Origin: a virus
IMG/VR virus record: IMGVR_UViG_3300036770_001342
Coordinates: 32,001-96,000 of that record
Length of the DNA stretch: 64,000 nt
Direction: 5' to 3' (one strand)
The notes beneath the pieces were generated by a model. It searched no databases. It was not told the DNA's origin and worked only from the letters and a program-made list of their open reading frames with translations. A program made the translations under genes and the position numbers. Positions within the stretch are counted from its first letter, which is position 1, and every line of letters starts with the position of its first letter. Positions 1 through 64,000 of this stretch are shown here, in pieces.

Positions 1-932
1 CAAACTTGTTTATCCATCCAATCTAAAAATTTTTTAAAACTTTGTTTCTTATTGTTTTGATACAACGTTTTTCCCTTACCAAAATCATATTTTAACCAAC
101 CATTAGATTGTGTAACTTGTTCAGGATAAACGTCTGGATTAGTAAGGTATTTGGTATACTTTTTTTGTGAGATAGAACTGTCTTTCCAGTACTTTAAAAC
201 TTTGTTATTACAAATATATGTAATCTCATCAGTTTTGGTAAAATCATAATTTTCAACTTCTTTTCTAGCAGAAGTGTAAATGTTTAGATTACCGAAATCT
301 AACCAAGAATTAAGAAGTTGCACATTACTACCAACAGAAATCGTCTCTATAATTTCCGGCGTTTTACATGCCTGCAATCGTTCTATAAATTTAATATGGT
401 CTTTGATATACATAACTCCGGTAAATGCATAGTAATCACTACCGGTAGTTTCTTTAAATTGTATATCTAATATCTTGTTATTATCTAATTTAAAAGTTGT
501 GTAATGAAAATTTAAGTCTTGATCGACTTGTTTGACATAGTACGTGTCTGTACCAGATGGTTTTAACTTCTCTGTAAAATAAGAGTCGCAAGGAATATAA
601 TAAAATGATCCAGTAATTTTTTCTATGCACTGTTTAATAGTATATCCGGGCCCAGTAAAATTTTCAATATAATTGTCAATTTCGACAAACTCAATATTTC
701 GTTCAGGGTATGCTAGATTACAAAAATCTATAACTTGTTCTTTTTTATATCCGACCGGAATTATAAATTTAGTGTCATTAGAAAATTGATCTATAATATG
801 CGCAAGTACGGGTTTATTTTTAAACGGTACTAATCCTTTATTGATAAAGGCAGTAAGTTCTCCCATTCTAGAACCTAATCCAACAGTAGGTATTATTACT
901 AGATTATTTGTGTTCGCTTTCAATTTTACCAT
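1..932 (-). CDS. Sugar/choline-phosphate nucleotidyltransferase (NTP_transferase family), probably with a C-terminal kinase-like extension; truncated by the window edge
   Basis: Not in the ORF track because it has no stop in the window. Manual translation from ATG 932 (alternative TTG 923) gives ...NLVIIPTVGLGSRMGELTAFINKGLVPFKNKPVLAHII, the GxGxR...K.L.P NTP-transferase signature; WLDFGN occurs later. Confidence 0.75.
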   Translation of the reverse strand, partial: MVKLKANTNNLVIIPTVGLGSRMGELTAFINKGLVPFKNKPVLAHIIDQFSNDTKFIIPVGYKKEQVIDFCNLAYPERNIEFVEIDNYIENFTGPGYTIKQCIEKITGSFYYIPCDSYFTEKLKPSGTDTYYVKQVDQDLNFHYTTFKLDNNKILDIQFKETTGSDYYAFTGVMYIKDHIKFIERLQACKTPEIIETISVGSNVQLLNSWLDFGNLNIYTSARKEVENYDFTKTDEITYICNNKVLKYWKDSSISQKKYTKYLTNPDVYPEQVTQSNGWLKYDFGKGKTLYQNNKKQSFKKFLDWMDKQV

Positions 933-1344
933 GCGATCTGCCGATATCGTCTTGTAATCTTACTACATCATCTAGTTCAGTTGTGCTTGCTTCTATAAAT
1001 TCTAGGTCAGTAATCGCTTCAACTCTATGAACATATCCCGGAGAGATATTGCAACTGACGCCCTCATATAAATCTATAACATTCATGTTTTTTTGATATA
1101 GTTCAAGTTCGCTATCAGTCATTCCTTTTAATAAAAACGTGTCTATATCTAGCGGGGTTTGGCTAATGTATAGTTTACCCGTTCCGGATAATACATAATT
1201 AGTTTCAAATTTATTTTTATGTACTTGGAGACTAGTACGCTTGCCAGCCTTAAATAATATACGTTTTAACGCATAGGGTTCATTTTTACCTTCTGCGATC
1301 CATAATTCATGTCCCCAGTGTTTTGTTACTTTTTTAATAGGCAT
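904..1344 (-). CDS. Cupin protein, mannose-6-phosphate isomerase type II C-terminal-like
   Basis: KHWGHE, RTSLQVH..K.ET, PGYVHRVEA and DDVVRLQDD motifs typical of the MPI/GMP cupin. Confidence 0.75.
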   Translation of the reverse strand: MPIKKVTKHWGHELWIAEGKNEPYALKRILFKAGKRTSLQVHKNKFETNYVLSGTGKLYISQTPLDIDTFLLKGMTDSELELYQKNMNVIDLYEGVSCNISPGYVHRVEAITDLEFIEASTTELDDVVRLQDDIGRSHGKIESEHK

Positions 1345-2125
1345 TTATTTTCTCTATTAATAGATCAGCAGTAATTTTATGGGCTTCTTCATTAGCATGT
1401 AGACTTCCTATTGTATCAGGATACTTGTCTGCATATCTAAACCAATTGTGGTTTAAAAAGTTTTTTTCTGGAATTAACTTTCGCAGTTTTTCTTCGTCTG
1501 ACATGACTATTACTTTAATACCATTATTTATAAGCATACTGTATGCTGTGTATATTAAACTGATATCGTAATCTCTTTTCATAGGACTGACACTTACTGA
1601 TCCGTACATCATAACATCAATAAAATAGTCACGTATTAATTTTAATCTTTCTTTGCTTTCATTTTCAAATCTAGGATATTTATTAGGATGGTATTTGTCT
1701 AGATGTTCATGCAATGCTGGTATTTGTTCGGTAAAAAGAATAGGTTTATATTTAGGATTGTCTTTAAGATAAAAATCTAATGAATTTTCATGATATGGTT
1801 GTGGATAATTATGGGGAGGATAATCATGATAATTTAAATTAAGCATACTAAGATAATAAGGAACCTGCTTGTCATCTGCTTCGCTCGATAACCATTCCAT
1901 TCTGTCAAAACTTGTAACGCTGATTATTACAAATGATGGTTTGGTTGCTAATTCTAAAACATACTGTGCTTGTAGGTATATTGCATAATTACTTGCGCTG
2001 CCCCTAGCAAAAACGTTTAAATCCCAATCAAAGTGATTAGCAACTAGTTGACCATATCTGTCTCTTAGTATATTTCTAAGTCCTATGCCCACATTAAAAC
2101 TATCACCGCAGATTACTAAACTCAT
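1334..2125 (-). CDS. SGNH/GDSL-like hydrolase or acyltransferase
   Basis: N-terminal CGDSF, RGSASN, C-terminal SLHANEEAH. Confidence 0.6.
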   Translation of the reverse strand: MSLVICGDSFNVGIGLRNILRDRYGQLVANHFDWDLNVFARGSASNYAIYLQAQYVLELATKPSFVIISVTSFDRMEWLSSEADDKQVPYYLSMLNLNYHDYPPHNYPQPYHENSLDFYLKDNPKYKPILFTEQIPALHEHLDKYHPNKYPRFENESKERLKLIRDYFIDVMMYGSVSVSPMKRDYDISLIYTAYSMLINNGIKVIVMSDEEKLRKLIPEKNFLNHNWFRYADKYPDTIGSLHANEEAHKITADLLIEKINAY

Positions 2126-3006
2126 ATTATTTTATTCTCGTTTATATATCTATATAGTTCTTCTGCCCATGCTTTGTGAGATACATCTGACGGGTGCATT
2201 CCAAAATACTTCTGTTCTATATCAGTTTGATCTATAAAGTTTTTAAAAGTATTATGGTAAATATTTTTCTTATAAAATCTGACTGGATCAACTGTGTCCC
2301 ACAATTTATGGTAATGATTATAACTTTTGTGTTGTCTAGTTGTATCTAAATTTGAATAGTTGATTTTACCATAACTGTAACTAAAAAGATCAAGTTTACT
2401 TGCTATATCTCTTATATTTAAATTTTGCCATAGATGAAAAAAATGTGTATCTGTTTGATAAAAACTGTTAAATGCTAGCCATTTGATGTTATGAGCCTGA
2501 CAGAAATTTTGTAACAAAATATTGTTCATTATGTATCTTGGGATATATTCTTCTTCGTTCCACAAGTAACTAATATAATATTGCCAAAAATCTTTATTGT
2601 GGGGTACATTGAAGTGTGGAACGTGGGGCCAAATTCTAAATCTAAAACTCATTTGTTCATCTTTATACCAGAAAAAATTACGTTCAGGACTAGACCAACC
2701 TACAACAACCAATAAATCATTTGTAGATTTGTTTACACTGATATAGTTTTCTATTAGATAAAGTATTGTTCTGTTTAGTATTGAACCGTTATCATCAGCA
2801 GGTGTTGATAAATTTATTACTTCCTCTGCCTTAAATAATTCTCCTAAATGATAAGAATATGTTTTAGGTATTCTATATGCATCGTTATCTTCAAAGTAGT
2901 CATATTGAGTTACGTATTGATAGTCTTTTGAATATTTTGCTTCGTGTTCAGGACTTACTATTTCTGATCCAAAAGTCCAACTGTCACCATTTGTTACTAT
3001 TTTCAT
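2122..3006 (-). CDS. SGNH/GDSL-like hydrolase or acyltransferase
   Basis: NGDSW, DDNG, VGWS..ER, C-terminal MHPSDVSH. Probable start is ATG 3006 (ATGA overlap with the upstream stop) rather than 3033. Confidence 0.6.
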   Translation of the reverse strand: MKIVTNGDSWTFGSEIVSPEHEAKYSKDYQYVTQYDYFEDNDAYRIPKTYSYHLGELFKAEEVINLSTPADDNGSILNRTILYLIENYISVNKSTNDLLVVVGWSSPERNFFWYKDEQMSFRFRIWPHVPHFNVPHNKDFWQYYISYLWNEEEYIPRYIMNNILLQNFCQAHNIKWLAFNSFYQTDTHFFHLWQNLNIRDIASKLDLFSYSYGKINYSNLDTTRQHKSYNHYHKLWDTVDPVRFYKKNIYHNTFKNFIDQTDIEQKYFGMHPSDVSHKAWAEELYRYINENKII

Positions 3007-3770
3007 AAAAAACTCTCTAAGTAAGTAGCCCAAGCATCATGCCCTTCTTCAAAATAATGGGAGTTGGGACCTTTTTTGTAATTGTCTTTCAAAAATTCGT
3101 GCATACCTATAGGTATAAAATTTGTTCTATCAAGTAAATTTGAATATTTGGTAGGATTTTCTAAATTTAATTGCGCATCAATCATTTTGCCGTAAGTTAG
3201 AAAAAATTTGTATTTTACATTGAGATGCTTAAAAGTGTTTTGTAAGGTTAATATATTTCTGTATGATCTGTCCGCGTCTCCTATATCCGTAGAAAATCGT
3301 GTAAAGTAATATTCAACTTCATTATTTTCACCGGTAGGACAAAAATTTACATATCTATTATATTCATTTTTATAGAATTCATTACGATTTGGTGATGTTA
3401 TGCCAATTATAAATTGATATTTAAAAGGGTATCTACTAATTTGATCATAATTTTCATCAATAAATTCAAGCGTGGTTCTTGTAATTTTATCGTTACTGCC
3501 GCCGTTTGACCCTAAATTTAACACGGTCAAAGCATTTAATTTTTCACCTAATACTCCACCAAAAAAGTAACGCTTTCTATAATTTTCGCACACGATTCTA
3601 TCGTGGTCAGTTAACGTTATTTCTTTCGTCTGATATGGTTCCCCAAATAAAAACATCATAAAATTTTTATCTGTTAATAGCGACTTATATTGGTCGGGTA
3701 CCAATTCTTCGCCGTATACATTACTATCGCCGTTAAGAATTAAGTTGAAGCGCGGCGTTTGATTTTCCAT
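3003..3770 (-). CDS. SGNH/GDSL-like hydrolase or acyltransferase
   Basis: NGDSN, GGSNDKI.R, C-terminal SHYFEEGH..WA; paralog of its two neighbours. Confidence 0.6.
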   Translation of the reverse strand: MENQTPRFNLILNGDSNVYGEELVPDQYKSLLTDKNFMMFLFGEPYQTKEITLTDHDRIVCENYRKRYFFGGVLGEKLNALTVLNLGSNGGSNDKITRTTLEFIDENYDQISRYPFKYQFIIGITSPNRNEFYKNEYNRYVNFCPTGENNEVEYYFTRFSTDIGDADRSYRNILTLQNTFKHLNVKYKFFLTYGKMIDAQLNLENPTKYSNLLDRTNFIPIGMHEFLKDNYKKGPNSHYFEEGHDAWATYLESFL

Positions 3771-4486
3771 GGATAATCCTTATAAAATACAAATAGTCCT
3801 AAATCTGTTGCATATTTATGGAGTATTGAACCCGGACCTAATTTTCTGTGTGCTAGTTTATTAATACGATGCGCAGGTTCTTTGCAAAAATCTGTAGTAT
3901 TTTCTATATGTTTTCTGTATACGTTCGATAATAAATCCATCGAAAAACTATCGCCCCAATACATCACATCATTTAAATCATTGCCGTAATATTCTGTTAT
4001 CATTTTGTGCGGTTTTAATCCGGCTGTTATCGATAGAATAGGAGGCAATTCGTATTCAAAGTGCTGCATTTCCCAATATGCGTCAGGTCTAGTTTTTATA
4101 ACTAAATCATATTCAAAATTATTTTCTAATTCATAACTGCGTTTTAATTGCATACTTCTCATAAAACTGTATAAGGGACTTTCCCATGCTGAATATTTTA
4201 TGGTAATTGCCTTGTCTACTTCAAATTTTACAAAATTATAGGCATTTTTGTAATCTGTTATTTCTTGTTCGTCAATTATTACATCTACGCTATCTTTATA
4301 TTTGGGACCATTCCAAATAGTTTCATACTTTAAATCAATCCAAGTATTATAATTCCAAGTATGAGCAAACAAATCTATTTGGTGCGTAGTATTACCGATA
4401 TTATAAAATCTTATAATATCATCATATGTTTCTCGCCAGGTACGAATTTGACCGGAAAAGCAAATTGCAATTTTAAGAGGCTTCAT
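3740..4486 (-). CDS. Putative glycosyltransferase-like protein (KIAxCxSGQxR family)
   Basis: KIAICFSGQIR...FAHTW...YELENNFEYDLVIKTRPD. Probable start is ATG 4486; the ORF track extends it to 4522. Confidence 0.5.
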   Translation of the reverse strand: MKPLKIAICFSGQIRTWRETYDDIIRFYNIGNTTHQIDLFAHTWNYNTWIDLKYETIWNGPKYKDSVDVIIDEQEITDYKNAYNFVKFEVDKAITIKYSAWESPLYSFMRSMQLKRSYELENNFEYDLVIKTRPDAYWEMQHFEYELPPILSITAGLKPHKMITEYYGNDLNDVMYWGDSFSMDLLSNVYRKHIENTTDFCKEPAHRINKLAHRKLGPGSILHKYATDLGLFVFYKDYPWKIKRRAST

Positions 4487-5291
4487 AATCGTGTAGTCCA
4501 TACTTATTGATATAATTTTCATCTCTTATGACTAAGGGTATGATACCCCCGTCTAGTTGATGTATAGTTATATTAAGCATTTTCGTGTAGAAAAATAAGG
4601 CTCTTTCAGGAGATAGTTTTTCAAAAAACATTTGATCAACTAAAAATTTACTTCCCCTAAAAAAATCACTCATAATATCAAAAGTTAAAGAATTTGAATA
4701 CCAAAAAACATCCCCTACTTTAGTATATGGATATTCTATAACATTATTAGTAGTATATAATGTATTCGTATCAGGTAATGGTAATTTTGCTAATTTAGGT
4801 ATATGATGATTATCATATAGTTTTTTAAACGTCATATCTGATCTACCGTGAATACAAATATCATATTCAAAATTATTTTCTCGCTCATACTGCCTTTTTA
4901 ATTCTGCTACTTTCATCCAGCTGTAATATTGGTATGAGACTTCTTTAACAACCGGAGTAACTTCTTGATCATTATAGGGATTTGGTAATTGACTTTTAAT
5001 TTGCATGACCAAATCTTCAACATGTTGAGGGACATCAAATTCAGACTTGTCTATACAATATTTTTTTGGATAATATAATTCATTTATTTGATTAAATTCA
5101 TCGTCACTGACATATTCTTTTTGATTATCATGTAACTCAACGCTTTTTGGTACAGTTTTATAATTCCAAAAATGATAAAATACATCTTTAGAACAATTAT
5201 AATCCGTAAATAAGTTGTCCCACCATCGCTGACCCTTATCCCACATTCTAGGTTGTCCAGTTAAACAAACTGCTATTTTCAACTCTCTCAT
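4473..5291 (-). CDS. Putative glycosyltransferase-like protein, paralog of 3740-4486
   Basis: KIAVCLTGQPR...FYHFW...YERENNFEYDICIHGRSD. Confidence 0.5.
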   Translation of the reverse strand: MRELKIAVCLTGQPRMWDKGQRWWDNLFTDYNCSKDVFYHFWNYKTVPKSVELHDNQKEYVSDDEFNQINELYYPKKYCIDKSEFDVPQHVEDLVMQIKSQLPNPYNDQEVTPVVKEVSYQYYSWMKVAELKRQYERENNFEYDICIHGRSDMTFKKLYDNHHIPKLAKLPLPDTNTLYTTNNVIEYPYTKVGDVFWYSNSLTFDIMSDFFRGSKFLVDQMFFEKLSPERALFFYTKMLNITIHQLDGGIIPLVIRDENYINKYGLHDYEAS

Positions 5292-6475
5292 ACTAATCCA
5301 TTAAATTCAGGTAAAAAATTTACAATATTATGATTACGAACTTTATCCATCATACGTATAAAATCTAATGTTTGTTTATCGTTTGATGCGGTAGGTTCTC
5401 TGTTTAGTTCGTGTAAAAGTTTGATTTTATTATTTTTATTACTAAACGTATTATTATTTTTATAACTGGTTGAAAAGTCAGGTATTAGATTGATTTGTTC
5501 TTTTGCTAATTCTTTTAATTCATTTGGTAAATTACTTACGTGTAGAAAATTAGGACTGTGAACCATATTACATTCTATTTTTACATCATTAAAAAATTTA
5601 TAAAAATTGCCAACATTACATATATTGTAAACACTTACTGTTTGTGTGATGGATGTTTGAAATTGTTCATTTTTAATAATTTCCATATGTTTCATAACAG
5701 TGTCCCAATCGCTAGGATATCTGATATAATAGTTTCTTTGCTCTAAATCATCAATAGATAATTGCATTTTTACATGCTTAAACTCTTTTAATAACTCTAT
5801 GAATCGTTCCGGCATTAATGTTAGATTAATGTTGTATAATAATTCAATATTTTTTGCGCGTCCCATTTCAACTAATTTTTCTAAAAAGTAAAAATGTTCT
5901 TTGATTAATGTGGGTTCGCCGCCATTAATATAAATGAGTTCTAGTTGATCACTGTGTGTTAATAATTGATCATACCAATCTTTATTTCTATACCACTTAC
6001 TAGTAAATTCACTATAATTATAATGGTCGTTTTGTTGCAGTTCTGGTAATTTTTTTACATCTTCAATCCATTTGCTACTTGACATAGGATTACAAGTTAA
6101 ACACTTAATGTTACATACATTACCTAATCGTAATTCTACAAAGCGCAGAGGAAACTTTTCTTGTTTTAGGAACAAATTATTTACAAGAAATTTTTTATTT
6201 TCCTGCATTCTTTTACTTTCGATACCGTTTTCTTCATCTCTATAGCAACCCATGCATTCGACTGGTTTTTCACCATTTTTCATTTTACGTCTAATTTCAG
6301 TGAAACTATCACTATTCATAATTTCATCAATAGTATTGTCACTTAAATTTAATACGTCATTATTAGTTCTGGCAAAACAAACTCCATTTTCATAATTAGC
6401 AACGCAACAAGGACTTACTAACCCGTTAGGATGTGTCGCTAAGTGTGTCCAAGGTAATACGCATAGTGTTTTCAT
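5288..6475 (-). CDS. Radical SAM enzyme with N-terminal SPASM/Twitch-like domain
   Basis: CNIKCLTC (CX3CX2C) and NGGEPT; N-terminal CVLPW...PNG..SPCC...CMGC. Probable start is ATG 6475. Confidence 0.85.
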   Translation of the reverse strand: MKTLCVLPWTHLATHPNGLVSPCCVANYENGVCFARTNNDVLNLSDNTIDEIMNSDSFTEIRRKMKNGEKPVECMGCYRDEENGIESKRMQENKKFLVNNLFLKQEKFPLRFVELRLGNVCNIKCLTCNPMSSSKWIEDVKKLPELQQNDHYNYSEFTSKWYRNKDWYDQLLTHSDQLELIYINGGEPTLIKEHFYFLEKLVEMGRAKNIELLYNINLTLMPERFIELLKEFKHVKMQLSIDDLEQRNYYIRYPSDWDTVMKHMEIIKNEQFQTSITQTVSVYNICNVGNFYKFFNDVKIECNMVHSPNFLHVSNLPNELKELAKEQINLIPDFSTSYKNNNTFSNKNNKIKLLHELNREPTASNDKQTLDFIRMMDKVRNHNIVNFLPEFNGLV

Positions 6476-7809
6476 ATATTTTTCCACCAATTTAAAAGTT
6501 CTGCATGTTCAGCAAATATATCTTCTATTGTTAAGCGTCCGTTGACTCCGTCTCCCCTATACTTTGCTATACGTGATAAATTTTCTTTACCTCTTTTCCA
6601 TCCATCTTTATAATCAGGATATGTTTCCATAAAAGTGGGTTTAGTTTTTAAGTCTTTTAAGGCTTCGACATATATATTTGTTTTAGGGGTAACTCTAGGC
6701 TCAATATAAGATAATATATCGTCTATTATATTTTCAAGTAATGGTTTAGGTATGCTGACAGGCGACATGATTACGCTGCTGTCAAATGAAAAAGTTGTTT
6801 TGATATATGTGGTAACGTCTAATTCTTTTGCAATATCGAATAGATTTTTAATTGAAAATAAGCCCGGTAATGTAATAGTTAAATCTAATACCATACCATG
6901 ATTACCATATTGCTCATTTAAAAATAATCCCTGTTTGAAGTTACTGTACCATTCATCCCATTCTATACCTGTTCGAACATATTCTACGATCTTGCCCGTG
7001 CCGTCAATACTAGCACAAAGATTAACATTTTTAAAGTGAGGCAATAAGTCATATAACTTAATACCTTTGTGTTCAATTCTACTTAGATTAGTATTATAGC
7101 GTATAACAACATTTTTGCTTTGACCGGTCTCAACTAGATATTTCATTATGTCCCAGTGTATTTCCCACATTAGTGGTTCGCCACCTACCCAATAAATTTC
7201 TTCTATAATACCTTTTTTGACACTATCCCATAATTCAGTTTCGGCAACTTCTTTTTGAAATTTGTTAAATTTTAACTGATTTTCTTTTTTATAAAAGGGT
7301 TCTAGTTCTTCGTTAATGTTGCCCATTAAACGTCTTTCTGTAGCCCAACTTGAACTTAACAAGTCACCGCACATACGACATTTAAAATTACATAAATTAC
7401 TAATTCTATAATCATAACTGATAGGTTCTAGGGTAGTATGTCCAGTCTCGTCAGTATTTTCAAAAATTTCTTCAATCTTATGCGGGAAAAGTGTGTTTGT
7501 AAAATAACTTTTATAGGTGTACAAATTTAGTATGTTCTCGTTACATACTTGGCATTGTGGTAACATTTCACCCGCCATCATTTTCTTACGTATATCTTTC
7601 ATGTAATCACTGTTCCAGTGATCTTTTAATGTTACCGGGTTAAAGTAAGCGTTATCATCTGGATTGTCGCTGTCAATATATTGCTTTATATATGTGGCCT
7701 TTTCTCGGCTGGCACAGCATAAACGTCTTTCTCCTTGCGGAGAAAGATACGTATGCGTCCAAGGAGCAACGCAAAATGATTTATTGCCATCACTCGGCTT
7801 TATTTTCAT
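6472..7809 (-). CDS. Radical SAM enzyme with N-terminal SPASM/Twitch-like domain
   Basis: CNFKCRMC, VGGEPL, YNTN, SIDG; N-terminal CVAPW...LCC...CQVC. Confidence 0.85.
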   Translation of the reverse strand: MKIKPSDGNKSFCVAPWTHTYLSPQGERRLCCASREKATYIKQYIDSDNPDDNAYFNPVTLKDHWNSDYMKDIRKKMMAGEMLPQCQVCNENILNLYTYKSYFTNTLFPHKIEEIFENTDETGHTTLEPISYDYRISNLCNFKCRMCGDLLSSSWATERRLMGNINEELEPFYKKENQLKFNKFQKEVAETELWDSVKKGIIEEIYWVGGEPLMWEIHWDIMKYLVETGQSKNVVIRYNTNLSRIEHKGIKLYDLLPHFKNVNLCASIDGTGKIVEYVRTGIEWDEWYSNFKQGLFLNEQYGNHGMVLDLTITLPGLFSIKNLFDIAKELDVTTYIKTTFSFDSSVIMSPVSIPKPLLENIIDDILSYIEPRVTPKTNIYVEALKDLKTKPTFMETYPDYKDGWKRGKENLSRIAKYRGDGVNGRLTIEDIFAEHAELLNWWKNI

Positions 7810-9331
7810 TGTTTAATTCCTGCTCATATTCTTGGCTGCCAGGATTAGCACTTTTTGGTTTTAAGACCCAACCTTCTTTCTCTGCTCTTTCTTTTAATTC
7901 ACTCACATAAGGCATTTGCTTACTGCTATCTCCATCAACTAATATTTCAATCATATTAGTATTAGTTTCGGGGATACTATCATACCATTCTACTAGTGTA
8001 GGGAATGCCTTTTTAAAATCTTTACCTCGTCTCTTATCATACTGCTGATGGAAAGTTTTAAAATCTCTTACTCTACTTTCAATGCTTGAGACATGATTAT
8101 GTCCCTGTTCAACTTCACGCAAATAAGCAATCAATCTGATAATGCTATCTTTTTCTATTTCAGCCAACAATGTGTTATCTGAATTTACTTTTAACCATTC
8201 TTCCAATGCATTGGCTCTTTCTTGTCTGATTTCTTGCGGCAGCGTAGTAGGGCTTTGAAAACTTGGAAAACGTAGTATGTTAAAACTCATCATGCAATGA
8301 TGTTTACCAAATTTTGCTTTCAATTTCAACATTTCATCCATAAATTCACAAATTGAAAATAAGCACAATGCATTGATTGTCATCATAATATTTGATGTTC
8401 TTACATTTCCGAACTCAATTGTGTCATTAAGATTTTTTAACCAATCATCCCAAACTAGTCCGTCACGTATGTACTCTGCTTGTATACCAAAGGCTTCGCA
8501 ACTAGTATACAAATCAAAATGTTTAAATGAATGTGACGCTTGATATAATCTTTTAACTAAAGCATTGTTACCTAAATTTGAATTTACAGCAAATCGTACA
8601 TTACAATCAGGATGTTCTAGCCACCAATCTACTAGTTTCCAAAAACTAGGACTCATAGTTGCTTCACCGCCGGTTACTCGCAATTCTTTTAAACTATGCT
8701 GTAGATCGTTTTCCCACCACTTCCAAAACGCTACGATATACGGACTGTCTGTATTTTCAATACCATATGGCTGTGCCCATGAACCGTCTTGTTTAAATGC
8801 TGCGGCACCGTCGCTAACTAGATTTTGATAGGGGCCATCCATTTTAATATCGTTTTGCCATTTAGTACTAAAACTAGCATTGCAATAACTGCAGGCAAAA
8901 TTACACAATGCATCGAAAGCAATTTCTAAGGTTTGAAGGTCTACATCCTCAGTGCTTCCATACTGAGTAACTGCTTTCATTAAGTCATCTTCTTTATAGA
9001 TAACCGATTTGTAAATTCTATCACTAACCTTATCTTTACCTAATCCTTCAATCTTCCAGCAATAATCACATTCTTTAGGTTTTTCACCTACGAGCATTTG
9101 CTGTCTTACTAATTTTTTATAAGAGGTATTATGCAAAGCCTTATAACTTTTTTCAAGTTCGTCCAATGGGATCTTATGTGCCGGAGGGTGATGGCAACTG
9201 GCAGTAGTACCGTTACCTAACCACACTGTGGCATTATACCATTTAGCACCGCAAAAACTTTCACTCTTACTATTAAGTACGCGGTCTCTATATTCTACAT
9301 ACGATTCATCTGGTTTTTTAAATAATGCCAT
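7790..9331 (-). CDS. Radical SAM enzyme with N-terminal Cys/His auxiliary domain
   Basis: CNFACSYC and TGGEAT; N-terminal CGAKW...SCHHP...CDYCW. Confidence 0.85.
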   Translation of the reverse strand: MALFKKPDESYVEYRDRVLNSKSESFCGAKWYNATVWLGNGTTASCHHPPAHKIPLDELEKSYKALHNTSYKKLVRQQMLVGEKPKECDYCWKIEGLGKDKVSDRIYKSVIYKEDDLMKAVTQYGSTEDVDLQTLEIAFDALCNFACSYCNASFSTKWQNDIKMDGPYQNLVSDGAAAFKQDGSWAQPYGIENTDSPYIVAFWKWWENDLQHSLKELRVTGGEATMSPSFWKLVDWWLEHPDCNVRFAVNSNLGNNALVKRLYQASHSFKHFDLYTSCEAFGIQAEYIRDGLVWDDWLKNLNDTIEFGNVRTSNIMMTINALCLFSICEFMDEMLKLKAKFGKHHCMMSFNILRFPSFQSPTTLPQEIRQERANALEEWLKVNSDNTLLAEIEKDSIIRLIAYLREVEQGHNHVSSIESRVRDFKTFHQQYDKRRGKDFKKAFPTLVEWYDSIPETNTNMIEILVDGDSSKQMPYVSELKERAEKEGWVLKPKSANPGSQEYEQELNNENKAE

Positions 9332-9333
9332 AA

Positions 9334-10776
9334 TTATTTACCTGCTTCTTTTTTACATTCACTAAAGAATGTTTCATATTCGGGGAATGTTTCAACAAAA
9401 TTAGTATTCTTTCTACGATCATATTCTACAATGTACTCATAAAATTGTGATCGTAACAATTTACGTTTTTCTGGATTATGTTCAAGAGCATTCATTTCAT
9501 CTCTGACTACATAATACAATCTTTCAATTCGATTAATTTCATAATCATAAAAACCATTGCCGCACATAGGAGGCCAAAACAATACGTGAGGATTCTTATA
9601 TGCATGGCTTACACAATCTTCTAACACAGATAGAAATTCTTTTGGTAGTATCCATGCTGCCAAGAATTCTGGCCAACGAATATATGCTACGTCAAGTGAT
9701 ACTGGATGTTTGCGTACTGGTTGAACAGTGTATTTTAGTTTCATATCAATGACATCATTCATCATTTGTTTAAAACTAGTCAAACCCAAGGCATTAAACG
9801 CTGACATAATAGTTAAATGACTGTCGGGTATTTCTGCTAATACTCTATGGCAATTCTTTAACCAATAATCGTAATTTAAACCATAACGTATATACTCTGC
9901 TTTTTTACCATGACCTTCATTGCTGGTATACAACTTGAACATTTTGACACATTTTCTTTCTTGTATGATTTTCATCTTTTTCAAGAAACGTTCCATCAAC
10001 TCTTCCGGAACACCTAAATTACTATTGATGTTGAACTCTAATTGTGGTTGCGGGTTTTCAATTAGATAGTCAAGTACGCGATAAACTTGCTTGCTCATTA
10101 ATGGCTCACCGCCAGTAATTCTAAAAACTGACAGGTGTTTTACCGCATTTGGCCACCATTCCCAAAATGCATTAATATAGGGATTATCTTCGTGTACGGG
10201 TATAGGAAATTGTCCTACTTGTTTCAAGTAATCTAAACTATGCAGTGTGATGTTAGGTAGCACATAGGGGCCATGTTCTTGAATTTCTTGCTTCCATGTA
10301 GTGCTGAAAGCAGGACTACAGTACATACATTTGAAATTACACAATGTATCAAAACTAACTTCTAAGTAACTGGGATAAACATTTGCATCCCATGGCATAT
10401 TGGCTACGCGCTCAAGATGAGGTCTTGCCCAATTATCTGCACTTTTTGTAATTCTGTCACTATAAACTGTGTTATCACCTTTAGCATCTTCTGTGCGCCA
10501 GCAGTAATCACACTCTTTAGGGCGCTTGCCCTCTAACATCATTTTTCTTTGTTCTTTTTTGAATTTGGTGTTATGTAGCGCGTGAGGCGATATTGCTAGT
10601 TCTTCCAAGGGAATTTTATGCGGACTTGGATGGTGACAACTATGAGTTAATCCTGCACCCAAATGTAATGATACTTGATTCCATTTTGCCACACAAAAAC
10701 TAGGACTGACTTTATCTAATGCTTCCTTAGTTTCTTTAAATTGGTCGGATTTTTCGTACTGAGTACTTGTTGACAT
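9334..10776 (-). CDS. Radical SAM enzyme with N-terminal Cys/His auxiliary domain
   Basis: CNFKCMYC and TGGEPL; N-terminal CVAKW...SCHHP...CDYCW; close paralog of 7790-9331. Confidence 0.85.
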   Translation of the reverse strand: MSTSTQYEKSDQFKETKEALDKVSPSFCVAKWNQVSLHLGAGLTHSCHHPSPHKIPLEELAISPHALHNTKFKKEQRKMMLEGKRPKECDYCWRTEDAKGDNTVYSDRITKSADNWARPHLERVANMPWDANVYPSYLEVSFDTLCNFKCMYCSPAFSTTWKQEIQEHGPYVLPNITLHSLDYLKQVGQFPIPVHEDNPYINAFWEWWPNAVKHLSVFRITGGEPLMSKQVYRVLDYLIENPQPQLEFNINSNLGVPEELMERFLKKMKIIQERKCVKMFKLYTSNEGHGKKAEYIRYGLNYDYWLKNCHRVLAEIPDSHLTIMSAFNALGLTSFKQMMNDVIDMKLKYTVQPVRKHPVSLDVAYIRWPEFLAAWILPKEFLSVLEDCVSHAYKNPHVLFWPPMCGNGFYDYEINRIERLYYVVRDEMNALEHNPEKRKLLRSQFYEYIVEYDRRKNTNFVETFPEYETFFSECKKEAGK

Positions 10777-10793
10777 CGTTCACCTATGTCAAC

Positions 10794-10799
10794 TATTTA
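10794..10799 (-). promoter_or_regulatory. Late-promoter-like TAAATA motif upstream of the radical SAM cluster
   Basis: CTAAATAG on the minus strand in the 31-nt gap before ATG 10776; shares its core with the T4 gp55 promoter TATAAATA. Confidence 0.5.
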
Positions 10800-10807
10800 G
10801 AGGGATT

Positions 10808-11761
10808 TTACCATCCTTCTATCTTTCTTATAATATCAATTTCTCTTACTAATGGACCCATATTGTACTTGTCGTGATTATAATGTCGTTTAAAAAATTT
10901 ACTTTGTTCTGGATCTAACACAGACATAGGCAAATCTAGTTTATCTCGCAAAATATTTCCTATAATATCAATCTCTGTTTTAGGATCTTTACTTTTAAAT
11001 TCTTCCCATAGTATAGAAAAATTATCAAACCACATCACATCTTTATGATCCCAAGTTGATAGCATTGTCATATATGTACCCAATCTAGCACCATATATTG
11101 CCCACAAGCCGTTTTCAACGTCACTGCCTACATTATGCCATATAGTTAAATGATTAAAGTTTCTTCCCGGGACGCGATTTTTAAATTCATCTACACTGGG
11201 TTTACAACCCCTCTCCAAGCACATTTTAACGCCTTCACGAAATCCTGCACGCCATGCTTGAAAAGGTGTATAATTGGGATAAGTTATGCTGTAGCAATCA
11301 TACATATGCCAGTATAGATTATCTTTAGTGCCGTCCATACAGAAATCTACTTGAGTATGGTCGCTGCCGTCAGTATTTTCATGAGTTTTCATGTTCATGA
11401 CATAATCTTTTGTCCATGAACTCATCCCACCATTGCCATAACGCAATCCATTAATGTTATTAATTGCTTTCCATCTGAATTGTGCTAGGTGGGCGTTAGC
11501 AGGTGCATCTGTAAAATCTAATTGTAGGTTAAAGAAACTCTCTTCGGGCATATTATCGCCATCAATAAGAATAAAGCGTTCTGTGTCGCTGGCTTCAGCA
11601 GCGGCTTTATGCGCTGCATCACTACCCTTTACGCCGTCAACACGTTTAGCATAAGGAACCATATTCTTAATTTTAAGCCAAAATTCTTCTTTTTGCGGTT
11701 CGTCGTAACTTAAATAAATGCAGTCTAAATCAGCGATATCAATTATTTCATCAGAGTTCAT
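10808..11761 (-). CDS. Glycosyltransferase-like protein (GT-A fold, DxD motif)
   Basis: IYLSYDEP, RVDGVKG...AH, FILIDGDN (DxD after a hydrophobic strand), AWRAGFREGVK. Confidence 0.55.
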   Translation of the reverse strand: MNSDEIIDIADLDCIYLSYDEPQKEEFWLKIKNMVPYAKRVDGVKGSDAAHKAAAEASDTERFILIDGDNMPEESFFNLQLDFTDAPANAHLAQFRWKAINNINGLRYGNGGMSSWTKDYVMNMKTHENTDGSDHTQVDFCMDGTKDNLYWHMYDCYSITYPNYTPFQAWRAGFREGVKMCLERGCKPSVDEFKNRVPGRNFNHLTIWHNVGSDVENGLWAIYGARLGTYMTMLSTWDHKDVMWFDNFSILWEEFKSKDPKTEIDIIGNILRDKLDLPMSVLDPEQSKFFKRHYNHDKYNMGPLVREIDIIRKIEGW

Positions 11762-12107
11762 ATGTTGATAACTTCCATTGTTTACTATTTACATCGTCTA
11801 GAGTAGTCAGTATACTAATATCATCTTTAGCGCAACTTATCCCGTTACTATCTGGTTTATATTTGGATATAATTGCTCCCGAATTTAGTTTAACTAATTT
11901 ACCGTTTTGAACTTTTAAATCATATCTACATTCTGCATAAGTCTGTGCATCAATAATTAAAAAATTACCTTCGGGTTTATCGCAAGTATAAAATAAAATT
12001 TTTCCATTTTCATCGTAATATAATCGAAATTGTGTAGGTTCATACTGAACCTCTTCTGCTATTAGGTATTCTATACCGTCAATTTCTACAACTTTTAAAC
12101 GTTCCAT
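11751..12107 (-). CDS. Hypothetical protein
   Basis: 118-aa ORF overlapping both neighbours in the same operon. Confidence 0.6.
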   Translation of the reverse strand: MERLKVVEIDGIEYLIAEEVQYEPTQFRLYYDENGKILFYTCDKPEGNFLIIDAQTYAECRYDLKVQNGKLVKLNSGAIISKYKPDSNGISCAKDDISILTTLDDVNSKQWKLSTYEL

Positions 12108-12895
12108 GCCAAACTCAACTCATTACTAAATTTTTTAACATGATAGTGAAAAGGATATTTTTGCGGTATAGTATTAATTCTTAAAGTATGGGATAATATT
12201 TCGTACACTAATTCATTAGTCCAATCTTCAGTTTTTAACAGATTGATCATTTGTTTCATATGTACCATACTCATTTCTGTAAATGTAGGCATGGTAGTTT
12301 TTTCAGTGCCTATAATATGACAAGCAATAGCGTATACCCAATCAGTAGTTGCTTCTTCGTCTATTTTACATTTTAATATTTTTCTAAATTCATCCCAATT
12401 TTGAAAAATTATTTTAACCATTTCAAAAAATTGTTTGGCCGTATCTGACTTCTTAAAATAGGTTAAAGCATTATAACAATCAGGCAATTTGTTTTGATCA
12501 ATAAACGTTCTATAATACCTAACATCGCTAATATCTTGTTTAAAATTTCTAATCGTGGTTGATACAACTACATCTTGTTGCGAAAGTATGTCCCACCAGT
12601 ATTCTATAGAAGATGGTATATACATGTCTGCTTCAAGTTTAATAGTGTGGTCATAGGGACTTGCTTCATACACTTGCCAGTCATTAATTAATTTCCATTG
12701 GCTGTTAGGTGCTTGGTCTCCATATGGTAATGCAATAACTTTATCGAAAAAATTACTATGATCTACATCGTCTGTTATTAATGATATATTAGATGAAGGC
12801 ATTACTTTTCTTATACTGTGTGCCAAAATTTCAGCACATTTGACATAATCTACTGATTCAGTATTTTGAGCAAGTATTACGTATCCTCTACTCAT
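12095..12895 (-). CDS. Nucleotide-diphospho-sugar transferase (GT8-like)
   Basis: RGYVILA...YVKCA, SPYDHTIKLEAD (DxD-like), and a late His motif. Confidence 0.6.
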   Translation of the reverse strand: MSRGYVILAQNTESVDYVKCAEILAHSIRKVMPSSNISLITDDVDHSNFFDKVIALPYGDQAPNSQWKLINDWQVYEASPYDHTIKLEADMYIPSSIEYWWDILSQQDVVVSTTIRNFKQDISDVRYYRTFIDQNKLPDCYNALTYFKKSDTAKQFFEMVKIIFQNWDEFRKILKCKIDEEATTDWVYAIACHIIGTEKTTMPTFTEMSMVHMKQMINLLKTEDWTNELVYEILSHTLRINTIPQKYPFHYHVKKFSNELSLAWNV

Positions 12896-13698
12896 TTGAT
12901 AAGATCCATAAAAATATCTTTATTAATAATATGAAAATCCATATCTTTTACAACAATATATTCCTTTTTAATTTTATTACGCAACCATTTATCATAAACA
13001 ATAGTATATTCAGTATTATATAACTCATCGTTGTTCTTATAGACAAAAGTTTTTGGTCCAATATGCATTAAATTCCAAGGTATTATATCATTGCTAATAT
13101 CTATATGCCCATTTACGATACGTAGTGCTAATGTAAGACCGTAATCATTTCTATACGTATCAGTAGAAAACTTATGAATATTAGCGTAGTGTTCATAATT
13201 TTCTTGAACCATTTTTAAACATTCAAAAATTTGTTTAACTTTTTGTGTTTTTTTAAATGCAACTACAGTAGCCCAAACTGTAGGCAAATTAATACCTTGT
13301 CCTAAATACTCTTCTTTTGTATAGTCATCCATTAAAAAAGATATTGTTTTATGGCAGACAAAATCATTCATGATTTCAAATGTTTTGTTAAGCCTATCAC
13401 TATTAACTACATAATCAACATCTAGCAGTAATGTTTCATCGTATGGACTTAATTCATAACTGCGATAGCGCCCTTTATTTAACCAAACTCTACCCTGTAA
13501 TTGATTGTTGTTATCGCTATCTATAACTATTACTTTATCAAATGTGTTATCTGTAACTGTAGATAATGACGCTTTGTCTGTAATTAATGTTGATGGTAAT
13601 TTTAAAAAATGACTTACACGCTTTGCTGTAAACTCTGCCATTTTAACATAATTATATTCCGGTGAGTTGAAAGCAAACAACAATACACCTCTTGTCAT
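12892..13698 (-). CDS. Nucleotide-diphospho-sugar transferase (GT8-like), paralog of 12095-12895
   Basis: RGVLLFA...YVKMA, SPYDETLLLDVD, YRND, DFHIINK. Confidence 0.6.
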   Translation of the reverse strand: MTRGVLLFAFNSPEYNYVKMAEFTAKRVSHFLKLPSTLITDKASLSTVTDNTFDKVIVIDSDNNNQLQGRVWLNKGRYRSYELSPYDETLLLDVDYVVNSDRLNKTFEIMNDFVCHKTISFLMDDYTKEEYLGQGINLPTVWATVVAFKKTQKVKQIFECLKMVQENYEHYANIHKFSTDTYRNDYGLTLALRIVNGHIDISNDIIPWNLMHIGPKTFVYKNNDELYNTEYTIVYDKWLRNKIKKEYIVVKDMDFHIINKDIFMDLIK

Positions 13699-14003
13699 CT
13701 TTTAGTCTCTAATAGTTTATATTCTTTATAATATTCTTGCATAACTGTTTCATAAACAGTTTTTAATTTCTCAAGTAGTTGCAGTCTATCAACTTCGACT
13801 GGATTGTTATGTGTATCTATTAATACTACTTTATCACTAGTAAAAGATTGTAGTGTGGCTATAGTGGTGGCATCTGCTTTCCACAATCCGTTTTGTTCGG
13901 CAATTAAAATTTTACTGCTATATTTTTCACGCAAGTATTCTTTTGCTGAATTATGACTAAATCTCGCTTTTGCTTCCGATAGTAAGGTTTGGACGTCCAT
14001 CAT
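13695..14003 (-). CDS. Hypothetical protein
   Basis: 102-aa ORF preceded by a GAGG RBS and a TAAATA motif; first gene of the GT operon. Confidence 0.6.
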   Translation of the reverse strand: MMDVQTLLSEAKARFSHNSAKEYLREKYSSKILIAEQNGLWKADATTIATLQSFTSDKVVLIDTHNNPVEVDRLQLLEKLKTVYETVMQEYYKEYKLLETKR

Positions 14004-14018
14004 TATGCCTCGTCCAAG

Positions 14019-14024
14019 TATTTA
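14019..14024 (-). promoter_or_regulatory. Late-promoter-like TAAATA motif
   Basis: CTAAATAC in the intergenic gap upstream of 14003. Confidence 0.5.
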
Positions 14025-14052
14025 GATATGGGATTTTTACCTAATAAATTTA

Positions 14053-15003
14053 TTAGGCTACTGAGTTACTACCAGTTAATGTAATGGTGCCCCAAGTATT
14101 TGAAATATTTGTTGCTGAGGGCGGGGCTACAGTCAATGTGCATGTTGAACCGCTACCCAATACACCGTTACCGCTTATCTTATCTAGTACCACGTTAACA
14201 TAAACAATGCTACCATTATCACTGTTACTACCCTGTACTCCATTTGTACGGGCATATCCTAACACCTGCACTGTTGCAGTATATGGTGCTGTACCTGAAT
14301 TTTGATCAAAAATTGTTGTATTGCCTGTGCTTAGGCCAAAATAACCATTATTGGTTCCGATAGATTCTACTGAGCCGCTACCACCAATTTTAGTAACACC
14401 GTTATATGCTGTACCAGCAATAGTGCGTGAACCGCTGTTTTGACCACTAATCACAATTGTACCTACTGCTGTACATAATGTATTCATCGCAGCATTAATA
14501 CCTGCTGTTGTGTTAGCGTGGGTAACGCTAAATTTTAATTGTCCGCCTGCATTGAAGAAGTAACGTGCTGCATCACCGTTAGCAAAAGAACAAGTAAATG
14601 CAAAGTTTGCATAGTCTGTCCATGATGAAGCAGTTGTTTGTGTATTTGATGATGTAGTGCCCTGTGATGCTGCATTGCCTTTATTAGTATTAATATTTGT
14701 AATAGCAGTGCCTAATCCAGATAAGAATGTTACGACTCCGCCTGAACTTGGTGCAGTTAATCCTGTGCTTGCGCCACCCTGGTGTGCGTTTGCACTATTA
14801 ATACTATTAATCATGCTTGCCCAGTTAGTTGCTGCTACTGTTTGTCCTGCAGCAACGTTGCTTATTGCTGTTTGACCGTAACCTGTTTGGCCGCCGCCGG
14901 TAGCCCAAACTGCATTAACAGTAGAACTACTAGTAGTAGGATTTCCACCTGCGCGAGTGTTAAAATCAGAAGCCTCAACTAAACCAAATTGTGCGTAACT
15001 CAT
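14053..15003 (-). CDS. Virion structural or tail-fibre-like protein (Gly/Ser/Thr/Asn-rich)
   Basis: Composition and position after the baseplate genes; motifs GYGQ and ARYFFNAGG. Confidence 0.55.
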   Translation of the reverse strand: MSYAQFGLVEASDFNTRAGGNPTTSSSTVNAVWATGGGQTGYGQTAISNVAAGQTVAATNWASMINSINSANAHQGGASTGLTAPSSGGVVTFLSGLGTAITNINTNKGNAASQGTTSSNTQTTASSWTDYANFAFTCSFANGDAARYFFNAGGQLKFSVTHANTTAGINAAMNTLCTAVGTIVISGQNSGSRTIAGTAYNGVTKIGGSGSVESIGTNNGYFGLSTGNTTIFDQNSGTAPYTATVQVLGYARTNGVQGSNSDNGSIVYVNVVLDKISGNGVLGSGSTCTLTVAPPSATNISNTWGTITLTGSNSVA

Positions 15004-15030
15004 GTATGAAATCCTATAAACTTATGAATA

Positions 15031-15038
15031 TATTTATC
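15031..15038 (-). promoter_or_regulatory. Late promoter GATAAATA
   Basis: TATTTATC on the plus strand, overlapping the upstream stop codon. Confidence 0.55.
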
Positions 15039-15978
15039 TTATAGTTACAATCGCCTGGACTACACCCATTTCTGCATCTGTTTTAGTTTCTAATGCGCGA
15101 CCTATAGTATTAAACGCTGTGGCCTCGCCGTCTTTTGCTGCTCTAGCACAGCCATTGCCTGCGCTAACTAAACGCTGACCTTTTACTACTGGACCTACAA
15201 CATTAACATTGACGCGACCAGATACAGCAACCGGCGGGTGAGTATTATCGTCACCTGCACCTGCGTTCATTAGATATCCTGCTGTATGTGATATAACGCC
15301 GAAAATATCTTCGCTTAATTCATATTTGACCGCAGTAATTTCTTTACTACCGCCCAATTGGACAACTGTACCTGCATCATATGTTTGATCTGCTTCAAAA
15401 CGTTCAGCAAGGTCAGCATAAGTTGATTGCAATCTTGATCCTGCAGTTAATGTCCAGTTACCAGTAAGCGAACCTGCAGTACCTGCAGATCCTGTAGTGA
15501 TAACTTGTGTAGTAAGATTGCCTATGTTAGCATTTGTGATATTAGCAGTCTGTATGGTTGCAGTACCTGCGATGCTAATTGTCTGACATGCAATATTAGG
15601 AACTGATAAGTTATTCGTAATAATTGCATTGTTTGCGCTAATCGTACCGATGACCGTTACGCCACCGAATGTCGTGTTACCGCTAGCACTAGTAGTTGCT
15701 AATGATAACCAATTAGCAGCAATTGCTTCACCATCTTCCGGGCAAACATATAACGTTGAATTATTAGTGTTGTACCACAATTGACCGCGCAACGGGTTAG
15801 CAGGAGGTTCGGTACTTGCAAAATTTTCTGTTAGATGTACAAAGTTCGTGTCTAAAACTTGTCCATAACCAGCGTAGTTTCTACCAGGTAGCCCTAATGA
15901 GGTACTATCTGTGTTAATTTGACCGTCAGCGATAGTTGTTAATACTTGTCCATCGCTTTTTACAATCGTATATGCCAT
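15034..15978 (-). CDS. Tail fibre/spike-like protein with a possible C-terminal intramolecular chaperone domain
   Basis: N-terminal GRNYAGYG...ENFA...NPLRGQLWYN, beta-helix-like middle (ANITNANIGNL), C-terminal YADLAERFEAD...GTVV...GRV.V. Confidence 0.6.
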   Translation of the reverse strand: MAYTIVKSDGQVLTTIADGQINTDSTSLGLPGRNYAGYGQVLDTNFVHLTENFASTEPPANPLRGQLWYNTNNSTLYVCPEDGEAIAANWLSLATTSASGNTTFGGVTVIGTISANNAIITNNLSVPNIACQTISIAGTATIQTANITNANIGNLTTQVITTGSAGTAGSLTGNWTLTAGSRLQSTYADLAERFEADQTYDAGTVVQLGGSKEITAVKYELSEDIFGVISHTAGYLMNAGAGDDNTHPPVAVSGRVNVNVVGPVVKGQRLVSAGNGCARAAKDGEATAFNTIGRALETKTDAEMGVVQAIVTIR

Positions 15979-15999
15979 ATCTAATAAACTCCGCTTTTG

Positions 16000-16007
16000 T
16001 ATTTATC
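16000..16007 (-). promoter_or_regulatory. Late promoter GATAAATA
   Basis: TATTTATC on the plus strand, followed by a GGAG RBS before ATG 15978. Confidence 0.55.
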
Positions 16008-16008
16008 T

Positions 16009-16623
16009 CTATATAGTTAATAGGTTTGTGAGACTCTGTATTCTCACTGTATAATCTATCTGTATCTGACGATTTAGTGACTTTTGTACAGGGTGGAATA
16101 TAACATGAGTCAATAGTCTAGTTATAACATTACCCTCGTTGTCGGTTCCGTAATTGGCTAGTAGTCCTAATTCATCAAATATATAATCTGAATCTGTTTG
16201 TGTACTATTGTCGAAGGCGCCCTGTCCTGCAGGTTCACCGTAATCTAATAAACAAGATACTAAAATGTCGCTATACAATTTACCAGAAGTATGATTTACT
16301 GTCATTTTGTTGCGTGTCGGGTCTAGATTAAACACGCTGGTATCGTCAACAATTTTAGCATATGTTTCGTTGTATAAAGCAGCATTTTGACCTGTAGTGT
16401 TGGGTGGCAAATAAGTAATAATACCGGTTTCGTCTACTGACGCTCCACCATTACCAAATGCCATTTGATATATTTCGCCATATCCACGATTACTTAATGT
16501 GTCGGCTAATGCTTCACTCATGTTTTCGTAGTTGATAGCATTTTTCTTATCTACGAAAACTTCTAAAGAGTTAGGGTCGTAGATTTTTAAAAATCCTTCA
16601 ATTTTATAGGATACAGTTATCAT
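16009..16623 (-). CDS. Baseplate/tail-collar-like structural protein
   Basis: MAFGNGG...FDELGL...LLTHVIFHPVQKS; lies directly after the giant wedge gene. Confidence 0.55.
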   Translation of the reverse strand: MITVSYKIEGFLKIYDPNSLEVFVDKKNAINYENMSEALADTLSNRGYGEIYQMAFGNGGASVDETGIITYLPPNTTGQNAALYNETYAKIVDDTSVFNLDPTRNKMTVNHTSGKLYSDILVSCLLDYGEPAGQGAFDNSTQTDSDYIFDELGLLANYGTDNEGNVITRLLTHVIFHPVQKSLNRQIQIDYTVRIQSLTNLLTI

Positions 16624-16787
16624 TAATCGTCGGCCCTCTTTTGCACAAATATCTCTTTGGTATTAGGATCGTAAATTTTGACATGTGAGGAGAAATACAC
16701 ACCGCTTTTTTCATCAGGTTTTTTCTCTAATTTTTGCTCTTTTTTGTCGCTAATTTCCGACTTATTCCCTATAGATTTATTTATCAT
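16623..16787 (-). CDS. Small 54-aa protein resembling the N-terminus of the downstream gene
   Basis: Below the ORF-track cut-off. MINKS...KPDEKSGVYFSSHVKIYDPNTKEIFVQKRADD*; fills the gap and has a TAATG overlap with the next gene. Confidence 0.65.
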   Translation of the reverse strand: MINKSIGNKSEISDKKEQKLEKKPDEKSGVYFSSHVKIYDPNTKEIFVQKRADD

Positions 16788-16790
16788 AAA

Positions 16791-19700
16791 CTAAACATCC
16801 AATCTTAAGAAGTTAGGTGCTGACCCTTCTGCGATCTGCAAGGGGTCGCCCTGTGTAGTATTATAGATTCCGGGAATCTTATTCCAAGTATCATTATAAT
16901 TTATGTTCGTCATAGTATTCTTATCTAAAAAACTATAAACTTCGGTATATTTTGGAATGTACACTTGTATACCAGAACCGTTGGCCCCGCGCTCTACTTC
17001 CATACTATTGGTAAATTGATCCACACTCAATACACGCATGTATTCACCCTGCATGTATATCAATTTACCCTCATATACAGTAATTGTCAACAAGTCTCCT
17101 TGTTCAATCCAATCTCCTTCCTGTATTCTAATGTATGGTCCTGTTGATCTGACTTCTAATTGTAAGAAATCTTCTTCAATAAGTCCTTCACGTCCTAAGG
17201 TGTTATTATATACACTTACGTCTATGATATCATTTTTATCTGCATTTAATGGTATGTAATAATAACCTGCTTCCTTAATAGGAGCAACATTTGTTTGAAC
17301 ACTCTTGAAAGTTAGATTATTAATATCATTTACATAAACAATGTTTTGATATTCTGTCAATACTTCTGTCAACCAAGTTCTTGAATCGCTGTTTGCTCTG
17401 TAAACAGTACCTTGATTATTTTTATCCACTGTATTTACATACACCATTTCGTTAGGTGTTGCAGAAGGCATCATGCTAGTGATAACAATTTCATCATCTA
17501 TACCGATAGGAGCCAATATACTTACTTCATTTGCTGCGTTCAATCTTAATTCAGAAGATGGTACACGTTTACCATTTACAGTTACCCATAAACGGTCAAC
17601 ATTAGTTTGTTCCCATTGAGTCAATACTATGTTAGTTGACAGTTGAGGTGTGAGTAATATTGGTGCGCCGTTTATTGTTTCGCTGACACTAATCTTGTTA
17701 TTATCATGATCTATACTACTAATGTAATATTTTTCTCCTGCAATAATTTGAGGAATAGAAGTTGAAGTTCCTAATTTAACATTACTTTCTGTAAAGTAAA
17801 CAGGAGTATACAATACTAACGGCAATATATTTTGTACTTCTAGTTCTGTGCTTGTGCAACTTGTAACTCTAGTGGTTTCTAAAATCCAAGTATCAGAAGG
17901 CCATACATAGCCGCCACTAATATAACTGTCGGATATTGTTATAGGATAATTTACAGCATCTACATATGGGCTATAATTCTCTTCTGGATGTTCGGGGAAA
18001 TATTGATATAGATCAAATTGTTCAGAATTGATCACATGTACATAGAACAAATTATTGTTTAATTGTACACTACCCTGAATACCATCTATACGCACTAAGT
18101 CATTTGTTGATAGTAAATGAGGTACAGCAGTTTGAACACGAACTGCTGGTTGACCACCAACTGCTACGTGCATTAATCCACTGTCGTTGACTGTTGGATA
18201 TTCTAAACCATTTTCGTCAATTACTTTGAATCTATTGCCAGAAATAACTTCATGTACCTTATATTCAGTACCGTCTGTATTGACACCGCCAAATCCTTGA
18301 TATACTGGGCTACTACCAGGAATATCAATTTGGAATAATACATTTTGTCCTATAACCATATTTGTTGTGCTATCTGCTATAAAATAGCCCCCTACTGCAC
18401 TTGAAGTTTGAGTGTCTAGTAATGGTTGAGTTATAGTGTTATAAACATTGTTGATAGCAGTAACGTTAATTGGACTTAATTCATATTGAGTGTTTAAATA
18501 CTGTCTTTGTGTATCATTGAATGTAGTTACCGCAATCGTATCATTTACTGTTGGTTCTAATGTATCAAATACTAGTACAGCCTGATTATAGTTAATAGTA
18601 TATTGATCAGGCATTATTCTTAAACCATTCACTTCAACGATAGCGTTTGTATCGTTATCTTCGCCTAAATAATTTGTTAGATAATAACTACCTTTTGTTC
18701 CGTTACCTGCAAATACTTGAGTTTGCGGTAATGTATAACCATATTGTGTAGGTAATGTTTCTCCAAAGAAAGTAAATGAGATATAATCTACAGATGTATC
18801 GTACTCACTAGCGAATACTACCTTGGCAGAAATTTGATTATCTGCTAACATAACTGCATAATCTTCTGTGATGAAGTTTGATTTACCTAATGCATTTGTT
18901 AATGTTACAGCAGGACCTCCTACTGTATCGGATACAGTAAATTGAGTTCCCCCTGATAATACTTCTTTAATGTAATATGTTTTGTGAGGAATTAGTCCGC
19001 CAAATATATTATTATCAAATATAATTTTTTGATTTGGTAATAATCCAACTGTAGAATATGTGATCAAACTATTGTCTGATGCTTTGGATCTAATAACTAA
19101 ATTAGTATCACCGTTAATTAGTTTATTACCATTATAGAATACAGCAGGTGGTGTCCAGTATAAACCAGGACCATTTTGCGCTACTGCAATCATACCAGAT
19201 CCTGTATCAGAAGTTAAATCAAATATAGGACCTGCAATACCTTCATTAATTGAGTCTGAAACTGTTATAGTTTTTTGTACTGAGTCAATAGTTTTGACAT
19301 AATACGGAGTATTTTCATTTAACCCACCAAATACTTCGCCAGTAAAGTAAACGTCATCATTTAAAGTGAATATAGATACGTCATTTACTGTTATAGTGTT
19401 CAATAAACTATCAGTTGCAATTGCTTCTGTAGAAGTAGGATCAGTAGTTGGTCTTATGATTCCGCTACCGTTTAATCTGTCTGCGGTATAGTTACAATTC
19501 AACCAAATTTCTTGGAATCCAGTATTACTATTGTCACGTAATGGATCAATTTGTGTATTTGATTTGACTAATTGATCGCCATTACCGACTTCATATACAT
19601 CCACACGTAATTGCTGTGTTTCAGTAATATTTGTGTTTAAGGTTATAGTTTTATTTACATAGTCTACAACATAATCATTATTTGGATAGATAGCAGTTGA

Positions 19701-22700
19701 TAAACTATTATCTGTGATATAAACAGCAATACTTGATGGGACTTCAACAACATCAGCAAAACTATATTCACCGCTGCTATCATAGTCTAATTCGATACTC
19801 ACTACATTATAACCTACGTGCGCATATTCTGTTGCTGGCCAATTAGTACCCGGACGTGTTGTTACAGTCATTGTTAATTGATCAGTGACTATACCGGGAA
19901 CTAATTCTTCTGGACCATAACCAGACATGAATGGATCACCCTTAATTGTATATGCAGGGTCAGGTATGCTAAACAATTGGGTTCTATCCCATACTATAGG
20001 ATCAGCATTCATATTAGAAGTTTGGAATAATGTATTATTGTTTCCTGCTATAGTCCATTCATTTTTATCACTATTATAATAAATCTTGTTTAAATTTTCT
20101 GTTGTGCCTGTAGTTTTTTCTGTCCATGTCAACCCGTTTACACTAGTAATCAATTTACCATTATTACCAACAATAGCAAATACACCATCACCATATGCTG
20201 AACTATTCCAAGAAGTCGCTGAACCATATGCGCCTTGGAACGCATATCCACCTGGTATACTTCTATACACTACCCCTAAATCTCCTGCTAACACTACGAT
20301 ATTATTACCGAAAGTTACCGATTTTAAAGGTGCAGTTCGTTGTGCAAATGTTGCGCCGGTATTAATAAAGGCCAAAGTCTCTGTCCAAATTTCACCATCA
20401 ATACTTTGTAATACTAACTTATTAGAATTTTTAGTACCTACTGCTATAAATCCAGTAAATGTAGCAGTTTCAACATATGCCACATCGTATATGTATCCGG
20501 TATTACCTGTTGTGAACTTGTAAGTTTCTACCCAATTTACTGCTGAATCGCTAGTGCAAATATTTTGTCCTACGGCTACATATTTTCCGTTACCATATGC
20601 AACATTATTAAATGCTAATTTAGATTGAATTAACAATTTTCTTTCAAATTCTAATTCATTATCTTCTACGCCGAATGGGACAAAGAATCCATTGATTGAC
20701 CATCCATTTGCATCAGTGCTTGTCAATATAGGAGTAGCACTGTTTGTTGATGTCATTACATATAAATCATCTGTTTTAATAATGTCAGTAATGTTTAGAG
20801 GTTTGTTGCTTAATCTACCCAACAACCAGTCATCAGTTACTTCCATATCTTTTGCAATTGCTGTATAATTAGGCAAATTTGCAGGAGAAATATAGTTTAC
20901 ACCGTTCCAGGCTATACCATTGATACTGACATTTTCTGGATAGAAAATTTGATCTTGTAAGATAGTGTCAATGTCATATTGATCGGCAGGATCGAACGCA
21001 TTTCCCTTATATGTAGTATTTGGGTATGTTACTCCGGTAAACAATTGATTTAAATCCGTACCCGGCATATTAATTGTTGGTTGATAGTAACCTTTTACGC
21101 GATCCATTGCGTTTAACCTACGATCACCACTATTCAACTCTTCCCATTTACCGAACACAAACTGATCATCATTGTTGGATACAACACAAATATAAACACG
21201 GTTGTTGTATTTGACAATACTCTGATTGAAATAGAAAGGTTCAGGTAAGAACATAAATGAGCCTGAAGAGGCAACTGTCATAGAACCAGACTCTACAGAA
21301 GTAGTAACCGGCAGTCCACCTGGTTCGTCACTAATAGTTATTGTACTACTTCCCGTATCAATATTTGTTATATAATATGTTTGTCCTAATGTGATATTAC
21401 CGAACACATTTCCTGTAAATACCACCGCACTGTTAAGATTAAATTCAGATACATCATTTAATGTTATGACACCATTAGATGCAACACTTGAAACAGTGGA
21501 TACAGTAGCACCTTGATAGCCTAATGTTAGCCCGCTAACTGGTATCGTCATTCTTGGATCACTGTAGACTTTAAATTGATTTGCAGTAATAACTTTCAAG
21601 TAATAATTGTTTGTAACAGCATTTGGTTTTCCAGAACAAATTACGCTGACAATGTTGCCATTACTTTCAATAGGTAATGACCAACTAAAAGTACCTGGTA
21701 CTATTGCATCTATTTTATTAACTTTAATAGTTAAATCATTTTTAGGAGAAGATCCTCCCAACAAATTACCCGGTATTGTAATAGTATTGTTTGCTGTTAA
21801 TCCTGCTCCCGGATTTGAGATCAATACTTTATATCCACCTAAAATGTAACTTACATCAAATACTGGATCTACTGTAATTTTTTGACTTAATGTTGCTGGA
21901 CCATAATCATCTGATGTTATTGCAACATTTACTTTGACATAATCAGGACCTGTACCTATCATACTACCATTATTAGTAGTCAATGCTATAGTATCGCCTG
22001 TTAAACTATCTTTAATTGTAAATTTAGTAGAATCAATTATATCTTTTACGTAGTATGTTACACCAATTATTATGCTTCCCAATGGATTTCCTGAAAATAC
22101 TATAGGCATATTTTCGTATAAACTACTAGTTGTACCGTCAACTGTGAATGTATTACTTGATGCTGAACTATTAGTAATTGCTATTTTTATTTCATCAATT
22201 TCTTCTATAGTATATGTTGTGCCTGCAATTAGACCACCAATATTTTCATCTACTGTAATTGGCATGCCGATATACATGCCAGTAGTACCACCACTTTTAT
22301 GTGTTAATGTAATTAGGTTAGCAGCGGTGGAAGTATGATCTATCATTCTCTCAATCAAATTACCATAATTTGTTGCTGTAATATTAGTAAATTGATTGCT
22401 TGTTGGATAGAATGTGAACAACTGGCCATCAACTTGGCCAGGACTTGCTGGTAACTGAATATTAACAGTCATATTTCCATTTGCTGTTGTTAATGCAAAA
22501 TTAGTTTCTTGATCCACAAAAAAGCAATAAGTTTGACTATTTGATGTTACAGGTGTTAGGGCAAATGTTGAACCACCTAATGTTTCACTGATTGTTATAA
22601 CATTGACATCAATAGTTTTTACATAATATATGTTACCTTGTTGTATATTTCCCCAACTTGTAACTGGCTCACCTTCAACAGTCATGTTGCTAAAGACGAT

Positions 22701-25700
22701 ACGGTCATTTACATTTAAACTCGTAGTATTTTGAACTATGATTTGATTTGATGCATTGATACTTAATGCTTTAATACGTACAAATTCATCTGTATCACTG
22801 ATTGTAAAATTTTCTTTATCTAATACGGCACTTACGAAATAAACAACGTGTTCTTCAATTCCACCAAACACATTTCCAGTAAAGACGATTGGAATACCTG
22901 TATACAATCCCGTTGTACCGCCAGTGCCTATTTCAGTTAATGGTATAGTTACAACGCTGTTAGTTGAGTTGGTTGCAGTAACATTTCTGATTCCTGGATA
23001 GTATGTAGAAATTATAGCAGTATCAATTACTTGTGCTGTATAGCATTTCAAATTGGTTGCTGATGAACTATCACCTACATTATATACAGGACCGTATTGA
23101 GTTGCACTGATCTTAAATTGTGTTTCATTGATAATTTCATTAACATAATAAGTAGTACCGGGTACAATTAAACTTGTACCGGGTATACCAATAAATTTAA
23201 TTGGCATACCTATTGTGAAACCAATTGTAGAACCGCTTGCATTTTCGGTTATTACATCAACATCTAATGTAATAATATCAGATGAACTAGTATTAGCAAC
23301 CGTACGCTCAAACTCTGACCAATCGATTTCGCGCTCATTATCTACATTTACTATAGGCAATACTAATCCATCATTACTTGCAAGTATTGTATTGATTGGT
23401 GGTAAGGTTGACTGCAAGTCTATGCTTGAACTACTGACATTTTCAGTATTATTATAGGATCCTGCAAAGAATGCGCCATAGAATGAGCCAGGAACCCAAT
23501 CAGTTATTTGACTCTCATAAGTTGTTCTATCAAAACGTAATGTAATATTATTTTCACGTATTGGATAACTTGAACTTACTGCACTTGCTTTTGCACCCAA
23601 TTCAAACTTATGATTTGATCCAGTACCTTGACTATAAATTTCAACTCTGTTTTGATCTCTTAATGCGTCACTATAATTTGCATAAAGAGCCAAAATAGTT
23701 AATGGGCTGTTACTTAGTACGTTAATATAATAATATTGATTGTTTTCTAATCCACCAATATTTTCACCAGTTACATTAACATAACGAACTAAATCGCCTG
23801 TCTGCAATGCTGGTGCATACAATTCTATTGTACTTTCAACTGCTGTTACGTTATCACTAGTAAATGTGAATGTTGCAGCAGGGTCGATAACAATATTTGG
23901 TAATGCTGCATATCCAATACCCGGATTAATTACATTGATTCCTACTACGGAATCTAGACTCATAACTGCTTCTAATACTGCTTCTTCTTTAGGAGCAGGA
24001 TATTTTGTTAAGTCTATTTGAGCCAATACTCTAGGAGGATTGCTATATCCTCTACCACCGTCTAATACTACAACAGGAGGCAAGTCAATGAACACGTTTT
24101 CACCAGGAATGTGATCATATTCTGGTGTGCCATTTAATCCTCTTGTCAGACCAAATAACGTATTTGTATTGGTATCTACTGAACTATAGCCGATAATCTC
24201 AAAGCGGGATGGATTTTCAACGTCTGCTATTTTTATTGTTCCATTAATAGGGAAACCTTGAGCATTATCTACAATTAAGAATGTTGCTCCAATTGGTAAG
24301 TAACTAGCAGTTTCAGTTATTAAATAATTTTCTTGACCTACTAGGCTTACACCGTAGTTGTTTCTCCACTCAGTATATTGTGGTAATTCCCAAACTGCAT
24401 CATCTGGTAAAAACTCATCTTGTTGATTTGGATTACTGTATACAAGTTGAGGAGTTATAAATGATTGTGTAGCAGAGTCATATGCTGCTGGTAGATCAAA
24501 GTCAGTTATATTTCCTTGATAGATATCTTCGCCTGTATATTCAAATAAAAATTCTTTAATTACTACGTGATAAGGTTTAACTTCATTTACATAGCCGGCT
24601 AAAAACTCTTGATTATCAGACTTGAAGTTTTGTAGTGGAACTAATTCACGTATTTTATGTGAAACATCAACGAGTGATGTTTTGTTTAACCACGGCAAAT
24701 AGTTTTGATTTTCAACCGTTTCTGTCTGGATATATTCAAACAATAGAATTAATGATTTGTTACGATAGATTAATAAATCATCGGTATAAATCTGTTCGTT
24801 TAACGCACGAATAATATTGCGTGTTTCTCTACTTGGATATTGATCATATGGGGTAGTGCCATAGAAGTCGTCACCATACCCTGTTTGACCTTCGCTGTAA
24901 TCCCAAAGTTCAGTTTTAAATCTTATAGTACCGTTCTGTAAACCAATTCTAGTCCAAACATTGTTTTCATCTAAGCGATAATATTCTGTAAATCCCTGAC
25001 TGTTTTGATTTACTGCTACAATTGTTCCTGTTGCTACAGTTAATGTAGAAAGATCGGCATAAAATTCAACTTGTATTGCCGCTTTAGTATTATCATTATA
25101 GCCCGGTGACCACCAATTTACACGTTCCCAATATAAAGTAGTGTCATAGTAATCTCCCTTTTCATTTAAGAATGAGATTAAAGGTCTTATTTCAGTGATA
25201 GGGAATAAACTTAATACTGTATTGGCATATTGCAAATAGTTTTGTAATGCGGTATAACGATCATAGAAGAAACTTTGACGTGGGCGCGCCAATACACCAG
25301 TTTGTACTAATTTTGGTAAGAATGGATCAGGTAATACACCACCTTCTTCATCTACCCCTGCTAGGCTATCTAATAGTCTGTCATACAGCCCTCTTGGTTC
25401 AAAAATACCTTGAGTTGGATTTACAAATCCTGGCAAGAAATCGCTTGCAAAATCCTCACGTATTAATTGATAAGACTGATGGCTAGGATCGTCATTTTGA
25501 CCATTGCTATAACCTATATGTAAAACACTTTCTTGTGCATTAATATACTGCTGACTGTTATACAATGCAAATACATTAGTATCAACAGGAGCAAAGTATG
25601 TAATACCGGAACTGATAGGGCTAGCAATATAAGCAGCAATATTAACATCTGCTAAAGTTTTATTACCTAATACTAAACCACTATTACGTACCCAAAAATA

Positions 25701-28700
25701 GTATATAGGTTGTATAGTGTTAGAACTATTAATTATTGTTTGTACAGTATAACTATTAACATCTCTAGGTGTGCCGGGACCTTGATATTCAGTTGGTAAT
25801 ACATTACTACCTACCCATGTATAAACAGCAACATCACTTCCCGGGAATAACGTACCCCAATATTTTGAATTGTAAACATTATCATTTTGATGATAATTTA
25901 CAAATCTCATATTAGTTGTGTCTAACCATATTGTACCTGTTTGTTCTGCGCCCCAAACAAAACCACTTTGTGTATTAGTTTCGTTATTGTATGTTGCTGG
26001 ATCAATATTAGATATTGTATCAATATTTTGTCTTATAGCACCTAATAGTTTACCTTGCAATGGATCAAAATAATCCATATTAATCAATGTTTGATTATTT
26101 TCAGTATTGTAGATTTGAATGTTTTGAATTCTATCAATATCAACAATAGGGTTAGTTTGTCTATATACTGACCAGTTAGGTATACCTAATTCATTAATGT
26201 ATACAATTACTTGACCATCTATGTCGTCTGGACGATAATTTGGTGTACCGATTATAACTTTGTTTTCGTTGAAATCTAACACTCTGCCATAATATGGTTG
26301 TGAGCCGTATACTTGATCTTTTGCGTTTACGCTTTGAGCGTAAGTATACGCTCCTATGTTATTTAAATTCTCTTCGTAATTTGCAAGATAATCATACATG
26401 TATACTGCGCCAGCATTTGGGTATGAATCAACAAATTGAGTAGCATTATTATCAAATACTAAATCGTTTGAATAATCATCGTCATCAACAAAATCAAATG
26501 TTGTTTGAGCATATCTAGTTCCGCTTGGTGCACTAATTACAACAGAATTACTTTCGTTAAATGCAACAGCATAACCAAATTGTGTTGGACCTGTTAAATG
26601 AGGGCACTGTAACACTTGAGTTTGAGTATATAATGTTAAACCCAATTCTGTAAATGTTGTTAGATCAGTGGCGCTTAATAATAATTTTTCATTTAAAGTT
26701 GCTAAATTTTGATCTATTACAGAAATAATTAGTTTACCATTTGAAGATACTGCTTCAATATTAGTAATTTTTGCTTGATTAATTGTAAGTGCTGCCAAAT
26801 CACTATCGCCGGCTGGTAAAGTTACAAGATAACCATTAATTAATAAGTCTCTACTAGTTGTCAAATTTACATTTTCTGTACCAACTACTATACCAAAACG
26901 TGCACCTGCATTAGTAAATCTATATGCAGCACCTTCTTCATTTGTGCTGTTAAGAGCAAAAGGTGCACCTACTATAATTTCATTACCGAATTTATTTGTA
27001 TCTAATCCAGTACCAAACATAACTCCTATTCTTGGATTAGTTTCCGTTGTAAGAACTTGTGCGAGGTTAAAGTTGCAACTATTAATTTCTAATATATCAC
27101 CTGCCTTTAATGTGCCGGTGTAACTTAAACTTGTTCCTACAATTGTATATTCTGTATTACTTACGATTCTACCATTGCGATAAATGATTGGATCTTGACT
27201 TCCAGTTGGTGTAAATGCAAGTGTAAACGTTGATGGAGTTGAAGTTGAGTTTTCTTGAACTTCAAAATTTTGAATCATTCTATTGAATACGTAGGCTCTG
27301 CCCCAATTTTCTGTGTTGACATCGTAATCGTACTCGGGTGATCCAACTACTACAACATTTCCGTAATAATTAGTTGCAATTACAGAACCAAACTTGTCTG
27401 GGGTAATTTCGGGACTTTCAATTGTAGTTACGAACTCATAATCAATATTAGTTGCAGTTCCCGTGCCTGTTGCAGCAATGCCGTTATATACAAAATATAT
27501 ACCAACTTTGTTTTCTACTGCACCTAATGCTGTAAAGTCTGTTGTTCCTAATGCGGTAATTTGATAAGTTAGGCCTGTCGTTAATGCGTCTGCATTTACA
27601 ATAGAATTATTTCTACGATATGCATGTACTTTATTTCTTATGTTTAATGGATTTGTGTCGTAATCGCTAACGTACAACCAGTTAGCGTCACCTGACATTG
27701 CCAATCCAGTACCAAAATTAGTTGAACCAGCCGGTGCTGATAATACTGTGCCAAAAATTTCAATGTCATCTGTAATTGTAGTATCATTTACATAATAGAA
27801 ATAAATTGTTGGATCAACTGTTGCTTGCGAAATAGCATAAACATTTTGAGCATAAGCAATATTTGTACCAAAACTTACATCATTTGTAATTGTTTGATCT
27901 TGCTCATAAACTTTATTCAATGCATCATACTGGAATCTATAAACATTGCCTGTGCCTGCATCACCAAACAAGTAATCACCTTTGCTTGTAAATGCAACGG
28001 AAGAACCAAATGTTACGCTATTTTCAATAGAAAAATCTGCATCGTATTTGTAATTAATACCCTTACGATATACTGCCCATCCGCCATCATTATTGAGATC
28101 AACCCATGCTGTATTTTGAACAAATTCTTTAGATAATAAATTTAAATTTTGAATATCGCTAGGTTGATTTACACGCTGTGAACTAAAGTTATAGGCAATA
28201 CCTTGTCCTGTAACTGTTCTTACACTATTACTTAATACTAATGGTACAATAACTTGATATGGATTTACAATTTGAGTAGCAACATAATATCCATTAACAC
28301 TATTGTCAAAGTTTATAATAGCAAAAATATCAAATTGATTTAAGTTATGCGGTCTATCAAATACAATAGTAGTAGTACCGTTTAAATTTGCATTTGCTTC
28401 TATGACTTGAGCAATTACATTAGGAGTCATTACCTGCCATTTTGCTAGATAATTTGCTATCCAAACATAATCACCTACGTAAAAATCATTAATAGGAACA
28501 ATAATGCCGTTTTGATTTACCCCTACTGATAATTGCTCAAAGAAGTAAGCACTCATTTTTACATCGTTGAAATTTACATATCCTGCATCCGGAAATACAG
28601 TGCTAGGAGTATATTGACTAATAGTTGGTAAAACATTTGAATTGTTAACTGGTTGTCCGTAATTTGTTAAACTATATAATGGGACTACTTGTTGTGCTCC

Positions 28701-31700
28701 GGGCACAGTTTGTCCGGTAGTTAAACCTACGATACCAGGATTACCTGTTAATAAATTTTGATTGAGTTTAAATTCTATAAAGTTGTTATTAAGAACACCG
28801 CCAAATGTACCGGACATGATTGCCCAGTTTTCATAGATGTTATAATCTATACCACCTTGAGGTAAGTTTGCGCCTTTAAACACACTCAATGCTGAACGAG
28901 TACCTTTTTCTTTAATAAAGTTTTTATAAACATTTACTTGAGTAATGTCAGTTAAATCTGCGCTTGCCATGTAAGGTCTTGATCTAAAACCAATCAAACT
29001 AAACGCTACTTGATCACCATCTTCTTCTAAATTTGCTTCATTGGTATTATAATACAATGCGCTTTCGTAACTGCGTGTACTACTATTTGGTAACAGTCCC
29101 TTTTGTATTTCGTTATAATCTGTCTCTTTCCATTCAGTTTCTTTAAATTCTTTACTTGGTTGAACTATTGTTAATGCTGTAAAATACTTGTTTTTAAATT
29201 TGACAATAGCACCCTTAGTATATTTTGTATTCTCGCGCCATTCTTCAATATTATCTTGGTTATAAATGAAACCACTAGCAAACATAGTACCGTTCCATTC
29301 GGCACTCTTAGTACCTTGCAGGAATATACGATTTTGCTTTAAGCCAGATATTAAGTTATAAACAACATCACCGAATATAGTAGTATTATCAAAAACTATA
29401 CCATGTTCGATATTACTTAAATTAAATTGTCCATACGCAATACTATCACCTACGTTTAATGCAGACACACTAAACAAAGTACCATCTCTTACTATTGATA
29501 AGTCTTTTGATTCTATAGGATATAAGTTTTGATTTAATACAAAGTTTGTTTGTCTAAATGTTAGTGGTTGGACAATTTGACTTTCCTTGTCAACAACTAA
29601 CGTATTTGCAGCAGGGTTAAGTGTAACAATGCTCCCTACACTCCAACCTACTTGAGTCCAATATAAGAATTCTGCAACCATCTGTTCCCAATTAATTTCA
29701 AGACCAGATTCAATGATATCAAATTTGGCTCCTATAGACTTCAAATAAGCACCATAACTCATTAAAAACTGTGAAACTTCTTGTGCTGTATAAAATACTG
29801 TGCCGTATGGTATTAATTTAACTGTGCTAGAATAATCATCAGCAACTTTTACAGTTTGATCTTCTACTGTAATAGTTTTACTGTTTGAATTAATAACAGG
29901 TGATAAAGTTTTAAAGTAGTTAGTAGTTTGACTATTACCAAATATTTTATAGCCTTCTGATGTAAGTTGTACAATTACTGCGCTATAAACTAGTTTATCA
30001 TATGGTTGATTTTCATATAACAATATCTGATAACTTTCATCAGGAATCAATAGTGATGAATTTTGAGATCCGGGTGTTCCTTTTTCAACAAAAAACTTCA
30101 ACAATGTTTTGTCACTAAAACCTGCAAGACGATATACTAATCTTACATCTAAGTTAGTTAATAAGTTTTTAATATTTGTAGTAGCATCAACGCCTAATTG
30201 TTTTTCGTAATCTACGATCCAATTAATGTAACTAGTTTTTGCGGTGCCATTACCATAAATTTGTACATCTTGAGGAACTAAATGATTTCTGTCGTCAATT
30301 AAAAATTGATTAAATTCTTGATTGTATTTGTAGTTGTCAATGTCTACGCCTAAATTGAAGAAATTAGCAGGCTTCAATAATGCTTGCAAACGCATTAAAT
30401 CATATGGCCAAGTTGAACTACGACGATAACTAAATTCAACCGGTCCTACATCTCCTATAGTCCAATCGCGCTGGAATGTGTTTGGATTATAATTACCTAC
30501 TAATGCGAATAATGGATTAATTAATTCACCTTGATCATTTACAGGTAAAATGTTTAATAAACCCGGACGCTTATAGATTTCGATCTCAATAGGATCGCCG
30601 TTATTCCAGTCAAGACCATTTTCCATATCTTGCCATAATATTAAGTTATCGCTAGTATATGGGGCAGGACCATAACGTGTTTCCCACCATGCTGGCTTGT
30701 TAGCATAACCTATCATTTGCCAAGGAGTAGCGTTAGGTGTACTTGTATCGAAATAATACAAATATATACCGCGCCAGTTACCCTGCTGTACTATTGTTTT
30801 GTTTAACTTATCTCTGCTATTAGTATAATTGTATGTGTACTCGTTGGTGCTCAAATACAATTGAGTTTTATAGTCTAATCTGTTTTGTCCTACCCAATCT
30901 AAAAATGTTGCGCTGTACATGTTTAACCATTCATCATAGTTAACAGTAGAACTTCTAAAATAACCCGGAATAATATCTGCTGCTTGAATTGGAATAGTGT
31001 TGCTTAATTTTAAGTTATTGTAAACTCTAGTTTCAAATTCTAGTAATACTTGATCTCTATAATCAATTAATCCCAATACAGGATCATAATTTCCATATAG
31101 TTTTGTGTAGGAACCGTCGTGACCAACAATAAAATAAGTTGGTTGATTATATGAATTATCTAATACTACTTCTGGTACGCTTGCAGGATACAAACCTAAT
31201 TTAGTAGGAGTATTAGGTATGTAACTTCCATAAGTCTGATTATACTCTTTAATAATAATCTTATCGCCATTAATCAAATCTTTTGTTACAATTAATGAAG
31301 GAGTATCAGTGCTTATAGTATAGTCAATATTCTTAATTAATTGTTTAGTTACAGTAGTACCTTGCAGTTTAGTTTCCAAATATACTAATACACCATCATA
31401 ATTGGCTGTAGTAAAATTATAAATTTTGCTTAGTGGGAACGTGGTTGTGTCAATATTATTAAAGAACGTATAGGTGTTAGTTATAAACGCTGCCTTATTT
31501 GGTATCATGTCTGACCAAAAGAAAGGCATCTCTTGATTTTTTACGCTTGTAATTTCGTCTAACGCTTCATCTAATAATGCTGATGGATTGTATCTTTGTT
31601 GCCAATCGATTTTGTTAGCGGTTTCTACTAATAAATTTTTAAATTTTATATATTCTCTGCTATTATACAATAATGAGTCAAATAAACTATGTTCCGCTTG

Positions 31701-34700
31701 ACGTAAAAATGCTCCAGGCAATACTAAACTTGCACTGTTTTGAATAATTCTGTTTCCCCATGGAATAATATTACCTAAATCTCTAGTATTGTTTGCACCA
31801 AATACTTGACCTGTTGTATTTGGGTTGTTGTAGAAAATACTCTGATAATGACCACGAATATCACCGATGTCAACTGTTGTTACATCAGAATTGAATGGGT
31901 TGTTACTTAAATTGATAGGTATAGAATAATAAGCATTCTGACTGGTTTGATTGCTTAAAAGTGCAACTTGAATAACTGTTTCAAACAGTGCAGGAATCTG
32001 CACTGTTACATTTGTGAAATTACTACCGTGTTCTACGGTATAGTCTGTATCAATAGTTAAAATATTATTGTTATTGTAAACTTCAATGCTTGGCCAAATT
32101 GTATTTTCGACGTTAAGTTGCGCTATATCACAGTTGACTGTATAAAAAATAGTATCGCCTTCAGCAAACTCAATAGTAGTATCAGGAGTATATTTAAATT
32201 CAAATATTTGATATTGTACGCTAGGGGCAACAGCCGTTTGCCAACCAATCAATCTTTCAAAATCTGTTCTACTAGTTACATTGTAAACGTATCCAGTATT
32301 AACTTTTTGAGTTTCGGTAACATTTTGTTGTATACCAGTTACATAATTAAACGTGTCTACGTTAAGAGCAACTTCAAACGTAATGTCGCCTACATTATTA
32401 ATAGAACTATAACTAATTGGAAACCCTAAAATGCTATCATTGATACCTACGCCTGGTTTGTATCTTAATAAATCACAGCCAATAAATGTTGTAGATTCGT
32501 AAAACTCTTCGTTGCCAAAACTAATACCATTTTTATCGTAAACATCAAATTTTGGCGGTTGATTAATTGTTACTTTTTGTTGTGCTTGTATAAAGTTTTC
32601 GCCGTCGTAGTAAAAACTTGTACCCTGATAATTTTGACCACGCAATACAGCAAATTGATCGTTGGCAAGAATTTCGCCATCTAACGCTTCTGTTAGTGTG
32701 ATGATTGGATATGATCCGCTAATTGTTTTACTATAGTTTGCAACATAAATTTTATTTTTAAGTAATGGAGTACTTTCATTTAAAAATACAATTCTTGCGC
32801 CTGGAAATAATAGTAAATCACTATTATTTTTACTATTAGCGACAAATGATATTTCTGGGCTTGTAAATGCAGGCGGAACAATTAAACTTGCACTGCCCGG
32901 AATTATTGTAGGTAATGGGTAAAATACTGTTATGGTATACGTGCTTGTACCTTCAATAGACAAAATTCTAGTATTGGCAGGAAGTTGACTTTGATTATAA
33001 CGTATTTGATCATTGATATACATACCAACTGTCAAATTACCAACAACTTCATGTGCAGGTATTGTAATCGTAGTTGCTGTTAATGAAAGTGAAGTGCCGT
33101 TACCTTGAGTCGCTAATCCTGTACCTACTGCGGGAGCAGTAGCGACAAATGTTTCTCCTACGTATGGAGTAGGCGATGCTCCTATATTTTCCCATAATGT
33201 AGTACCTAATTGTGTAATTGTATAGGGGATGCCTGCTATAATTTGATTTGAATTTATTTCGCCGGTACTTTGTGCTACAAACAATGTCTCTGCTGCCTGA
33301 CCCCCGCCAGAACCTACAATTTCCCCCGAGTATGCGGCTGTAAAAATTGATCCTATGTTATATGTAACACCTATAGTACCTGCTATAGCGTTCCAATCAG
33401 TAGTACCTAATGATGTAATAACATATTCAATGCCCGGTACAAATTCACCCTCAACAAAAACTTTGACACCTAACGCTACCCAAGCAGCAGGTGCGGTAGT
33501 ACCAATACTAGTAACTCTATATTGTTGTCCTATTAAAAATTGACCTTGTGTTACAGTTGGGCTTGCATTAATTGTTGCTAATGATGAATAATTTGTATAT
33601 GTTTCAACGTCTGGATAATATGCTGCTTCTCCTGCTACAGCAGAAAATGCATCAGTTGTCCTTGTGTCTACAAAGTCTACGCTTGCTTTTGCAACAGTAC
33701 CGCTATTAAACAATTTTAAATTTGGATAAAACTCAAGTATAGGTCTTTTTGCTTTATTTGCAGAATTTGCAAATGTTGTTAAAATATTAGGGTCATCATT
33801 ATATTCTGCTGTCGCTTTAATCACATCACTGTGGAACCAGCGGTTACTACGTGACCAAGCATTTCTATTAATGCTATTTCTTGCAATAGTAATATAATCT
33901 GGATTTTCAGGTATAAACAGTGCAGCATCAAAATTACCAATATCAAAATTTGTAGTATCATATGGTAATGATGTTTCTGTAGTAAAACTTTCTGGTACTA
34001 CTAAAGTTTCTACAGGTATTAGTTCAATTGCTGTACCTACACCCTGAACGTAATATTGTCCAGACAAATAACTTGTTGGAATAACGTCGCCATCAAATTC
34101 TACTTTAAGTCCATTAGTAAACACTACACCGTTAGTAGAAGTAAAATTCTTTTGACCTAATATTTGAGTGTTTACGTTTAATGTATTAAGCGAATTACTT
34201 TCGATTAAACGTATTACCCCTACCTTGTTAGGATTTGTACCGTCTTGATAATATAATGTATCAAGCGGTGCTGAAATATATGGATATTGTTCTATAAATC
34301 CATCTTGATTTTTAAAGAAATTTAATCCGACATAAGCAGTACCAAATTGAGCAGTAATTTTTTGTTCAGTTGGTATTAATCCACTTATTGCAGGAGTTAG
34401 TTTAATAACCGGATCGTTAATATCTCCTACATATGTAATTGTAAAGAAATAATCATTAACGTTGACATAAAATCCTTCTTCGTATAAACCTTCATTTACT
34501 CTTACGGTCATTGATCCCGACGCTGCCGGTCCAGGAGTAAATGTGGGGCCATTTAGTGACTGGCTTATTGTAATAGTGCTGTTACTAGGATTGATTGTTT
34601 TTACATAATAAATGAATGGATCATAACGTTTTACCTTACCTGTACCTGAAATAGGACCGGTTGATGTAAATATTTTTCCATCCTGTAAATCATATACATC

Positions 34701-36104
34701 AATATTTGTATTTGCTACAGTTTGTGGTATGCTTACAAAATATGTGTATTTTCCAGTAAGTCCTGTGGTTTCTGCATCATAACCAGTAATAGTAGTGCCA
34801 GATATAATTCCTGGACCTACTAATGTCATACCTATATTAAATGCTCCGGATACAACACTTTCAAGCGTTAGCAAATTCCCGTTAATTTCTCCATTTATAA
34901 CTGCGTTAGTAGTTACACCTGCTGATATCCAATTAGTATCACCTAAATCGGTTATCCAATACATGGCTCCTGCAACCATGCTTGATGCGGAAATTTCAGG
35001 AAAACCAGCCGGGCTGTATGCTCTAATATTTCCAAAAGTATTTCCGCTAAAAGTAATACTAGTGCCTATTTCTAAATTTTCTACACTAGTTAAGGTGATT
35101 TCGCCTGAAACGTTTATTTCAGTTGCAGTTGTTGTAATAGGAGCGACTAAATTAGCATAATTAGTATCGTATCTACCTTCGTCAAAGAAATTTGAAACAT
35201 ATCCTACTTCGTTGCTTATACCGGTATTGTAGAACATTACTGTTCTACCATTAAGTGATGTTACCCCATCAATATTATTAATGTCTGATAATTTTGCTCC
35301 ATTAATTTGCGCGAAAGGTTTAGTACTGACCACCCCTACCGGATTATTACCTGGATAATTAAAATTATCTTGCGCATCTTTAAACGGTACATTGAATGTA
35401 ATTATACCACTTTTTGCACCATTATTGTCTACACCGTATACATCACGCACATACAAATTTGTTTGTACCGGACTAAATCCGCTTACTCCCGGCTCACCTT
35501 GAATCCAAAATTGTGTATCTTGGTCTACAAAAAAGTTATAGGATCCGCCGCGAATTAATGTAATTGTAGGATTGTCCGCGCCTGCTCCTGCACCTACTGC
35601 TCTTATGTTATATGTATTAGGTAAACTTTCTACAATGTATTCGTTATTCAAAAATACTGTATCACTAGCAACGATTACTGCGGGAGGTCCTTCTGGTAGC
35701 CAGTAATACTGATTGTAGTTGATGATCATATCTAAGTTGGTAAAACTATCCCAACTGTAGAATTGACTATTAAACAAAGTGCTATTATCGGTAGTGATGC
35801 CGCCTTGTAATTTTAACGCATCTAACAAACCTGGATAACTTATAAAATCTTTTGCAACGCTTTCATTATCTTTTAAAAATGTGATACCGGGTTCTAATTG
35901 ATAATCTGTTCTAACTTTAGTTGGCTCCGTGACATAGTAATCGTTAGCATTAATACCGTAACCAAATTTACTTCCCACATAACCTTGAATTTTTTTAGTT
36001 AATGGAGGGTTAACTAATTGATCCAATGTAGCCGAAAGAAATTGGCTATTGGTTGGAGTTTGAAATATGCTTGGTAAAAATTCTAAGGTACGTATTCTGG
36101 TCAT
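16791..36104 (-). CDS. Giant (6437-aa) baseplate wedge/tail-fibre protein at the gp7-like position
   Basis: 19.3-kb uninterrupted ORF immediately after the gp6-like gene. Contains repeated beta modules (F.G..FGG....TYYVK.I; Y.IT.LGTTDW), FG-GAP-like and BNR-like propeller repeats, and an EVKPYH wedge-type motif. Confidence 0.8.
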   Translation of the reverse strand: MTRIRTLEFLPSIFQTPTNSQFLSATLDQLVNPPLTKKIQGYVGSKFGYGINANDYYVTEPTKVRTDYQLEPGITFLKDNESVAKDFISYPGLLDALKLQGGITTDNSTLFNSQFYSWDSFTNLDMIINYNQYYWLPEGPPAVIVASDTVFLNNEYIVESLPNTYNIRAVGAGAGADNPTITLIRGGSYNFFVDQDTQFWIQGEPGVSGFSPVQTNLYVRDVYGVDNNGAKSGIITFNVPFKDAQDNFNYPGNNPVGVVSTKPFAQINGAKLSDINNIDGVTSLNGRTVMFYNTGISNEVGYVSNFFDEGRYDTNYANLVAPITTTATEINVSGEITLTSVENLEIGTSITFSGNTFGNIRAYSPAGFPEISASSMVAGAMYWITDLGDTNWISAGVTTNAVINGEINGNLLTLESVVSGAFNIGMTLVGPGIISGTTITGYDAETTGLTGKYTYFVSIPQTVANTNIDVYDLQDGKIFTSTGPISGTGKVKRYDPFIYYVKTINPSNSTITISQSLNGPTFTPGPAASGSMTVRVNEGLYEEGFYVNVNDYFFTITYVGDINDPVIKLTPAISGLIPTEQKITAQFGTAYVGLNFFKNQDGFIEQYPYISAPLDTLYYQDGTNPNKVGVIRLIESNSLNTLNVNTQILGQKNFTSTNGVVFTNGLKVEFDGDVIPTSYLSGQYYVQGVGTAIELIPVETLVVPESFTTETSLPYDTTNFDIGNFDAALFIPENPDYITIARNSINRNAWSRSNRWFHSDVIKATAEYNDDPNILTTFANSANKAKRPILEFYPNLKLFNSGTVAKASVDFVDTRTTDAFSAVAGEAAYYPDVETYTNYSSLATINASPTVTQGQFLIGQQYRVTSIGTTAPAAWVALGVKVFVEGEFVPGIEYVITSLGTTDWNAIAGTIGVTYNIGSIFTAAYSGEIVGSGGGQAAETLFVAQSTGEINSNQIIAGIPYTITQLGTTLWENIGASPTPYVGETFVATAPAVGTGLATQGNGTSLSLTATTITIPAHEVVGNLTVGMYINDQIRYNQSQLPANTRILSIEGTSTYTITVFYPLPTIIPGSASLIVPPAFTSPEISFVANSKNNSDLLLFPGARIVFLNESTPLLKNKIYVANYSKTISGSYPIITLTEALDGEILANDQFAVLRGQNYQGTSFYYDGENFIQAQQKVTINQPPKFDVYDKNGISFGNEEFYESTTFIGCDLLRYKPGVGINDSILGFPISYSSINNVGDITFEVALNVDTFNYVTGIQQNVTETQKVNTGYVYNVTSRTDFERLIGWQTAVAPSVQYQIFEFKYTPDTTIEFAEGDTIFYTVNCDIAQLNVENTIWPSIEVYNNNNILTIDTDYTVEHGSNFTNVTVQIPALFETVIQVALLSNQTSQNAYYSIPINLSNNPFNSDVTTVDIGDIRGHYQSIFYNNPNTTGQVFGANNTRDLGNIIPWGNRIIQNSASLVLPGAFLRQAEHSLFDSLLYNSREYIKFKNLLVETANKIDWQQRYNPSALLDEALDEITSVKNQEMPFFWSDMIPNKAAFITNTYTFFNNIDTTTFPLSKIYNFTTANYDGVLVYLETKLQGTTVTKQLIKNIDYTISTDTPSLIVTKDLINGDKIIIKEYNQTYGSYIPNTPTKLGLYPASVPEVVLDNSYNQPTYFIVGHDGSYTKLYGNYDPVLGLIDYRDQVLLEFETRVYNNLKLSNTIPIQAADIIPGYFRSSTVNYDEWLNMYSATFLDWVGQNRLDYKTQLYLSTNEYTYNYTNSRDKLNKTIVQQGNWRGIYLYYFDTSTPNATPWQMIGYANKPAWWETRYGPAPYTSDNLILWQDMENGLDWNNGDPIEIEIYKRPGLLNILPVNDQGELINPLFALVGNYNPNTFQRDWTIGDVGPVEFSYRRSSTWPYDLMRLQALLKPANFFNLGVDIDNYKYNQEFNQFLIDDRNHLVPQDVQIYGNGTAKTSYINWIVDYEKQLGVDATTNIKNLLTNLDVRLVYRLAGFSDKTLLKFFVEKGTPGSQNSSLLIPDESYQILLYENQPYDKLVYSAVIVQLTSEGYKIFGNSQTTNYFKTLSPVINSNSKTITVEDQTVKVADDYSSTVKLIPYGTVFYTAQEVSQFLMSYGAYLKSIGAKFDIIESGLEINWEQMVAEFLYWTQVGWSVGSIVTLNPAANTLVVDKESQIVQPLTFRQTNFVLNQNLYPIESKDLSIVRDGTLFSVSALNVGDSIAYGQFNLSNIEHGIVFDNTTIFGDVVYNLISGLKQNRIFLQGTKSAEWNGTMFASGFIYNQDNIEEWRENTKYTKGAIVKFKNKYFTALTIVQPSKEFKETEWKETDYNEIQKGLLPNSSTRSYESALYYNTNEANLEEDGDQVAFSLIGFRSRPYMASADLTDITQVNVYKNFIKEKGTRSALSVFKGANLPQGGIDYNIYENWAIMSGTFGGVLNNNFIEFKLNQNLLTGNPGIVGLTTGQTVPGAQQVVPLYSLTNYGQPVNNSNVLPTISQYTPSTVFPDAGYVNFNDVKMSAYFFEQLSVGVNQNGIIVPINDFYVGDYVWIANYLAKWQVMTPNVIAQVIEANANLNGTTTIVFDRPHNLNQFDIFAIINFDNSVNGYYVATQIVNPYQVIVPLVLSNSVRTVTGQGIAYNFSSQRVNQPSDIQNLNLLSKEFVQNTAWVDLNNDGGWAVYRKGINYKYDADFSIENSVTFGSSVAFTSKGDYLFGDAGTGNVYRFQYDALNKVYEQDQTITNDVSFGTNIAYAQNVYAISQATVDPTIYFYYVNDTTITDDIEIFGTVLSAPAGSTNFGTGLAMSGDANWLYVSDYDTNPLNIRNKVHAYRRNNSIVNADALTTGLTYQITALGTTDFTALGAVENKVGIYFVYNGIAATGTGTATNIDYEFVTTIESPEITPDKFGSVIATNYYGNVVVVGSPEYDYDVNTENWGRAYVFNRMIQNFEVQENSTSTPSTFTLAFTPTGSQDPIIYRNGRIVSNTEYTIVGTSLSYTGTLKAGDILEINSCNFNLAQVLTTETNPRIGVMFGTGLDTNKFGNEIIVGAPFALNSTNEEGAAYRFTNAGARFGIVVGTENVNLTTSRDLLINGYLVTLPAGDSDLAALTINQAKITNIEAVSSNGKLIISVIDQNLATLNEKLLLSATDLTTFTELGLTLYTQTQVLQCPHLTGPTQFGYAVAFNESNSVVISAPSGTRYAQTTFDFVDDDDYSNDLVFDNNATQFVDSYPNAGAVYMYDYLANYEENLNNIGAYTYAQSVNAKDQVYGSQPYYGRVLDFNENKVIIGTPNYRPDDIDGQVIVYINELGIPNWSVYRQTNPIVDIDRIQNIQIYNTENNQTLINMDYFDPLQGKLLGAIRQNIDTISNIDPATYNNETNTQSGFVWGAEQTGTIWLDTTNMRFVNYHQNDNVYNSKYWGTLFPGSDVAVYTWVGSNVLPTEYQGPGTPRDVNSYTVQTIINSSNTIQPIYYFWVRNSGLVLGNKTLADVNIAAYIASPISSGITYFAPVDTNVFALYNSQQYINAQESVLHIGYSNGQNDDPSHQSYQLIREDFASDFLPGFVNPTQGIFEPRGLYDRLLDSLAGVDEEGGVLPDPFLPKLVQTGVLARPRQSFFYDRYTALQNYLQYANTVLSLFPITEIRPLISFLNEKGDYYDTTLYWERVNWWSPGYNDNTKAAIQVEFYADLSTLTVATGTIVAVNQNSQGFTEYYRLDENNVWTRIGLQNGTIRFKTELWDYSEGQTGYGDDFYGTTPYDQYPSRETRNIIRALNEQIYTDDLLIYRNKSLILLFEYIQTETVENQNYLPWLNKTSLVDVSHKIRELVPLQNFKSDNQEFLAGYVNEVKPYHVVIKEFLFEYTGEDIYQGNITDFDLPAAYDSATQSFITPQLVYSNPNQQDEFLPDDAVWELPQYTEWRNNYGVSLVGQENYLITETASYLPIGATFLIVDNAQGFPINGTIKIADVENPSRFEIIGYSSVDTNTNTLFGLTRGLNGTPEYDHIPGENVFIDLPPVVVLDGGRGYSNPPRVLAQIDLTKYPAPKEEAVLEAVMSLDSVVGINVINPGIGYAALPNIVIDPAATFTFTSDNVTAVESTIELYAPALQTGDLVRYVNVTGENIGGLENNQYYYINVLSNSPLTILALYANYSDALRDQNRVEIYSQGTGSNHKFELGAKASAVSSSYPIRENNITLRFDRTTYESQITDWVPGSFYGAFFAGSYNNTENVSSSSIDLQSTLPPINTILASNDGLVLPIVNVDNEREIDWSEFERTVANTSSSDIITLDVDVITENASGSTIGFTIGMPIKFIGIPGTSLIVPGTTYYVNEIINETQFKISATQYGPVYNVGDSSSATNLKCYTAQVIDTAIISTYYPGIRNVTATNSTNSVVTIPLTEIGTGGTTGLYTGIPIVFTGNVFGGIEEHVVYFVSAVLDKENFTISDTDEFVRIKALSINASNQIIVQNTTSLNVNDRIVFSNMTVEGEPVTSWGNIQQGNIYYVKTIDVNVITISETLGGSTFALTPVTSNSQTYCFFVDQETNFALTTANGNMTVNIQLPASPGQVDGQLFTFYPTSNQFTNITATNYGNLIERMIDHTSTAANLITLTHKSGGTTGMYIGMPITVDENIGGLIAGTTYTIEEIDEIKIAITNSSASSNTFTVDGTTSSLYENMPIVFSGNPLGSIIIGVTYYVKDIIDSTKFTIKDSLTGDTIALTTNNGSMIGTGPDYVKVNVAITSDDYGPATLSQKITVDPVFDVSYILGGYKVLISNPGAGLTANNTITIPGNLLGGSSPKNDLTIKVNKIDAIVPGTFSWSLPIESNGNIVSVICSGKPNAVTNNYYLKVITANQFKVYSDPRMTIPVSGLTLGYQGATVSTVSSVASNGVITLNDVSEFNLNSAVVFTGNVFGNITLGQTYYITNIDTGSSTITISDEPGGLPVTTSVESGSMTVASSGSFMFLPEPFYFNQSIVKYNNRVYICVVSNNDDQFVFGKWEELNSGDRRLNAMDRVKGYYQPTINMPGTDLNQLFTGVTYPNTTYKGNAFDPADQYDIDTILQDQIFYPENVSINGIAWNGVNYISPANLPNYTAIAKDMEVTDDWLLGRLSNKPLNITDIIKTDDLYVMTSTNSATPILTSTDANGWSINGFFVPFGVEDNELEFERKLLIQSKLAFNNVAYGNGKYVAVGQNICTSDSAVNWVETYKFTTGNTGYIYDVAYVETATFTGFIAVGTKNSNKLVLQSIDGEIWTETLAFINTGATFAQRTAPLKSVTFGNNIVVLAGDLGVVYRSIPGGYAFQGAYGSATSWNSSAYGDGVFAIVGNNGKLITSVNGLTWTEKTTGTTENLNKIYYNSDKNEWTIAGNNNTLFQTSNMNADPIVWDRTQLFSIPDPAYTIKGDPFMSGYGPEELVPGIVTDQLTMTVTTRPGTNWPATEYAHVGYNVVSIELDYDSSGEYSFADVVEVPSSIAVYITDNSLSTAIYPNNDYVVDYVNKTITLNTNITETQQLRVDVYEVGNGDQLVKSNTQIDPLRDNSNTGFQEIWLNCNYTADRLNGSGIIRPTTDPTSTEAIATDSLLNTITVNDVSIFTLNDDVYFTGEVFGGLNENTPYYVKTIDSVQKTITVSDSINEGIAGPIFDLTSDTGSGMIAVAQNGPGLYWTPPAVFYNGNKLINGDTNLVIRSKASDNSLITYSTVGLLPNQKIIFDNNIFGGLIPHKTYYIKEVLSGGTQFTVSDTVGGPAVTLTNALGKSNFITEDYAVMLADNQISAKVVFASEYDTSVDYISFTFFGETLPTQYGYTLPQTQVFAGNGTKGSYYLTNYLGEDNDTNAIVEVNGLRIMPDQYTINYNQAVLVFDTLEPTVNDTIAVTTFNDTQRQYLNTQYELSPINVTAINNVYNTITQPLLDTQTSSAVGGYFIADSTTNMVIGQNVLFQIDIPGSSPVYQGFGGVNTDGTEYKVHEVISGNRFKVIDENGLEYPTVNDSGLMHVAVGGQPAVRVQTAVPHLLSTNDLVRIDGIQGSVQLNNNLFYVHVINSEQFDLYQYFPEHPEENYSPYVDAVNYPITISDSYISGGYVWPSDTWILETTRVTSCTSTELEVQNILPLVLYTPVYFTESNVKLGTSTSIPQIIAGEKYYISSIDHDNNKISVSETINGAPILLTPQLSTNIVLTQWEQTNVDRLWVTVNGKRVPSSELRLNAANEVSILAPIGIDDEIVITSMMPSATPNEMVYVNTVDKNNQGTVYRANSDSRTWLTEVLTEYQNIVYVNDINNLTFKSVQTNVAPIKEAGYYYIPLNADKNDIIDVSVYNNTLGREGLIEEDFLQLEVRSTGPYIRIQEGDWIEQGDLLTITVYEGKLIYMQGEYMRVLSVDQFTNSMEVERGANGSGIQVYIPKYTEVYSFLDKNTMTNINYNDTWNKIPGIYNTTQGDPLQIAEGSAPNFLRLDV

Positions 36105-36105
36105 T

Positions 36106-39100
36106 TTATGCTATTTGTAATTCGTTTGGTGTCAATGCAGGGATAACTAAAATATCGTTTGCTGTTGCTGCGTTAACAAATATTTCAAAAGGAGCACACT
36201 TAATTTCATATAGTGTTCCAAACGGTTCGTTTGGATCATTTGGAACTAATACTGCCGAACTAATTAAACTACCTAATTGATTGTGTAGGTAGGCGCTTAA
36301 TTCTGAGAAGAAGAAGGTGTCTCCAAAACTCCAATTATTAATATCAAAATACTGGTTCATACTTGTTAATACTGCACTGCGTATTTCACTGTCACTTGCT
36401 GTCGTTGTGTTGTTTTTAATAACTTTAATTGTTCCTCTTAAAGCCTGTGCTGCTTTAGGACCAAATAAAGGTTTAAACACTACACTATTTAATACCACAC
36501 TATCACTCAACATTTTGTAATCATTTACTTTACTATAACTTGCTGACAACTCAGCAATAGTAGGTCTTGATGGTTCTGGTATTGTATTAGTAGTATCTTG
36601 AACATAATTTGAATAGGCTGTATAATATGCTTGAGTTACAACATATAAATCAACTATGTTTGTTGTAGCAGGATCAATACGTGTTGTGTTATTGCTATTG
36701 TGTCTGTATTGAAAACTAAAACCTTGTCTACCATACTTAATTGAATATTCTGGTTGAGGAGTTAATACATAGAAAGGTGTTCTAACTGTAGTGTCTTGAA
36801 CAGTTTTATAAAAAATATCATCACTAAAAGCGTAGAACAGTTGACCCACAGGATAATCGTACTTTACTACTTCAATTTGATCCATTGTACCATATTGATA
36901 AATGACATCTACTGATGGAACAATTTCTAAACGTGTTAGATTTGCTGCATCCTGAACTGTTCTAAAAAATACATATTTTCCTATATTGCTACTACCATTT
37001 TCAACACCTGTTAGTGTGCTGAAAAAATCTGGATTTAATATCAATTGTTTATTATTTGTGTCTGTTGCGCTGACTTCTACCTCAAAGTCATTTACATAAC
37101 CATCGCTTTCTACTGTTTGACCTAATATATTAACTTTGTAATCGCGCCCTAAAGCACTAGTAGAACTTGGTGCAGTATTAATACCTAAAACATTAATGAA
37201 ATCTTGTAGTATTTTACCGCTAAATGGATCGTACACAACTTGATTTAAATTGTATGTAAATCTAGTATCGCTAACACTTCCAAAATAATAACGTAATGAA
37301 CGTACTAGTATTTGATATCTGCGATTACCTAAACTAGTAAATTGAACAAACCAATTATTATCATTATGTGGACGTATAGTCCATCTGTCCTGATTAACTA
37401 GTAGTGAATTATTAAAGACCAAACTAAAATCTTGTTCTAATTCCATTTTAACAATGGCTTCTTGTATATTTGAAATACTAATTGAATTATCAAATACAGG
37501 AATAATTTGTGATAGTAAACAACCACTAGGCACAAATCCATTTAATGTTACTGGTCCATTACCGTTACTAAAATTACCTTCACCATTATTACTACCATCG
37601 CCTATTACATTTAATACAGTAGTCCAAAGCGTTGTTGGATTAGTGCCCGGCAAACCTAATACTAATCTATTATTATTATCAAAGTAATAACCAGTTGGAG
37701 CAGTAAATTGTAGCATTGCTCCTTTTGTAATATATTTGGTATTAGTAGTTGAGAAAATACCTATCTGTGTTGGTACTCTTATAGTTAAATCTACATTATA
37801 AAAATAACCATTTTCACTTGTAGCATCTACTGTGCTTGTTTGCCAGTATACTGCTGAAGAGCCAGTGCTAGGTGTAGTAAATCTTTTGTACCAACTACCT
37901 TCAGTAGTGCTTGTTTGATTTATATAATATTGATTAGCACGATTTAACGCTAATGTTCCGGCAAGTGTATCTGTAAAGAAATTGATGACATCACTATTAT
38001 TATTAATAGTTAAATCTAAAACAATATTATCATTGTTTTCCCAAATTGCACCGTCATCACCAAAACTGTTGATACTGCTATATTTGCCTGTTGGATCAAG
38101 CAAGTCTAAATTCTTTGATACACCAATCGAACTGCGATTGATCGCTTTTGATTTTATAATTGAACTGTATAATGTATATGGGAAATTATTATAATCTTCA
38201 CCATTAACCATACGATTCTGTGTATAGTAACGTGTTGGTGCGCGTTGTTTGATGCTCGGCAAACTTTCGCGTGATTGTGCATTGCTTACTGGTTGTGTTA
38301 ACTGTAATCCTAAAGTTAATGTTTCAGCACGACCTTCTCTTGTAATATAAGTAAATGCAACTGTAATGCCTTGCATTTCATTTGGATCAATTGTATAAGT
38401 TAATCCGTTACTTGAACGAACATATGCTCTAAATGTTCCAACAGGAATGTTACTAAACACGCCGTCACCAAAATTATAAGTGACTTGATCATTAAATCTT
38501 GAACTTACACTAAAAATACTTTTTTGTGATGTTTCTGTTTGCAAATAAGCATTAGCATAAACATTGTCAACTTGATTCCATAATATGCGTGTGTTGTTAT
38601 TTGCATTTAACTGATATAACCATGTATCTGTATTGTTTATGCCTTGAATATTAATAGGTACTGCTTGATTAGCAATTTGTTGTTCTAACACAAAATCAAA
38701 ATTGTTTAATGAGCCCTGTTTAAAATAAAAGAAGTAACCAGTATTTGCACTACCAAAACCTAATCTGTCGTTTCTATACAACATATTAAATTTACCAGTA
38801 GGTGCCGGTGGCAATTCATATAATGCATCGCTGTCTACACTGGATACACTTACTAATTCAAAATTCATGCTAATACCATCAACTGATGTGCTGAATGGTA
38901 CTATTGGTAAACTGTTTGCAGGTATTTGTATTGCGTACTCTGCTGTTGCTACGCCTAATAAGTCGCTTACGTTGCCCGGTCTACCTACACGCTGACTACT
39001 AACTAAAGCAGCATTAATAATTGTATTATACTGTTCAAACCAATTTGGGTTTGCTGGGTCATTCCATAATATAATAGCATTACTTAAATTGACACCGTTA

Positions 39101-39495
39101 AAATCTGTTATGTTTTGTGTAGTTTGTATGCTGACTATTTTTAGCATACCTTCAGCACAGAGATTGCGTTTTGGTGTGTAACTGACTAGATTTGCTAGTT
39201 TGATAACGCTATCTCTACGCTCTGCTGTGTCGATAAAGTTCTCGCGGGCGTTTAAGTCATTTCTAAATGCAAGACCTTGACCCATGAATGCCATAACGTC
39301 AAGTAGTGCGATAAATTCTGACGATTCGATATAATCGTTATATGTTTCTGGGTAGTAAACACGCAGGTAGTCTATGAAACTCTTGCGTAATGTTTCATAG
39401 TCATAACTTCTAAAGTCGGCTTCGCGGAAAGTCTGGTAGATTGTTTTCCAATCATTTACACCAAATAATGCCGCTTGTCTAGAACTTGTAGCCAT
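36106..39495 (-). CDS. gp6: Baseplate wedge subunit, T4 gp6-like
   Basis: DYETLRKSFIDYLR, LLDVMA, ENFIDTAERRDSV..LA....Y.P, FGDG, ES...IK..AP..Y..QNRMV..EDY. Confidence 0.85.
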   Translation of the reverse strand: MATSSRQAALFGVNDWKTIYQTFREADFRSYDYETLRKSFIDYLRVYYPETYNDYIESSEFIALLDVMAFMGQGLAFRNDLNARENFIDTAERRDSVIKLANLVSYTPKRNLCAEGMLKIVSIQTTQNITDFNGVNLSNAIILWNDPANPNWFEQYNTIINAALVSSQRVGRPGNVSDLLGVATAEYAIQIPANSLPIVPFSTSVDGISMNFELVSVSSVDSDALYELPPAPTGKFNMLYRNDRLGFGSANTGYFFYFKQGSLNNFDFVLEQQIANQAVPINIQGINNTDTWLYQLNANNNTRILWNQVDNVYANAYLQTETSQKSIFSVSSRFNDQVTYNFGDGVFSNIPVGTFRAYVRSSNGLTYTIDPNEMQGITVAFTYITREGRAETLTLGLQLTQPVSNAQSRESLPSIKQRAPTRYYTQNRMVNGEDYNNFPYTLYSSIIKSKAINRSSIGVSKNLDLLDPTGKYSSINSFGDDGAIWENNDNIVLDLTINNNSDVINFFTDTLAGTLALNRANQYYINQTSTTEGSWYKRFTTPSTGSSAVYWQTSTVDATSENGYFYNVDLTIRVPTQIGIFSTTNTKYITKGAMLQFTAPTGYYFDNNNRLVLGLPGTNPTTLWTTVLNVIGDGSNNGEGNFSNGNGPVTLNGFVPSGCLLSQIIPVFDNSISISNIQEAIVKMELEQDFSLVFNNSLLVNQDRWTIRPHNDNNWFVQFTSLGNRRYQILVRSLRYYFGSVSDTRFTYNLNQVVYDPFSGKILQDFINVLGINTAPSSTSALGRDYKVNILGQTVESDGYVNDFEVEVSATDTNNKQLILNPDFFSTLTGVENGSSNIGKYVFFRTVQDAANLTRLEIVPSVDVIYQYGTMDQIEVVKYDYPVGQLFYAFSDDIFYKTVQDTTVRTPFYVLTPQPEYSIKYGRQGFSFQYRHNSNNTTRIDPATTNIVDLYVVTQAYYTAYSNYVQDTTNTIPEPSRPTIAELSASYSKVNDYKMLSDSVVLNSVVFKPLFGPKAAQALRGTIKVIKNNTTTASDSEIRSAVLTSMNQYFDINNWSFGDTFFFSELSAYLHNQLGSLISSAVLVPNDPNEPFGTLYEIKCAPFEIFVNAATANDILVIPALTPNELQIA

Positions 39496-39515
39496 GATTT
39501 ATCTCGTATTTTAAT

Positions 39516-39523
39516 TATTTATC
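39516..39523 (-). promoter_or_regulatory. Late promoter GATAAATA for the gp6/giant wedge operon
   Basis: TATTTATC on the plus strand; the palindrome AAAAAACCGGTTTTTT (39530-39545) lies just upstream. Confidence 0.6.
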
Positions 39524-39549
39524 AATCCGAAAAAACCGGTTTTTTAAGA

Positions 39550-39999
39550 TTAGGCTACACTAGCACTATTAGTATTTGCATCGAAAAATACACTTAATAG
39601 TTCTGTTTGATTGAATGGAACTACGGATAATTCTATTTCCATTAATATGCCGTTTTGCTGCGGGTACGCATTGACATAATTAATCATAAGTCTCGGATCC
39701 TGACTGGCAATGCGTCTAATTTCAGTTTCTAATGCTAACTGTGTATCTTGAATGTTAGGGTCAAATACATATCCCCAAATAGTAGTACCGTAATCAGGTT
39801 GACCTACTTTTTCACCCTGACGGATATTAAGTGCGTTTATTAAATCTTGTACTACCAAACGTTCGTCTGTTAAACGATATTTTTTACCTGCTATTACTGG
39901 GGCAGTAATAGAGCCTACGCCTCCTTGATAACCAGTTTGCATATTGGTTGATCTAGGTTTATTGGCGTTAAGTGTGCTGAATCCTATATATTGTGGCAT
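39550..39999 (-). CDS. gp25: Baseplate wedge subunit, gp25/GPW family
   Basis: LVVQDLINALNIRQGEKVGQPDYGT.IW...FDP...DPR. Confidence 0.85.
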   Translation of the reverse strand: MPQYIGFSTLNANKPRSTNMQTGYQGGVGSITAPVIAGKKYRLTDERLVVQDLINALNIRQGEKVGQPDYGTTIWGYVFDPNIQDTQLALETEIRRIASQDPRLMINYVNAYPQQNGILMEIELSVVPFNQTELLSVFFDANTNSASVA

Positions 40000-40004
40000 A
40001 AAAG

Positions 40005-40012
40005 TATTTATC
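40005..40012 (-). promoter_or_regulatory. Late promoter GATAAATA
   Basis: TATTTATC ends 5 nt before ATG 39999, implying a very short or absent leader. Confidence 0.55.
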
Positions 40013-41843
40013 TTACTGTTCCGGGACGCCCTGTCGTTTGACTCGTACTATTTTTACTTGTATCCGCTGTGTTTCTAATAGCAAATTCAGGGAACTCTTT
40101 ATATAAATCATCTAGTTGTTTTTTAATAGCATTTCTTTCTGCTGCTTTTGCTTCATATTTTGCTTTTAGACTTGCAACGATACTTGACCCTTGAGGTAGT
40201 GTGTTTTCAGCAAGCCCATGTGCGGTATATGCTGCCATAAATTCTTCATTTTTCTTTTTGAATTTTTCTTTAAGTTCTTTTTGCTTAACGATAAACTCTT
40301 TTCTTTCTTCTGTAGTTTTTTCTATCTTGCCTGACGCTTGCTCACTTACACCTATATAATTAGGTTCTGGTATAGCCGCATCGTTCATAGCATTTCTTAA
40401 TTCGGCTGCTATAGTTTTTCTATCTGGCACAGTATTCACACCGGCACTAGGTGATTTTAATCCTAATCCTGCTGCTGATATCGAACCTAAAGCATTTTGT
40501 AACAGTGATGCTGCTCCTGCAGGGAGTTTGCTTGAAACCATATCTACAAGACCATTTACACCTGATGCATTATTCAATATAGATAATCCTTGTGTCTGTA
40601 TGTTGTTCATAGCGTCTGCTGATAAATTTTTAAGTTCTGCTTGTAAATCAGCAGTGCCGGGTAATTCTGGAGCATTTCCTTTACTAAAGTCGGTAATGCT
40701 AGCAACAGATCCTAGTGATCCGGGTAAGTTGTTTAATCCTGCTGCTAGTGAGGCTGCTGTTGTTGCCAAAGAACCAGTATTAGTGGCTGTAGCAAAATCT
40801 TTAAGTGAGGTGCCTGTAAATGGATTTGATAGAATATCAGGTAGTTCTGCTCCACTATCCATACTTGTACTGCTGCTAAGAGGAACGTTTGCTAAATTCA
40901 TTAATGATTGCCCTACACTGCTTATTCCTTGAGGTAAGCGTGTAGTGCCCGTTAATCTACCTTGTATTTGTTGAGATAATTCGTTAGATGAAGATCCTAA
41001 TGAGGCGTCAGATACTTGTAGTGCTTTTAATTTTTGTAATTCTATTAAATCGTTGGGTTGATTTGGTTTTAGATTAGGTATACTATTTTTAATTGTTTCG
41101 TATGCATCTGCTTGTAATCCTCGACCAGTGCTTACTAAACTACTTGAATTTGGATTTTTTGCTAAACTTTGCAATGCTGTTTCAACACCGCCTAAAGTTC
41201 CTAATCCACTTTCTGCTAACTTGCCTGCATAGTTACCCGCTTCAATATCTTTTTGTGTTTCGTCTAATAATCCTATAGGTTGTCTTTGTATTAAAGTACC
41301 ATTTAAATCTCTATTGCTTTTTATTGTTCCTAAAACACTATCAACACCATTGTTGGCTGCACTTAATACAACACCGTTAATTTCACTAGGTGCTTCTGCA
41401 CCTGTAATTAAACCTGAATTTTGTAACGCTGTTTGCGCTACCTGTAAATTTTTTACAACAGCATTTGATTGTGCCGGAATATTTCTAACAAAACTATTAT
41501 AATCTTTTGCACCTGACTTGCCTGTAAAAATAGCAGGAGGCATTGCCTGTGATATGTCATTGCCTGATGATAACAAACTTTGAACTAAACTACTTGACCC
41601 AGGTTTAATAATACCTGCGTTCTCTAATTGTTTTGGTGTTAGTGCATATTGTCCTATGTAGGTTTCTGCACCTTGCGGTGTTTCAATAGTAGTATAACCC
41701 TTCGTAGCGGCGGGTGCCAAATCACTTTGAACAACATTTTGTGCTATTGTACCCAATGTAGCCTGTGTGGTTAGTGGCCCAATGCTAGGACTTACTTCAG
41801 GAGTTTTTGTTGCTTTTATTATATTGGCACTATCAACTATCAT
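40008..41843 (-). CDS. Virion protein downstream of the spike gene; possible lysozyme-like N-terminal segment and C-terminal coiled coil
   Basis: YIGQYALTPKQLENAGIIKPG motif, Ser/Gly/Ala-rich middle, charged helical C-terminus. Confidence 0.45.
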   Translation of the reverse strand: MIVDSANIIKATKTPEVSPSIGPLTTQATLGTIAQNVVQSDLAPAATKGYTTIETPQGAETYIGQYALTPKQLENAGIIKPGSSSLVQSLLSSGNDISQAMPPAIFTGKSGAKDYNSFVRNIPAQSNAVVKNLQVAQTALQNSGLITGAEAPSEINGVVLSAANNGVDSVLGTIKSNRDLNGTLIQRQPIGLLDETQKDIEAGNYAGKLAESGLGTLGGVETALQSLAKNPNSSSLVSTGRGLQADAYETIKNSIPNLKPNQPNDLIELQKLKALQVSDASLGSSSNELSQQIQGRLTGTTRLPQGISSVGQSLMNLANVPLSSSTSMDSGAELPDILSNPFTGTSLKDFATATNTGSLATTAASLAAGLNNLPGSLGSVASITDFSKGNAPELPGTADLQAELKNLSADAMNNIQTQGLSILNNASGVNGLVDMVSSKLPAGAASLLQNALGSISAAGLGLKSPSAGVNTVPDRKTIAAELRNAMNDAAIPEPNYIGVSEQASGKIEKTTEERKEFIVKQKELKEKFKKKNEEFMAAYTAHGLAENTLPQGSSIVASLKAKYEAKAAERNAIKKQLDDLYKEFPEFAIRNTADTSKNSTSQTTGRPGTVR

Positions 41844-41846
41844 ATG

Positions 41847-43328
41847 TTATCCTCTACCTCTTGTAAGAGGACCTTTAGGTGCAGTAGGTAATTTATTACT
41901 TGCTGCTCCGCTTGTTTGTACATTAACACCCAATCCTGCCATATCCCATGGCGCATGTGCTGGTGCGCGACTAGTAATACTTTTAAGTTTATTTGGTGCA
42001 GCAGTCCAGCCTTTTGTATTATCAAACAATGTATCTGTATGTTGGGTTTGATCAATGACTGGTACAGTTTGTGGGTTGGTTGATGTTTTGCCGGAGTTTA
42101 AATTTACTCTGCTACCATTAACAAATGCTTTTGCACCACTAGCCATACTTATATCACCTTGACTATACATGCTGTATGGACCATCTGCTTTTACTGTATG
42201 TGTGCCTGTAGTATACTGATTGAAGTTTGCTCCCGATCTTACTTTCATATCTTTTTTACTTTCAATCTGTATATTTTCTGCTTGTATATTAAGATTTTTA
42301 GTGGCATGTATGTTTACGTTATTATCTGCGTGTAGGTTTAAATCACCCTGTGTTCTGACGTTTACGCTGTTTGTACTATAAACATCGACAGTTCCTTCTT
42401 TACCCAATTCAATATAACTTTGACCGTTAGCGTGTAGTATCATTAATGTTTGACCACTGTCGCTCATCATAATCTGATGCCCTAATGATGAACGTATGCG
42501 TACTAAGTTATCTTTACCTGCTATGTCGCCGTCATCCATTACAATACTATGTCCACCGCGACGAGCAACAACTTTTAATTGTTTATTTTTTTCTTGTAGA
42601 TTATCAACAACTGTTTCGTCATTGTAGCCGCCTTCATATATTGGACGTCCGGGTGTGCTTACACCAAATCCTACTCTGCTTATATTTTCACGTTGTGCGC
42701 TACTTGTAATAGGACCGCGAATAGGATCTCTAATAACACCCTGCTGCCACATAGTACTTGCTATCCAACTCTGTACAGGTTTTGCGGCAGTCAAATATTT
42801 TGTTGTGTTTGAATATTCAGGGTTATTAGAATTAATATTTGTTGTTGGCAATATAGGTGCATCACCATACTTTTGCGCTTCAGTAGGGTTAGGAACGATA
42901 GCATTAGTTGCGCCTATAGCCGGCACCATTTGTAGTGCATCTGCTTCAGGAATACATCCTATGTAAAACCCACTGTCCAATTGTCCATCAGCAAAAATAC
43001 ACAATACTTGTGTGCCCACATCCGGCGGACTAAACCACATGCCATAACTACTTGAGTTGCCTTTATATGTTCCTTCTCCTGAGTTAGGACTAGTTGCCCT
43101 AGTTAATCCATAAAAAGGACTTAAAAATTGTACCTTACGCCAATTGCGATAATCTTCGGGGTCGGTACCGCTGTTATCTAATAGATAAACTTCTAATGTT
43201 CCCATACGTTTAGGATCGCTATTGTTTTTAACGATACCTATTACAGGTGTTAATCTGGGGTTGGCACCACCACTGAACGGACTATTTCTTTTTGTAGGGC
43301 CTTTGGGTTTTTGTACGTCTTGTGCCAT
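41847..43328 (-). CDS. gp5: Baseplate central spike, gp5/VgrG-like (OB fold plus beta-helix, no lysozyme domain)
   Basis: GIVKNNSDPKRMGTLEV, SYGMWFSPPDVGTQVLC.F, GHSIVMDD, beta-helix repeats, C-terminal RAPAHAPW. Confidence 0.8.
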   Translation of the reverse strand: MAQDVQKPKGPTKRNSPFSGGANPRLTPVIGIVKNNSDPKRMGTLEVYLLDNSGTDPEDYRNWRKVQFLSPFYGLTRATSPNSGEGTYKGNSSSYGMWFSPPDVGTQVLCIFADGQLDSGFYIGCIPEADALQMVPAIGATNAIVPNPTEAQKYGDAPILPTTNINSNNPEYSNTTKYLTAAKPVQSWIASTMWQQGVIRDPIRGPITSSAQRENISRVGFGVSTPGRPIYEGGYNDETVVDNLQEKNKQLKVVARRGGHSIVMDDGDIAGKDNLVRIRSSLGHQIMMSDSGQTLMILHANGQSYIELGKEGTVDVYSTNSVNVRTQGDLNLHADNNVNIHATKNLNIQAENIQIESKKDMKVRSGANFNQYTTGTHTVKADGPYSMYSQGDISMASGAKAFVNGSRVNLNSGKTSTNPQTVPVIDQTQHTDTLFDNTKGWTAAPNKLKSITSRAPAHAPWDMAGLGVNVQTSGAASNKLPTAPKGPLTRGRG

Positions 43329-43330
43329 GT

Positions 43331-45868
43331 TTATCCTTTAAATCTTCCTGTACGTATTAATTCAATTTCGTCAGGTACATATCCTAAATTAAACAACTCT
43401 GCATCACTTAAACTATTTAAATCAGTAGGTTCTCTACCTTGGTTTTCTGTTTGCGGAGCATTGTCAGGTACTGGTTGAACGTTACTGTCATCGTCAGCCA
43501 CTTGTCCTTTAGGAGTGGTAATAGTTTCTTGACTACTTTGCTGTGATGGTGCTGCTTGTGTAGCGGGTGATCCTTCTTGCGGAGCCTTAGCAGGTTTGCT
43601 ACCCGGAAAAGTAGGACCTATCAAGTTTAACGTTTGTTCAAATCTACCATTTGCAAAAACACTATCAACTTCTGTTAACATATAAACGATGTTGTCTTTT
43701 GCTATCGCTTTAACATCATCTGGATATTCTATAAACAAAATATTTTGATTTATTTTTTGTAATCCTGTACCGTCGTTGTAATCTTTGCCTTCTTTAAAAC
43801 TTACTTCTACAAATACTTGTCCACCTTGAGCGTTAACTGTAAAGCCATCGGTGTCGTAGAATTGGTCGTATAGTGAACTAAGTGATGAAACTCCATCACG
43901 TACTAAAAAGTCTGGATCTCCTAAAATTTTCATACGTCCAGAATAGTATGCACCTAAATCATTTAGATAAGTTACAATACTATTTTGTGCTTCTAGTCCT
44001 ACACCCAATGATGAAGTTCTGTCTCCATTATTTCTTACACCGGTAGCGATAGGCATTATTCCGCCACCGGTTGCAGTACCTGCAGGGTTGTCACCACCAC
44101 CGCCGTCTGATCGCAACCCTGTATTACCTGATGATGCACCATTACCTCCGGTACCCGGACCAGAATTATTTGCAGGATTTTGTGCTTCTCTGCCGCCCGC
44201 ACTTGTTTGACCGCCACTTCCAGCCGCGTTTACTGAAGGTCCTAATCCTAACACACTATTAAAATACAGATAGTTAAAATTAAAATTCATATCTAAAATT
44301 TCAGTATTTTGTCCTGTAAACCAATATTCATATCTTTTGTGAGGACCATAATACTTTTTACCTGCTATACCATATGGAGTTTCTATACTAGGTACATCAT
44401 ACATTTGTATAACATAATTCATTTTATATACCCAGTCTCCTAATATTGGATCCCAATTTGCTTCAGTAATTTCTGGTTTAATGTTTACCCATCTAATAGG
44501 TGCAGGTTCTTTTTGAGTTTGTTCGTAATTTTTCTTTTCGACATCGGGTTCTTGGGCGTTAAGAAAAATAGTTTTTAATGCTTTTTCCATAAACGTGCTG
44601 CGTTTAATGATTGTTTCTATCGCTGATATAATCGCAGTGTCTTGATTAAATTGAAACTCTCTTTCTGTGGGTTCCGCAGTTTTATAATTTTGTCCGTCAG
44701 TGGATTCACCGGTCGTAGTCGCAGTTGTTGATCCCCAACGATATTTTTTTAAATCGGCGTCTGAAACTAACGGTGCGTCCTTAATTAAAATTTCTGCATC
44801 GCCTAAATATGTAACTGTGTATTCGTTGGCAAATTTTTGACTTGGAGGATTTATTGTTGTTTTATCTTTTTCTATTTTGTTTAAATTTTTAAACAATCCT
44901 AATTCGCCCATTAATGCGTCATGTACCGTTTTTCCTTTAACTTTATTTCCTTGAGGCATTCTACCACGTTTAATACCAAACAGTGCTTGACCATTTACGC
45001 TTACAGCCTTACATTGATATTGTACTGCTCTGCCATTAATTTGAAATTTCATTTCACTAATTTGAATATCATAAAAATTTTCAAACAATGCATCGCCACC
45101 TAATGGATCAATGGCGTTTCCATAACGTGCATCTGATCCTTTTACTAGTCTACCGTCTTGATCATATCCGTAAAAACGAATACCTAAAACAAAGAACTGT
45201 CTAAATGCATTAAACAATTGTTGATAGTCTGGTGTGCTACTATATGCTTTAAGTGCCTCACTGGCTCTTTTTAAATCACTTAAAAAACTAAATCCATATG
45301 GCTCAGTAATAGTAAATGATAATTCTGATACTGCTGTTGCTGGCGCGCCGGTACTTTTTGTACTAGTAAGTGTTTTAAATCTTAAGTTATCTATAAAATA
45401 ATCTACCGGCTCATTTTGACTTGATGGGGGCATTCTTTGACTGTTTGAATTATTAATACCGCCGCTTTGTGCAACAATAAATGCTCCACCTGTTACAGGT
45501 TTTGAACCTTGCCCCACTGGAGTAGCGCGACTTAATGCATCAATTTTTTTTCTACCTGAAGCCACAAAAGCCTTATATGCGTCAGGAGTAATCATATACA
45601 AACTAATATTGTAAGTGTAACTTGCTAGTTTACTTAACGGGTTGTTTAATCTACGACCGGGTCTGCCGGCTGCAGGAGTTGGTTCTGCAACTCTTTTACC
45701 TGTTACTACAACTTCTTCTAAATCGTCTTTGGTTGTTGAAATACCTATTTCTGGTATTCCATCTGCGCCTATAGTTGCTTCTTGACCTGGGTCTGTTGGT
45801 CCAAATCCATCTACTGCATTTTTCTTATTAGGATTACTATCATCGTTATCCAAATTTTCATTTGCCAT
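43331..45868 (-). CDS. Baseplate hub protein (gp27/gpD-like) with disordered termini
   Basis: Lies between the gp53-like and gp5-like genes; FTITEPYG, MKILGDPDF and VDSVFANGRFEQTLNL motifs. Confidence 0.65.
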   Translation of the reverse strand: MANENLDNDDSNPNKKNAVDGFGPTDPGQEATIGADGIPEIGISTTKDDLEEVVVTGKRVAEPTPAAGRPGRRLNNPLSKLASYTYNISLYMITPDAYKAFVASGRKKIDALSRATPVGQGSKPVTGGAFIVAQSGGINNSNSQRMPPSSQNEPVDYFIDNLRFKTLTSTKSTGAPATAVSELSFTITEPYGFSFLSDLKRASEALKAYSSTPDYQQLFNAFRQFFVLGIRFYGYDQDGRLVKGSDARYGNAIDPLGGDALFENFYDIQISEMKFQINGRAVQYQCKAVSVNGQALFGIKRGRMPQGNKVKGKTVHDALMGELGLFKNLNKIEKDKTTINPPSQKFANEYTVTYLGDAEILIKDAPLVSDADLKKYRWGSTTATTTGESTDGQNYKTAEPTEREFQFNQDTAIISAIETIIKRSTFMEKALKTIFLNAQEPDVEKKNYEQTQKEPAPIRWVNIKPEITEANWDPILGDWVYKMNYVIQMYDVPSIETPYGIAGKKYYGPHKRYEYWFTGQNTEILDMNFNFNYLYFNSVLGLGPSVNAAGSGGQTSAGGREAQNPANNSGPGTGGNGASSGNTGLRSDGGGGDNPAGTATGGGIMPIATGVRNNGDRTSSLGVGLEAQNSIVTYLNDLGAYYSGRMKILGDPDFLVRDGVSSLSSLYDQFYDTDGFTVNAQGGQVFVEVSFKEGKDYNDGTGLQKINQNILFIEYPDDVKAIAKDNIVYMLTEVDSVFANGRFEQTLNLIGPTFPGSKPAKAPQEGSPATQAAPSQQSSQETITTPKGQVADDDSNVQPVPDNAPQTENQGREPTDLNSLSDAELFNLGYVPDEIELIRTGRFKG

Positions 45869-45869
45869 A

Positions 45870-46184
45870 TTAGATACCTAACACTTGTCTTAATGTTTCC
45901 ATTTTAGGTATGTATATTTGAACGCCGGTTACAAAATCAAAGTATGGATCAAAACCCAGTCTGTTAGGATTACGTGCAGCAAACACCCACCACAATCTAC
46001 CATCGCTATACAAGTCATACGCTAATAAATCAGGGCGATATTGATAGACTTCTGGTATGGTATAAAGAACATCGCTAGAGAAACTAGGTATAGGTCTATA
46101 TACCATAAAGTCTAAGAACTTGTCATTAAAAATTCCTGTATCTTTATAAGGACTTGTTGATGGATATAAATTATTCTGTGCCAT
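45870..46184 (-). CDS. gp53: Baseplate wedge protein, gp53/LysM-like
   Basis: YQYRPDLLAYDLYSDGRLWWVF..RNP...G.QIYIP. Confidence 0.8.
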   Translation of the reverse strand: MAQNNLYPSTSPYKDTGIFNDKFLDFMVYRPIPSFSSDVLYTIPEVYQYRPDLLAYDLYSDGRLWWVFAARNPNRLGFDPYFDFVTGVQIYIPKMETLRQVLGI

Positions 46185-47872
46185 TACCAGTGACCTGCTC
46201 CTTTTCTACCTTGTGCTCCGTAACCTCTTATTAAGTTACCGTTAGCATAATCTTTAAGACTAAACACGTTACTTGTTTCATAACGTGACATAATAGGTAC
46301 ACAACTTATTTGTAAATTAATTTTAGTTGGTACATAAGTTACATTTTGTTCATTGACAAACGAACCCGGTTTAAATCCTGACTGTACCCAATCAGGTGCG
46401 GACAATGCACCGCCTGGTGTTAGATTTAAACCTATTGCATTACCTACTGCTGCTATACCTTGTGACAAACGCCCCTGAATGTAATCCTGTGCCATTTGAC
46501 CCCAACCTTTTTTGATGACAGGTTTATTTGGGATATTTGGTGTTCTTTTTCCTGTAATTGTAACTTCTTCTAGTCCGTCACTTTCAGGATTAGCACCTGC
46601 TCTAATATAATCAACATCTGATGGCAATACGTAATTAAAGTTTTGTATTGCTAATGGATGCGCATTGAATTGAAATTCTCCTAACCCATATAGAAAACAC
46701 ATTGGTGGAGGTGTGCCTGGTTTAGGATTTTGATCTTGACCATAAAACATTTTAGTTGCGCTTCTAAAAAAATGTATGACCGCTAATAGATATCTTGCTT
46801 CTGTAGTGTCTTGCGCTGTAAATTCACAACCAATATTAATATTGTCTACATAACTATTTTCATATTGATAATATCTATAGTTGCTATGTGCAGGATCGCT
46901 TGGTTGATAATTTGCCCCATATGTAACTTGAATGTTTGGAGTGTATGGAAAAATTACTCCGTCAGTTGTTCTTAATGGTTCTAGTAATGTATTACTGCTA
47001 TCATTGTAAAGATATGTAGAGCCGGGTGACAATGCTAAACGCACTCTCCAATCTTTTCTTGCTTTAAAATTAGTAGATTCTCTTTGAGTTGTTTGATTAC
47101 GTGCATTGTTGGTTGCGCCGGTCGTACTGTTTGGTCTACGTGCAGTAACTACAACCTCTTCTAATCCATCATCTTCTGGTAAATTAAAATTAGGAGCATC
47201 TACGTTGATAGGACCTGCTCCTATCATACCGGGTTCATCAACTACAAGGTTATCGCCAAAATTAATATTAGGTGCGGAAACATTTACATCTCCTGCAGTG
47301 CCAGGAATATTAGGGTCAGAAATTTCTAAATTGTTATTAAGTCTTGAGCCGGTTACTGTAACAGTAGGTAAGTTAGCATCGGGATCATCAATATTTGTAT
47401 TTGCCGGAAACTGAGCACCTGCTGTACCTGTACCCTGCGCATTTACAGGTATACTTGCGCCCGGACCTTTACCGGCACTACCGGGATCGCCATTACCTGC
47501 ATTATTTGTACTTTGTGTTGATTGTCTAGTTGCTTGCTGCGCTTTAGCATATGCGGCATTAACTTTAGTTACAATTGGTTCTAAACGTTGAGCCAAACTT
47601 GTAAATTGATTCAACAATGCTCTTGCTTGATCTGCTTGCGCTTTACAACCTGCTCTAGTTGCTTGTTCTATAAATTGTGTAAGATAGGTCACTACTATTT
47701 GTGCTTGACCTAAATCTACGTTAACAGCATTTGATATGCTGCTTAGTGAGGGTATATCAGTAGGTAATGTTCCAGACCCGCGACTAATACTTTGATTTCC
47801 TCTACTTAAGTAACTAGTAAAGTCACTACGTTGTTGATCTAATTCTTTTTGAAAATCTGCACAAGTTGCCAT
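46184..47872 (-). CDS. Tail tube initiator/baseplate junction protein (gp48-like) with a long low-complexity N-terminal extension
   Basis: GVIFPYTPNI, FTAQ...EA.YLLA..HF.RS.TKMFYG, G.PPP.C.L.G.G...F motifs. Confidence 0.65.
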   Translation of the reverse strand: MATCADFQKELDQQRSDFTSYLSRGNQSISRGSGTLPTDIPSLSSISNAVNVDLGQAQIVVTYLTQFIEQATRAGCKAQADQARALLNQFTSLAQRLEPIVTKVNAAYAKAQQATRQSTQSTNNAGNGDPGSAGKGPGASIPVNAQGTGTAGAQFPANTNIDDPDANLPTVTVTGSRLNNNLEISDPNIPGTAGDVNVSAPNINFGDNLVVDEPGMIGAGPINVDAPNFNLPEDDGLEEVVVTARRPNSTTGATNNARNQTTQRESTNFKARKDWRVRLALSPGSTYLYNDSSNTLLEPLRTTDGVIFPYTPNIQVTYGANYQPSDPAHSNYRYYQYENSYVDNINIGCEFTAQDTTEARYLLAVIHFFRSATKMFYGQDQNPKPGTPPPMCFLYGLGEFQFNAHPLAIQNFNYVLPSDVDYIRAGANPESDGLEEVTITGKRTPNIPNKPVIKKGWGQMAQDYIQGRLSQGIAAVGNAIGLNLTPGGALSAPDWVQSGFKPGSFVNEQNVTYVPTKINLQISCVPIMSRYETSNVFSLKDYANGNLIRGYGAQGRKGAGHW

Positions 47873-47894
47873 TGTTTTTGTCCCGCAATGCTAG

Positions 47895-47924
47895 TATAAA
47901 TAGCATGTCTGTGTATTATTTATC
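47895..47924. promoter_or_regulatory. Face-to-face late promoters: TATAAATA (+, 47895-47902) and GATAAATA (-, 47917-47924)
   Basis: Exact T4 late consensus pointing at the sigma gene; the opposite-strand copy points at the baseplate operon. Confidence 0.6.
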
Positions 47925-47956
47925 GCCCTAAAAATCACCAATTTTTACTATAGGAC

Positions 47957-47985
47957 TTGACATTCATCGTCGGGCGTTGTATCAT
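47957..47985 (+). promoter_or_regulatory. Sigma70-type promoter of the late sigma factor gene
   Basis: TTGACA (47957-62), 17-bp spacer, TATCAT (47980-85). Confidence 0.75.
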
Positions 47986-48012
47986 TTTTACAACACAATT
48001 ATAAGAGGAAAC

Positions 48013-48909
48013 ATGTCTACAGCAAAAAAACCAGTAAACTATCTAAACAATAAGGATATCTTAAAAGAGATACATGCAAGCAAAACCAGTTTTTGCAGTT
48101 TTTCAAGACAAGAGTATCATCAGTACGATCTAATCATAGATACTCCACAAAACACATTAGAAAAAAGCCTAGCATTAATTTCAAAGCCTAAAAATATTAA
48201 GGCTGCTAGAGAAGCAAGAGCAGCAAGAATTCTAGTTCAGACCGGACAAGAAGTAAAACTAAAGGACATTCCAGTAACCGATCTAGTCTTTCGTGTCATG
48301 ACTTGGGATCATATTCCAGTTAGCCCAAAACAACCACGTAAGGTTGTCAAGAAAAAGACTGCTAAAGACATATTAGAATTTGATGACATAGATGACGAAA
48401 ATCTATTTGAAGATTTAGAGATTGAAGAGACCAAAGATGATGTAGATGACATGGTTCATGTCAAGGTCAACTTCCCTCCTTTTCAACACTATAAGTTAGA
48501 CGAAAACAATTCAGCCGTGTGTGTTGGCAAGAGTCATTGGAAAGGTGGTGTCAAGACTGGTGAGTTCAGTAAAGATCATGGTAAGATCACTGATAAGTTA
48601 GCACGTATGTTTATCATGCTTTGCGAAAAGTATGCCATGAAATTCAACTGGCGCGGTTATACTTACAATGATGAAATGCGTAACAGTGCCATTCTTCAAT
48701 TGACATATGTTGGACTGCGTTTCAACGAGGCTAAATCAGCAAATCCATTCGCATACTACACAGCCGCTATCACAAATAGTTTCTGTCGTGTATTGAATAC
48801 CGAAAAGCGTAATCAAAACATTCGTGATGATATTTTAGAAATGAATGGATTGAACCCAAGTTATACACGCCAAATGCGTGATCAGAAGTTTAACGTTTAC
48901 GAAGAATAA
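48013..48909 (+). CDS. gp55: Late-transcription sigma factor, T4 gp55-like
   Basis: VNYLNNKDIL.EI, FNWRGYTYNDEM, FNEAKSANPFAYYT; adjacent to gp47/gp46 as in T4-like phages. Start placed at ATG 48013 after an AGAGGA RBS. Confidence 0.85.
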   Translation: MSTAKKPVNYLNNKDILKEIHASKTSFCSFSRQEYHQYDLIIDTPQNTLEKSLALISKPKNIKAAREARAARILVQTGQEVKLKDIPVTDLVFRVMTWDHIPVSPKQPRKVVKKKTAKDILEFDDIDDENLFEDLEIEETKDDVDDMVHVKVNFPPFQHYKLDENNSAVCVGKSHWKGGVKTGEFSKDHGKITDKLARMFIMLCEKYAMKFNWRGYTYNDEMRNSAILQLTYVGLRFNEAKSANPFAYYTAAITNSFCRVLNTEKRNQNIRDDILEMNGLNPSYTRQMRDQKFNVYEE

Positions 48910-48918
48910 CCAAAAAAC

Positions 48919-48947
48919 TTGAAGTAAATCAATAACTTACATAAAAT
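48919..48947 (+). promoter_or_regulatory. Sigma70-like promoter, probably giving a leaderless gp47 mRNA
   Basis: TTGAAG, 17 bp, TAAAAT ending 6 nt before ATG 48954; no SD sequence. Confidence 0.5.
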
Positions 48948-48953
48948 ATACTG

Positions 48954-49970
48954 ATGGCAAATTTATTTAAAAAAGCAGCAGCCTTCACCGACATACATTT
49001 TGGACTTAAGAGCAACAGTCTTGAACATAATCAAGACTGTAGCGATTTTGTTGATTGGTTCATAGAAACTGCTAAAGCAGAGGGATGTGAAACTTGTCTT
49101 TTCTTAGGTGATTACAATCACCATCGTGCAAGTATCAATATCCATACTATGCAATATGGCTTACGTGCCCTTGAAAAACTAAACGATGCATTTGAGAAAG
49201 TGTATTTCATTCCAGGCAATCACGATCTTTATTATCGTGATCGTAGAGATATTCATAGTGTAGAGTGGGCAAAGCATTTGCCTAATGTACATATTGTCAA
49301 TGACTGGTTTAATGAGGGCGATGTTGTTATTGCTCCTTGGTTAGTAGGAGATGATTATAAGAAGTTAGCCAAGATGCATGGCAAGTATATGTTTGGTCAT
49401 CTTGAACTTCCACGATTTTATATGAACGCCATGGTTGAAATGCCTGATCATGGTGAAATTAATGACGAACACGTTAGTGGTTTTGAACAAGTGTTCAGCG
49501 GCCATTTTCATAAACGTCAAGCACGTAAAAACATTTGGTACATGGGCAATGCTTTCCCACATAACTATGCTGACGCAAGTGATGATGCTAGAGGCATGAT
49601 GATACTTGAATGGGGTTGTGACCCAGTATTCAAGTCATGGCCACAACAACCTGTATTCAGAGTTTACAAACTAAGTGATGTACTAGAAAATCCAGAGGGT
49701 TTGCTATTGCCTCAAGCAAGTGTTAGAGTACATCTTGATATTGATATTAGTTACGAAGAAGCAAACTACATCAAAGAAACATTGATACCAAAACATCAAC
49801 TACGCGAAATGTCATTGATACCAATCAAACTAGAACAACATCAATTGGATCTTGCTCCGGGTGAGTTGAAATTTGAAAGTGTTGATCAGATAATAACCGA
49901 TCAAATCAGCAACATCGAAAGTCAATTTTATGATCCTAAAATGTTGTTAGAGATTTATAGGAATTTATGA
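48954..49970 (+). CDS. gp47: Recombination nuclease, gp47/SbcD/Mre11-like
   Basis: DIHFG, LGD, GNHD, GHLE and SGHFH metallophosphoesterase motifs. Confidence 0.92.
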   Translation: MANLFKKAAAFTDIHFGLKSNSLEHNQDCSDFVDWFIETAKAEGCETCLFLGDYNHHRASINIHTMQYGLRALEKLNDAFEKVYFIPGNHDLYYRDRRDIHSVEWAKHLPNVHIVNDWFNEGDVVIAPWLVGDDYKKLAKMHGKYMFGHLELPRFYMNAMVEMPDHGEINDEHVSGFEQVFSGHFHKRQARKNIWYMGNAFPHNYADASDDARGMMILEWGCDPVFKSWPQQPVFRVYKLSDVLENPEGLLLPQASVRVHLDIDISYEEANYIKETLIPKHQLREMSLIPIKLEQHQLDLAPGELKFESVDQIITDQISNIESQFYDPKMLLEIYRNL

Positions 49971-51730
49971 TAGTACTAAAGAATATTACATTACGAAACT
50001 TTTTGAGTATTGGTCAAGTTACACAGGCTGTAAACTTTGATAGCAAAGAACTCACATTGATTCTTGGTGAGAACCTTGATCTTGGTGGTGATGGCGCACG
50101 TAATGGTACTGGCAAGACTACACTAATTCAAGGTCTTTCATATGTACTATTCGGTACACCAATCAACAACATTCGTAAAGATAATCTAGTCAATCGAACA
50201 AATGGAAAGAGTATGATGGTTACGCTAGAGTTTAGCGTAAACGGTGTTGACTACAAAATCGAACGTGGTCGCAAGCCAAACATACTCAAGTTTTATGTAG
50301 ATAATAAAGAAGAAGAATGTGTCAACGATGCTCAAGGTGAAAACAAAGAAACACAAGAGCATATTGAACGTGCCATAAACATGACACCCGACATGTTCAA
50401 ACATATCGTTGCATTGAATACTTATAGCGAACCATTTTTGGCTATGAAAGCCAATGATCAGCGTAATGTTATTGAACAGTTACTTGGCATTACGTTACTA
50501 AGTGAAAAAGCAGACCTCATCAAAGAACAAATCAAAAGTACAAAAGATAAAATTACCGAAGAAGAATATAAAAACAAAGCAATCGAAGAAGCAAATAAAC
50601 GTATACAAGAACAAATTGATAATCTAAAGCGTAGAGCAAAGTTATGGGATAGTAAACACGATGAAGATTTACAAAAACTACGTGATGATTTAGAGGAACT
50701 ACAAAAGATTGATATTGATCTTGAGTTGCAAGGTCATAAAGACTTTACCCTTTATAATCAGCGGAAAAAAGATCACGCAGACTTAGATAAAAGTATCAAT
50801 AGAACCGAAGAAGATATTGCTAAAGAAGAAAAATCACTAAAGAAAATTGTAAAAGAATTAGAACAACTACAAGACCACAAGTGTTATGCTTGTGGTCAAG
50901 ATTTCCATGATGAAAAACATACTTCAGTATTAAAAGAAAAAGAAAAGTCAAAGAAAGAGTGCGAAAAGAACATCAAGGAATATAGTGAATTATTAGTAGA
51001 ACTAAAGAAAACAAAAGAAGAATTAGGCCCTATCGGCAAGCAACCTAAACTATATTACGATACGGAACAAGAGGCGTTCCAGCATCGTAGTTTAGTTGAT
51101 GGTTTAGTGAAGTCGATAGACGAAAAAACCAACGATGTGAACCCGTATAACGATCAAATAAGTGAAATGGAAAACCAAGCACTTCAAACTATAAGTTTTG
51201 ATAAAATCAACGAGTACACCAGACTTGTTGATCATCAAAAGTTCTTGCTTGACTTATTGACAAGCAAGGATAGTTTTGTGCGTAAGAAAATTATCGACCA
51301 AAACCTCAGTTATCTCAACGCAAGACTCACACACTACTTGGACAAGATAGGTCTGCCTCATCAAGTTATATTTTTGAATGACCTATCGGTTGAGATAACT
51401 GAACTTGGACGCGAACTAGATTTTGACAATCTAAGTCGCGGTGAACGTAATAGATTGATTCTTGGCTTGAGTTTTGCTTTCCGTGATGTATGGGAAAGTT
51501 TGTATCGCCCAATCAATACATTGTTCATCGACGAATTGATTGACAGTGGGTTAGATAGCATAGGTGTTGAAAATGCTATGGCCATATTGAAAGATATGAG
51601 CCGCAATCGCAGTAAGAGTGTATGGCTTGTAAGCCATAGAGAAGAATTAGCAGGACGTGTACCTAGCGTATTGAAAGTAGTGAAAGAAAACGGATTTACT
51701 ACGTATAATACTAGCCACGATTTAGCATAA
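49967..51730 (+). CDS. gp46: Recombination ATPase, gp46/SbcC/Rad50-like
   Basis: Walker A NGTGKTT, coiled coil with CYAC zinc hook, signature LSRGE, Walker B LFIDE, VSH. Confidence 0.92.
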   Translation: MIVLKNITLRNFLSIGQVTQAVNFDSKELTLILGENLDLGGDGARNGTGKTTLIQGLSYVLFGTPINNIRKDNLVNRTNGKSMMVTLEFSVNGVDYKIERGRKPNILKFYVDNKEEECVNDAQGENKETQEHIERAINMTPDMFKHIVALNTYSEPFLAMKANDQRNVIEQLLGITLLSEKADLIKEQIKSTKDKITEEEYKNKAIEEANKRIQEQIDNLKRRAKLWDSKHDEDLQKLRDDLEELQKIDIDLELQGHKDFTLYNQRKKDHADLDKSINRTEEDIAKEEKSLKKIVKELEQLQDHKCYACGQDFHDEKHTSVLKEKEKSKKECEKNIKEYSELLVELKKTKEELGPIGKQPKLYYDTEQEAFQHRSLVDGLVKSIDEKTNDVNPYNDQISEMENQALQTISFDKINEYTRLVDHQKFLLDLLTSKDSFVRKKIIDQNLSYLNARLTHYLDKIGLPHQVIFLNDLSVEITELGRELDFDNLSRGERNRLILGLSFAFRDVWESLYRPINTLFIDELIDSGLDSIGVENAMAILKDMSRNRSKSVWLVSHREELAGRVPSVLKVVKENGFTTYNTSHDLA

Positions 51731-51767
51731 ATTTTTCAAGCACTTGTAAATGAGATAAAATATACAC

Positions 51768-52334
51768 ATGCCTAGTCCACAAAAACAAAAAGGTTCGAGT
51801 TGGGAGCGTGAGGTAGCACGATACCTCAGTGAAATTTATCAAGAAAGTTTTATACGTGCTCCAGGAAGTGGAGCATATGTAGGCGGTAAAAATAAAGTGC
51901 GTACTCAAATTTTACATGAAGGGCAGATACGCAGTTTTAAGGGAGACATTGTTCCAGGACAAAATTTTCCAAAATTTAACGCAGAGTGTAAAAGTTATGC
52001 TGATTTTCCTTTTCATTTAGTACTTACAGGACATTGTAAAGTATTAGATGGATGGTTAGATCAAATGATGGATGTTAGCGAACCGGGTGATTTAAATATT
52101 CTTTTCATGAAATTTAATCGCAAGGGTAGTTTCGTCTGTGTGCAAACTAACTTAACATGGATCACAGATCAATTTTTATATTATACAAGTGAAAAACACA
52201 AAGATTGGCTCATTATTGAGTTCGAACATTTTTTCAAACTCAACAAAGAATTACTTAAAACATATTGTTCAGGCTCATCAGACATAAAGTCTAACTCCCC
52301 ACAATTTAATACTTTAATTAATACAAACAATTAG
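51768..52334 (+). CDS. PD-(D/E)xK nuclease, Hjc-like Holliday junction resolvase
   Basis: KGSSWEREVA..L, R.PGSGA, GDIV, AECK. Confidence 0.7.
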   Translation: MPSPQKQKGSSWEREVARYLSEIYQESFIRAPGSGAYVGGKNKVRTQILHEGQIRSFKGDIVPGQNFPKFNAECKSYADFPFHLVLTGHCKVLDGWLDQMMDVSEPGDLNILFMKFNRKGSFVCVQTNLTWITDQFLYYTSEKHKDWLIIEFEHFFKLNKELLKTYCSGSSDIKSNSPQFNTLINTNN

Positions 52335-52337
52335 TTT

Positions 52338-52747
52338 GATAGGGGCAGCCCTATCCTCCTTGAGCAAGTCTAGTACACTAGTCACCTGCGGATCTGGAGT
52401 AAAGATATACATTTGTATATCGTATACCGAGTGGGCAATCGACAGGTTTGCGAACCCACAATGAGTACATATCTTATTTCGTTTTGCGGATATGTAACAT
52501 GCGTTATAGTAGATGATGAGTCTACAACTACAGTCCATAAACTTTACAGTATAACCGGTAGCGTATAACATCACAACAGGGTAGTTATACGGGAACAAAC
52601 GACATGGGTGAAGGGCAGGCAAGTCCAACCTTTGGTAGTGCTGAGATAGCACTACCATGGATTCAAAGCGGCAAGTAATCTAAATCCATATAAAAATTTA
52701 AATGACTGAGTGAGCGAAGCGAACGAAGTGTTGTCCGAAAGGACAAC
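52338..52747 (+). ncRNA. Candidate large structured non-coding RNA (class unknown; strand inferred)
   Basis: Only long intergenic gap in the window, tiled with helices: 52338-44/52349-55, 52404-10/52415-21, 52431-35/52455-59, 52466-73/52489-96, 52503-08/52550-55, 52562-69/52584-91, 52633-42/52648-57, and 52730-36/52741-47 (GAAA loop on the plus strand). Confidence 0.55.
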
Positions 52748-52748
52748 G

Positions 52749-52925
52749 TTAAAAATAAGGAAGATTAGTTTTCTTTACCGTTTCCATGTGATCTTCAATT
52801 ATTTCATTAATATATTTTCTTTCGGCATTGGACATATTTAAAATGTCTTGGTAACTTGCTCCACCACGAAGATGCCATGCCATGGATAATGCTGATTTTT
52901 TAATTCCCCCGATTTCTGCTTCCAT
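52749..52925 (-). CDS. gp51-like small hub/tail assembly protein (58 aa from ATG); possibly made as a -1 frameshift extension of the upstream gene
   Basis: Manual translation MEAEIGGIKKSALSMAWHLRGGASYQDILNMSNAERKYINEIIEDHMETVKKTNLPYF*; the I.NMS..ER motif and position after a gp26-like gene. Confidence 0.7.
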   Translation of the reverse strand: MEAEIGGIKKSALSMAWHLRGGASYQDILNMSNAERKYINEIIEDHMETVKKTNLPYF

Positions 52926-52972
52926 ATTTTTAACTAACTTCTCAACCTCATCGGGGGTTGCGTTTAGAAGTC

Positions 52973-53797
52973 TTAGCCGAAAAAATCGCTAGCGTTTAGT
53001 GTAAATGGTTGTTTATATTGATGTGAGCAAGCAGCACATTGTATATCCAAAGGTTGAAGTTCTGTGCTAGCCTTTAATCTTGTGTTATAATCTCTTATAG
53101 TTTCATACATATTGGCATCACAGTTGCGTAGAAAATCTAGGATGTAGTCTTTTTGATCTACTGCTCCGTTTGGAGTTTCTACATACTCAATTGATTTAGC
53201 AATTAATTGCATTGTTATGTCAGTAATACTTTTAATTGCTACTTGTGTAGCAGCAATTTTTTGCTTTTCATCTTCAATCTTTTCAATTTCAGCAAAACTT
53301 CTTTGAATATCAAATTGACCCAATGCTGCTTCATTCATTTCAGCATAGGTCATAGGTTTAAACTTAATTGATAGGTTATTAACATCTAGTTTTTGATCAT
53401 AATTGCCCATTTTTAATGTTTGTAATACATTAACTAGATTGACACCGTATGTGTTAGTTTCTTTACATGAAGGACAACTTGTAGTGACATCTAAAGTGTT
53501 GTCGCCACCGGCTGCTCTTATACCAATCAGAACTGCGTCTAAGTCACTTGTAGTTAATCTCCATGGATCTTTAATATTAGGCAAACAACTTTTAATGACT
53601 TCTGCTACAGCGTTACCGTTAAACAATGCGTCTGGTGTTCTTAACGTAATTTCATCGATTGCTGTCATAGGATAAACCGGCAGTTCGCCGTTTTCAGGCA
53701 TCGACAATACGTCAGGTGCATATCCCTTACCTTTGCTAGGCAATGTAATAAACACAGCGGGTCTACGAAAGTATTGTTTTAGCGGATTATTGTCCAT
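52973..53797 (-). CDS. gp26: Baseplate hub/tail assembly chaperone, T4 gp26-like
   Basis: LPSKG, VYPMTAIDE, D.DA.LI.IRAA, CPSC...CAAC, C-terminal SDFFG. Confidence 0.75.
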   Translation of the reverse strand: MDNNPLKQYFRRPAVFITLPSKGKGYAPDVLSMPENGELPVYPMTAIDEITLRTPDALFNGNAVAEVIKSCLPNIKDPWRLTTSDLDAVLIGIRAAGGDNTLDVTTSCPSCKETNTYGVNLVNVLQTLKMGNYDQKLDVNNLSIKFKPMTYAEMNEAALGQFDIQRSFAEIEKIEDEKQKIAATQVAIKSITDITMQLIAKSIEYVETPNGAVDQKDYILDFLRNCDANMYETIRDYNTRLKASTELQPLDIQCAACSHQYKQPFTLNASDFFG

Positions 53798-53818
53798 AAA
53801 TTGAACCTCTTAAATTTT

Positions 53819-53877
53819 GGTATTTTTACCAATTATAAATAATATAAGTCGAGATATTTATAATTAGGTAAAATACC
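53819..53877. promoter_or_regulatory. 23-bp imperfect inverted repeat containing two opposed TATAAATA late promoters
   Basis: GGTATTTTTACCAATTATAAATA (53819-41) and TATTTATAATTAGGTAAAATACC (53855-77) between the divergent gp26-like and tape measure genes. Confidence 0.75.
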
Positions 53878-53885
53878 CGAAAAAA

Positions 53886-56800
53886 ATGACACCCGAACAA
53901 TTACAAGAACTTTCAAATAACCTTAGCGATCTACGTGCAGCCATAAATCAGATTGCCGGATCTAGTAGTATTATGGCTAGTAGTCTTAATAGAACTATTC
54001 AAGGGTTGGGTCAAGTTGACCCTGCATTTAGACGAGCAGCATCAGCATTGGGTGAAAGTGTTGATAGAACTAGACAAGCCGGTAATGCAATACAGCAAGA
54101 GCAGCAAATAGCAGCACAAACCATTAAAAGAAATGCACAAGATCAAGAAAGTGCTACTAGAGGTTATGTATCTTCTTTAAGAAATTTAACTAACGGCTTA
54201 ACATCAGCAACTACAAGTTTACAGAATTTGTCGGGAGTAGCAGGTATTGCAGGAAATGCAGTATCGTCATTAGGTGTAAAAATGGGCGCAGCCGGCGAGA
54301 AAGCGGATGCGTTTGGAAAGTTTGTAGAGAACGTTGGCGGAGATATTTTAAGACAAGCAGAAGCATATAACTCTTTAAGAAATGCATTACAAAGATTGGG
54401 TGGTGCAGGAGAGCAAACTGCATCAAGTTTATATGCATATGCTAAAGCAGCAGGATTACACCAGGATACATTGAATTATATGCTTGCACCAATGAGAACA
54501 TTGGGCAACAGTATAATATCATTAGGTAAAGGTGCCGGCGATGCTCAAAGAGCATTTATGGAAATGCTTCAAGTCAGTGATGACCAAAGAGCAATGTTTG
54601 CTCGTTTGGGCATGTTCCAAGAAGATTTGATTGCTAGACAGGCTGATTATGTAGCACAACAAACAGCAGCAGGTATCAGTATTAGAAATATGAATACTGA
54701 TATGCAAAGTTTGCGCAAAGCAAGCCTTGACTATGTAAGAAGTTTATATGATTTAAGTGCGTTAACTGGTCAATCAATTGAGCAAGAGCGCGAAAAACAA
54801 AAAGAGGCTGTTTACGAACGTAGATTGATGACCGAAATGTTCGCTAAACAGGCAGAAGCCGCCCGTTTAAGACGCGAAGCAGATGAAGCAGAAGCATTAG
54901 GCACACCTGAAGGTTTAGAAGAAGCGAGAAGAAAACGCGGTGAAGCAGCAGCGTTAGATAGACAGGTTCAAGCACAAGAAAAACTAATAAGATCATTAAG
55001 CGAATTGCCGAAAGAAATGCGTGATGGCATTATTGGAGCAATGACAACAGGCGGTATTGTTAATGAAGGTGCAGAAGTATTAGCACGTCAGGGTGTTCTT
55101 GACGATATATTAGAAATTACAACCAATCTTAAAGATCGTGCAGAAAGAGGCGAACAGGTTGATCCAGAAATGGAAGCCCAACGCATCATGCAAATTATTG
55201 GTGAAGGTCAAGCAAAAAATGCTGAAGTACTTAAAAATGCATTACTAGTAGGCGGAGATGACCTCGCTAAGAAATTAGGTTTTAGCATTAGAGATATAGA
55301 ATTTGCTAGAGACCAATTAGGTAGAGATCGCCCAGCAGAACTTGAAGCAGCAAGACGCAGAAGAGAAGCAGCAGAAGCACCGGGTGCTGATCGCGCCGCT
55401 GACACAGCAGCAGCATTACAAAATTTATCTATAAATGCTAACCAATTATCTAACGAATTAACAGCAGCAACAAGTCCATTTATACAAAGTTTTAATCTGA
55501 TGACTAATACTGCTGAAGGTACTTCAACAGTATTGGGTAAATTAGGACAAGCGGCTGTAGATGCTATTACTGGACTATTAGAATTTGGATCGGGAGTTAC
55601 AGGCGGTGCTGCAACAATACCTGAAAAGTTTGCAGGATTACCAACACAAGGCGGTAGCAGCACAATAGGACGTAGGCCTCCTGTCGATCAACAAGTAACT
55701 ACCGCGCCTCCACCGCCACCTACAACTACTGCAACACCTGTAGTTGCTCCTCCGGCTACTACGCCGGTAACTACTCCTGTTACAGGAACACAGTCACAAC
55801 CTGTTGCACCTACTCAAGCACCTACTACTGTACCTGCAGGAACAGCACAGCCTGCACCTAGTGCCACTAGCACGCCAGTACCTACATATACTCCTATTAC
55901 TGTGGAAACAAATTTAGGAAATAGAATAACATTAAATGCCGGTGCAGTAGGAAAAATTGCAGGACAAATTAGAGAAGGAAAAAATAGAGACCAATTAAGA
56001 AATGAAATTAAAAAATTAATTGGCACAAATACTGGATACAATACGGCTACAATTGATAAAGTTATAGATAAAGTTGCAGAGAGTTCAAATTTACCTAAAC
56101 CTGCAGGTAGTCAAGCAGTTGCTCCAACTACAGCGCAACCTGCCGCCCCTGCTACAGAAGTTGCTACACCTACTACTGAACCAGTCGTACCAACTACAGC
56201 ACAGCCTACTCCTGCAACAGCACCGATTGTTGCACCACCTACTACCGCAGCGGTAACACCTGAACCTGCAAGACCTGCTGAAAGACCTGTCACTACTGTA
56301 CAACCTCAAGTTGAAACTACTGGTAAAATTCCTGCTGATTTACCAGCACAAGAGTTTACACCTAGTGCTGATTTGAAAAATTGGATTAGAAGTCAAATTA
56401 GAAGGGGTCTAAGAAGAGACGCAGTGCGTAATGCGTTAATAGCCAATGGGTATACTCCTCAACAAGCAGACATTGCATTAACCGCCGAATTAGGAAACAT
56501 ACCAGGACAAATTGCGCAACCTACAACACCGGTTACTACTGCTAGACCTGAAACAACTCCTGCAACCGGAGCCGCCCGCCCAACTACATCCGGTGCAGCA
56601 CCTACAACAGGTGGAAGTTCTCGACCAAATAGACCTGCAGCAACTACTGGTACTGGACCAACAGACTTTGACTTATCTACCCCTAATACGATTGATACTG
56701 TAAGTCCAGATCAACGTAGTTGGCAAAATCGTGAAAACGAGTTACGTGATCGTTTAAGTGATATGCTACGTAACAAGAAAACTATCACAAAAGATCAAGC

Positions 56801-57878
56801 CAATCAGATATTAGATTACTATGATAGCATTAAAGATAAAGGTGCTATACCTACTGTTGATCAAATCATACAAAATTCCGGCGCATTACGTAAACCCACA
56901 ACTACATCAACTAGACCAACTAGTGTAACAGGTACACAACCTGAAACTTCACCTAGAGTTCAAGCAACTATGCGCAGACCTAGAGAAGTTAACCCTCCTA
57001 CTGATGTAGCAAGACGAGCAGGATATAGAGAAACACTGCCGGGTAATATTAATACTTCATTACCTGAATTGGTCGAAGCAGGTTTACCGGCTTCAGTATT
57101 GCGCGGTACAGGAACACAAGAACCATTAGGCGGGGATAGAGATCCGGGTACTTTTGATACTCATGGTGAAGGTGCACAAATTGACCCAAGATTGTTATCT
57201 GCGGTAAATCAATTAGTAGCAATGACAGGTACCGGTACTGCTCCATTTAAGATATCACACTTGACAGCACTTAATGATTATTATCATAATGTGAACGAAC
57301 CGGGTAGTCCACATACTAAGGGTAGAGCAGTTGACTTTAAATTACAATTGCCCCCCGGCCAAGAAGCACCTACTGACAGACAGTTTAATGAAATACAAAG
57401 TTTCTTAAAAAATTCATTAGGGTTTGATTATGTAAGCAACGAGTATAAGCAAAAATCAGCAGGATGGACTGGTCCACACATACACGCACATTTTGATGAT
57501 CCAGAAAAAACTATGATGGGTGGCGATAATTTTCAAATCCCTACTGATATGTTGCAGGCAGCATTAGGCGGAATAGCATCAGGTCCAAAATCAGGATATC
57601 CCGCAATGCTTCATGGAAACGAAATTATAGTCCCATTAGACCCTAATAGTATTCTTGCTGATTTAGGTAAAAAATCACAAGAACAAATTAAAACAGAAAT
57701 GACAACATTTGAAAAATCTATGTCGTCAGATACTATAGATCCTAATATGATCAAAGACATTACTAGACAAAATCAGCAATTAATGGAAATGTTGGGTAGT
57801 AAGTTAGATAACGTCATTAATAAATTAGACACAGGCAACGATACTCAAAGCAAGATATTACAATATAGCCAAGCATAA
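53886..57878 (+). CDS. Tape measure-like protein with a Pro/Thr-rich linker and a C-terminal M15/LAS-type zinc peptidase domain
   Basis: Ala/Gln/Arg-rich helical N-terminal half, PT-rich spacer, SPHTKGRAVD (H-x6-D) and GPHIHAH (HxH), GGIASGP...LHGNE.IVPL; next to the gp26-like gene. Confidence 0.7.
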   Translation: MTPEQLQELSNNLSDLRAAINQIAGSSSIMASSLNRTIQGLGQVDPAFRRAASALGESVDRTRQAGNAIQQEQQIAAQTIKRNAQDQESATRGYVSSLRNLTNGLTSATTSLQNLSGVAGIAGNAVSSLGVKMGAAGEKADAFGKFVENVGGDILRQAEAYNSLRNALQRLGGAGEQTASSLYAYAKAAGLHQDTLNYMLAPMRTLGNSIISLGKGAGDAQRAFMEMLQVSDDQRAMFARLGMFQEDLIARQADYVAQQTAAGISIRNMNTDMQSLRKASLDYVRSLYDLSALTGQSIEQEREKQKEAVYERRLMTEMFAKQAEAARLRREADEAEALGTPEGLEEARRKRGEAAALDRQVQAQEKLIRSLSELPKEMRDGIIGAMTTGGIVNEGAEVLARQGVLDDILEITTNLKDRAERGEQVDPEMEAQRIMQIIGEGQAKNAEVLKNALLVGGDDLAKKLGFSIRDIEFARDQLGRDRPAELEAARRRREAAEAPGADRAADTAAALQNLSINANQLSNELTAATSPFIQSFNLMTNTAEGTSTVLGKLGQAAVDAITGLLEFGSGVTGGAATIPEKFAGLPTQGGSSTIGRRPPVDQQVTTAPPPPPTTTATPVVAPPATTPVTTPVTGTQSQPVAPTQAPTTVPAGTAQPAPSATSTPVPTYTPITVETNLGNRITLNAGAVGKIAGQIREGKNRDQLRNEIKKLIGTNTGYNTATIDKVIDKVAESSNLPKPAGSQAVAPTTAQPAAPATEVATPTTEPVVPTTAQPTPATAPIVAPPTTAAVTPEPARPAERPVTTVQPQVETTGKIPADLPAQEFTPSADLKNWIRSQIRRGLRRDAVRNALIANGYTPQQADIALTAELGNIPGQIAQPTTPVTTARPETTPATGAARPTTSGAAPTTGGSSRPNRPAATTGTGPTDFDLSTPNTIDTVSPDQRSWQNRENELRDRLSDMLRNKKTITKDQANQILDYYDSIKDKGAIPTVDQIIQNSGALRKPTTTSTRPTSVTGTQPETSPRVQATMRRPREVNPPTDVARRAGYRETLPGNINTSLPELVEAGLPASVLRGTGTQEPLGGDRDPGTFDTHGEGAQIDPRLLSAVNQLVAMTGTGTAPFKISHLTALNDYYHNVNEPGSPHTKGRAVDFKLQLPPGQEAPTDRQFNEIQSFLKNSLGFDYVSNEYKQKSAGWTGPHIHAHFDDPEKTMMGGDNFQIPTDMLQAALGGIASGPKSGYPAMLHGNEIIVPLDPNSILADLGKKSQEQIKTEMTTFEKSMSSDTIDPNMIKDITRQNQQLMEMLGSKLDNVINKLDTGNDTQSKILQYSQA

Positions 57879-57879
57879 C

Positions 57880-57887
57880 AATAAATA
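57880..57887 (+). promoter_or_regulatory. Late promoter AATAAATA
   Basis: Intergenic, upstream of the portal gene. Confidence 0.55.
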
Positions 57888-57909
57888 CTACATAACCTAA
57901 AACCATATT

Positions 57910-59712
57910 ATGCCATTTAAAAAGAAATTTGTTAACAAATCGGGTATTTCTAGCCCTATATCAGGTGCCAATAGCAATAGCGGCGCTTGGAATGGTGGTG
58001 CAGGACAGAATGTAAACCCAACAGGTGGCTGGAATAATAATGATTTTGGTTATAAAAATTATATGTCACGTTTGCCGGAAGTATATACCGGACATCCAAA
58101 CAGAATTGAGCGTTATAATCAATATGAAATGATGGATGTTGATGCTGAAATTAACGCTTGCTTAGACATTATCAGCGAATTCAGTACACAGAAAAACGAA
58201 CACAACAAAACACCATTTAATCTAGAATTTAAAATTGATCCCACACCGCACGAAATTAATATACTAAAAGAGCAGTTACAACAGTGGTGTAAATTAAACG
58301 AATTTGATCAGAGAATTTTTAAAATATTCCGTAACGTCATCAAGTATGGCGATCAAGTATTTGTACGCGATCCAGAAAACTTTAAGTTATATTGGGTCGA
58401 TATGGTTAAAGTTATTAAAGTTATTGTTAACGAAAGTGAAGGTAAACTTCCAGAACAATATGTACTAAAAGATTTAAACATTAATCTACAAAATTTATCA
58501 GTTGCACAGAAAACTAATACAGATTTTGCTGCTAACCCAGCAACTGGATTAGGCGGTACTGGTGGCGGTACAAATACACCTTATACAGTACCTGCAATGC
58601 CATATAATACGACTGGATCACGTTTCACATTAGGTCAAAGTGAAAGTGCTATAGACGCGAAACACATAGTTCATTTAAGTTTAACTGAAGGGCTTGACCG
58701 CTTTTGGCCTTTTGGTCAGTCTATATTAGAAAACATCTTTAAAGTATACAAGCAGAAAGAATTGCTTGAAGATGCGGTATTGATCTATCGTGTACAACGT
58801 GCACCAGAACGCAGACTATTCAAAATTGATGTTGGTAACATGCCAAGTCACATGGCTATGGCTTATGTAGAACGTATTAAAAATGAAATACACCAACGCA
58901 GAATTCCAAGTGTTTATGGTGGTCAATCAATCGTAGATGCTACCTATAATCCACTATCAATGAACGAAGATTACTTCTTCCCAGTCACCGCAGACGGTCG
59001 CGGATCAAGTGTAGAAGTTATGCCTGGTGGACAGAATTTAGGCGAAATTGATGACTTGCGTTACTTTAATAACAGATTGGCACGTGGTTTACGTGTACCA
59101 AGCAGTTATCTACCAACTGGACCAGACGATAGCCAAACACCATTAAGTGATGGTCGTGTTGGTACAGCAATGATTCAAGAATATCGCTTTAATCAATATT
59201 GCGAAAGATTACAAAGTTATATTGCAACTAAACTAGACGAAGAATTTAAGTTATTCTTACGTTGGAGAGGCTTCAATATAGATAGTGGATTGTTTCAATT
59301 AGAATTTAATCCACCGCAAAACTTTGCCGCCTATCGCCAAAGTGAATTAGATACAGCAAGAGTAAACGTATTCAGTTCAATTGAACAATTGCCATATATC
59401 AGTAAGCGTTTTGCTATGGAACGTTTCTTAGGTCTTACAGAAGATGAAATCAATAAGAACGAAAAATTATGGCGTGAAGAGAACGGCAAAGAAGTACTTG
59501 AAGAGCCATCAGGTAGCGATCTACGCAGTGTAGGCGTCAGTGTTAGCGACATTGAATCGGATACAGAAACTGGTGAACAAATGGCAGAACCAGAAGCGGG
59601 AACAGAACAAGGTGCTGAAGTTGCAGGTCCCGTTGCTGGAGGAGCAGGTGGCGCACCCGGTGGCACAGCAGCACCAACAGCGCCAGCCACTCCCGCAAGT
59701 CCTCCAGCATAA
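57910..59712 (+). CDS. gp20: Portal vertex protein, T4 gp20-like
   Basis: LLEDAVLIYRVQRAPERRLFKIDVGNMP, EDYFFP, GGQNLGEIDD..YF...L..GL.VP.S. Confidence 0.95.
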   Translation: MPFKKKFVNKSGISSPISGANSNSGAWNGGAGQNVNPTGGWNNNDFGYKNYMSRLPEVYTGHPNRIERYNQYEMMDVDAEINACLDIISEFSTQKNEHNKTPFNLEFKIDPTPHEINILKEQLQQWCKLNEFDQRIFKIFRNVIKYGDQVFVRDPENFKLYWVDMVKVIKVIVNESEGKLPEQYVLKDLNINLQNLSVAQKTNTDFAANPATGLGGTGGGTNTPYTVPAMPYNTTGSRFTLGQSESAIDAKHIVHLSLTEGLDRFWPFGQSILENIFKVYKQKELLEDAVLIYRVQRAPERRLFKIDVGNMPSHMAMAYVERIKNEIHQRRIPSVYGGQSIVDATYNPLSMNEDYFFPVTADGRGSSVEVMPGGQNLGEIDDLRYFNNRLARGLRVPSSYLPTGPDDSQTPLSDGRVGTAMIQEYRFNQYCERLQSYIATKLDEEFKLFLRWRGFNIDSGLFQLEFNPPQNFAAYRQSELDTARVNVFSSIEQLPYISKRFAMERFLGLTEDEINKNEKLWREENGKEVLEEPSGSDLRSVGVSVSDIESDTETGEQMAEPEAGTEQGAEVAGPVAGGAGGAPGGTAAPTAPATPASPPA

Positions 59713-59720
59713 ATAATATT

Positions 59721-59945
59721 ATGAAACTATTGGAAATGTTCAATCCACCTGTTCCTGGATTTCAAGATGTTAATACAGACAATAGTAAACCAACTTGGCG
59801 CACAAGCCGCAAAACTAAACTGACTTTAAAGCAATTAAGAAAGTTAAGAAAGATGTTGGATGTTCGTAATTATGAAAAGAAAGAATATCTAAAAAAAGTC
59901 AAAGAGCAGTATAGTCAAGCAAATAACGCTCAACCATCAGCCTAA
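59721..59945 (+). CDS. Small basic protein after the portal (possible prohead core protein)
   Basis: 74 aa, RKTKLTLKQLRKLRK; preceded by CATAAATA at 59708-15. Confidence 0.6.
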   Translation: MKLLEMFNPPVPGFQDVNTDNSKPTWRTSRKTKLTLKQLRKLRKMLDVRNYEKKEYLKKVKEQYSQANNAQPSA

Positions 59946-60009
59946 TTTTGTAAAAAACACCAAAAACGTAAAAAAATCGCACTTATTGAACAGTTTTTAG
60001 TGATACTCA

Positions 60010-60016
60010 CTAAATA
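60010..60016 (+). promoter_or_regulatory. Late-promoter-like CTAAATA for the head operon
   Basis: Intergenic, followed by an AGGAGA RBS before ATG 60053. Confidence 0.55.
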
Positions 60017-60052
60017 ATTCTACAAAGCCATTTACATCCAGGAGAATCAAAA

Positions 60053-60859
60053 ATGGAAAATAAGAAATACGAGCAGCTTATTGACCTAATCATCAATGAG
60101 CAGGAAGACAAGGCACGTGAACTATTTCACGAAATCGTCGTAGAAAAGTCCAGAGAAATCTATGAGTCAATCATGGATGAAGAAGTTATGGCAGAAGCCC
60201 ATGGCGAAGAAGATATGGACGAAGGAATGCATGGTCAAGTCGGTGATTTATTAGACGAAATTAACGTCGAAGAAACCGGCATGACTGAAGAAGAATCAGA
60301 CGATATTCAGTTTGACGATGAAGCCGAAGAAGCCGGTGACGAACTTACTCACGATGCAGAAGAAATGCACGATGAAGAAGGTTCAGTTGACAAGGCTGAA
60401 TTAGGCGACATTAAGGACAAATTAGATGATCTAATGGCTGAATTCGAAGCCCTAATGAGCGGCGGCGAAGGCAGCGAAGAGGAAGAAGTTGTAGGTGATG
60501 AAGAAGAAGTCGTTGCTGAAGCAGTAAATCTAAAGCAAGTAGGCGGTAAAACTTACAACACTTTCGGTAAGATGGGTGATGACGGCGCAGATAAGAAGAG
60601 CCCAGTACCAGCAAATTCAGGCGCAAAGGGAATGGACAGCAAGCCTGTTAAATTCTCAGGCGATCATGAGGCTGTCCCAACTGGTCCAAAAGGCCCAAGC
60701 AATGCATATGCAAAAGGCGAAAAGGATCTTCCAGGCGCAGGCAACTTTAAGAATGTTCCAGGTAAGGACAATTTTAAAGAAAAAGGCGAATCAGCACCTA
60801 AGGCAGTTACATCACAGGCTAGTGGTGTAAACAACAAAAGCCCAGTTGCTAAGGGCTAA
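60053..60859 (+). CDS. Acidic prohead core protein (gp67-like position)
   Basis: Very Glu/Asp-rich N-terminal two-thirds, Lys/Pro/Gly-rich tail; lies between portal and protease. Confidence 0.55.
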   Translation: MENKKYEQLIDLIINEQEDKARELFHEIVVEKSREIYESIMDEEVMAEAHGEEDMDEGMHGQVGDLLDEINVEETGMTEEESDDIQFDDEAEEAGDELTHDAEEMHDEEGSVDKAELGDIKDKLDDLMAEFEALMSGGEGSEEEEVVGDEEEVVAEAVNLKQVGGKTYNTFGKMGDDGADKKSPVPANSGAKGMDSKPVKFSGDHEAVPTGPKGPSNAYAKGEKDLPGAGNFKNVPGKDNFKEKGESAPKAVTSQASGVNNKSPVAKG

Positions 60860-60880
60860 TAAAAGGTAACTTGGAGAACA

Positions 60881-61522
60881 ATGGCTTTGTATCTACGAGA
60901 ACACCTAACGTTTGATAGAGCAAACATGATCGTTGAGTCTGTCAATGAACAGGGCACCGATCTAAAGACCCTCTATATGAAGGGCATCTTTATTCAGGGC
61001 GGGGTAAAGAACGCGAACGAGCGTGTTTATCCCGTTTCTGAAATTGAAAATGCTGTAACTACTTTAAACAAACAAATACATGAAGGTTACTCTGTATTGG
61101 GTGAAGTTGATCACCCAGATGATCTAAAGATCAATTTAGACCGTGTGTCACACATGATCACAAGTATGTGGATGGATGGCGCAAACGGTTTCGGCAAACT
61201 AAAGATTTTACCAACTCCAATGGGTCAATTAGTAAAGACTATGTTGGAGAGTGGTGTGAAACTAGGCGTTTCAAGTCGTGGATCAGGTAATGTAAGCGAC
61301 TTAGACGGCAAAGTAAGTGATTTTGAAATAATCACTGTTGATATAGTTGCACAACCAAGCGCACCTAATGCATATCCTAAAGCAATTTATGAAAGCCTCA
61401 TGAATATGAAGCACGGTCATAAAGTTTTAGAAATTGCTAGAGACGCAAGGGGCAACAAAAAGGTACAAAATTACTTGGGCGAGGAAGTAAAACGCCTCAT
61501 CAAGGAATTGAAAATTAAATAA
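60881..61522 (+). CDS. gp21: Prohead protease, T4 gp21-like
   Basis: GIFIQG..KNANERVYP, GEVDHP, LGVSSRGSG, VDIVAQPSAPNA. Confidence 0.95.
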   Translation: MALYLREHLTFDRANMIVESVNEQGTDLKTLYMKGIFIQGGVKNANERVYPVSEIENAVTTLNKQIHEGYSVLGEVDHPDDLKINLDRVSHMITSMWMDGANGFGKLKILPTPMGQLVKTMLESGVKLGVSSRGSGNVSDLDGKVSDFEIITVDIVAQPSAPNAYPKAIYESLMNMKHGHKVLEIARDARGNKKVQNYLGEEVKRLIKELKIK

Positions 61523-61530
61523 TAGGGGAT

Positions 61531-62649
61531 ATGAGCATGTTAGATGCTATCAAACCATTACTAGAAAGTGGTCTAATCAACGAAGATGTCGGCAACGAAC
61601 TTAATAAGTTGTGGGAATCAAAGTTGATGGAAGCCCGCGATCAAGTGCGTGGCGAACTCCGTGAAGAGTTTGCACAACGTTACGAACATGATCGTACTGT
61701 TATGGTAGAAGCCCTTGACAAGATGATGACCGAAAATCTCGCAACTGAAATTTCAGAATTTCATGAAGAGAGAAAGGCATTTAACGAAGATAGAGTAAAA
61801 GCCAAAGTACAATTACAAGAACACGCAAGCAAATTCAATGATTTTCTTGTTACTAAATTAGCAGAAGAAATTCGTGAGTTGCGTAATGATCGTAAAGTGT
61901 ATATGGAAAATCAACAAAAACTTGAAAAATTTGTAGTTCATGCTCTTGCAAAAGAGATTAAAGAATTTACACAAGATAAACAAGCAGTTGTTGAGGCTCG
62001 TGTCAAGTTAGTTGCTGAAGGTCGTGAAAAACTAGAAGCATTAAAACAAAAATTTATTGCTGAAAGCGCAAGTCGTGTAAAATCACTAGTTGCGTCACAT
62101 CTTGAAGGTGAACTATCACAGTTGAAGGAAGATATTAAATCAGCCCGTGAAAATAACTTTGGACGCAAATTGTTTGAAGCATTCGCTAGCGAGTATTCAG
62201 TAACTTATCTAAACGATAAGGCTGAAGCACGTAAGTTAATGAAGGCAATGGAAGAAAAAGAAAAGGCATTGGCTGAAGCAGCAAAAGTTGCCCAAGAGGC
62301 AGTCAAACTTGCTGAATCAAAGGATCGTGAAGTCCGCATTATTAAAGAATCAACTCAGCGTGAAAAGGAAATGGAAAAACTTCTTGCTCCTTTAAACAAA
62401 GAGAAGGCTGAAGTAATGAAGGCTTTACTAGAAAGCGTACAAACACCAAAATTACAGTCCGCTTTCGATAAGTATTTACCAGCAGTTCTTAACACTGGAA
62501 ACCCAAAGGCAGGCGCTAAAACTGCCCTAACAGAAAGTGTTATTAAAGAAGTGACTGGTGATAAAGAAACTGCCAAAAAAGAAGTTGAAAAAGATCCGGT
62601 TGTTGAAAACAACTTGATTGATTTCAAGCGTCTGGCAGGGCTTAAGTAA
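61531..62649 (+). CDS. gp22: Prohead scaffolding protein, T4 gp22-like
   Basis: Long charged coiled coil between protease and capsid genes. Confidence 0.75.
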   Translation: MSMLDAIKPLLESGLINEDVGNELNKLWESKLMEARDQVRGELREEFAQRYEHDRTVMVEALDKMMTENLATEISEFHEERKAFNEDRVKAKVQLQEHASKFNDFLVTKLAEEIRELRNDRKVYMENQQKLEKFVVHALAKEIKEFTQDKQAVVEARVKLVAEGREKLEALKQKFIAESASRVKSLVASHLEGELSQLKEDIKSARENNFGRKLFEAFASEYSVTYLNDKAEARKLMKAMEEKEKALAEAAKVAQEAVKLAESKDREVRIIKESTQREKEMEKLLAPLNKEKAEVMKALLESVQTPKLQSAFDKYLPAVLNTGNPKAGAKTALTESVIKEVTGDKETAKKEVEKDPVVENNLIDFKRLAGLK

Positions 62650-62672
62650 GACATAATTAGGAGATAATGAAA

Positions 62673-63869
62673 ATGTCAAAAGTACTCTTAGAAAGCCGTT
62701 GGGACGAGACCAAGGAAGCCCTACTAGAAGGCTTGAAAGGAACTCGCCGCGGAACAATGGGTGTAGTATTAGAAAACACTCGCAAACAGTTGCTCGCAGA
62801 ATCTACTGCTGGCACAACAACTGCTGGTAATATCGCAACTCTAAATCGCGTTATTCTTCCAGTAATTCGTCGTGTTATGCCAACTGTTATTGCTAACGAA
62901 CTAGTCGGCGTACAGCCAATGACTGGTCCAGTTGGTCAAATCCACACATTACGTGTACGTTATGCTAACAGCTTGCAGGATAACTCAGCAGCACAAACAT
63001 CAGTAACAGCTGGTGAAGAAGCATTGAGCCCATTCAAGATTGCACAGGCATACTCACGTACAACTCTATCTGCTCCAAGCACTAATGCATACACTGGTGC
63101 CGACACAGCAACATTAGAGGGTAACGGTGGTAAGCAAATCAGCGTACAAATCTTACGTCAGGCTGTTGAAGCCAAATCACGTAAGTTGCAAGCACGCTGG
63201 ACATTTGAAGCAGCACAAGACGCACAATCACAACACGGTATTGACGTTGAAGCAGAAATCATGGCAGCACTTGCTCAAGAAATCACTGCTGAAATCGATC
63301 AAGAAATCTTGTTGTCATTGCGCACTCTTGCTTCAACTGAGTTCACATACAACCAAGCAACTGTATCAGGTACAGCAACTTATGTTGGTGACGAACACGC
63401 TGCTCTAGCAGTTCTAATCAACCGCGTTGCAAACTTGATTGCACAGCGCACTCGTCGTGGTGCAGGTAACTGGGCTGTTGTTTCATCAGCTTCATTAACT
63501 GTTCTACAGTCAGCAACAACTTCAGCATTCGCAAGAACAACTGAAGGCACATTCGAAGCACCAACTAACACTAAGTTTGTTGGTACATTGAACGGTGCAA
63601 TGCGCGTATTCGTTGACTCATATGCCCCAGATACACAGGCTGTTCTAGTCGGTTATAAGGGTTCAAGTGAGACAGACGCAGCAGCATTCTACTGCCCATA
63701 CATTCCATTGATGAGCAGTGGCGTTGTTCTAGATCCATCAACATTCGAACCAGTCGTGTCATTCATGACACGTTATGGCTATATCGAATTAACTAACACT
63801 GCTTCAAGCTTCGGCAACGCAGCAGACTACGTTGGTGAGATCGCTGTACAGAACCTAACTTTCCAATAA
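62673..63869 (+). CDS. gp23: Major capsid protein, T4 gp23-like
   Basis: IRRVMP..IANELVGVQPMTGPVGQI, AKSRKLQARWT.E.AQD, EITAEIDQEI, AFYCPYIPL, MTRYG. Start placed at ATG 62673 by AGGAG spacing. Confidence 0.96.
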   Translation: MSKVLLESRWDETKEALLEGLKGTRRGTMGVVLENTRKQLLAESTAGTTTAGNIATLNRVILPVIRRVMPTVIANELVGVQPMTGPVGQIHTLRVRYANSLQDNSAAQTSVTAGEEALSPFKIAQAYSRTTLSAPSTNAYTGADTATLEGNGGKQISVQILRQAVEAKSRKLQARWTFEAAQDAQSQHGIDVEAEIMAALAQEITAEIDQEILLSLRTLASTEFTYNQATVSGTATYVGDEHAALAVLINRVANLIAQRTRRGAGNWAVVSSASLTVLQSATTSAFARTTEGTFEAPTNTKFVGTLNGAMRVFVDSYAPDTQAVLVGYKGSSETDAAAFYCPYIPLMSSGVVLDPSTFEPVVSFMTRYGYIELTNTASSFGNAADYVGEIAVQNLTFQ

Positions 63870-63894
63870 TAGTTGGATTGTTGTTCAAAAGATT

Positions 63895-63921
63895 GGGCGC
63901 CTTGTGCGCCCTTTCTTTTTT
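63895..63921 (+). terminator. Intrinsic terminator after the major capsid gene
   Basis: GGGCGC-cttgt-GCGCCC followed by TTTCTTTTTT. Confidence 0.8.
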
Positions 63922-64000
63922 ATGTTATGGTAATGTCTGCGTCTACAGTCATGTTCATAACTGATTTACGACCTTTTTTCAAACGTTTTTGATATAGACT
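63920..64000 (-). CDS. 3' end of a convergent gene entering from outside the window
   Basis: Open frame SLYQKRLKKGRKSVMNMTVDADITIT* ending at the terminator. Confidence 0.4.
   Translation of the reverse strand, partial: SLYQKRLKKGRKSVMNMTVDADITIT

Follow-up and report, generated by a model that had tools for sequence, protein, structure and literature searches.

TonB-box-like motifs on predicted disordered arms of two tail-tip proteins of a giant uncultured phage

Introduction

The colicins of group B, colicins B and M among them, carry TonB boxes and get into the cell by hijacking the Ton system (PMC11658791). Pesticin is a further TonB-box case (PMC3390615). Phages can depend on the same system: infection by T1 or phi80 requires TonB and the proton-motive force (PMC11658791).

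For contractile phages, including T4, the passage of DNA over the periplasm and the inner membrane is poorly understood (PMC11054660; bioRxiv 10.64898/2026.03.06.709160). After the T4 tail contracts, the gp5-gp27 complex is released. The (gp48)6 ring is then the tube's distal end; it gates the release of DNA at the membrane and makes contact with the lipid bilayer; both the hub and the tube end enter the periplasm (bioRxiv 10.64898/2026.03.06.709160). Cross-links join T4 gp27 to inner-membrane proteins, and its contacts are DamX, SdhA, and PpiD, not TonB (PMC11054660).

Here, we describe TonB-box-like peptides in two proteins from the predicted tail tip of a phage. An initial reading of the DNA, made from the sequence only, knew of no phage-encoded TonB box in a contractile tail tip. 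We found none either, and the literature that we searched has no description of a phage-borne TonB box of any kind.

Results

Four motifs in two tail proteins

The motifs are from a giant uncultured phage with a 106.9-kb record (IMG/VR IMGVR_UViG_3300036770_001342). The window that we analyzed is the 64,000 nucleotides from positions 32,001 to 96,000 of that record. Searching all six frames of the window, and of the whole record, for [VI][VIT][VI]T[AG]x[RK] gave four matches and no fifth (Table 1). All four are in minus-strand frames, and they lie exactly where the sequence-only reading had placed four TonB-box-like motifs in two tail-hub proteins.

Table 1. Coordinates of the motifs, their carriers, and neighboring genes within the window.
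Feature	Motif sequence	Coordinates	Strand	Details
Gp5/VgrG-like spike protein		41847..43328	-	493 aa; phrog_13211 (2e-33), weak Phage_base_V/DUF2345
Central baseplate hub, gp27 / VgrG / Mu gp44 type		43331..45868	-	845 aa; AlphaFold and Foldseek
Hub motif	LEEVVVTGKR	45692..45721	-	Residues 50-59, N-arm of the 845-aa hub
Degenerate second copy	IPEIGISTTK	45728..45757	-	Residues 38-47 of the hub, just upstream of the hub motif
Gp53-like baseplate wedge protein		45870..46184	-	104 aa; Pfam Phage_gp53 (8e-6), phrog_7145 (1e-21)
Tube-initiator-like ("gp48-like") protein		46184..47872	-	562 aa; open reading frame and AlphaFold model
Motif 3	LEEVTITGKR	46544..46573	-	Residues 434-443 of the 562-aa protein; in the disordered insertion that interrupts the tube fold
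Disordered arm of the tube-initiator-like protein		47060..47512	-	Residues 121-271; low pLDDT; includes motifs 1 and 2
Motif 2	LEEVVVTARR	47135..47164	-	Residues 237-246 of the 562-aa protein; end of the disordered arm
Motif 1	LPTVTVTGSR	47342..47371	-	Residues 168-177 of the 562-aa protein

G, N, A, and P are abundant in the arms that bear the motifs. In 200,000 shuffles of the three arms, which preserved their composition, the mean was 0.001 motifs and two or more were never seen, so the four that are observed are far above chance. In 80 related loci (1 Mb), the families of the tube-initiator-like protein and the hub have 26 motifs in 111,000 residues, as compared to a single motif in 225,000 residues of the other open frames. 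The gp5-like spike homologs from the related loci (n = 74) have none. Also, copies of the motif frequently differ in their synonymous codons at identical residues, which implies selection on the peptide and not a DNA repeat.

The carriers resemble a tube initiator and a baseplate hub

AlphaFold predicts that the 562-amino-acid protein has a three-helix bundle (residues 4–120), a disordered arm (121–271), and a tube-fold core (272–427 and 510–545) that is interrupted by a disordered insertion with one helix (428–509). pLDDT is below 50 for residues 121–126, 128–130, 135–271, and 428–463. We compared the core to known structures using Foldseek, followed by Z-scored alignment. It aligned with proteins from PVC (6j0n_b, Z = 8.7), phage P1 (9ay5_G, Z = 8.7), T4 (5iv5_BE, Z = 8.6), and cyanophage A-1(L) (8kea_R, Z = 8.5). 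These are all tube initiators or baseplate tube proteins, although the scores (8.5–8.7 over 140–146 residues) are middling. The protein also matches phrog_12050 (4e-45), and it matches no Pfam family at E ≤ 0.01, including T4_tail_cap (PF11091). The predicted fold thus agrees with the sequence-only reading, which had called this carrier gp48-like.

That reading had taken the other carrier to be a hub protein, and its AlphaFold model does have the fold of a gp27/VgrG-type hub. Foldseek found 38 PDB matches at E ≤ 1e-3, with probabilities of about 1.0; these include several VgrGs (such as 8gra_G, 1.5e-6), Mu gp44 (1wru), and T4 gp27 (1k28_D). This protein has no Pfam match at E ≤ 0.01. A gp5-like gene directly follows the hub gene, as for gp27 / VgrG-type hubs; the encoded spike has neither the motif nor a match to lysozyme. 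The gp53-like gene, which lies between the two carriers, also lacks the motif. Cultured relatives have these genes in the same order (gp48-like, gp53-like, hub, spike).

In the model of the hub, the disordered regions are the N-arm (residues 1–73, pLDDT < 50), a Gly-rich stretch (533–637), and the C tail (761–814). All four motifs have pLDDT < 50 and no predicted secondary structure, so their placement in probably disordered segments, which had been suggested from the sequence, is borne out by these predictions. In the AlphaFold models, the motifs are not docked as strands on the cores of their own proteins; contacts between subunits are outside the scope of such models.

The motifs resemble the TonB boxes of transporters

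We scanned bacterial genomes for the DNA pattern of the decapeptide and found 80 loci. Of the 79 open frames that we tested, 67 run straight from the decapeptide into a Plug domain (Pfam). In these frames, the decapeptide lies 25–150 residues into the protein, as it does in TonB-dependent transporters. The hub decapeptide itself also precedes the Plug domain in a transporter from Arcicella aurantiaca (locus L103). (Arcicella has an exbB-exbD-exbD-tonB operon.)

We also built a TonB-box matrix from one freshwater bacterium, which may not be the phage's host, by using the boxes upstream of Plug in 29 of its 30 best-scoring Plug proteins (of 91). Among the 48,603 peptide windows of the phage record, the hub motif ranked first (25.8 bits) and motif 2 ranked second (23.1 bits); the best unrelated window scored 11.4 bits. 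Motif 3 ranked 5th (10.6 bits) and motif 1 ranked 21st (4.3 bits). By its sequence, motif 1 is only a weak match to a TonB box. Across the phage family, position 5 of the motif is mostly polar (T, Q, or S), versus V or I in the sampled transporters.

Given the Plug proteins and the two top-ranked motifs, the earlier claim that the pattern is that of a typical TonB box is supported. We conclude from these comparisons that the phage motif is genuine and is probably a TonB-box mimic.

Neither phage carrier has a Plug domain after the motif. We considered that the carriers might be TonB-dependent transporters, and rejected this: no Plug or 22-strand barrel follows the box, and the folds are those of a tube initiator and a hub. 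We also rejected the idea that they are translocation domains of group B colicins or of pyocins, which are a further TonB-box case. The phage proteins have only the disordered box, with no receptor-binding or killing domain, and the rest of each protein has a virion fold.

The motif is conserved and recurs on unrelated tail proteins

The motif is not absent from homologs of the carriers. It is present in 61 of 120 tube-initiator homologs, with 1–5 copies each, often in tandem at a spacing of 14 residues (the disordered arm alone has 0–5 copies). Among the hub homologs, 25 of 120 have the motif, either in the N-arm (9), in the C tail (14), or in both (2). In the 12 nearest tube-initiator homologs listed, the motif is better conserved than the flanking residues: motif 2 is retained in 11 of them (P0012 has a variant and P0011 has a gap there), and motif 3 is retained in all 12 if variants are counted. 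At the site of motif 1, relatives have LQEFTVTG.R or IPEITVTGTR. Similarly, where the hub has the degenerate copy in its N-arm, other clades have IPEITITAKR or VPEIVITADR. As judged from these sequences, the motif behaves like a short linear motif that is not tied to one position. The tail design does not require it, as the cultured relatives (Phosso, Vibrio 2.275.O, and SCTP-2) and about half of the homologs are motif-free.

The exact decapeptide pattern is found in 33 stretches from IMG/VR, which is about 10 times our rough estimate of the number expected by chance. These contain 35 frames with the decapeptide, in six families, including relatives of the two carriers described here. The carriers that are unrelated to these two are nine gp5-like spikes (phrog_430, 2e-80), nine proteins with a weak tape-measure-like end, one T4-type tail tube cap (phrog_230, 1e-44), and six small proteins without an assignment. 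Representatives of these four families have no Plug domain. Location is all that these unrelated carriers have in common.

In several sister clades, the hub and the tube initiator of one phage have other, clade-specific peptides in common that are unrelated to the box, such as ENVFDPTGNNG, YYENDGT, RFDDGSSIQTF, and SD.EAYPPNP. These peptides are often repeated, and they are almost never common to the spike or to other neighbors. In one clade, the box is on the hub only.

Host and TonB context

The host of the phage is probably Gram-negative, because all of its cultured relatives infect Proteobacteria and because its tmRNA tag (ANDDVYSLAA) resembles proteobacterial tags. The phage record and three complete relatives do not encode a TonB C-terminal domain. 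One freshwater Bacteroidota genome has 12 matches to the TonB_C domain.

Discussion

A proposed role for the motifs

We propose that the hub and the tube initiator display the four peptides on flexible arms as mimics of the TonB box and that the peptides engage the host's TonB and ExbB-ExbD. As an interpretation of sequences, we give this proposal about an even chance of being right. As a gp27-type hub and a gp48-type tube initiator, the carriers would cap the tail tube at its distal end. If their copy numbers are as in T4 (a trimer and a hexamer), then each virion would have about 21 boxes. We infer that contraction of the sheath would carry both proteins across the outer membrane and expose the arms in the periplasm. 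There, the boxes could bind to the C-terminal domain of TonB by pairing as an extra β-strand, as in transporters and group B colicins, after which the arms would come under the pull of the ExbB-ExbD motor. Pulling might remove the hub-spike plug from the tube. Or, it might bring the gp48-like end of the tube up to the inner membrane and open its DNA gate.

Direct use of TonB was also the suggestion of the sequence-only reading. It fits with the TonB-box sequence, the identity of the carriers, their predicted disorder, the conservation of the motif, and its recurrence on other tail-tip proteins. It is complicated by the motif-free cultured relatives, the other peptides of the sister clades, the polar residue at position 5, and the poor score of motif 1. 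The initial reading also raised the possibility that the phage sequesters TonB. This seems unlikely, as 21 or so boxes per virion would be too few to titrate the cell's pool of TonB.

Other explanations

It is possible, if somewhat unlikely, that the motif serves as a docking strand while the virion assembles or within the finished particle. Both carriers might bind, through their arms, to a single shared partner from the phage (the tape measure, the spike, a wedge protein, or an assembly chaperone, for example). Or, their arms might bind to each other as amphipathic β-strands and, for instance, plug the tube from inside or from beneath. The resemblance to TonB boxes would then be convergent, reflecting a sequence that makes a good edge strand. 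The alternating V-x-V-T, whose middle residue is polar in most members, does suit a one-sided β-strand; the relatives without the motif build the same tail; and the sharing of peptides in sister clades fits a co-evolving phage partner at least as well as a host target. However, a generic strand would not give the transporter consensus L-E-E-V-V-V-T-G/A-x-R at 23–26 bits, and the decapeptide would not be expected on other phages' spikes, tape-measure-like proteins, and tube cap, which are not homologous. A fixed structural contact would also not usually vary in copy number or move from one terminus to the other. Furthermore, since one clade has the box on the hub only, pairing between the hub and the tube initiator is not the general reason for the box.

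The same sequence evidence that suggests use of the TonB motor would also fit boxes that bind a periplasmic partner without harvesting force, although we consider this quite improbable. The boxes could be an anchor on TonB, on a TonB paralog, or on a TolA-like domain. Or, as local decoys, they could stop uptake that depends on TonB or keep out superinfecting TonB-dependent phages or bacteriocins. Many related docking domains exist, as the 12 TonB_C matches in a single Bacteroidota genome illustrate. Nothing points to TolA, and sequence cannot distinguish an anchor from a user of force.

Finally, it is very improbable that the motif is a neutral remnant or is due to chance, given an expectation of 0.001 motifs. 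If a fragment of a transporter gene had been captured, then no Plug-domain sequence came with it, and a repeat at the DNA level is ruled out by the synonymous differences. The site of the T4 prohead protease is L/I-x-E, which L-E-E fits, but the seven residues past the Glu are conserved in homologs with 40–86% identity, which also argues against a remnant. Besides, tail proteins such as the carriers are not known to encounter the head protease.

Implications

If the phage does use TonB, then this would be a concrete and testable step: the phage would plug into the proton-driven Ton motor with its own tag and not with the receptor's. The boxes would be a new class of natural TonB ligands and a sequence marker for such phages in metagenomes. 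Also, tonB and exbBD would be a route to resistance against phages that have no TonB-dependent receptor.

The sharing of peptides by the same two proteins in sister clades offers a wider handle on interactions of the tail tip. We speculate, while considering it unlikely, that the hub and the tube end use their arms as an exchangeable display of peptides that hijack host machines, with TonB boxes here and other peptides in the sister clades. Each of those peptides could target a different periplasmic or inner-membrane machine of its own host. This would parallel the split of the colicins into Ton-using and Tol-using groups, and contractile phages would commonly borrow envelope motors to uncork the tube or to reach the inner membrane.

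Comparison with known systems

The phage motifs have the same 8–10-residue pattern, L-[ED]-E-V-x-V-T-[GA]-x-[RK], as TonB-dependent transporters (E. coli FhuA, at residues 7–11, and BtuB, as well as SusC-like and other transporters of Bacteroidota and Proteobacteria). Like the boxes of transporters, they are in segments that are predicted to be flexible. Unlike transporters, the phage carriers are virion proteins without a Plug domain, a barrel, or a signal peptide, and they have up to five tandem copies.

In their fold classes, and in the neighboring gp53-like and gp5-like genes, the carriers resemble the hub and tube end of T4 (gp5-gp27, (gp48)6, and (gp54)6). Unlike the T4 proteins, they lack a family-level sequence match, and they are much longer because of the motif-bearing disordered arms and the N-terminal helical bundle. 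So far as is known, T1 and phi80 depend on the TonB box that their receptor FhuA carries, whereas here the box is on the phage. The nearest precedent is the group B colicins, which are also foreign proteins with their own TonB box, and we propose a similar use of the host's TonB-ExbBD. But those colicins are soluble toxins that thread through a transporter, while here a contractile tail tip would breach the outer membrane mechanically.

Four TonB-box-like peptides in a tail-tip module

The sequence-only reading reported that two tail-tip proteins carry peptides resembling the TonB box, the short peptide by which outer-membrane transporters dock TonB. All four peptides are present at the positions it gave (see table), and the pattern [VI][VIT][VI]T[AG]x[RK] has no further match when the whole record is read in all six frames. 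That reading also proposed a comparison with shuffled controls. When the residues of the three motif-bearing arms were shuffled, the average was 0.001 motifs, and none of 200,000 trials gave two.

Tail-tip genes, neighboring open reading frames, and motifs (window positions)
Feature	Position	Strand	Basis or context
6437-aa single open reading frame	16791-36104	-	
1129-aa ORF	36106-39495		downstream of spike gene
611-aa ORF	40008-41843		downstream of spike gene
493-aa gp5/VgrG-like spike	41847-43328	-	directly after hub gene
845-aa hub	43331-45868	-	AlphaFold model and Foldseek
Hub motif, LEEVVVTGKR	45692-45721		residues 50-59 of hub
104-aa gp53-like wedge protein	45870-46184	-	between both motif carriers
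562-aa tube-initiator-like protein	46184-47872	-	model core, gene order
Motif 3, LEEVTITGKR	46544-46573		562-aa protein
Motif 2, LEEVVVTARR	47135-47164		562-aa protein
Motif 1, LPTVTVTGSR	47342-47371		562-aa protein

The window covers bases 32001-96000 of an IMG/VR virus record. The record is 106.9 kb long and CheckV rates it as 31% complete, so the genome should be about 350 kb. The G+C content of the window is about 35%. A tblastn search relates the 562-aa protein to virion proteins from jumbo myoviruses (121Q/PBECO4, CBB, Atu_ph07, XaC1, SCTP-2, and Phosso), whose hosts are all Proteobacteria. The tail-tip module comprises four co-oriented genes, from the tube-initiator-like protein to the spike. 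The cultured relatives Phosso, Vibrio phage 2.275.O, and SCTP-2 have the same gene order, with the same adjoining divergent gp46/gp47-like nuclease genes, and lack the motif. Beyond the 611-aa and 1129-aa ORFs on the 3' side of the spike gene, the 6437-aa reading frame presumably encodes a giant fibre or adhesin.

Neither carrier belongs to a family in a Pfam search, and searches of PDB with their sequences and profiles gave nothing meaningful. Structural models were more informative. For the 845-aa protein, the AlphaFold model has 38 Foldseek matches (E ≤ 1e-3) to central hubs, VgrG, T4 gp27, and Mu gp44 among them, in agreement with its description as a hub. The model of the 562-aa protein has four parts: a confident three-helix bundle (residues 4-120), a disordered arm (121-271), a tube-fold core, and a disordered insertion (428-509). 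The core aligns with the tube initiators of PVC, P1, T4, and cyanophage A-1(L), with middling Z scores of 8.5-8.7. This protein had been called gp48-like. Given the modeled fold and the gene order, we describe it as tube-initiator-like; membership in the gp48 family is not proven. The models also bear out the suggestion that the motifs lie in probably disordered segments: the hub motif is within predicted disorder at residues 1-73, motifs 1 and 2 are on the arm, and motif 3 is on the insertion.

The hub genes of some near relatives (P0121 and loci L002-L004) are called at about 990 aa, with 143 extra N-terminal residues. We considered that these might be fusions of gp53 to the hub, and rejected this because the extra residues are not gp53-like. 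Probably the start codon was called too far upstream, so that it overlaps the gp53-like gene.

The peptides resemble the boxes of transporters

We searched bacterial genomes, one per species, for the DNA pattern that encodes L-E-E-V-[TVAI]-V-T-G-x-R and obtained at least 80 loci. Among the matches listed, 67 of 79 open frames run from the peptide directly into a Plug domain, the domain that follows the box in such transporters; the other frames are truncated or are chance matches in Gram-positive bacteria. In the matches from Proteobacteria, about 25-70 residues precede the box. In those from Bacteroidota, the box comes after a CarboxypepD_reg domain, with about 100-150 residues before it.

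Arcicella aurantiaca, a freshwater member of the Bacteroidota, has 91 Plug-domain matches, 12 TonB_C matches, and a canonical exbB-exbD-exbD-tonB operon (L217:2832-6218). One of its transporters contains exactly LEEVVVTGKR, the hub motif. We read the residues immediately upstream of Plug in the best 30 of the 91 matches, and 29 of the 30 have L-x-E-V-V-V-[VT]-G. Using a matrix from those 29 boxes, whose alignment anchor was picked with the motif in mind (a mild circularity), we scored the 48,603 eight-residue windows of the phage record. The hub motif ranked first (25.8 bits), motif 2 second (23.1 bits), motif 3 fifth, and motif 1 twenty-first; the best unrelated window scored 11.4 bits. Together with the Plug domains downstream of the bacterial peptides, these ranks support the original description of the peptides as TonB-box-like. 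A difference is that position 5 is mostly T, Q, or S across the phage family, versus V or I in the sampled transporters.

The leads to a host are weak and they diverge. ARAGORN found a permuted (two-piece) tmRNA outside the window (G000:C1:14949-15375, minus strand). Its tag is ANDDVYSLAA, which we take to look proteobacterial, and which hints at a proteobacterial host. Among the bacterial matches listed, VTGK is found only in Bacteroidota boxes. Both groups are Gram-negative, as are all the hosts of the cultured relatives.

Conservation and alternative explanations

The sequence-only reading had asked for a scan of homologs, and the motif does recur in them. For the 562-aa protein, 61 of 120 homologs have 1-5 box-like decapeptides, frequently arranged in tandem at a spacing of 14 residues; for the hub, 25 of 120 homologs have the motif. 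The hub homologs have it on the N-terminal arm (9), in the C-terminal tail (14), or both (2). In other clades, the N-terminal arm of the hub has IPEITITAKR or VPEIVITADR; in this phage, a degenerate IPEIGISTTK lies just upstream of the canonical box. The 12 nearest homologs shown keep all three sites of the 562-aa protein, except for motif 2 in P0011, and these sites are better conserved than their flanks. Across 80 related loci, the two carrier families have 26 motifs in 111,000 residues, while the other frames have one in 225,000 and the spike has none. Over the whole genomes of five large relatives, counts of the pattern were near those of a reversed-pattern control. Judging from these comparisons, the peptide behaves as a position-independent short linear motif, unlike a strand of a fixed fold.

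Some gp48-like homologs without the box (P0030, P0033, P0037, P0049, and others; P0034, P0091, P0098, and others) have conserved linker modules of other kinds in the corresponding arm, such as GIPL[IL]GDDG[ST]VVQGFA.NPETG.VYQTVD and DP..A.LEAKNKALAEA.A.GPDTL. Also, a folded core strand of the hub that is conserved in homologs (FYDI.I..[MI]K in homologs, at about residues 262-278; FYDI.ITG.K, near residues 270-280) matches relaxed TonB-box patterns; we treat it as a false positive, to be masked in a motif census.

Could the repeated peptide have another origin or another partner? The codons for identical residues differ between copies, which rules out a DNA repeat, and conservation extends too far for a prohead-protease site. 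A partner within the virion is harder to dismiss. Several sister clades have other short peptides that occur, within one phage, in the disordered parts of both the tube-initiator-like protein and the hub: RFDDGSSIQTF.DGSTLV (L013), ENVFDP[ST]GNNG (L015 and L019), YYENDGT (L031, three copies plus one), or SD.EAYPPNP (L032, many copies). These peptides are almost never common to the spike or other neighbors, so the arms of both proteins display a common, clade-variable peptide. This fits a host partner that differs between hosts or a co-evolving phage protein, and it makes a virion-internal partner more likely. We found no phage TonB_C domain that could be such a partner in the ~31%-complete record, three complete relatives, and two fragments. 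(The homologs also lack the strict TolB-box pattern of colicins, DG[ST]GW.) For the clade with TonB boxes, a host target is still favored, because the peptide matches a host motif exactly and recurs on unrelated tail-tip proteins.

That recurrence comes from IMG/VR, where 33 stretches (L258-L290) match the same DNA pattern, against a rough chance expectation of about 3. Their 35 open frames form six families: relatives of the tube-initiator-like protein (7 frames) and of the hub (3 frames); gp5-like spikes (9 frames; Gp5_OB, phrog_430 at 2e-80), in which the motif is at position 391 of 531; a group 780-1115 aa long with a weak tape-measure-like end (9 frames; E about 1e-5), whose members have 1-3 boxes and whose genes lie among virion and fibre genes; one T4-type tail tube cap (1 frame; phrog_230 at 1e-44); and small proteins, 184-198 aa long, to which no family is assigned (6 frames). 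No Plug domain was present in the representatives that we scanned from the four families with no relation to the two carriers. What unites the carriers that have a family assignment, which is weak for the nine tape-measure-like proteins, is a place inside the tail tube or at its end. The small protein of L267 is encoded after podovirus-like internal-virion and fibre genes.

A proposed role during entry

The proton-driven ExbB-ExbD motor pulls on a protein that bears a TonB box. In T4, the gp5-gp27 device comes off the tube after contraction, and the tube's distal end is then a (gp48)6 ring, which, along with the tape measure, retains the DNA; on a lipid bilayer, this ring flares open (bioRxiv 10.64898/2026.03.06.709160). 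Also, inner-membrane proteins cross-link to T4 gp27 (PMC11054660). We propose that the boxes carried by the hub arms and by the ring at the tube end would meet TonB in the periplasm. The pull might then remove the hub-spike plug, or it might open the tube end after bringing it to the inner membrane. We give about even odds to the reading in which TonB binding during entry is how the peptides act.

The sequence-only reading knew of no described phage-borne TonB box. Similarly, in the full-text literature that we searched, with incomplete coverage, no box is described on a phage virion protein, and the phage papers retrieved are all on the box of FhuA during T5 infection. Colicins that are imported via TonB bring their own box (PMC11658791). 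The hijacking of the Ton system by a foreign protein is thus already known, so far for bacteriocins; what appears to be new here is the box on phage virion proteins.

What the first reader, a model, noticed from the sequence alone, without database searches (positions are those of the whole stretch)
52338..52747. About 410 nt of densely base-paired non-coding sequence immediately after the Hjc-like nuclease
Seen: in a window where genes otherwise abut, this gap begins 3 nt after the nuclease stop and holds at least eight helices. They include a 10-bp stem TGGTAGTGCT/AGCACTACCA, a nested pairing GTTATA/TATAAC enclosing GTAGA/TCTAC, and a terminal GAAA-tetraloop stem. The segment ACAGTATA...hairpin...GGGTGAAGGGCAGGCAAGTCC loosely recalls the ACAGA/UGAAA T-loop pair and P13 of the RNase P specificity domain, but I cannot find the RNase P catalytic CR-I/CR-V sequences. 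Inference: a large structured phage ncRNA co-transcribed with the gp47-gp46-resolvase operon. It could be an RNP partner or guide for the nuclease, a tRNA-binding RNA, or a structured replication origin.
Basis: partly seen in the sequence, partly recalled or inferred. Interest (0 to 1): 0.7.

Follow-up and report, generated by a model that had tools for sequence, protein, structure and literature searches.

The report
Large pseudoknotted RNA of giant phages
The gap after the phage nuclease gene encodes a real, roughly 340-base, intricately folded non-coding RNA that is conserved in over 190 contigs of uncultured giant phages, shares its core with the little-studied 'Polynucleobacter-1' RNA, and has no known function.

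Summary
Window 52338-52676 (+ strand) is a single-copy gene for a structured non-coding RNA.

- **Conservation:** it sits in the same place, directly 3' of a PDDEXK_15 nuclease gene, in every one of more than 190 IMG/VR loci with enough flank. No reading frame is conserved.
- **Structure:** 100 proposed pairs are 90% paired across 50 sequences, against about 40% in slid controls. 65 pairs show compensatory changes. There are about a dozen helices, a four-way junction, two pseudoknots, a near-invariant 9-bp hairpin and many invariant unpaired bases.
- **Known families:** Rfam gives no match. RNase P, group I intron, tmRNA and omega-RNA readings all fail.
- **New link:** in more distant phages the same slot holds Rfam RF01718 (Polynucleobacter-1 RNA, function unknown). 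A covariance model of our junction domain hits directly 3' of that motif, and the loop pseudoknot is kept there too. Our RNA therefore belongs to a wider, modular RNA superfamily with a different 5' domain.
- **Unexplained:** two identical 8-10-nt elements in a hairpin loop and the 3' tail change together, letter for letter.

Best guess (inferred): a stable, compactly folded trans-acting RNA that binds a two-fold partner. Its function is untested.

The parts
51768..52334 (+). Upstream gene: 188-aa PD-(D/E)XK nuclease (Pfam PDDEXK_15). It always lies directly 5' of the RNA.
   Evidence: Pfam PF24608, E 9e-23. It is adjacent in 103/103 loci.
52327..52338 (+). Conserved leader ACAAUUAGUUUG (family consensus AAUUNGNYKG). 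It overlaps the nuclease stop codon. It is either part of the RNA or a -10-like promoter element.
   Evidence: It is conserved at the nucleotide level whatever the position of the stop codon. No sigma-70 promoter scored above shuffles.
52338..52355 (+). H1: 7-bp hairpin.
   Evidence: All 7 pairs have compensatory changes. G-U wobbles indicate the + strand.
52356..52399 (+). Ha: invariant CUCC/GGAG helix (52356-59 with 52396-99), enclosing hairpin Hb (52364-52389). Includes the invariant CCUCCUUGAG and GGAUCUGGAGUAA.
   Evidence: Ha is 100% paired. In Hb, 4 of 5 pairs are compensatory, and one clade substitutes tandem G.A pairs.
52404..52421 (+). Hc: variable 7-bp hairpin.
   Evidence: 7/7 pairs are compensatory.
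52425..52560 (+). Four-way-junction domain. It is closed by Hd (UACCG/CGGUA) and contains He (52431-59), Hf (52461-52500) and Hg (52503-08/52550-55). Hg encloses Hh (52509-25) and the conserved junction strand AACUACAG-UCC-AUAAACUUUACAG.
   Evidence: pairs 91-100% canonical in 87 sequences. Covariance model R1 was built on this domain.
52479..52484 (+). PK1 5' strand: the Hf loop UUCGUU, which pairs with 52597-52602.
   Evidence: Mutual information. 6 pairs are 98.7% paired and 5 are compensatory. The pairing is kept in divergent relatives.
52534..52536 (+). PK2 5' strand: UCC (UCCC in most relatives), which pairs with GGA at 52592-52594.
   Evidence: Mutual-information pair 52534-52594 is 98% canonical. 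Two of the three pairs are nearly invariant.
52562..52591 (+). Hi: 8+2-bp hairpin between the junction domain and the pseudoknot 3' strands.
   Evidence: 9 of 10 pairs are compensatory.
52592..52602 (+). 3' strands of PK2 (52592-94) and PK1 (52597-52602), two bases apart.
52606..52631 (+). Hk/Hl: irregular hairpin (GGGU/ACCU around GGGC/GUCC). The loop carries element A (52613-52623, GG-N-C-AGGCAAG).
   Evidence: Covariation seen by eye: GGGU/ACCU, GGAU/AUCU, GGCUG/CAGUU. The MAFFT alignment is poor in this stretch (helix 14).
52633..52657 (+). Hj: near-invariant 9-10-bp hairpin GGUAGUGCU-loop-AGCACUACC.
   Evidence: Invariant in nearly all rows. Rare compensatory variants: L046/L051 (U-A to A-U) and L209/L215.
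52658..52676 (+). 3' tail AUGGAUUCAAAGCGGCAAG, carrying element B (52666-52676), which changes letter for letter with element A.
52677..52747 (.). A/U-rich spacer plus two conserved hairpins. T1 (52705-29) has tandem G.A pairs and a GAGCGAAGCGAA loop. T2 (52730-47) has a GAAA loop. They abut the stop codon of the converging gene. This is a terminator-like module whose strand is undecided.
   Evidence: T2 is 100% paired with 5 compensatory pairs. No U-tract terminator was scored.
52749..52925 (-). Converging 58-aa ORF. It is followed by a T4_baseplate-family gene at 52973-53797 (-).
   Evidence: Syntenic in 164/164 loci.

Best explanation
**Shown.** Window 52338-52676 (+) is a single-copy gene for a compactly folded non-coding RNA of about 340 nt, found in huge phages of 350-525 kb.
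- It has about a dozen helices, a four-way junction and two pseudoknots that tie the junction domain to the strand after hairpin Hi.
- It has a sequence-invariant hairpin and many invariant unpaired bases.
- Its junction-plus-pseudoknot core is shared with RNAs at the same position (3' of PDDEXK_15 nuclease genes) in more distant phages. One of those clades carries the Rfam Polynucleobacter-1 motif as its 5' domain. The family is therefore modular: a common core with clade-specific 5' and 3' domains.

**Inferred, my own estimate about 35-40% as worded.** The RNA is made from the early/middle replication-recombination transcription unit, or from a promoter at the end of the nuclease gene. It persists as a stable, globular, trans-acting RNA and works by binding a partner rather than by regulating a downstream gene. 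The invariant hairpin and the two identical, co-evolving elements (one in a hairpin loop, one in the 3' tail) would be two equivalent docking sites for a two-fold partner. That partner could be a dimeric protein or two copies of one nucleic-acid sequence. The dimeric PD-(D/E)XK junction nuclease encoded just upstream is the most obvious candidate, with the RNA four-way junction acting as a decoy or regulator. That step is speculation.

**On the confidence figure.** The 0.5 blends about 0.95 for 'a real structured RNA gene', about 0.7 for 'shares its core with Polynucleobacter-1-bearing RNAs' and about 0.35-0.4 for the trans-acting binding mechanism.
For: - **Conservation and covariation:**
- **Not coding:**
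- **Strand:** G-U wobbles; UUCG and GNRA loops in variable hairpins.
- **Sequence conservation:** the RNA is 71% identical at the nucleotide level, as conserved as or more than neighbouring genes (60-69%), and 32% of its columns are invariant.
- **Copy number:** one per genome, including two CheckV-complete genomes of 524,565 and 352,012 bp.
- **No downstream gene on the + strand:** the next genes converge.
- **Link to Polynucleobacter-1:**
  - RF01718 hits L227 at 90 bits and L236 at 59 bits, about 100 nt after the nuclease.
  - Model R1 hits L266 at E 2e-6.
  - With filters off, its best hits in L227, L271 and L269 are full-length, on the + strand and inside the syntenic gap; in L227 the hit lies directly 3' of the Rfam match.
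  - The loop pseudoknot is kept there at 6-8 bp.
  - The same core is visible in the flanks of the published alignment.
- **Co-evolving identical elements:**
Against: - There is no transcript, end-mapping or binding data, and no promoter or terminator was detected.
- Synteny cannot single out the nuclease as partner, because gp46 and the baseplate genes are equally linked.
- Nuclease homologues in PA5oct, SCTP-2, Phosso and many IMG/VR loci have no such RNA, so the nuclease does not need it.
- The nuclease in RNA-bearing phages has no conserved extra domain, only a variable tail.
- Homology to the Polynucleobacter-1-bearing RNAs rests on weak individual E-values (0.0085, 0.18, 1.1) plus position and pseudoknot conservation.
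- The letter-for-letter co-variation of N rests on about 4 independent G/U events (sign test p 0.125) plus several other variants judged by eye.
Confidence: 0.5

Rival explanations
1. A new large ribozyme, for example one that cleaves or processes the 3' end of the early operon transcript, or that acts on another RNA. The pseudoknotted core would build an active site from the invariant junction bases.
For: The architecture is typical of catalytic RNAs: two pseudoknots, a multi-helix junction and 32% invariant columns concentrated in unpaired strands. Phage genomes are rich in self-cleaving ribozymes near nuclease genes; this is background knowledge, not tested here.
Against: No Rfam ribozyme family matches, even at E<=10. 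No cleavage-site signature can be named. The two co-evolving identical elements are not explained by this reading.
Confidence: 0.13
2. A cis-acting 3'-UTR element of the gp47-gp46-nuclease operon. It would stabilise the mRNA or block exonucleases. Alternatively it would insulate or terminate converging early and late transcription, with no trans function.
For: It starts at the nuclease stop codon and lies exactly between converging transcription units. Conserved hairpins T1 and T2 abut the stop of the opposing gene. Weinberg 2010 tentatively scored the related Polynucleobacter-1 motif as cis-regulatory.
Against: A 340-nt double-pseudoknot fold with invariant single-stranded bases is far more than stabilisers or terminators need. 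No intrinsic terminator was scored. Many related phages manage the same gene junction with no gap at all.
Confidence: 0.17
3. A replication element. It would be either a structured primer RNA that forms an origin R-loop (as with ColE1 RNA II or T4 ori transcripts) or a folded single-stranded-DNA initiation signal.
For: It lies in the replication/recombination module. The related phage Phosso has RNase HI near its nuclease.
Against: Frequent G-U pairs, UUCG and GNRA loops and pseudoknots with invariant unpaired bases point to folded RNA rather than ssDNA. The core is kept while the A/U spacer varies freely in length and sequence. No origin evidence such as a skew shift or iterons was sought or seen.
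Confidence: 0.08
4. An RNase P-like or other tRNA-binding RNA.
For: There is a four-way junction and a GGAUGAC/GGGUGAA-type strand that loosely recalls J11/12 of RNase P.
Against: No RNase P, T-box or tmRNA model matches at E<=10, and ARAGORN finds nothing. There is no CR-I/CR-V P4 pairing. There are no tRNA genes in the window.
Confidence: 0.03
5. Protein-coding: the antisense 114-aa ORF or a small + strand ORF.
For: The window has an open 114-aa frame at 52314-52658 (-).
Against: The frame is broken in relatives 89-91% identical. No frame is conserved in 80 loci. There is no Pfam match. The substitution pattern is pairwise-compensatory, not codon-periodic.
Confidence: 0.01

Closest known systems
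Polynucleobacter-1 RNA motif (Rfam RF01718; Weinberg et al. 2010, PMC2864571)
   Same: Both are orphan structured RNAs from freshwater metagenomes and a Polynucleobacter genome. The paper reports the motif as lying downstream of a phage-like gene. In IMG/VR loci L227 and L236 it sits about 100 nt after the same PDDEXK_15 nuclease family, on the same strand. The sequence immediately 3' of that motif matches our junction-domain model and keeps the loop pseudoknot. The same 3' flank is visible in the published alignment.
   Different: The 141-nt Rfam model itself has no counterpart in our RNA: there is no hit at E<=10. Our 5' domain (H1, Ha/Hb, Hc) and 3' domain (Hk/Hl, invariant Hj, tail) are different. 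The shared core was never modelled or described. The paper links the motif to a gene with 'possible homology' to P-SSM2 PSSM2_218, which is a SegE-type GIY-YIG nuclease, not PDDEXK_15.
GOLLD and ROOL (large ornate RNAs common in phages and prophages)
   Same: All are large, intricately folded, phage-borne RNAs with strong covariation and unknown function, found as stand-alone genes.
   Different: There is no sequence or model similarity. Our RNA is smaller, about 340 nt against about 600-800. No tRNA neighbourhood was seen. Multimeric cage formation is untested.
Bacterial RNase P RNA (specificity domain)
   Same: Similar size class, a helix-closed four-way junction, long-range pseudoknots and invariant junction strands.
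   Different: There is no P4 with CR-I/CR-V and no model match. The pseudoknot topology also differs: both 3' strands follow hairpin Hi, and one 5' strand lies inside the junction domain.
Group I intron core
   Same: The strand order PK2-5' / Hg-3'+Hd-3' / Hi hairpin / PK2-3' mimics the P7-P3'-P8-P7' order. The setting is a phage.
   Different: It is not inserted in any gene and has no exons. It lacks a P4-P6 domain and a J8/7 strand. There is no Intron_gpI match.
Nuclease-linked guide or scaffold RNAs (TnpB/IscB omega RNA, HEARO)
   Same: A structured RNA of 200-400 nt that begins at or overlaps the 3' end of a nuclease gene.
   Different: The nuclease is a small PD-(D/E)XK junction-resolvase type, not RuvC. 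There are no transposon ends and no variable guide segment. There is no HEARO match. Many homologous nucleases lack the RNA.

Membership tests
Polynucleobacter-1 RNA (RF01718) | Match to the Rfam covariance model at or above the gathering score of 37 bits. | tested here: not met
   There is no hit in the window at gathering, nor at E<=10 in 52100-53100, nor in 8 homologous loci. Positive controls: L227 scores 90 bits and L236 59 bits.
Polynucleobacter-1 RNA (RF01718) | Position downstream of a phage nuclease-type gene, on the same strand. | tested here: met
   In L227 and L236 the motif follows a PDDEXK_15 gene. Our RNA follows the same gene family.
Polynucleobacter-1 RNA (RF01718) | Shared homologous core 3' of the motif (junction domain plus loop pseudoknot). 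| tested here: inconclusive
   R1 hits: L266 at E 2e-6, L227 at 0.0085, L271 at 0.18, L269 at 1.1. All are syntenic and full-length. PK1 complementarity of 6-8 bp is kept. The case is persuasive taken together but weak hit by hit.
Bacterial RNase P RNA | P4 helix formed by CR-I (GAGGAAAGUCC) and CR-V (ACAGAAnnCGGCUUA), plus a model match. | tested here: not met
   Neither motif is in the sequence. No RNase P family matches at E<=10.
Group I intron | Insertion in a host gene with P1/P10 exon pairing, a P4-P6 domain, and a P3-P7 pseudoknot with J8/7. | tested here: not met
   It is intergenic, between a complete nuclease ORF and a converging gene. Only a P7-P3'-P8-like strand order is present. 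No Rfam match.
tmRNA | tRNA-like domain and tag reading frame. | tested here: not met
   ARAGORN finds none. Small frames in the region are not conserved.
Omega/HEARO-type nuclease guide RNA | Adjacent RuvC-type (TnpB/IscB) nuclease, transposon ends and a guide segment. | tested here: not met
   The adjacent nuclease is PDDEXK_15. No HEARO match. There is no variable terminal guide in the alignments.
Intrinsic terminator / simple 3'-UTR hairpins | GC-rich stem followed by a U-tract, with little else conserved. | tested here: not met
   0 terminator-like sites were found. The conserved structure spans about 340 nt and includes pseudoknots.
Structured ncRNA gene (generic) | Conserved secondary structure supported by compensatory changes, with no conserved ORF. 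| tested here: met
Structured ncRNA gene (generic) | A discrete transcript with defined ends. | not testable with these tools
   No expression data were available. No promoter or terminator consensus was found.

The most novel reading that the evidence does not exclude
The RNA is a functional partner of the phage recombination machinery. One version is a Holliday-junction-mimicking RNA that docks the dimeric PD-(D/E)XK resolvase through its two co-evolving identical elements and so times or restrains junction cleavage. The other is a new class of large ribozyme. Either would make the Polynucleobacter-1 superfamily the first structured RNA known to act in phage recombination-dependent replication.
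Probability: 0.18. Interest if true: 0.9.

Novelty: new variant of a known kind. Interest (0 to 1): 0.72.

Why it matters
- **A new large RNA fold.** Large natural RNAs with complex tertiary folds are rare, and they have repeatedly revealed new biochemistry (RNase P, group I/II introns, riboswitches, GOLLD/ROOL cages). This one has very strong comparative support: more than 120 distinct sequences, two pseudoknots and a modular domain structure. It occurs as a single-copy gene in some of the largest known phage genomes.
- **It extends a neglected Rfam family.** Polynucleobacter-1 has been an orphan Rfam motif since 2010. This work shows that the Rfam model covers only one clade-specific 5' domain of a larger RNA.
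- **It gives testable handles.** These are the fixed neighbour gene, the invariant hairpin, and the two elements that change letter for letter, an unusual evolutionary signal that points to a two-fold binding partner.
- **It is a practical target.** The RNA is well suited to cryo-EM, SHAPE, self-cleavage assays and binding assays with the adjacent nuclease.

Tried and rejected
- **Rfam.** Scanned at gathering and at E<=10 on the window and on 8+12+20 related loci. Nothing was found for our clade. The RAGATH-33 hit on the minus strand (19.7 bits against a gathering score of 120) was dismissed.
- **ARAGORN**: nothing.
- **GenBank phages by blastn**: no match.
- **GTDB genomes.** No match by hairpin pattern or by nuclease protein.
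- **Coding.** Rejected. Small + strand frames differ in length and frame between clades.
- **RNase P, group I intron, tmRNA, SRP, riboswitch and omega-RNA readings.** Each was rejected on defining features (see the membership tests).
- **16S 3'-end mimicry.** The shared ACCUGCGG/GGAUC/CCUCCUU strings occur fully in one subgroup only, and CUCC is paired with GGAG, so this is probably coincidence.
- **A cis strand complementary to both co-evolving elements A and B.** A scan of -450..+260 found only UUGCY of the Hg 5' strand, which does not co-vary. The H1 loop UUGC is not consistent either.
- **A trans target for A and B in the window**: only chance-level matches.
- **Target-site-duplication or mobile-insert explanation for A and B.** Rejected, because later concerted change would not follow from a single insertion.
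- **Alternative helix.** CCAU before Hj could pair with AUGG after Hj. This is possible in one group but is not supported by covariation in the window's own group.
- **K-turn and 11-nt receptor motifs.** Not met.
- **Promoter and terminator scan**: nothing above shuffles.
- **Literature searches** by topic and by sequence string: no description of this RNA.
- **Linking Weinberg's 'GOS11034/PSSM2_218' gene to our nuclease.** This failed: PSSM2_218 is a GIY-YIG SegE-like protein.

Full report
**Setting.** The window is part of a 106.9-kb IMG/VR virus record. Its gp46/gp47 recombination genes are about 51% identical to those of jumbo phages such as Pseudomonas PA5oct and Agrobacterium Atu_ph07. 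The gene before the gap (51768-52334, +) is a PD-(D/E)XK nuclease of Pfam family PDDEXK_15 (E 9e-23). The genes upstream are Metallophos (gp47-like) and SMC_N/AAA_23 (gp46-like). The genes after the gap converge on the minus strand: a 58-aa ORF and a T4_baseplate-family gene.

- The 416-nt gap folds with a z-score of -3.9.
- A search with the nuclease protein alone returned 80 IMG/VR loci at 66-92% protein identity. All of them carry a blastn-detectable homologue of the gap directly after the nuclease.
In 103 of the 103 with enough upstream sequence, the nuclease lies 305-449 nt upstream on the same strand.
- The same pattern has no match in one genome each of 185,579 prokaryotic species.
- No reading frame is conserved. 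The antisense 114-aa ORF is broken in relatives about 90% identical and has no Pfam match.

**Structure.** RNAalifold on 50 sequences gave 62 pairs, 37 of them with compensatory changes. G-U wobbles occur only if the + strand is read.

Mutual information on 123 distinct sequences confirmed the nested helices and revealed two pseudoknots:
- PK1 joins the loop of hairpin Hf (52479-84) to 52597-52602.
- PK2 joins UCC (52534-36), in the conserved junction strand inside Hg, to GGA (52592-94).

A hand-assembled structure of 100 pairs, pseudoknots included, was then tested.
- It is 90.4% paired across 50 sequences, against 33-42% when partners are slid by 1-3 columns.
- 65 pairs have changes on both sides.
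- No shuffle in 500 reaches any of the five measures.
- PK1 is 98.7% paired, with 5 of 6 pairs compensatory.

The anatomy, 5' to 3', is as follows.
- Hairpin H1.
- The invariant CUCC/GGAG helix Ha, enclosing hairpin Hb.
- Hairpin Hc.
- A four-way junction closed by Hd (UACCG/CGGUA), with arms He, Hf and Hg (Hg encloses Hh).
- Hairpin Hi.
- The two pseudoknot 3' strands, two bases apart.
- The irregular hairpin Hk/Hl.
- The near-invariant 9-bp hairpin Hj.
- A conserved tail ending near 52676.
- An A/U-rich spacer of variable length and two conserved hairpins (52705-47), which abut the stop of the converging gene.

At the nucleotide level the RNA is 71% identical between relatives. The nuclease is 69%, gp46 66% and the baseplate gene 60%. 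32% of the RNA's columns are invariant, mostly unpaired ones. UUCG and GNRA loops and tandem G.A pairs appear in variable hairpins, which is typical of RNA.

**What it is not.**
- Rfam 15 has no match at gathering score in the window, nor in eight divergent homologous loci. Nothing credible appears at E<=10.
- ARAGORN finds no tRNA or tmRNA.
- RNase P is excluded.
- The strand order PK2-5', Hg-3'/Hd-3', Hi, PK2-3' recalls P7-P3'-P8-P7' of group I introns. However, the element is intergenic and has neither a P4-P6 domain nor a J8/7 strand.
- It is not a riboswitch or leader, because no + strand gene follows it.
- It is not an omega-type guide RNA. The nuclease is not RuvC-type, there is no guide segment, and many homologous nucleases lack the RNA.

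**Link to a known orphan motif.** A second locus search started from a divergent nuclease (L180) and reached more distant phages.
- A sequence profile of our RNA finds it only where the nuclease is at least about 56% identical to L180.
- Beyond that, many phages have genes abutting the nuclease, but several keep an ORF-free gap of 400-700 nt.
- In two such clades, Rfam RF01718 (Polynucleobacter-1 RNA) matches about 100 nt after the nuclease on the same strand: L227 at 90 bits and L236 at 59 bits, against a gathering score of 37. The upstream gene there is again PDDEXK_15.

I built covariance model R1 from 87 sequences of our junction domain.
- R1 hits L266 at E 2e-6.
- With filters off, its best hits in L227 (E 0.0085), L271 (0.18) and L269 (1.1) are all full-length, on the + strand and inside the syntenic gap.
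- In L227 the hit runs from 3242 to 3362, directly 3' of the Rfam match at 3088-3232.
- The Hf-loop pseudoknot is preserved in these divergent RNAs by different sequences: 8 bp in L227, 7 in L236 and L266, 6 in L271.
- Motifs such as UGCGUU and the Hg 3' strand -ACC(G/GC)- motif recur in them.

Weinberg et al. 2010 describe Polynucleobacter-1 as found in aquatic metagenomes and one Polynucleobacter genome. They place it downstream of a gene family with possible homology to P-SSM2 PSSM2_218 and note that its 3' half is not always detected. Their alignment flanks show the same core. PSSM2_218 turns out to be a SegE-type GIY-YIG nuclease, not PDDEXK_15, so I could not reconcile that remark with my loci.

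I conclude that the window's RNA is not a member of RF01718. It is a relative within a larger, modular RNA superfamily. The common junction-plus-pseudoknot core has not been described, and the 5' and 3' domains differ between clades. This homology is persuasive in aggregate but rests on weak individual scores.

**An unexplained signal.** Element A (52613-23, in the stem and loop of Hl) and element B (52666-76, in the 3' tail) have almost the same sequence (N-C-[AU]-GGCAA-) and change together letter for letter.
- N is G/G in 62 of 87 sequences, U/U in 15, C/C in 2, A/A in 2 and mixed in 6.
- GGCAA becomes AGCAA, GGUAA, AGUAA or GGCAU in both elements at once, and CC insertions occur in both.
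- On a tree of the flanking proteins, N changes between G and U four times and B follows each time. On its own this gives p 0.125.
- I found no cis strand complementary to both elements and no target in the window.
- Possible readings are two equivalent sites for one trans partner, an alternative pairing to a strand not yet found, or an unusual parallel contact.

**Mechanism.** Shown: this is a conserved, single-copy, compactly folded RNA gene. R1 finds one copy per record in five records, including complete genomes of 524,565 and 352,012 bp. It lies at the 3' end of the replication-recombination operon.

Inferred: it acts in trans as a folded RNA that binds a partner. The invariant hairpin and the twin elements mark the binding surface, and a dimeric protein such as the adjacent junction nuclease is the leading but unproven candidate.

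Rivals are a new ribozyme, a cis-acting 3'-UTR or insulator element, and a replication primer or origin. Synteny cannot discriminate between them, because gp46, the nuclease, the RNA and the baseplate genes are always together. The nuclease also exists without the RNA in cultured relatives.

**Verdict.** This is a genuine and unusually well-supported structured RNA, and a new variant within the poorly known Polynucleobacter-1 kind. Its core is undescribed and its function unknown. Other first-stage notes of this scan flagged the same stretch (e1-5978071) and its 3' hairpins (e1-5978072).

Noticed in passing
L227:3088-3400; L236:3012-3330: The Rfam Polynucleobacter-1 model (141 nt) covers only the 5' part of a longer conserved RNA. 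A junction domain and a loop pseudoknot follow it directly. The Rfam family could be extended or split into domains.
   Followed up: partly
L275:26712-27149 (Prochlorococcus phage P-SSM2, PSSM2_218): The record annotates this gene as 'NAD synthetase', but it is a SegE-type GIY-YIG endonuclease (PF19835, E 6e-54). Weinberg 2010 cited it as a possible homologue of the gene upstream of Polynucleobacter-1 RNAs. It is unrelated to the PDDEXK_15 nuclease seen here.
   Followed up: partly
window 52749-52990 (-): The 274-aa T4_baseplate (gp26-like) ORF and the 58-aa ORF are separated by a short gap. Other first-stage notes propose a -1 frameshift joining them. I did not test this.
   Followed up: no
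window 52705-52747 and homologous positions in most loci: Two conserved hairpins with CGAAG/GCGAAGC-type loops and tandem G.A pairs lie at the convergent gene junction, with no U-tract. Similar hairpins close the gaps of the distant clades (L222, L227). They may be a phage-specific bidirectional terminator type.
   Followed up: partly
window 52270-52290 and about 60-90 nt upstream of H1 in relatives: The variable C-terminal tail of the nuclease carries a recurring 14-mer, CAGACACCA(C/A)GUCA, which encodes D-T-(T/K)-S. It is present twice in some loci (L180, L191, L045). It could be a peptide repeat or a nucleotide-level signal.
   Followed up: no
IMG/VR records behind L134 and L051: The relatives include CheckV-complete genomes of 524,565 and 352,012 bp, so this RNA belongs to a clade of very large ('huge') uncultured phages.
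   Followed up: partly
L204:1487-2500 (Sinorhizobium phage Phosso): About 1 kb of unannotated sequence lies upstream of the Phosso nuclease homologue, next to an RNase HI gene. I did not examine it for RNA.
   Followed up: no
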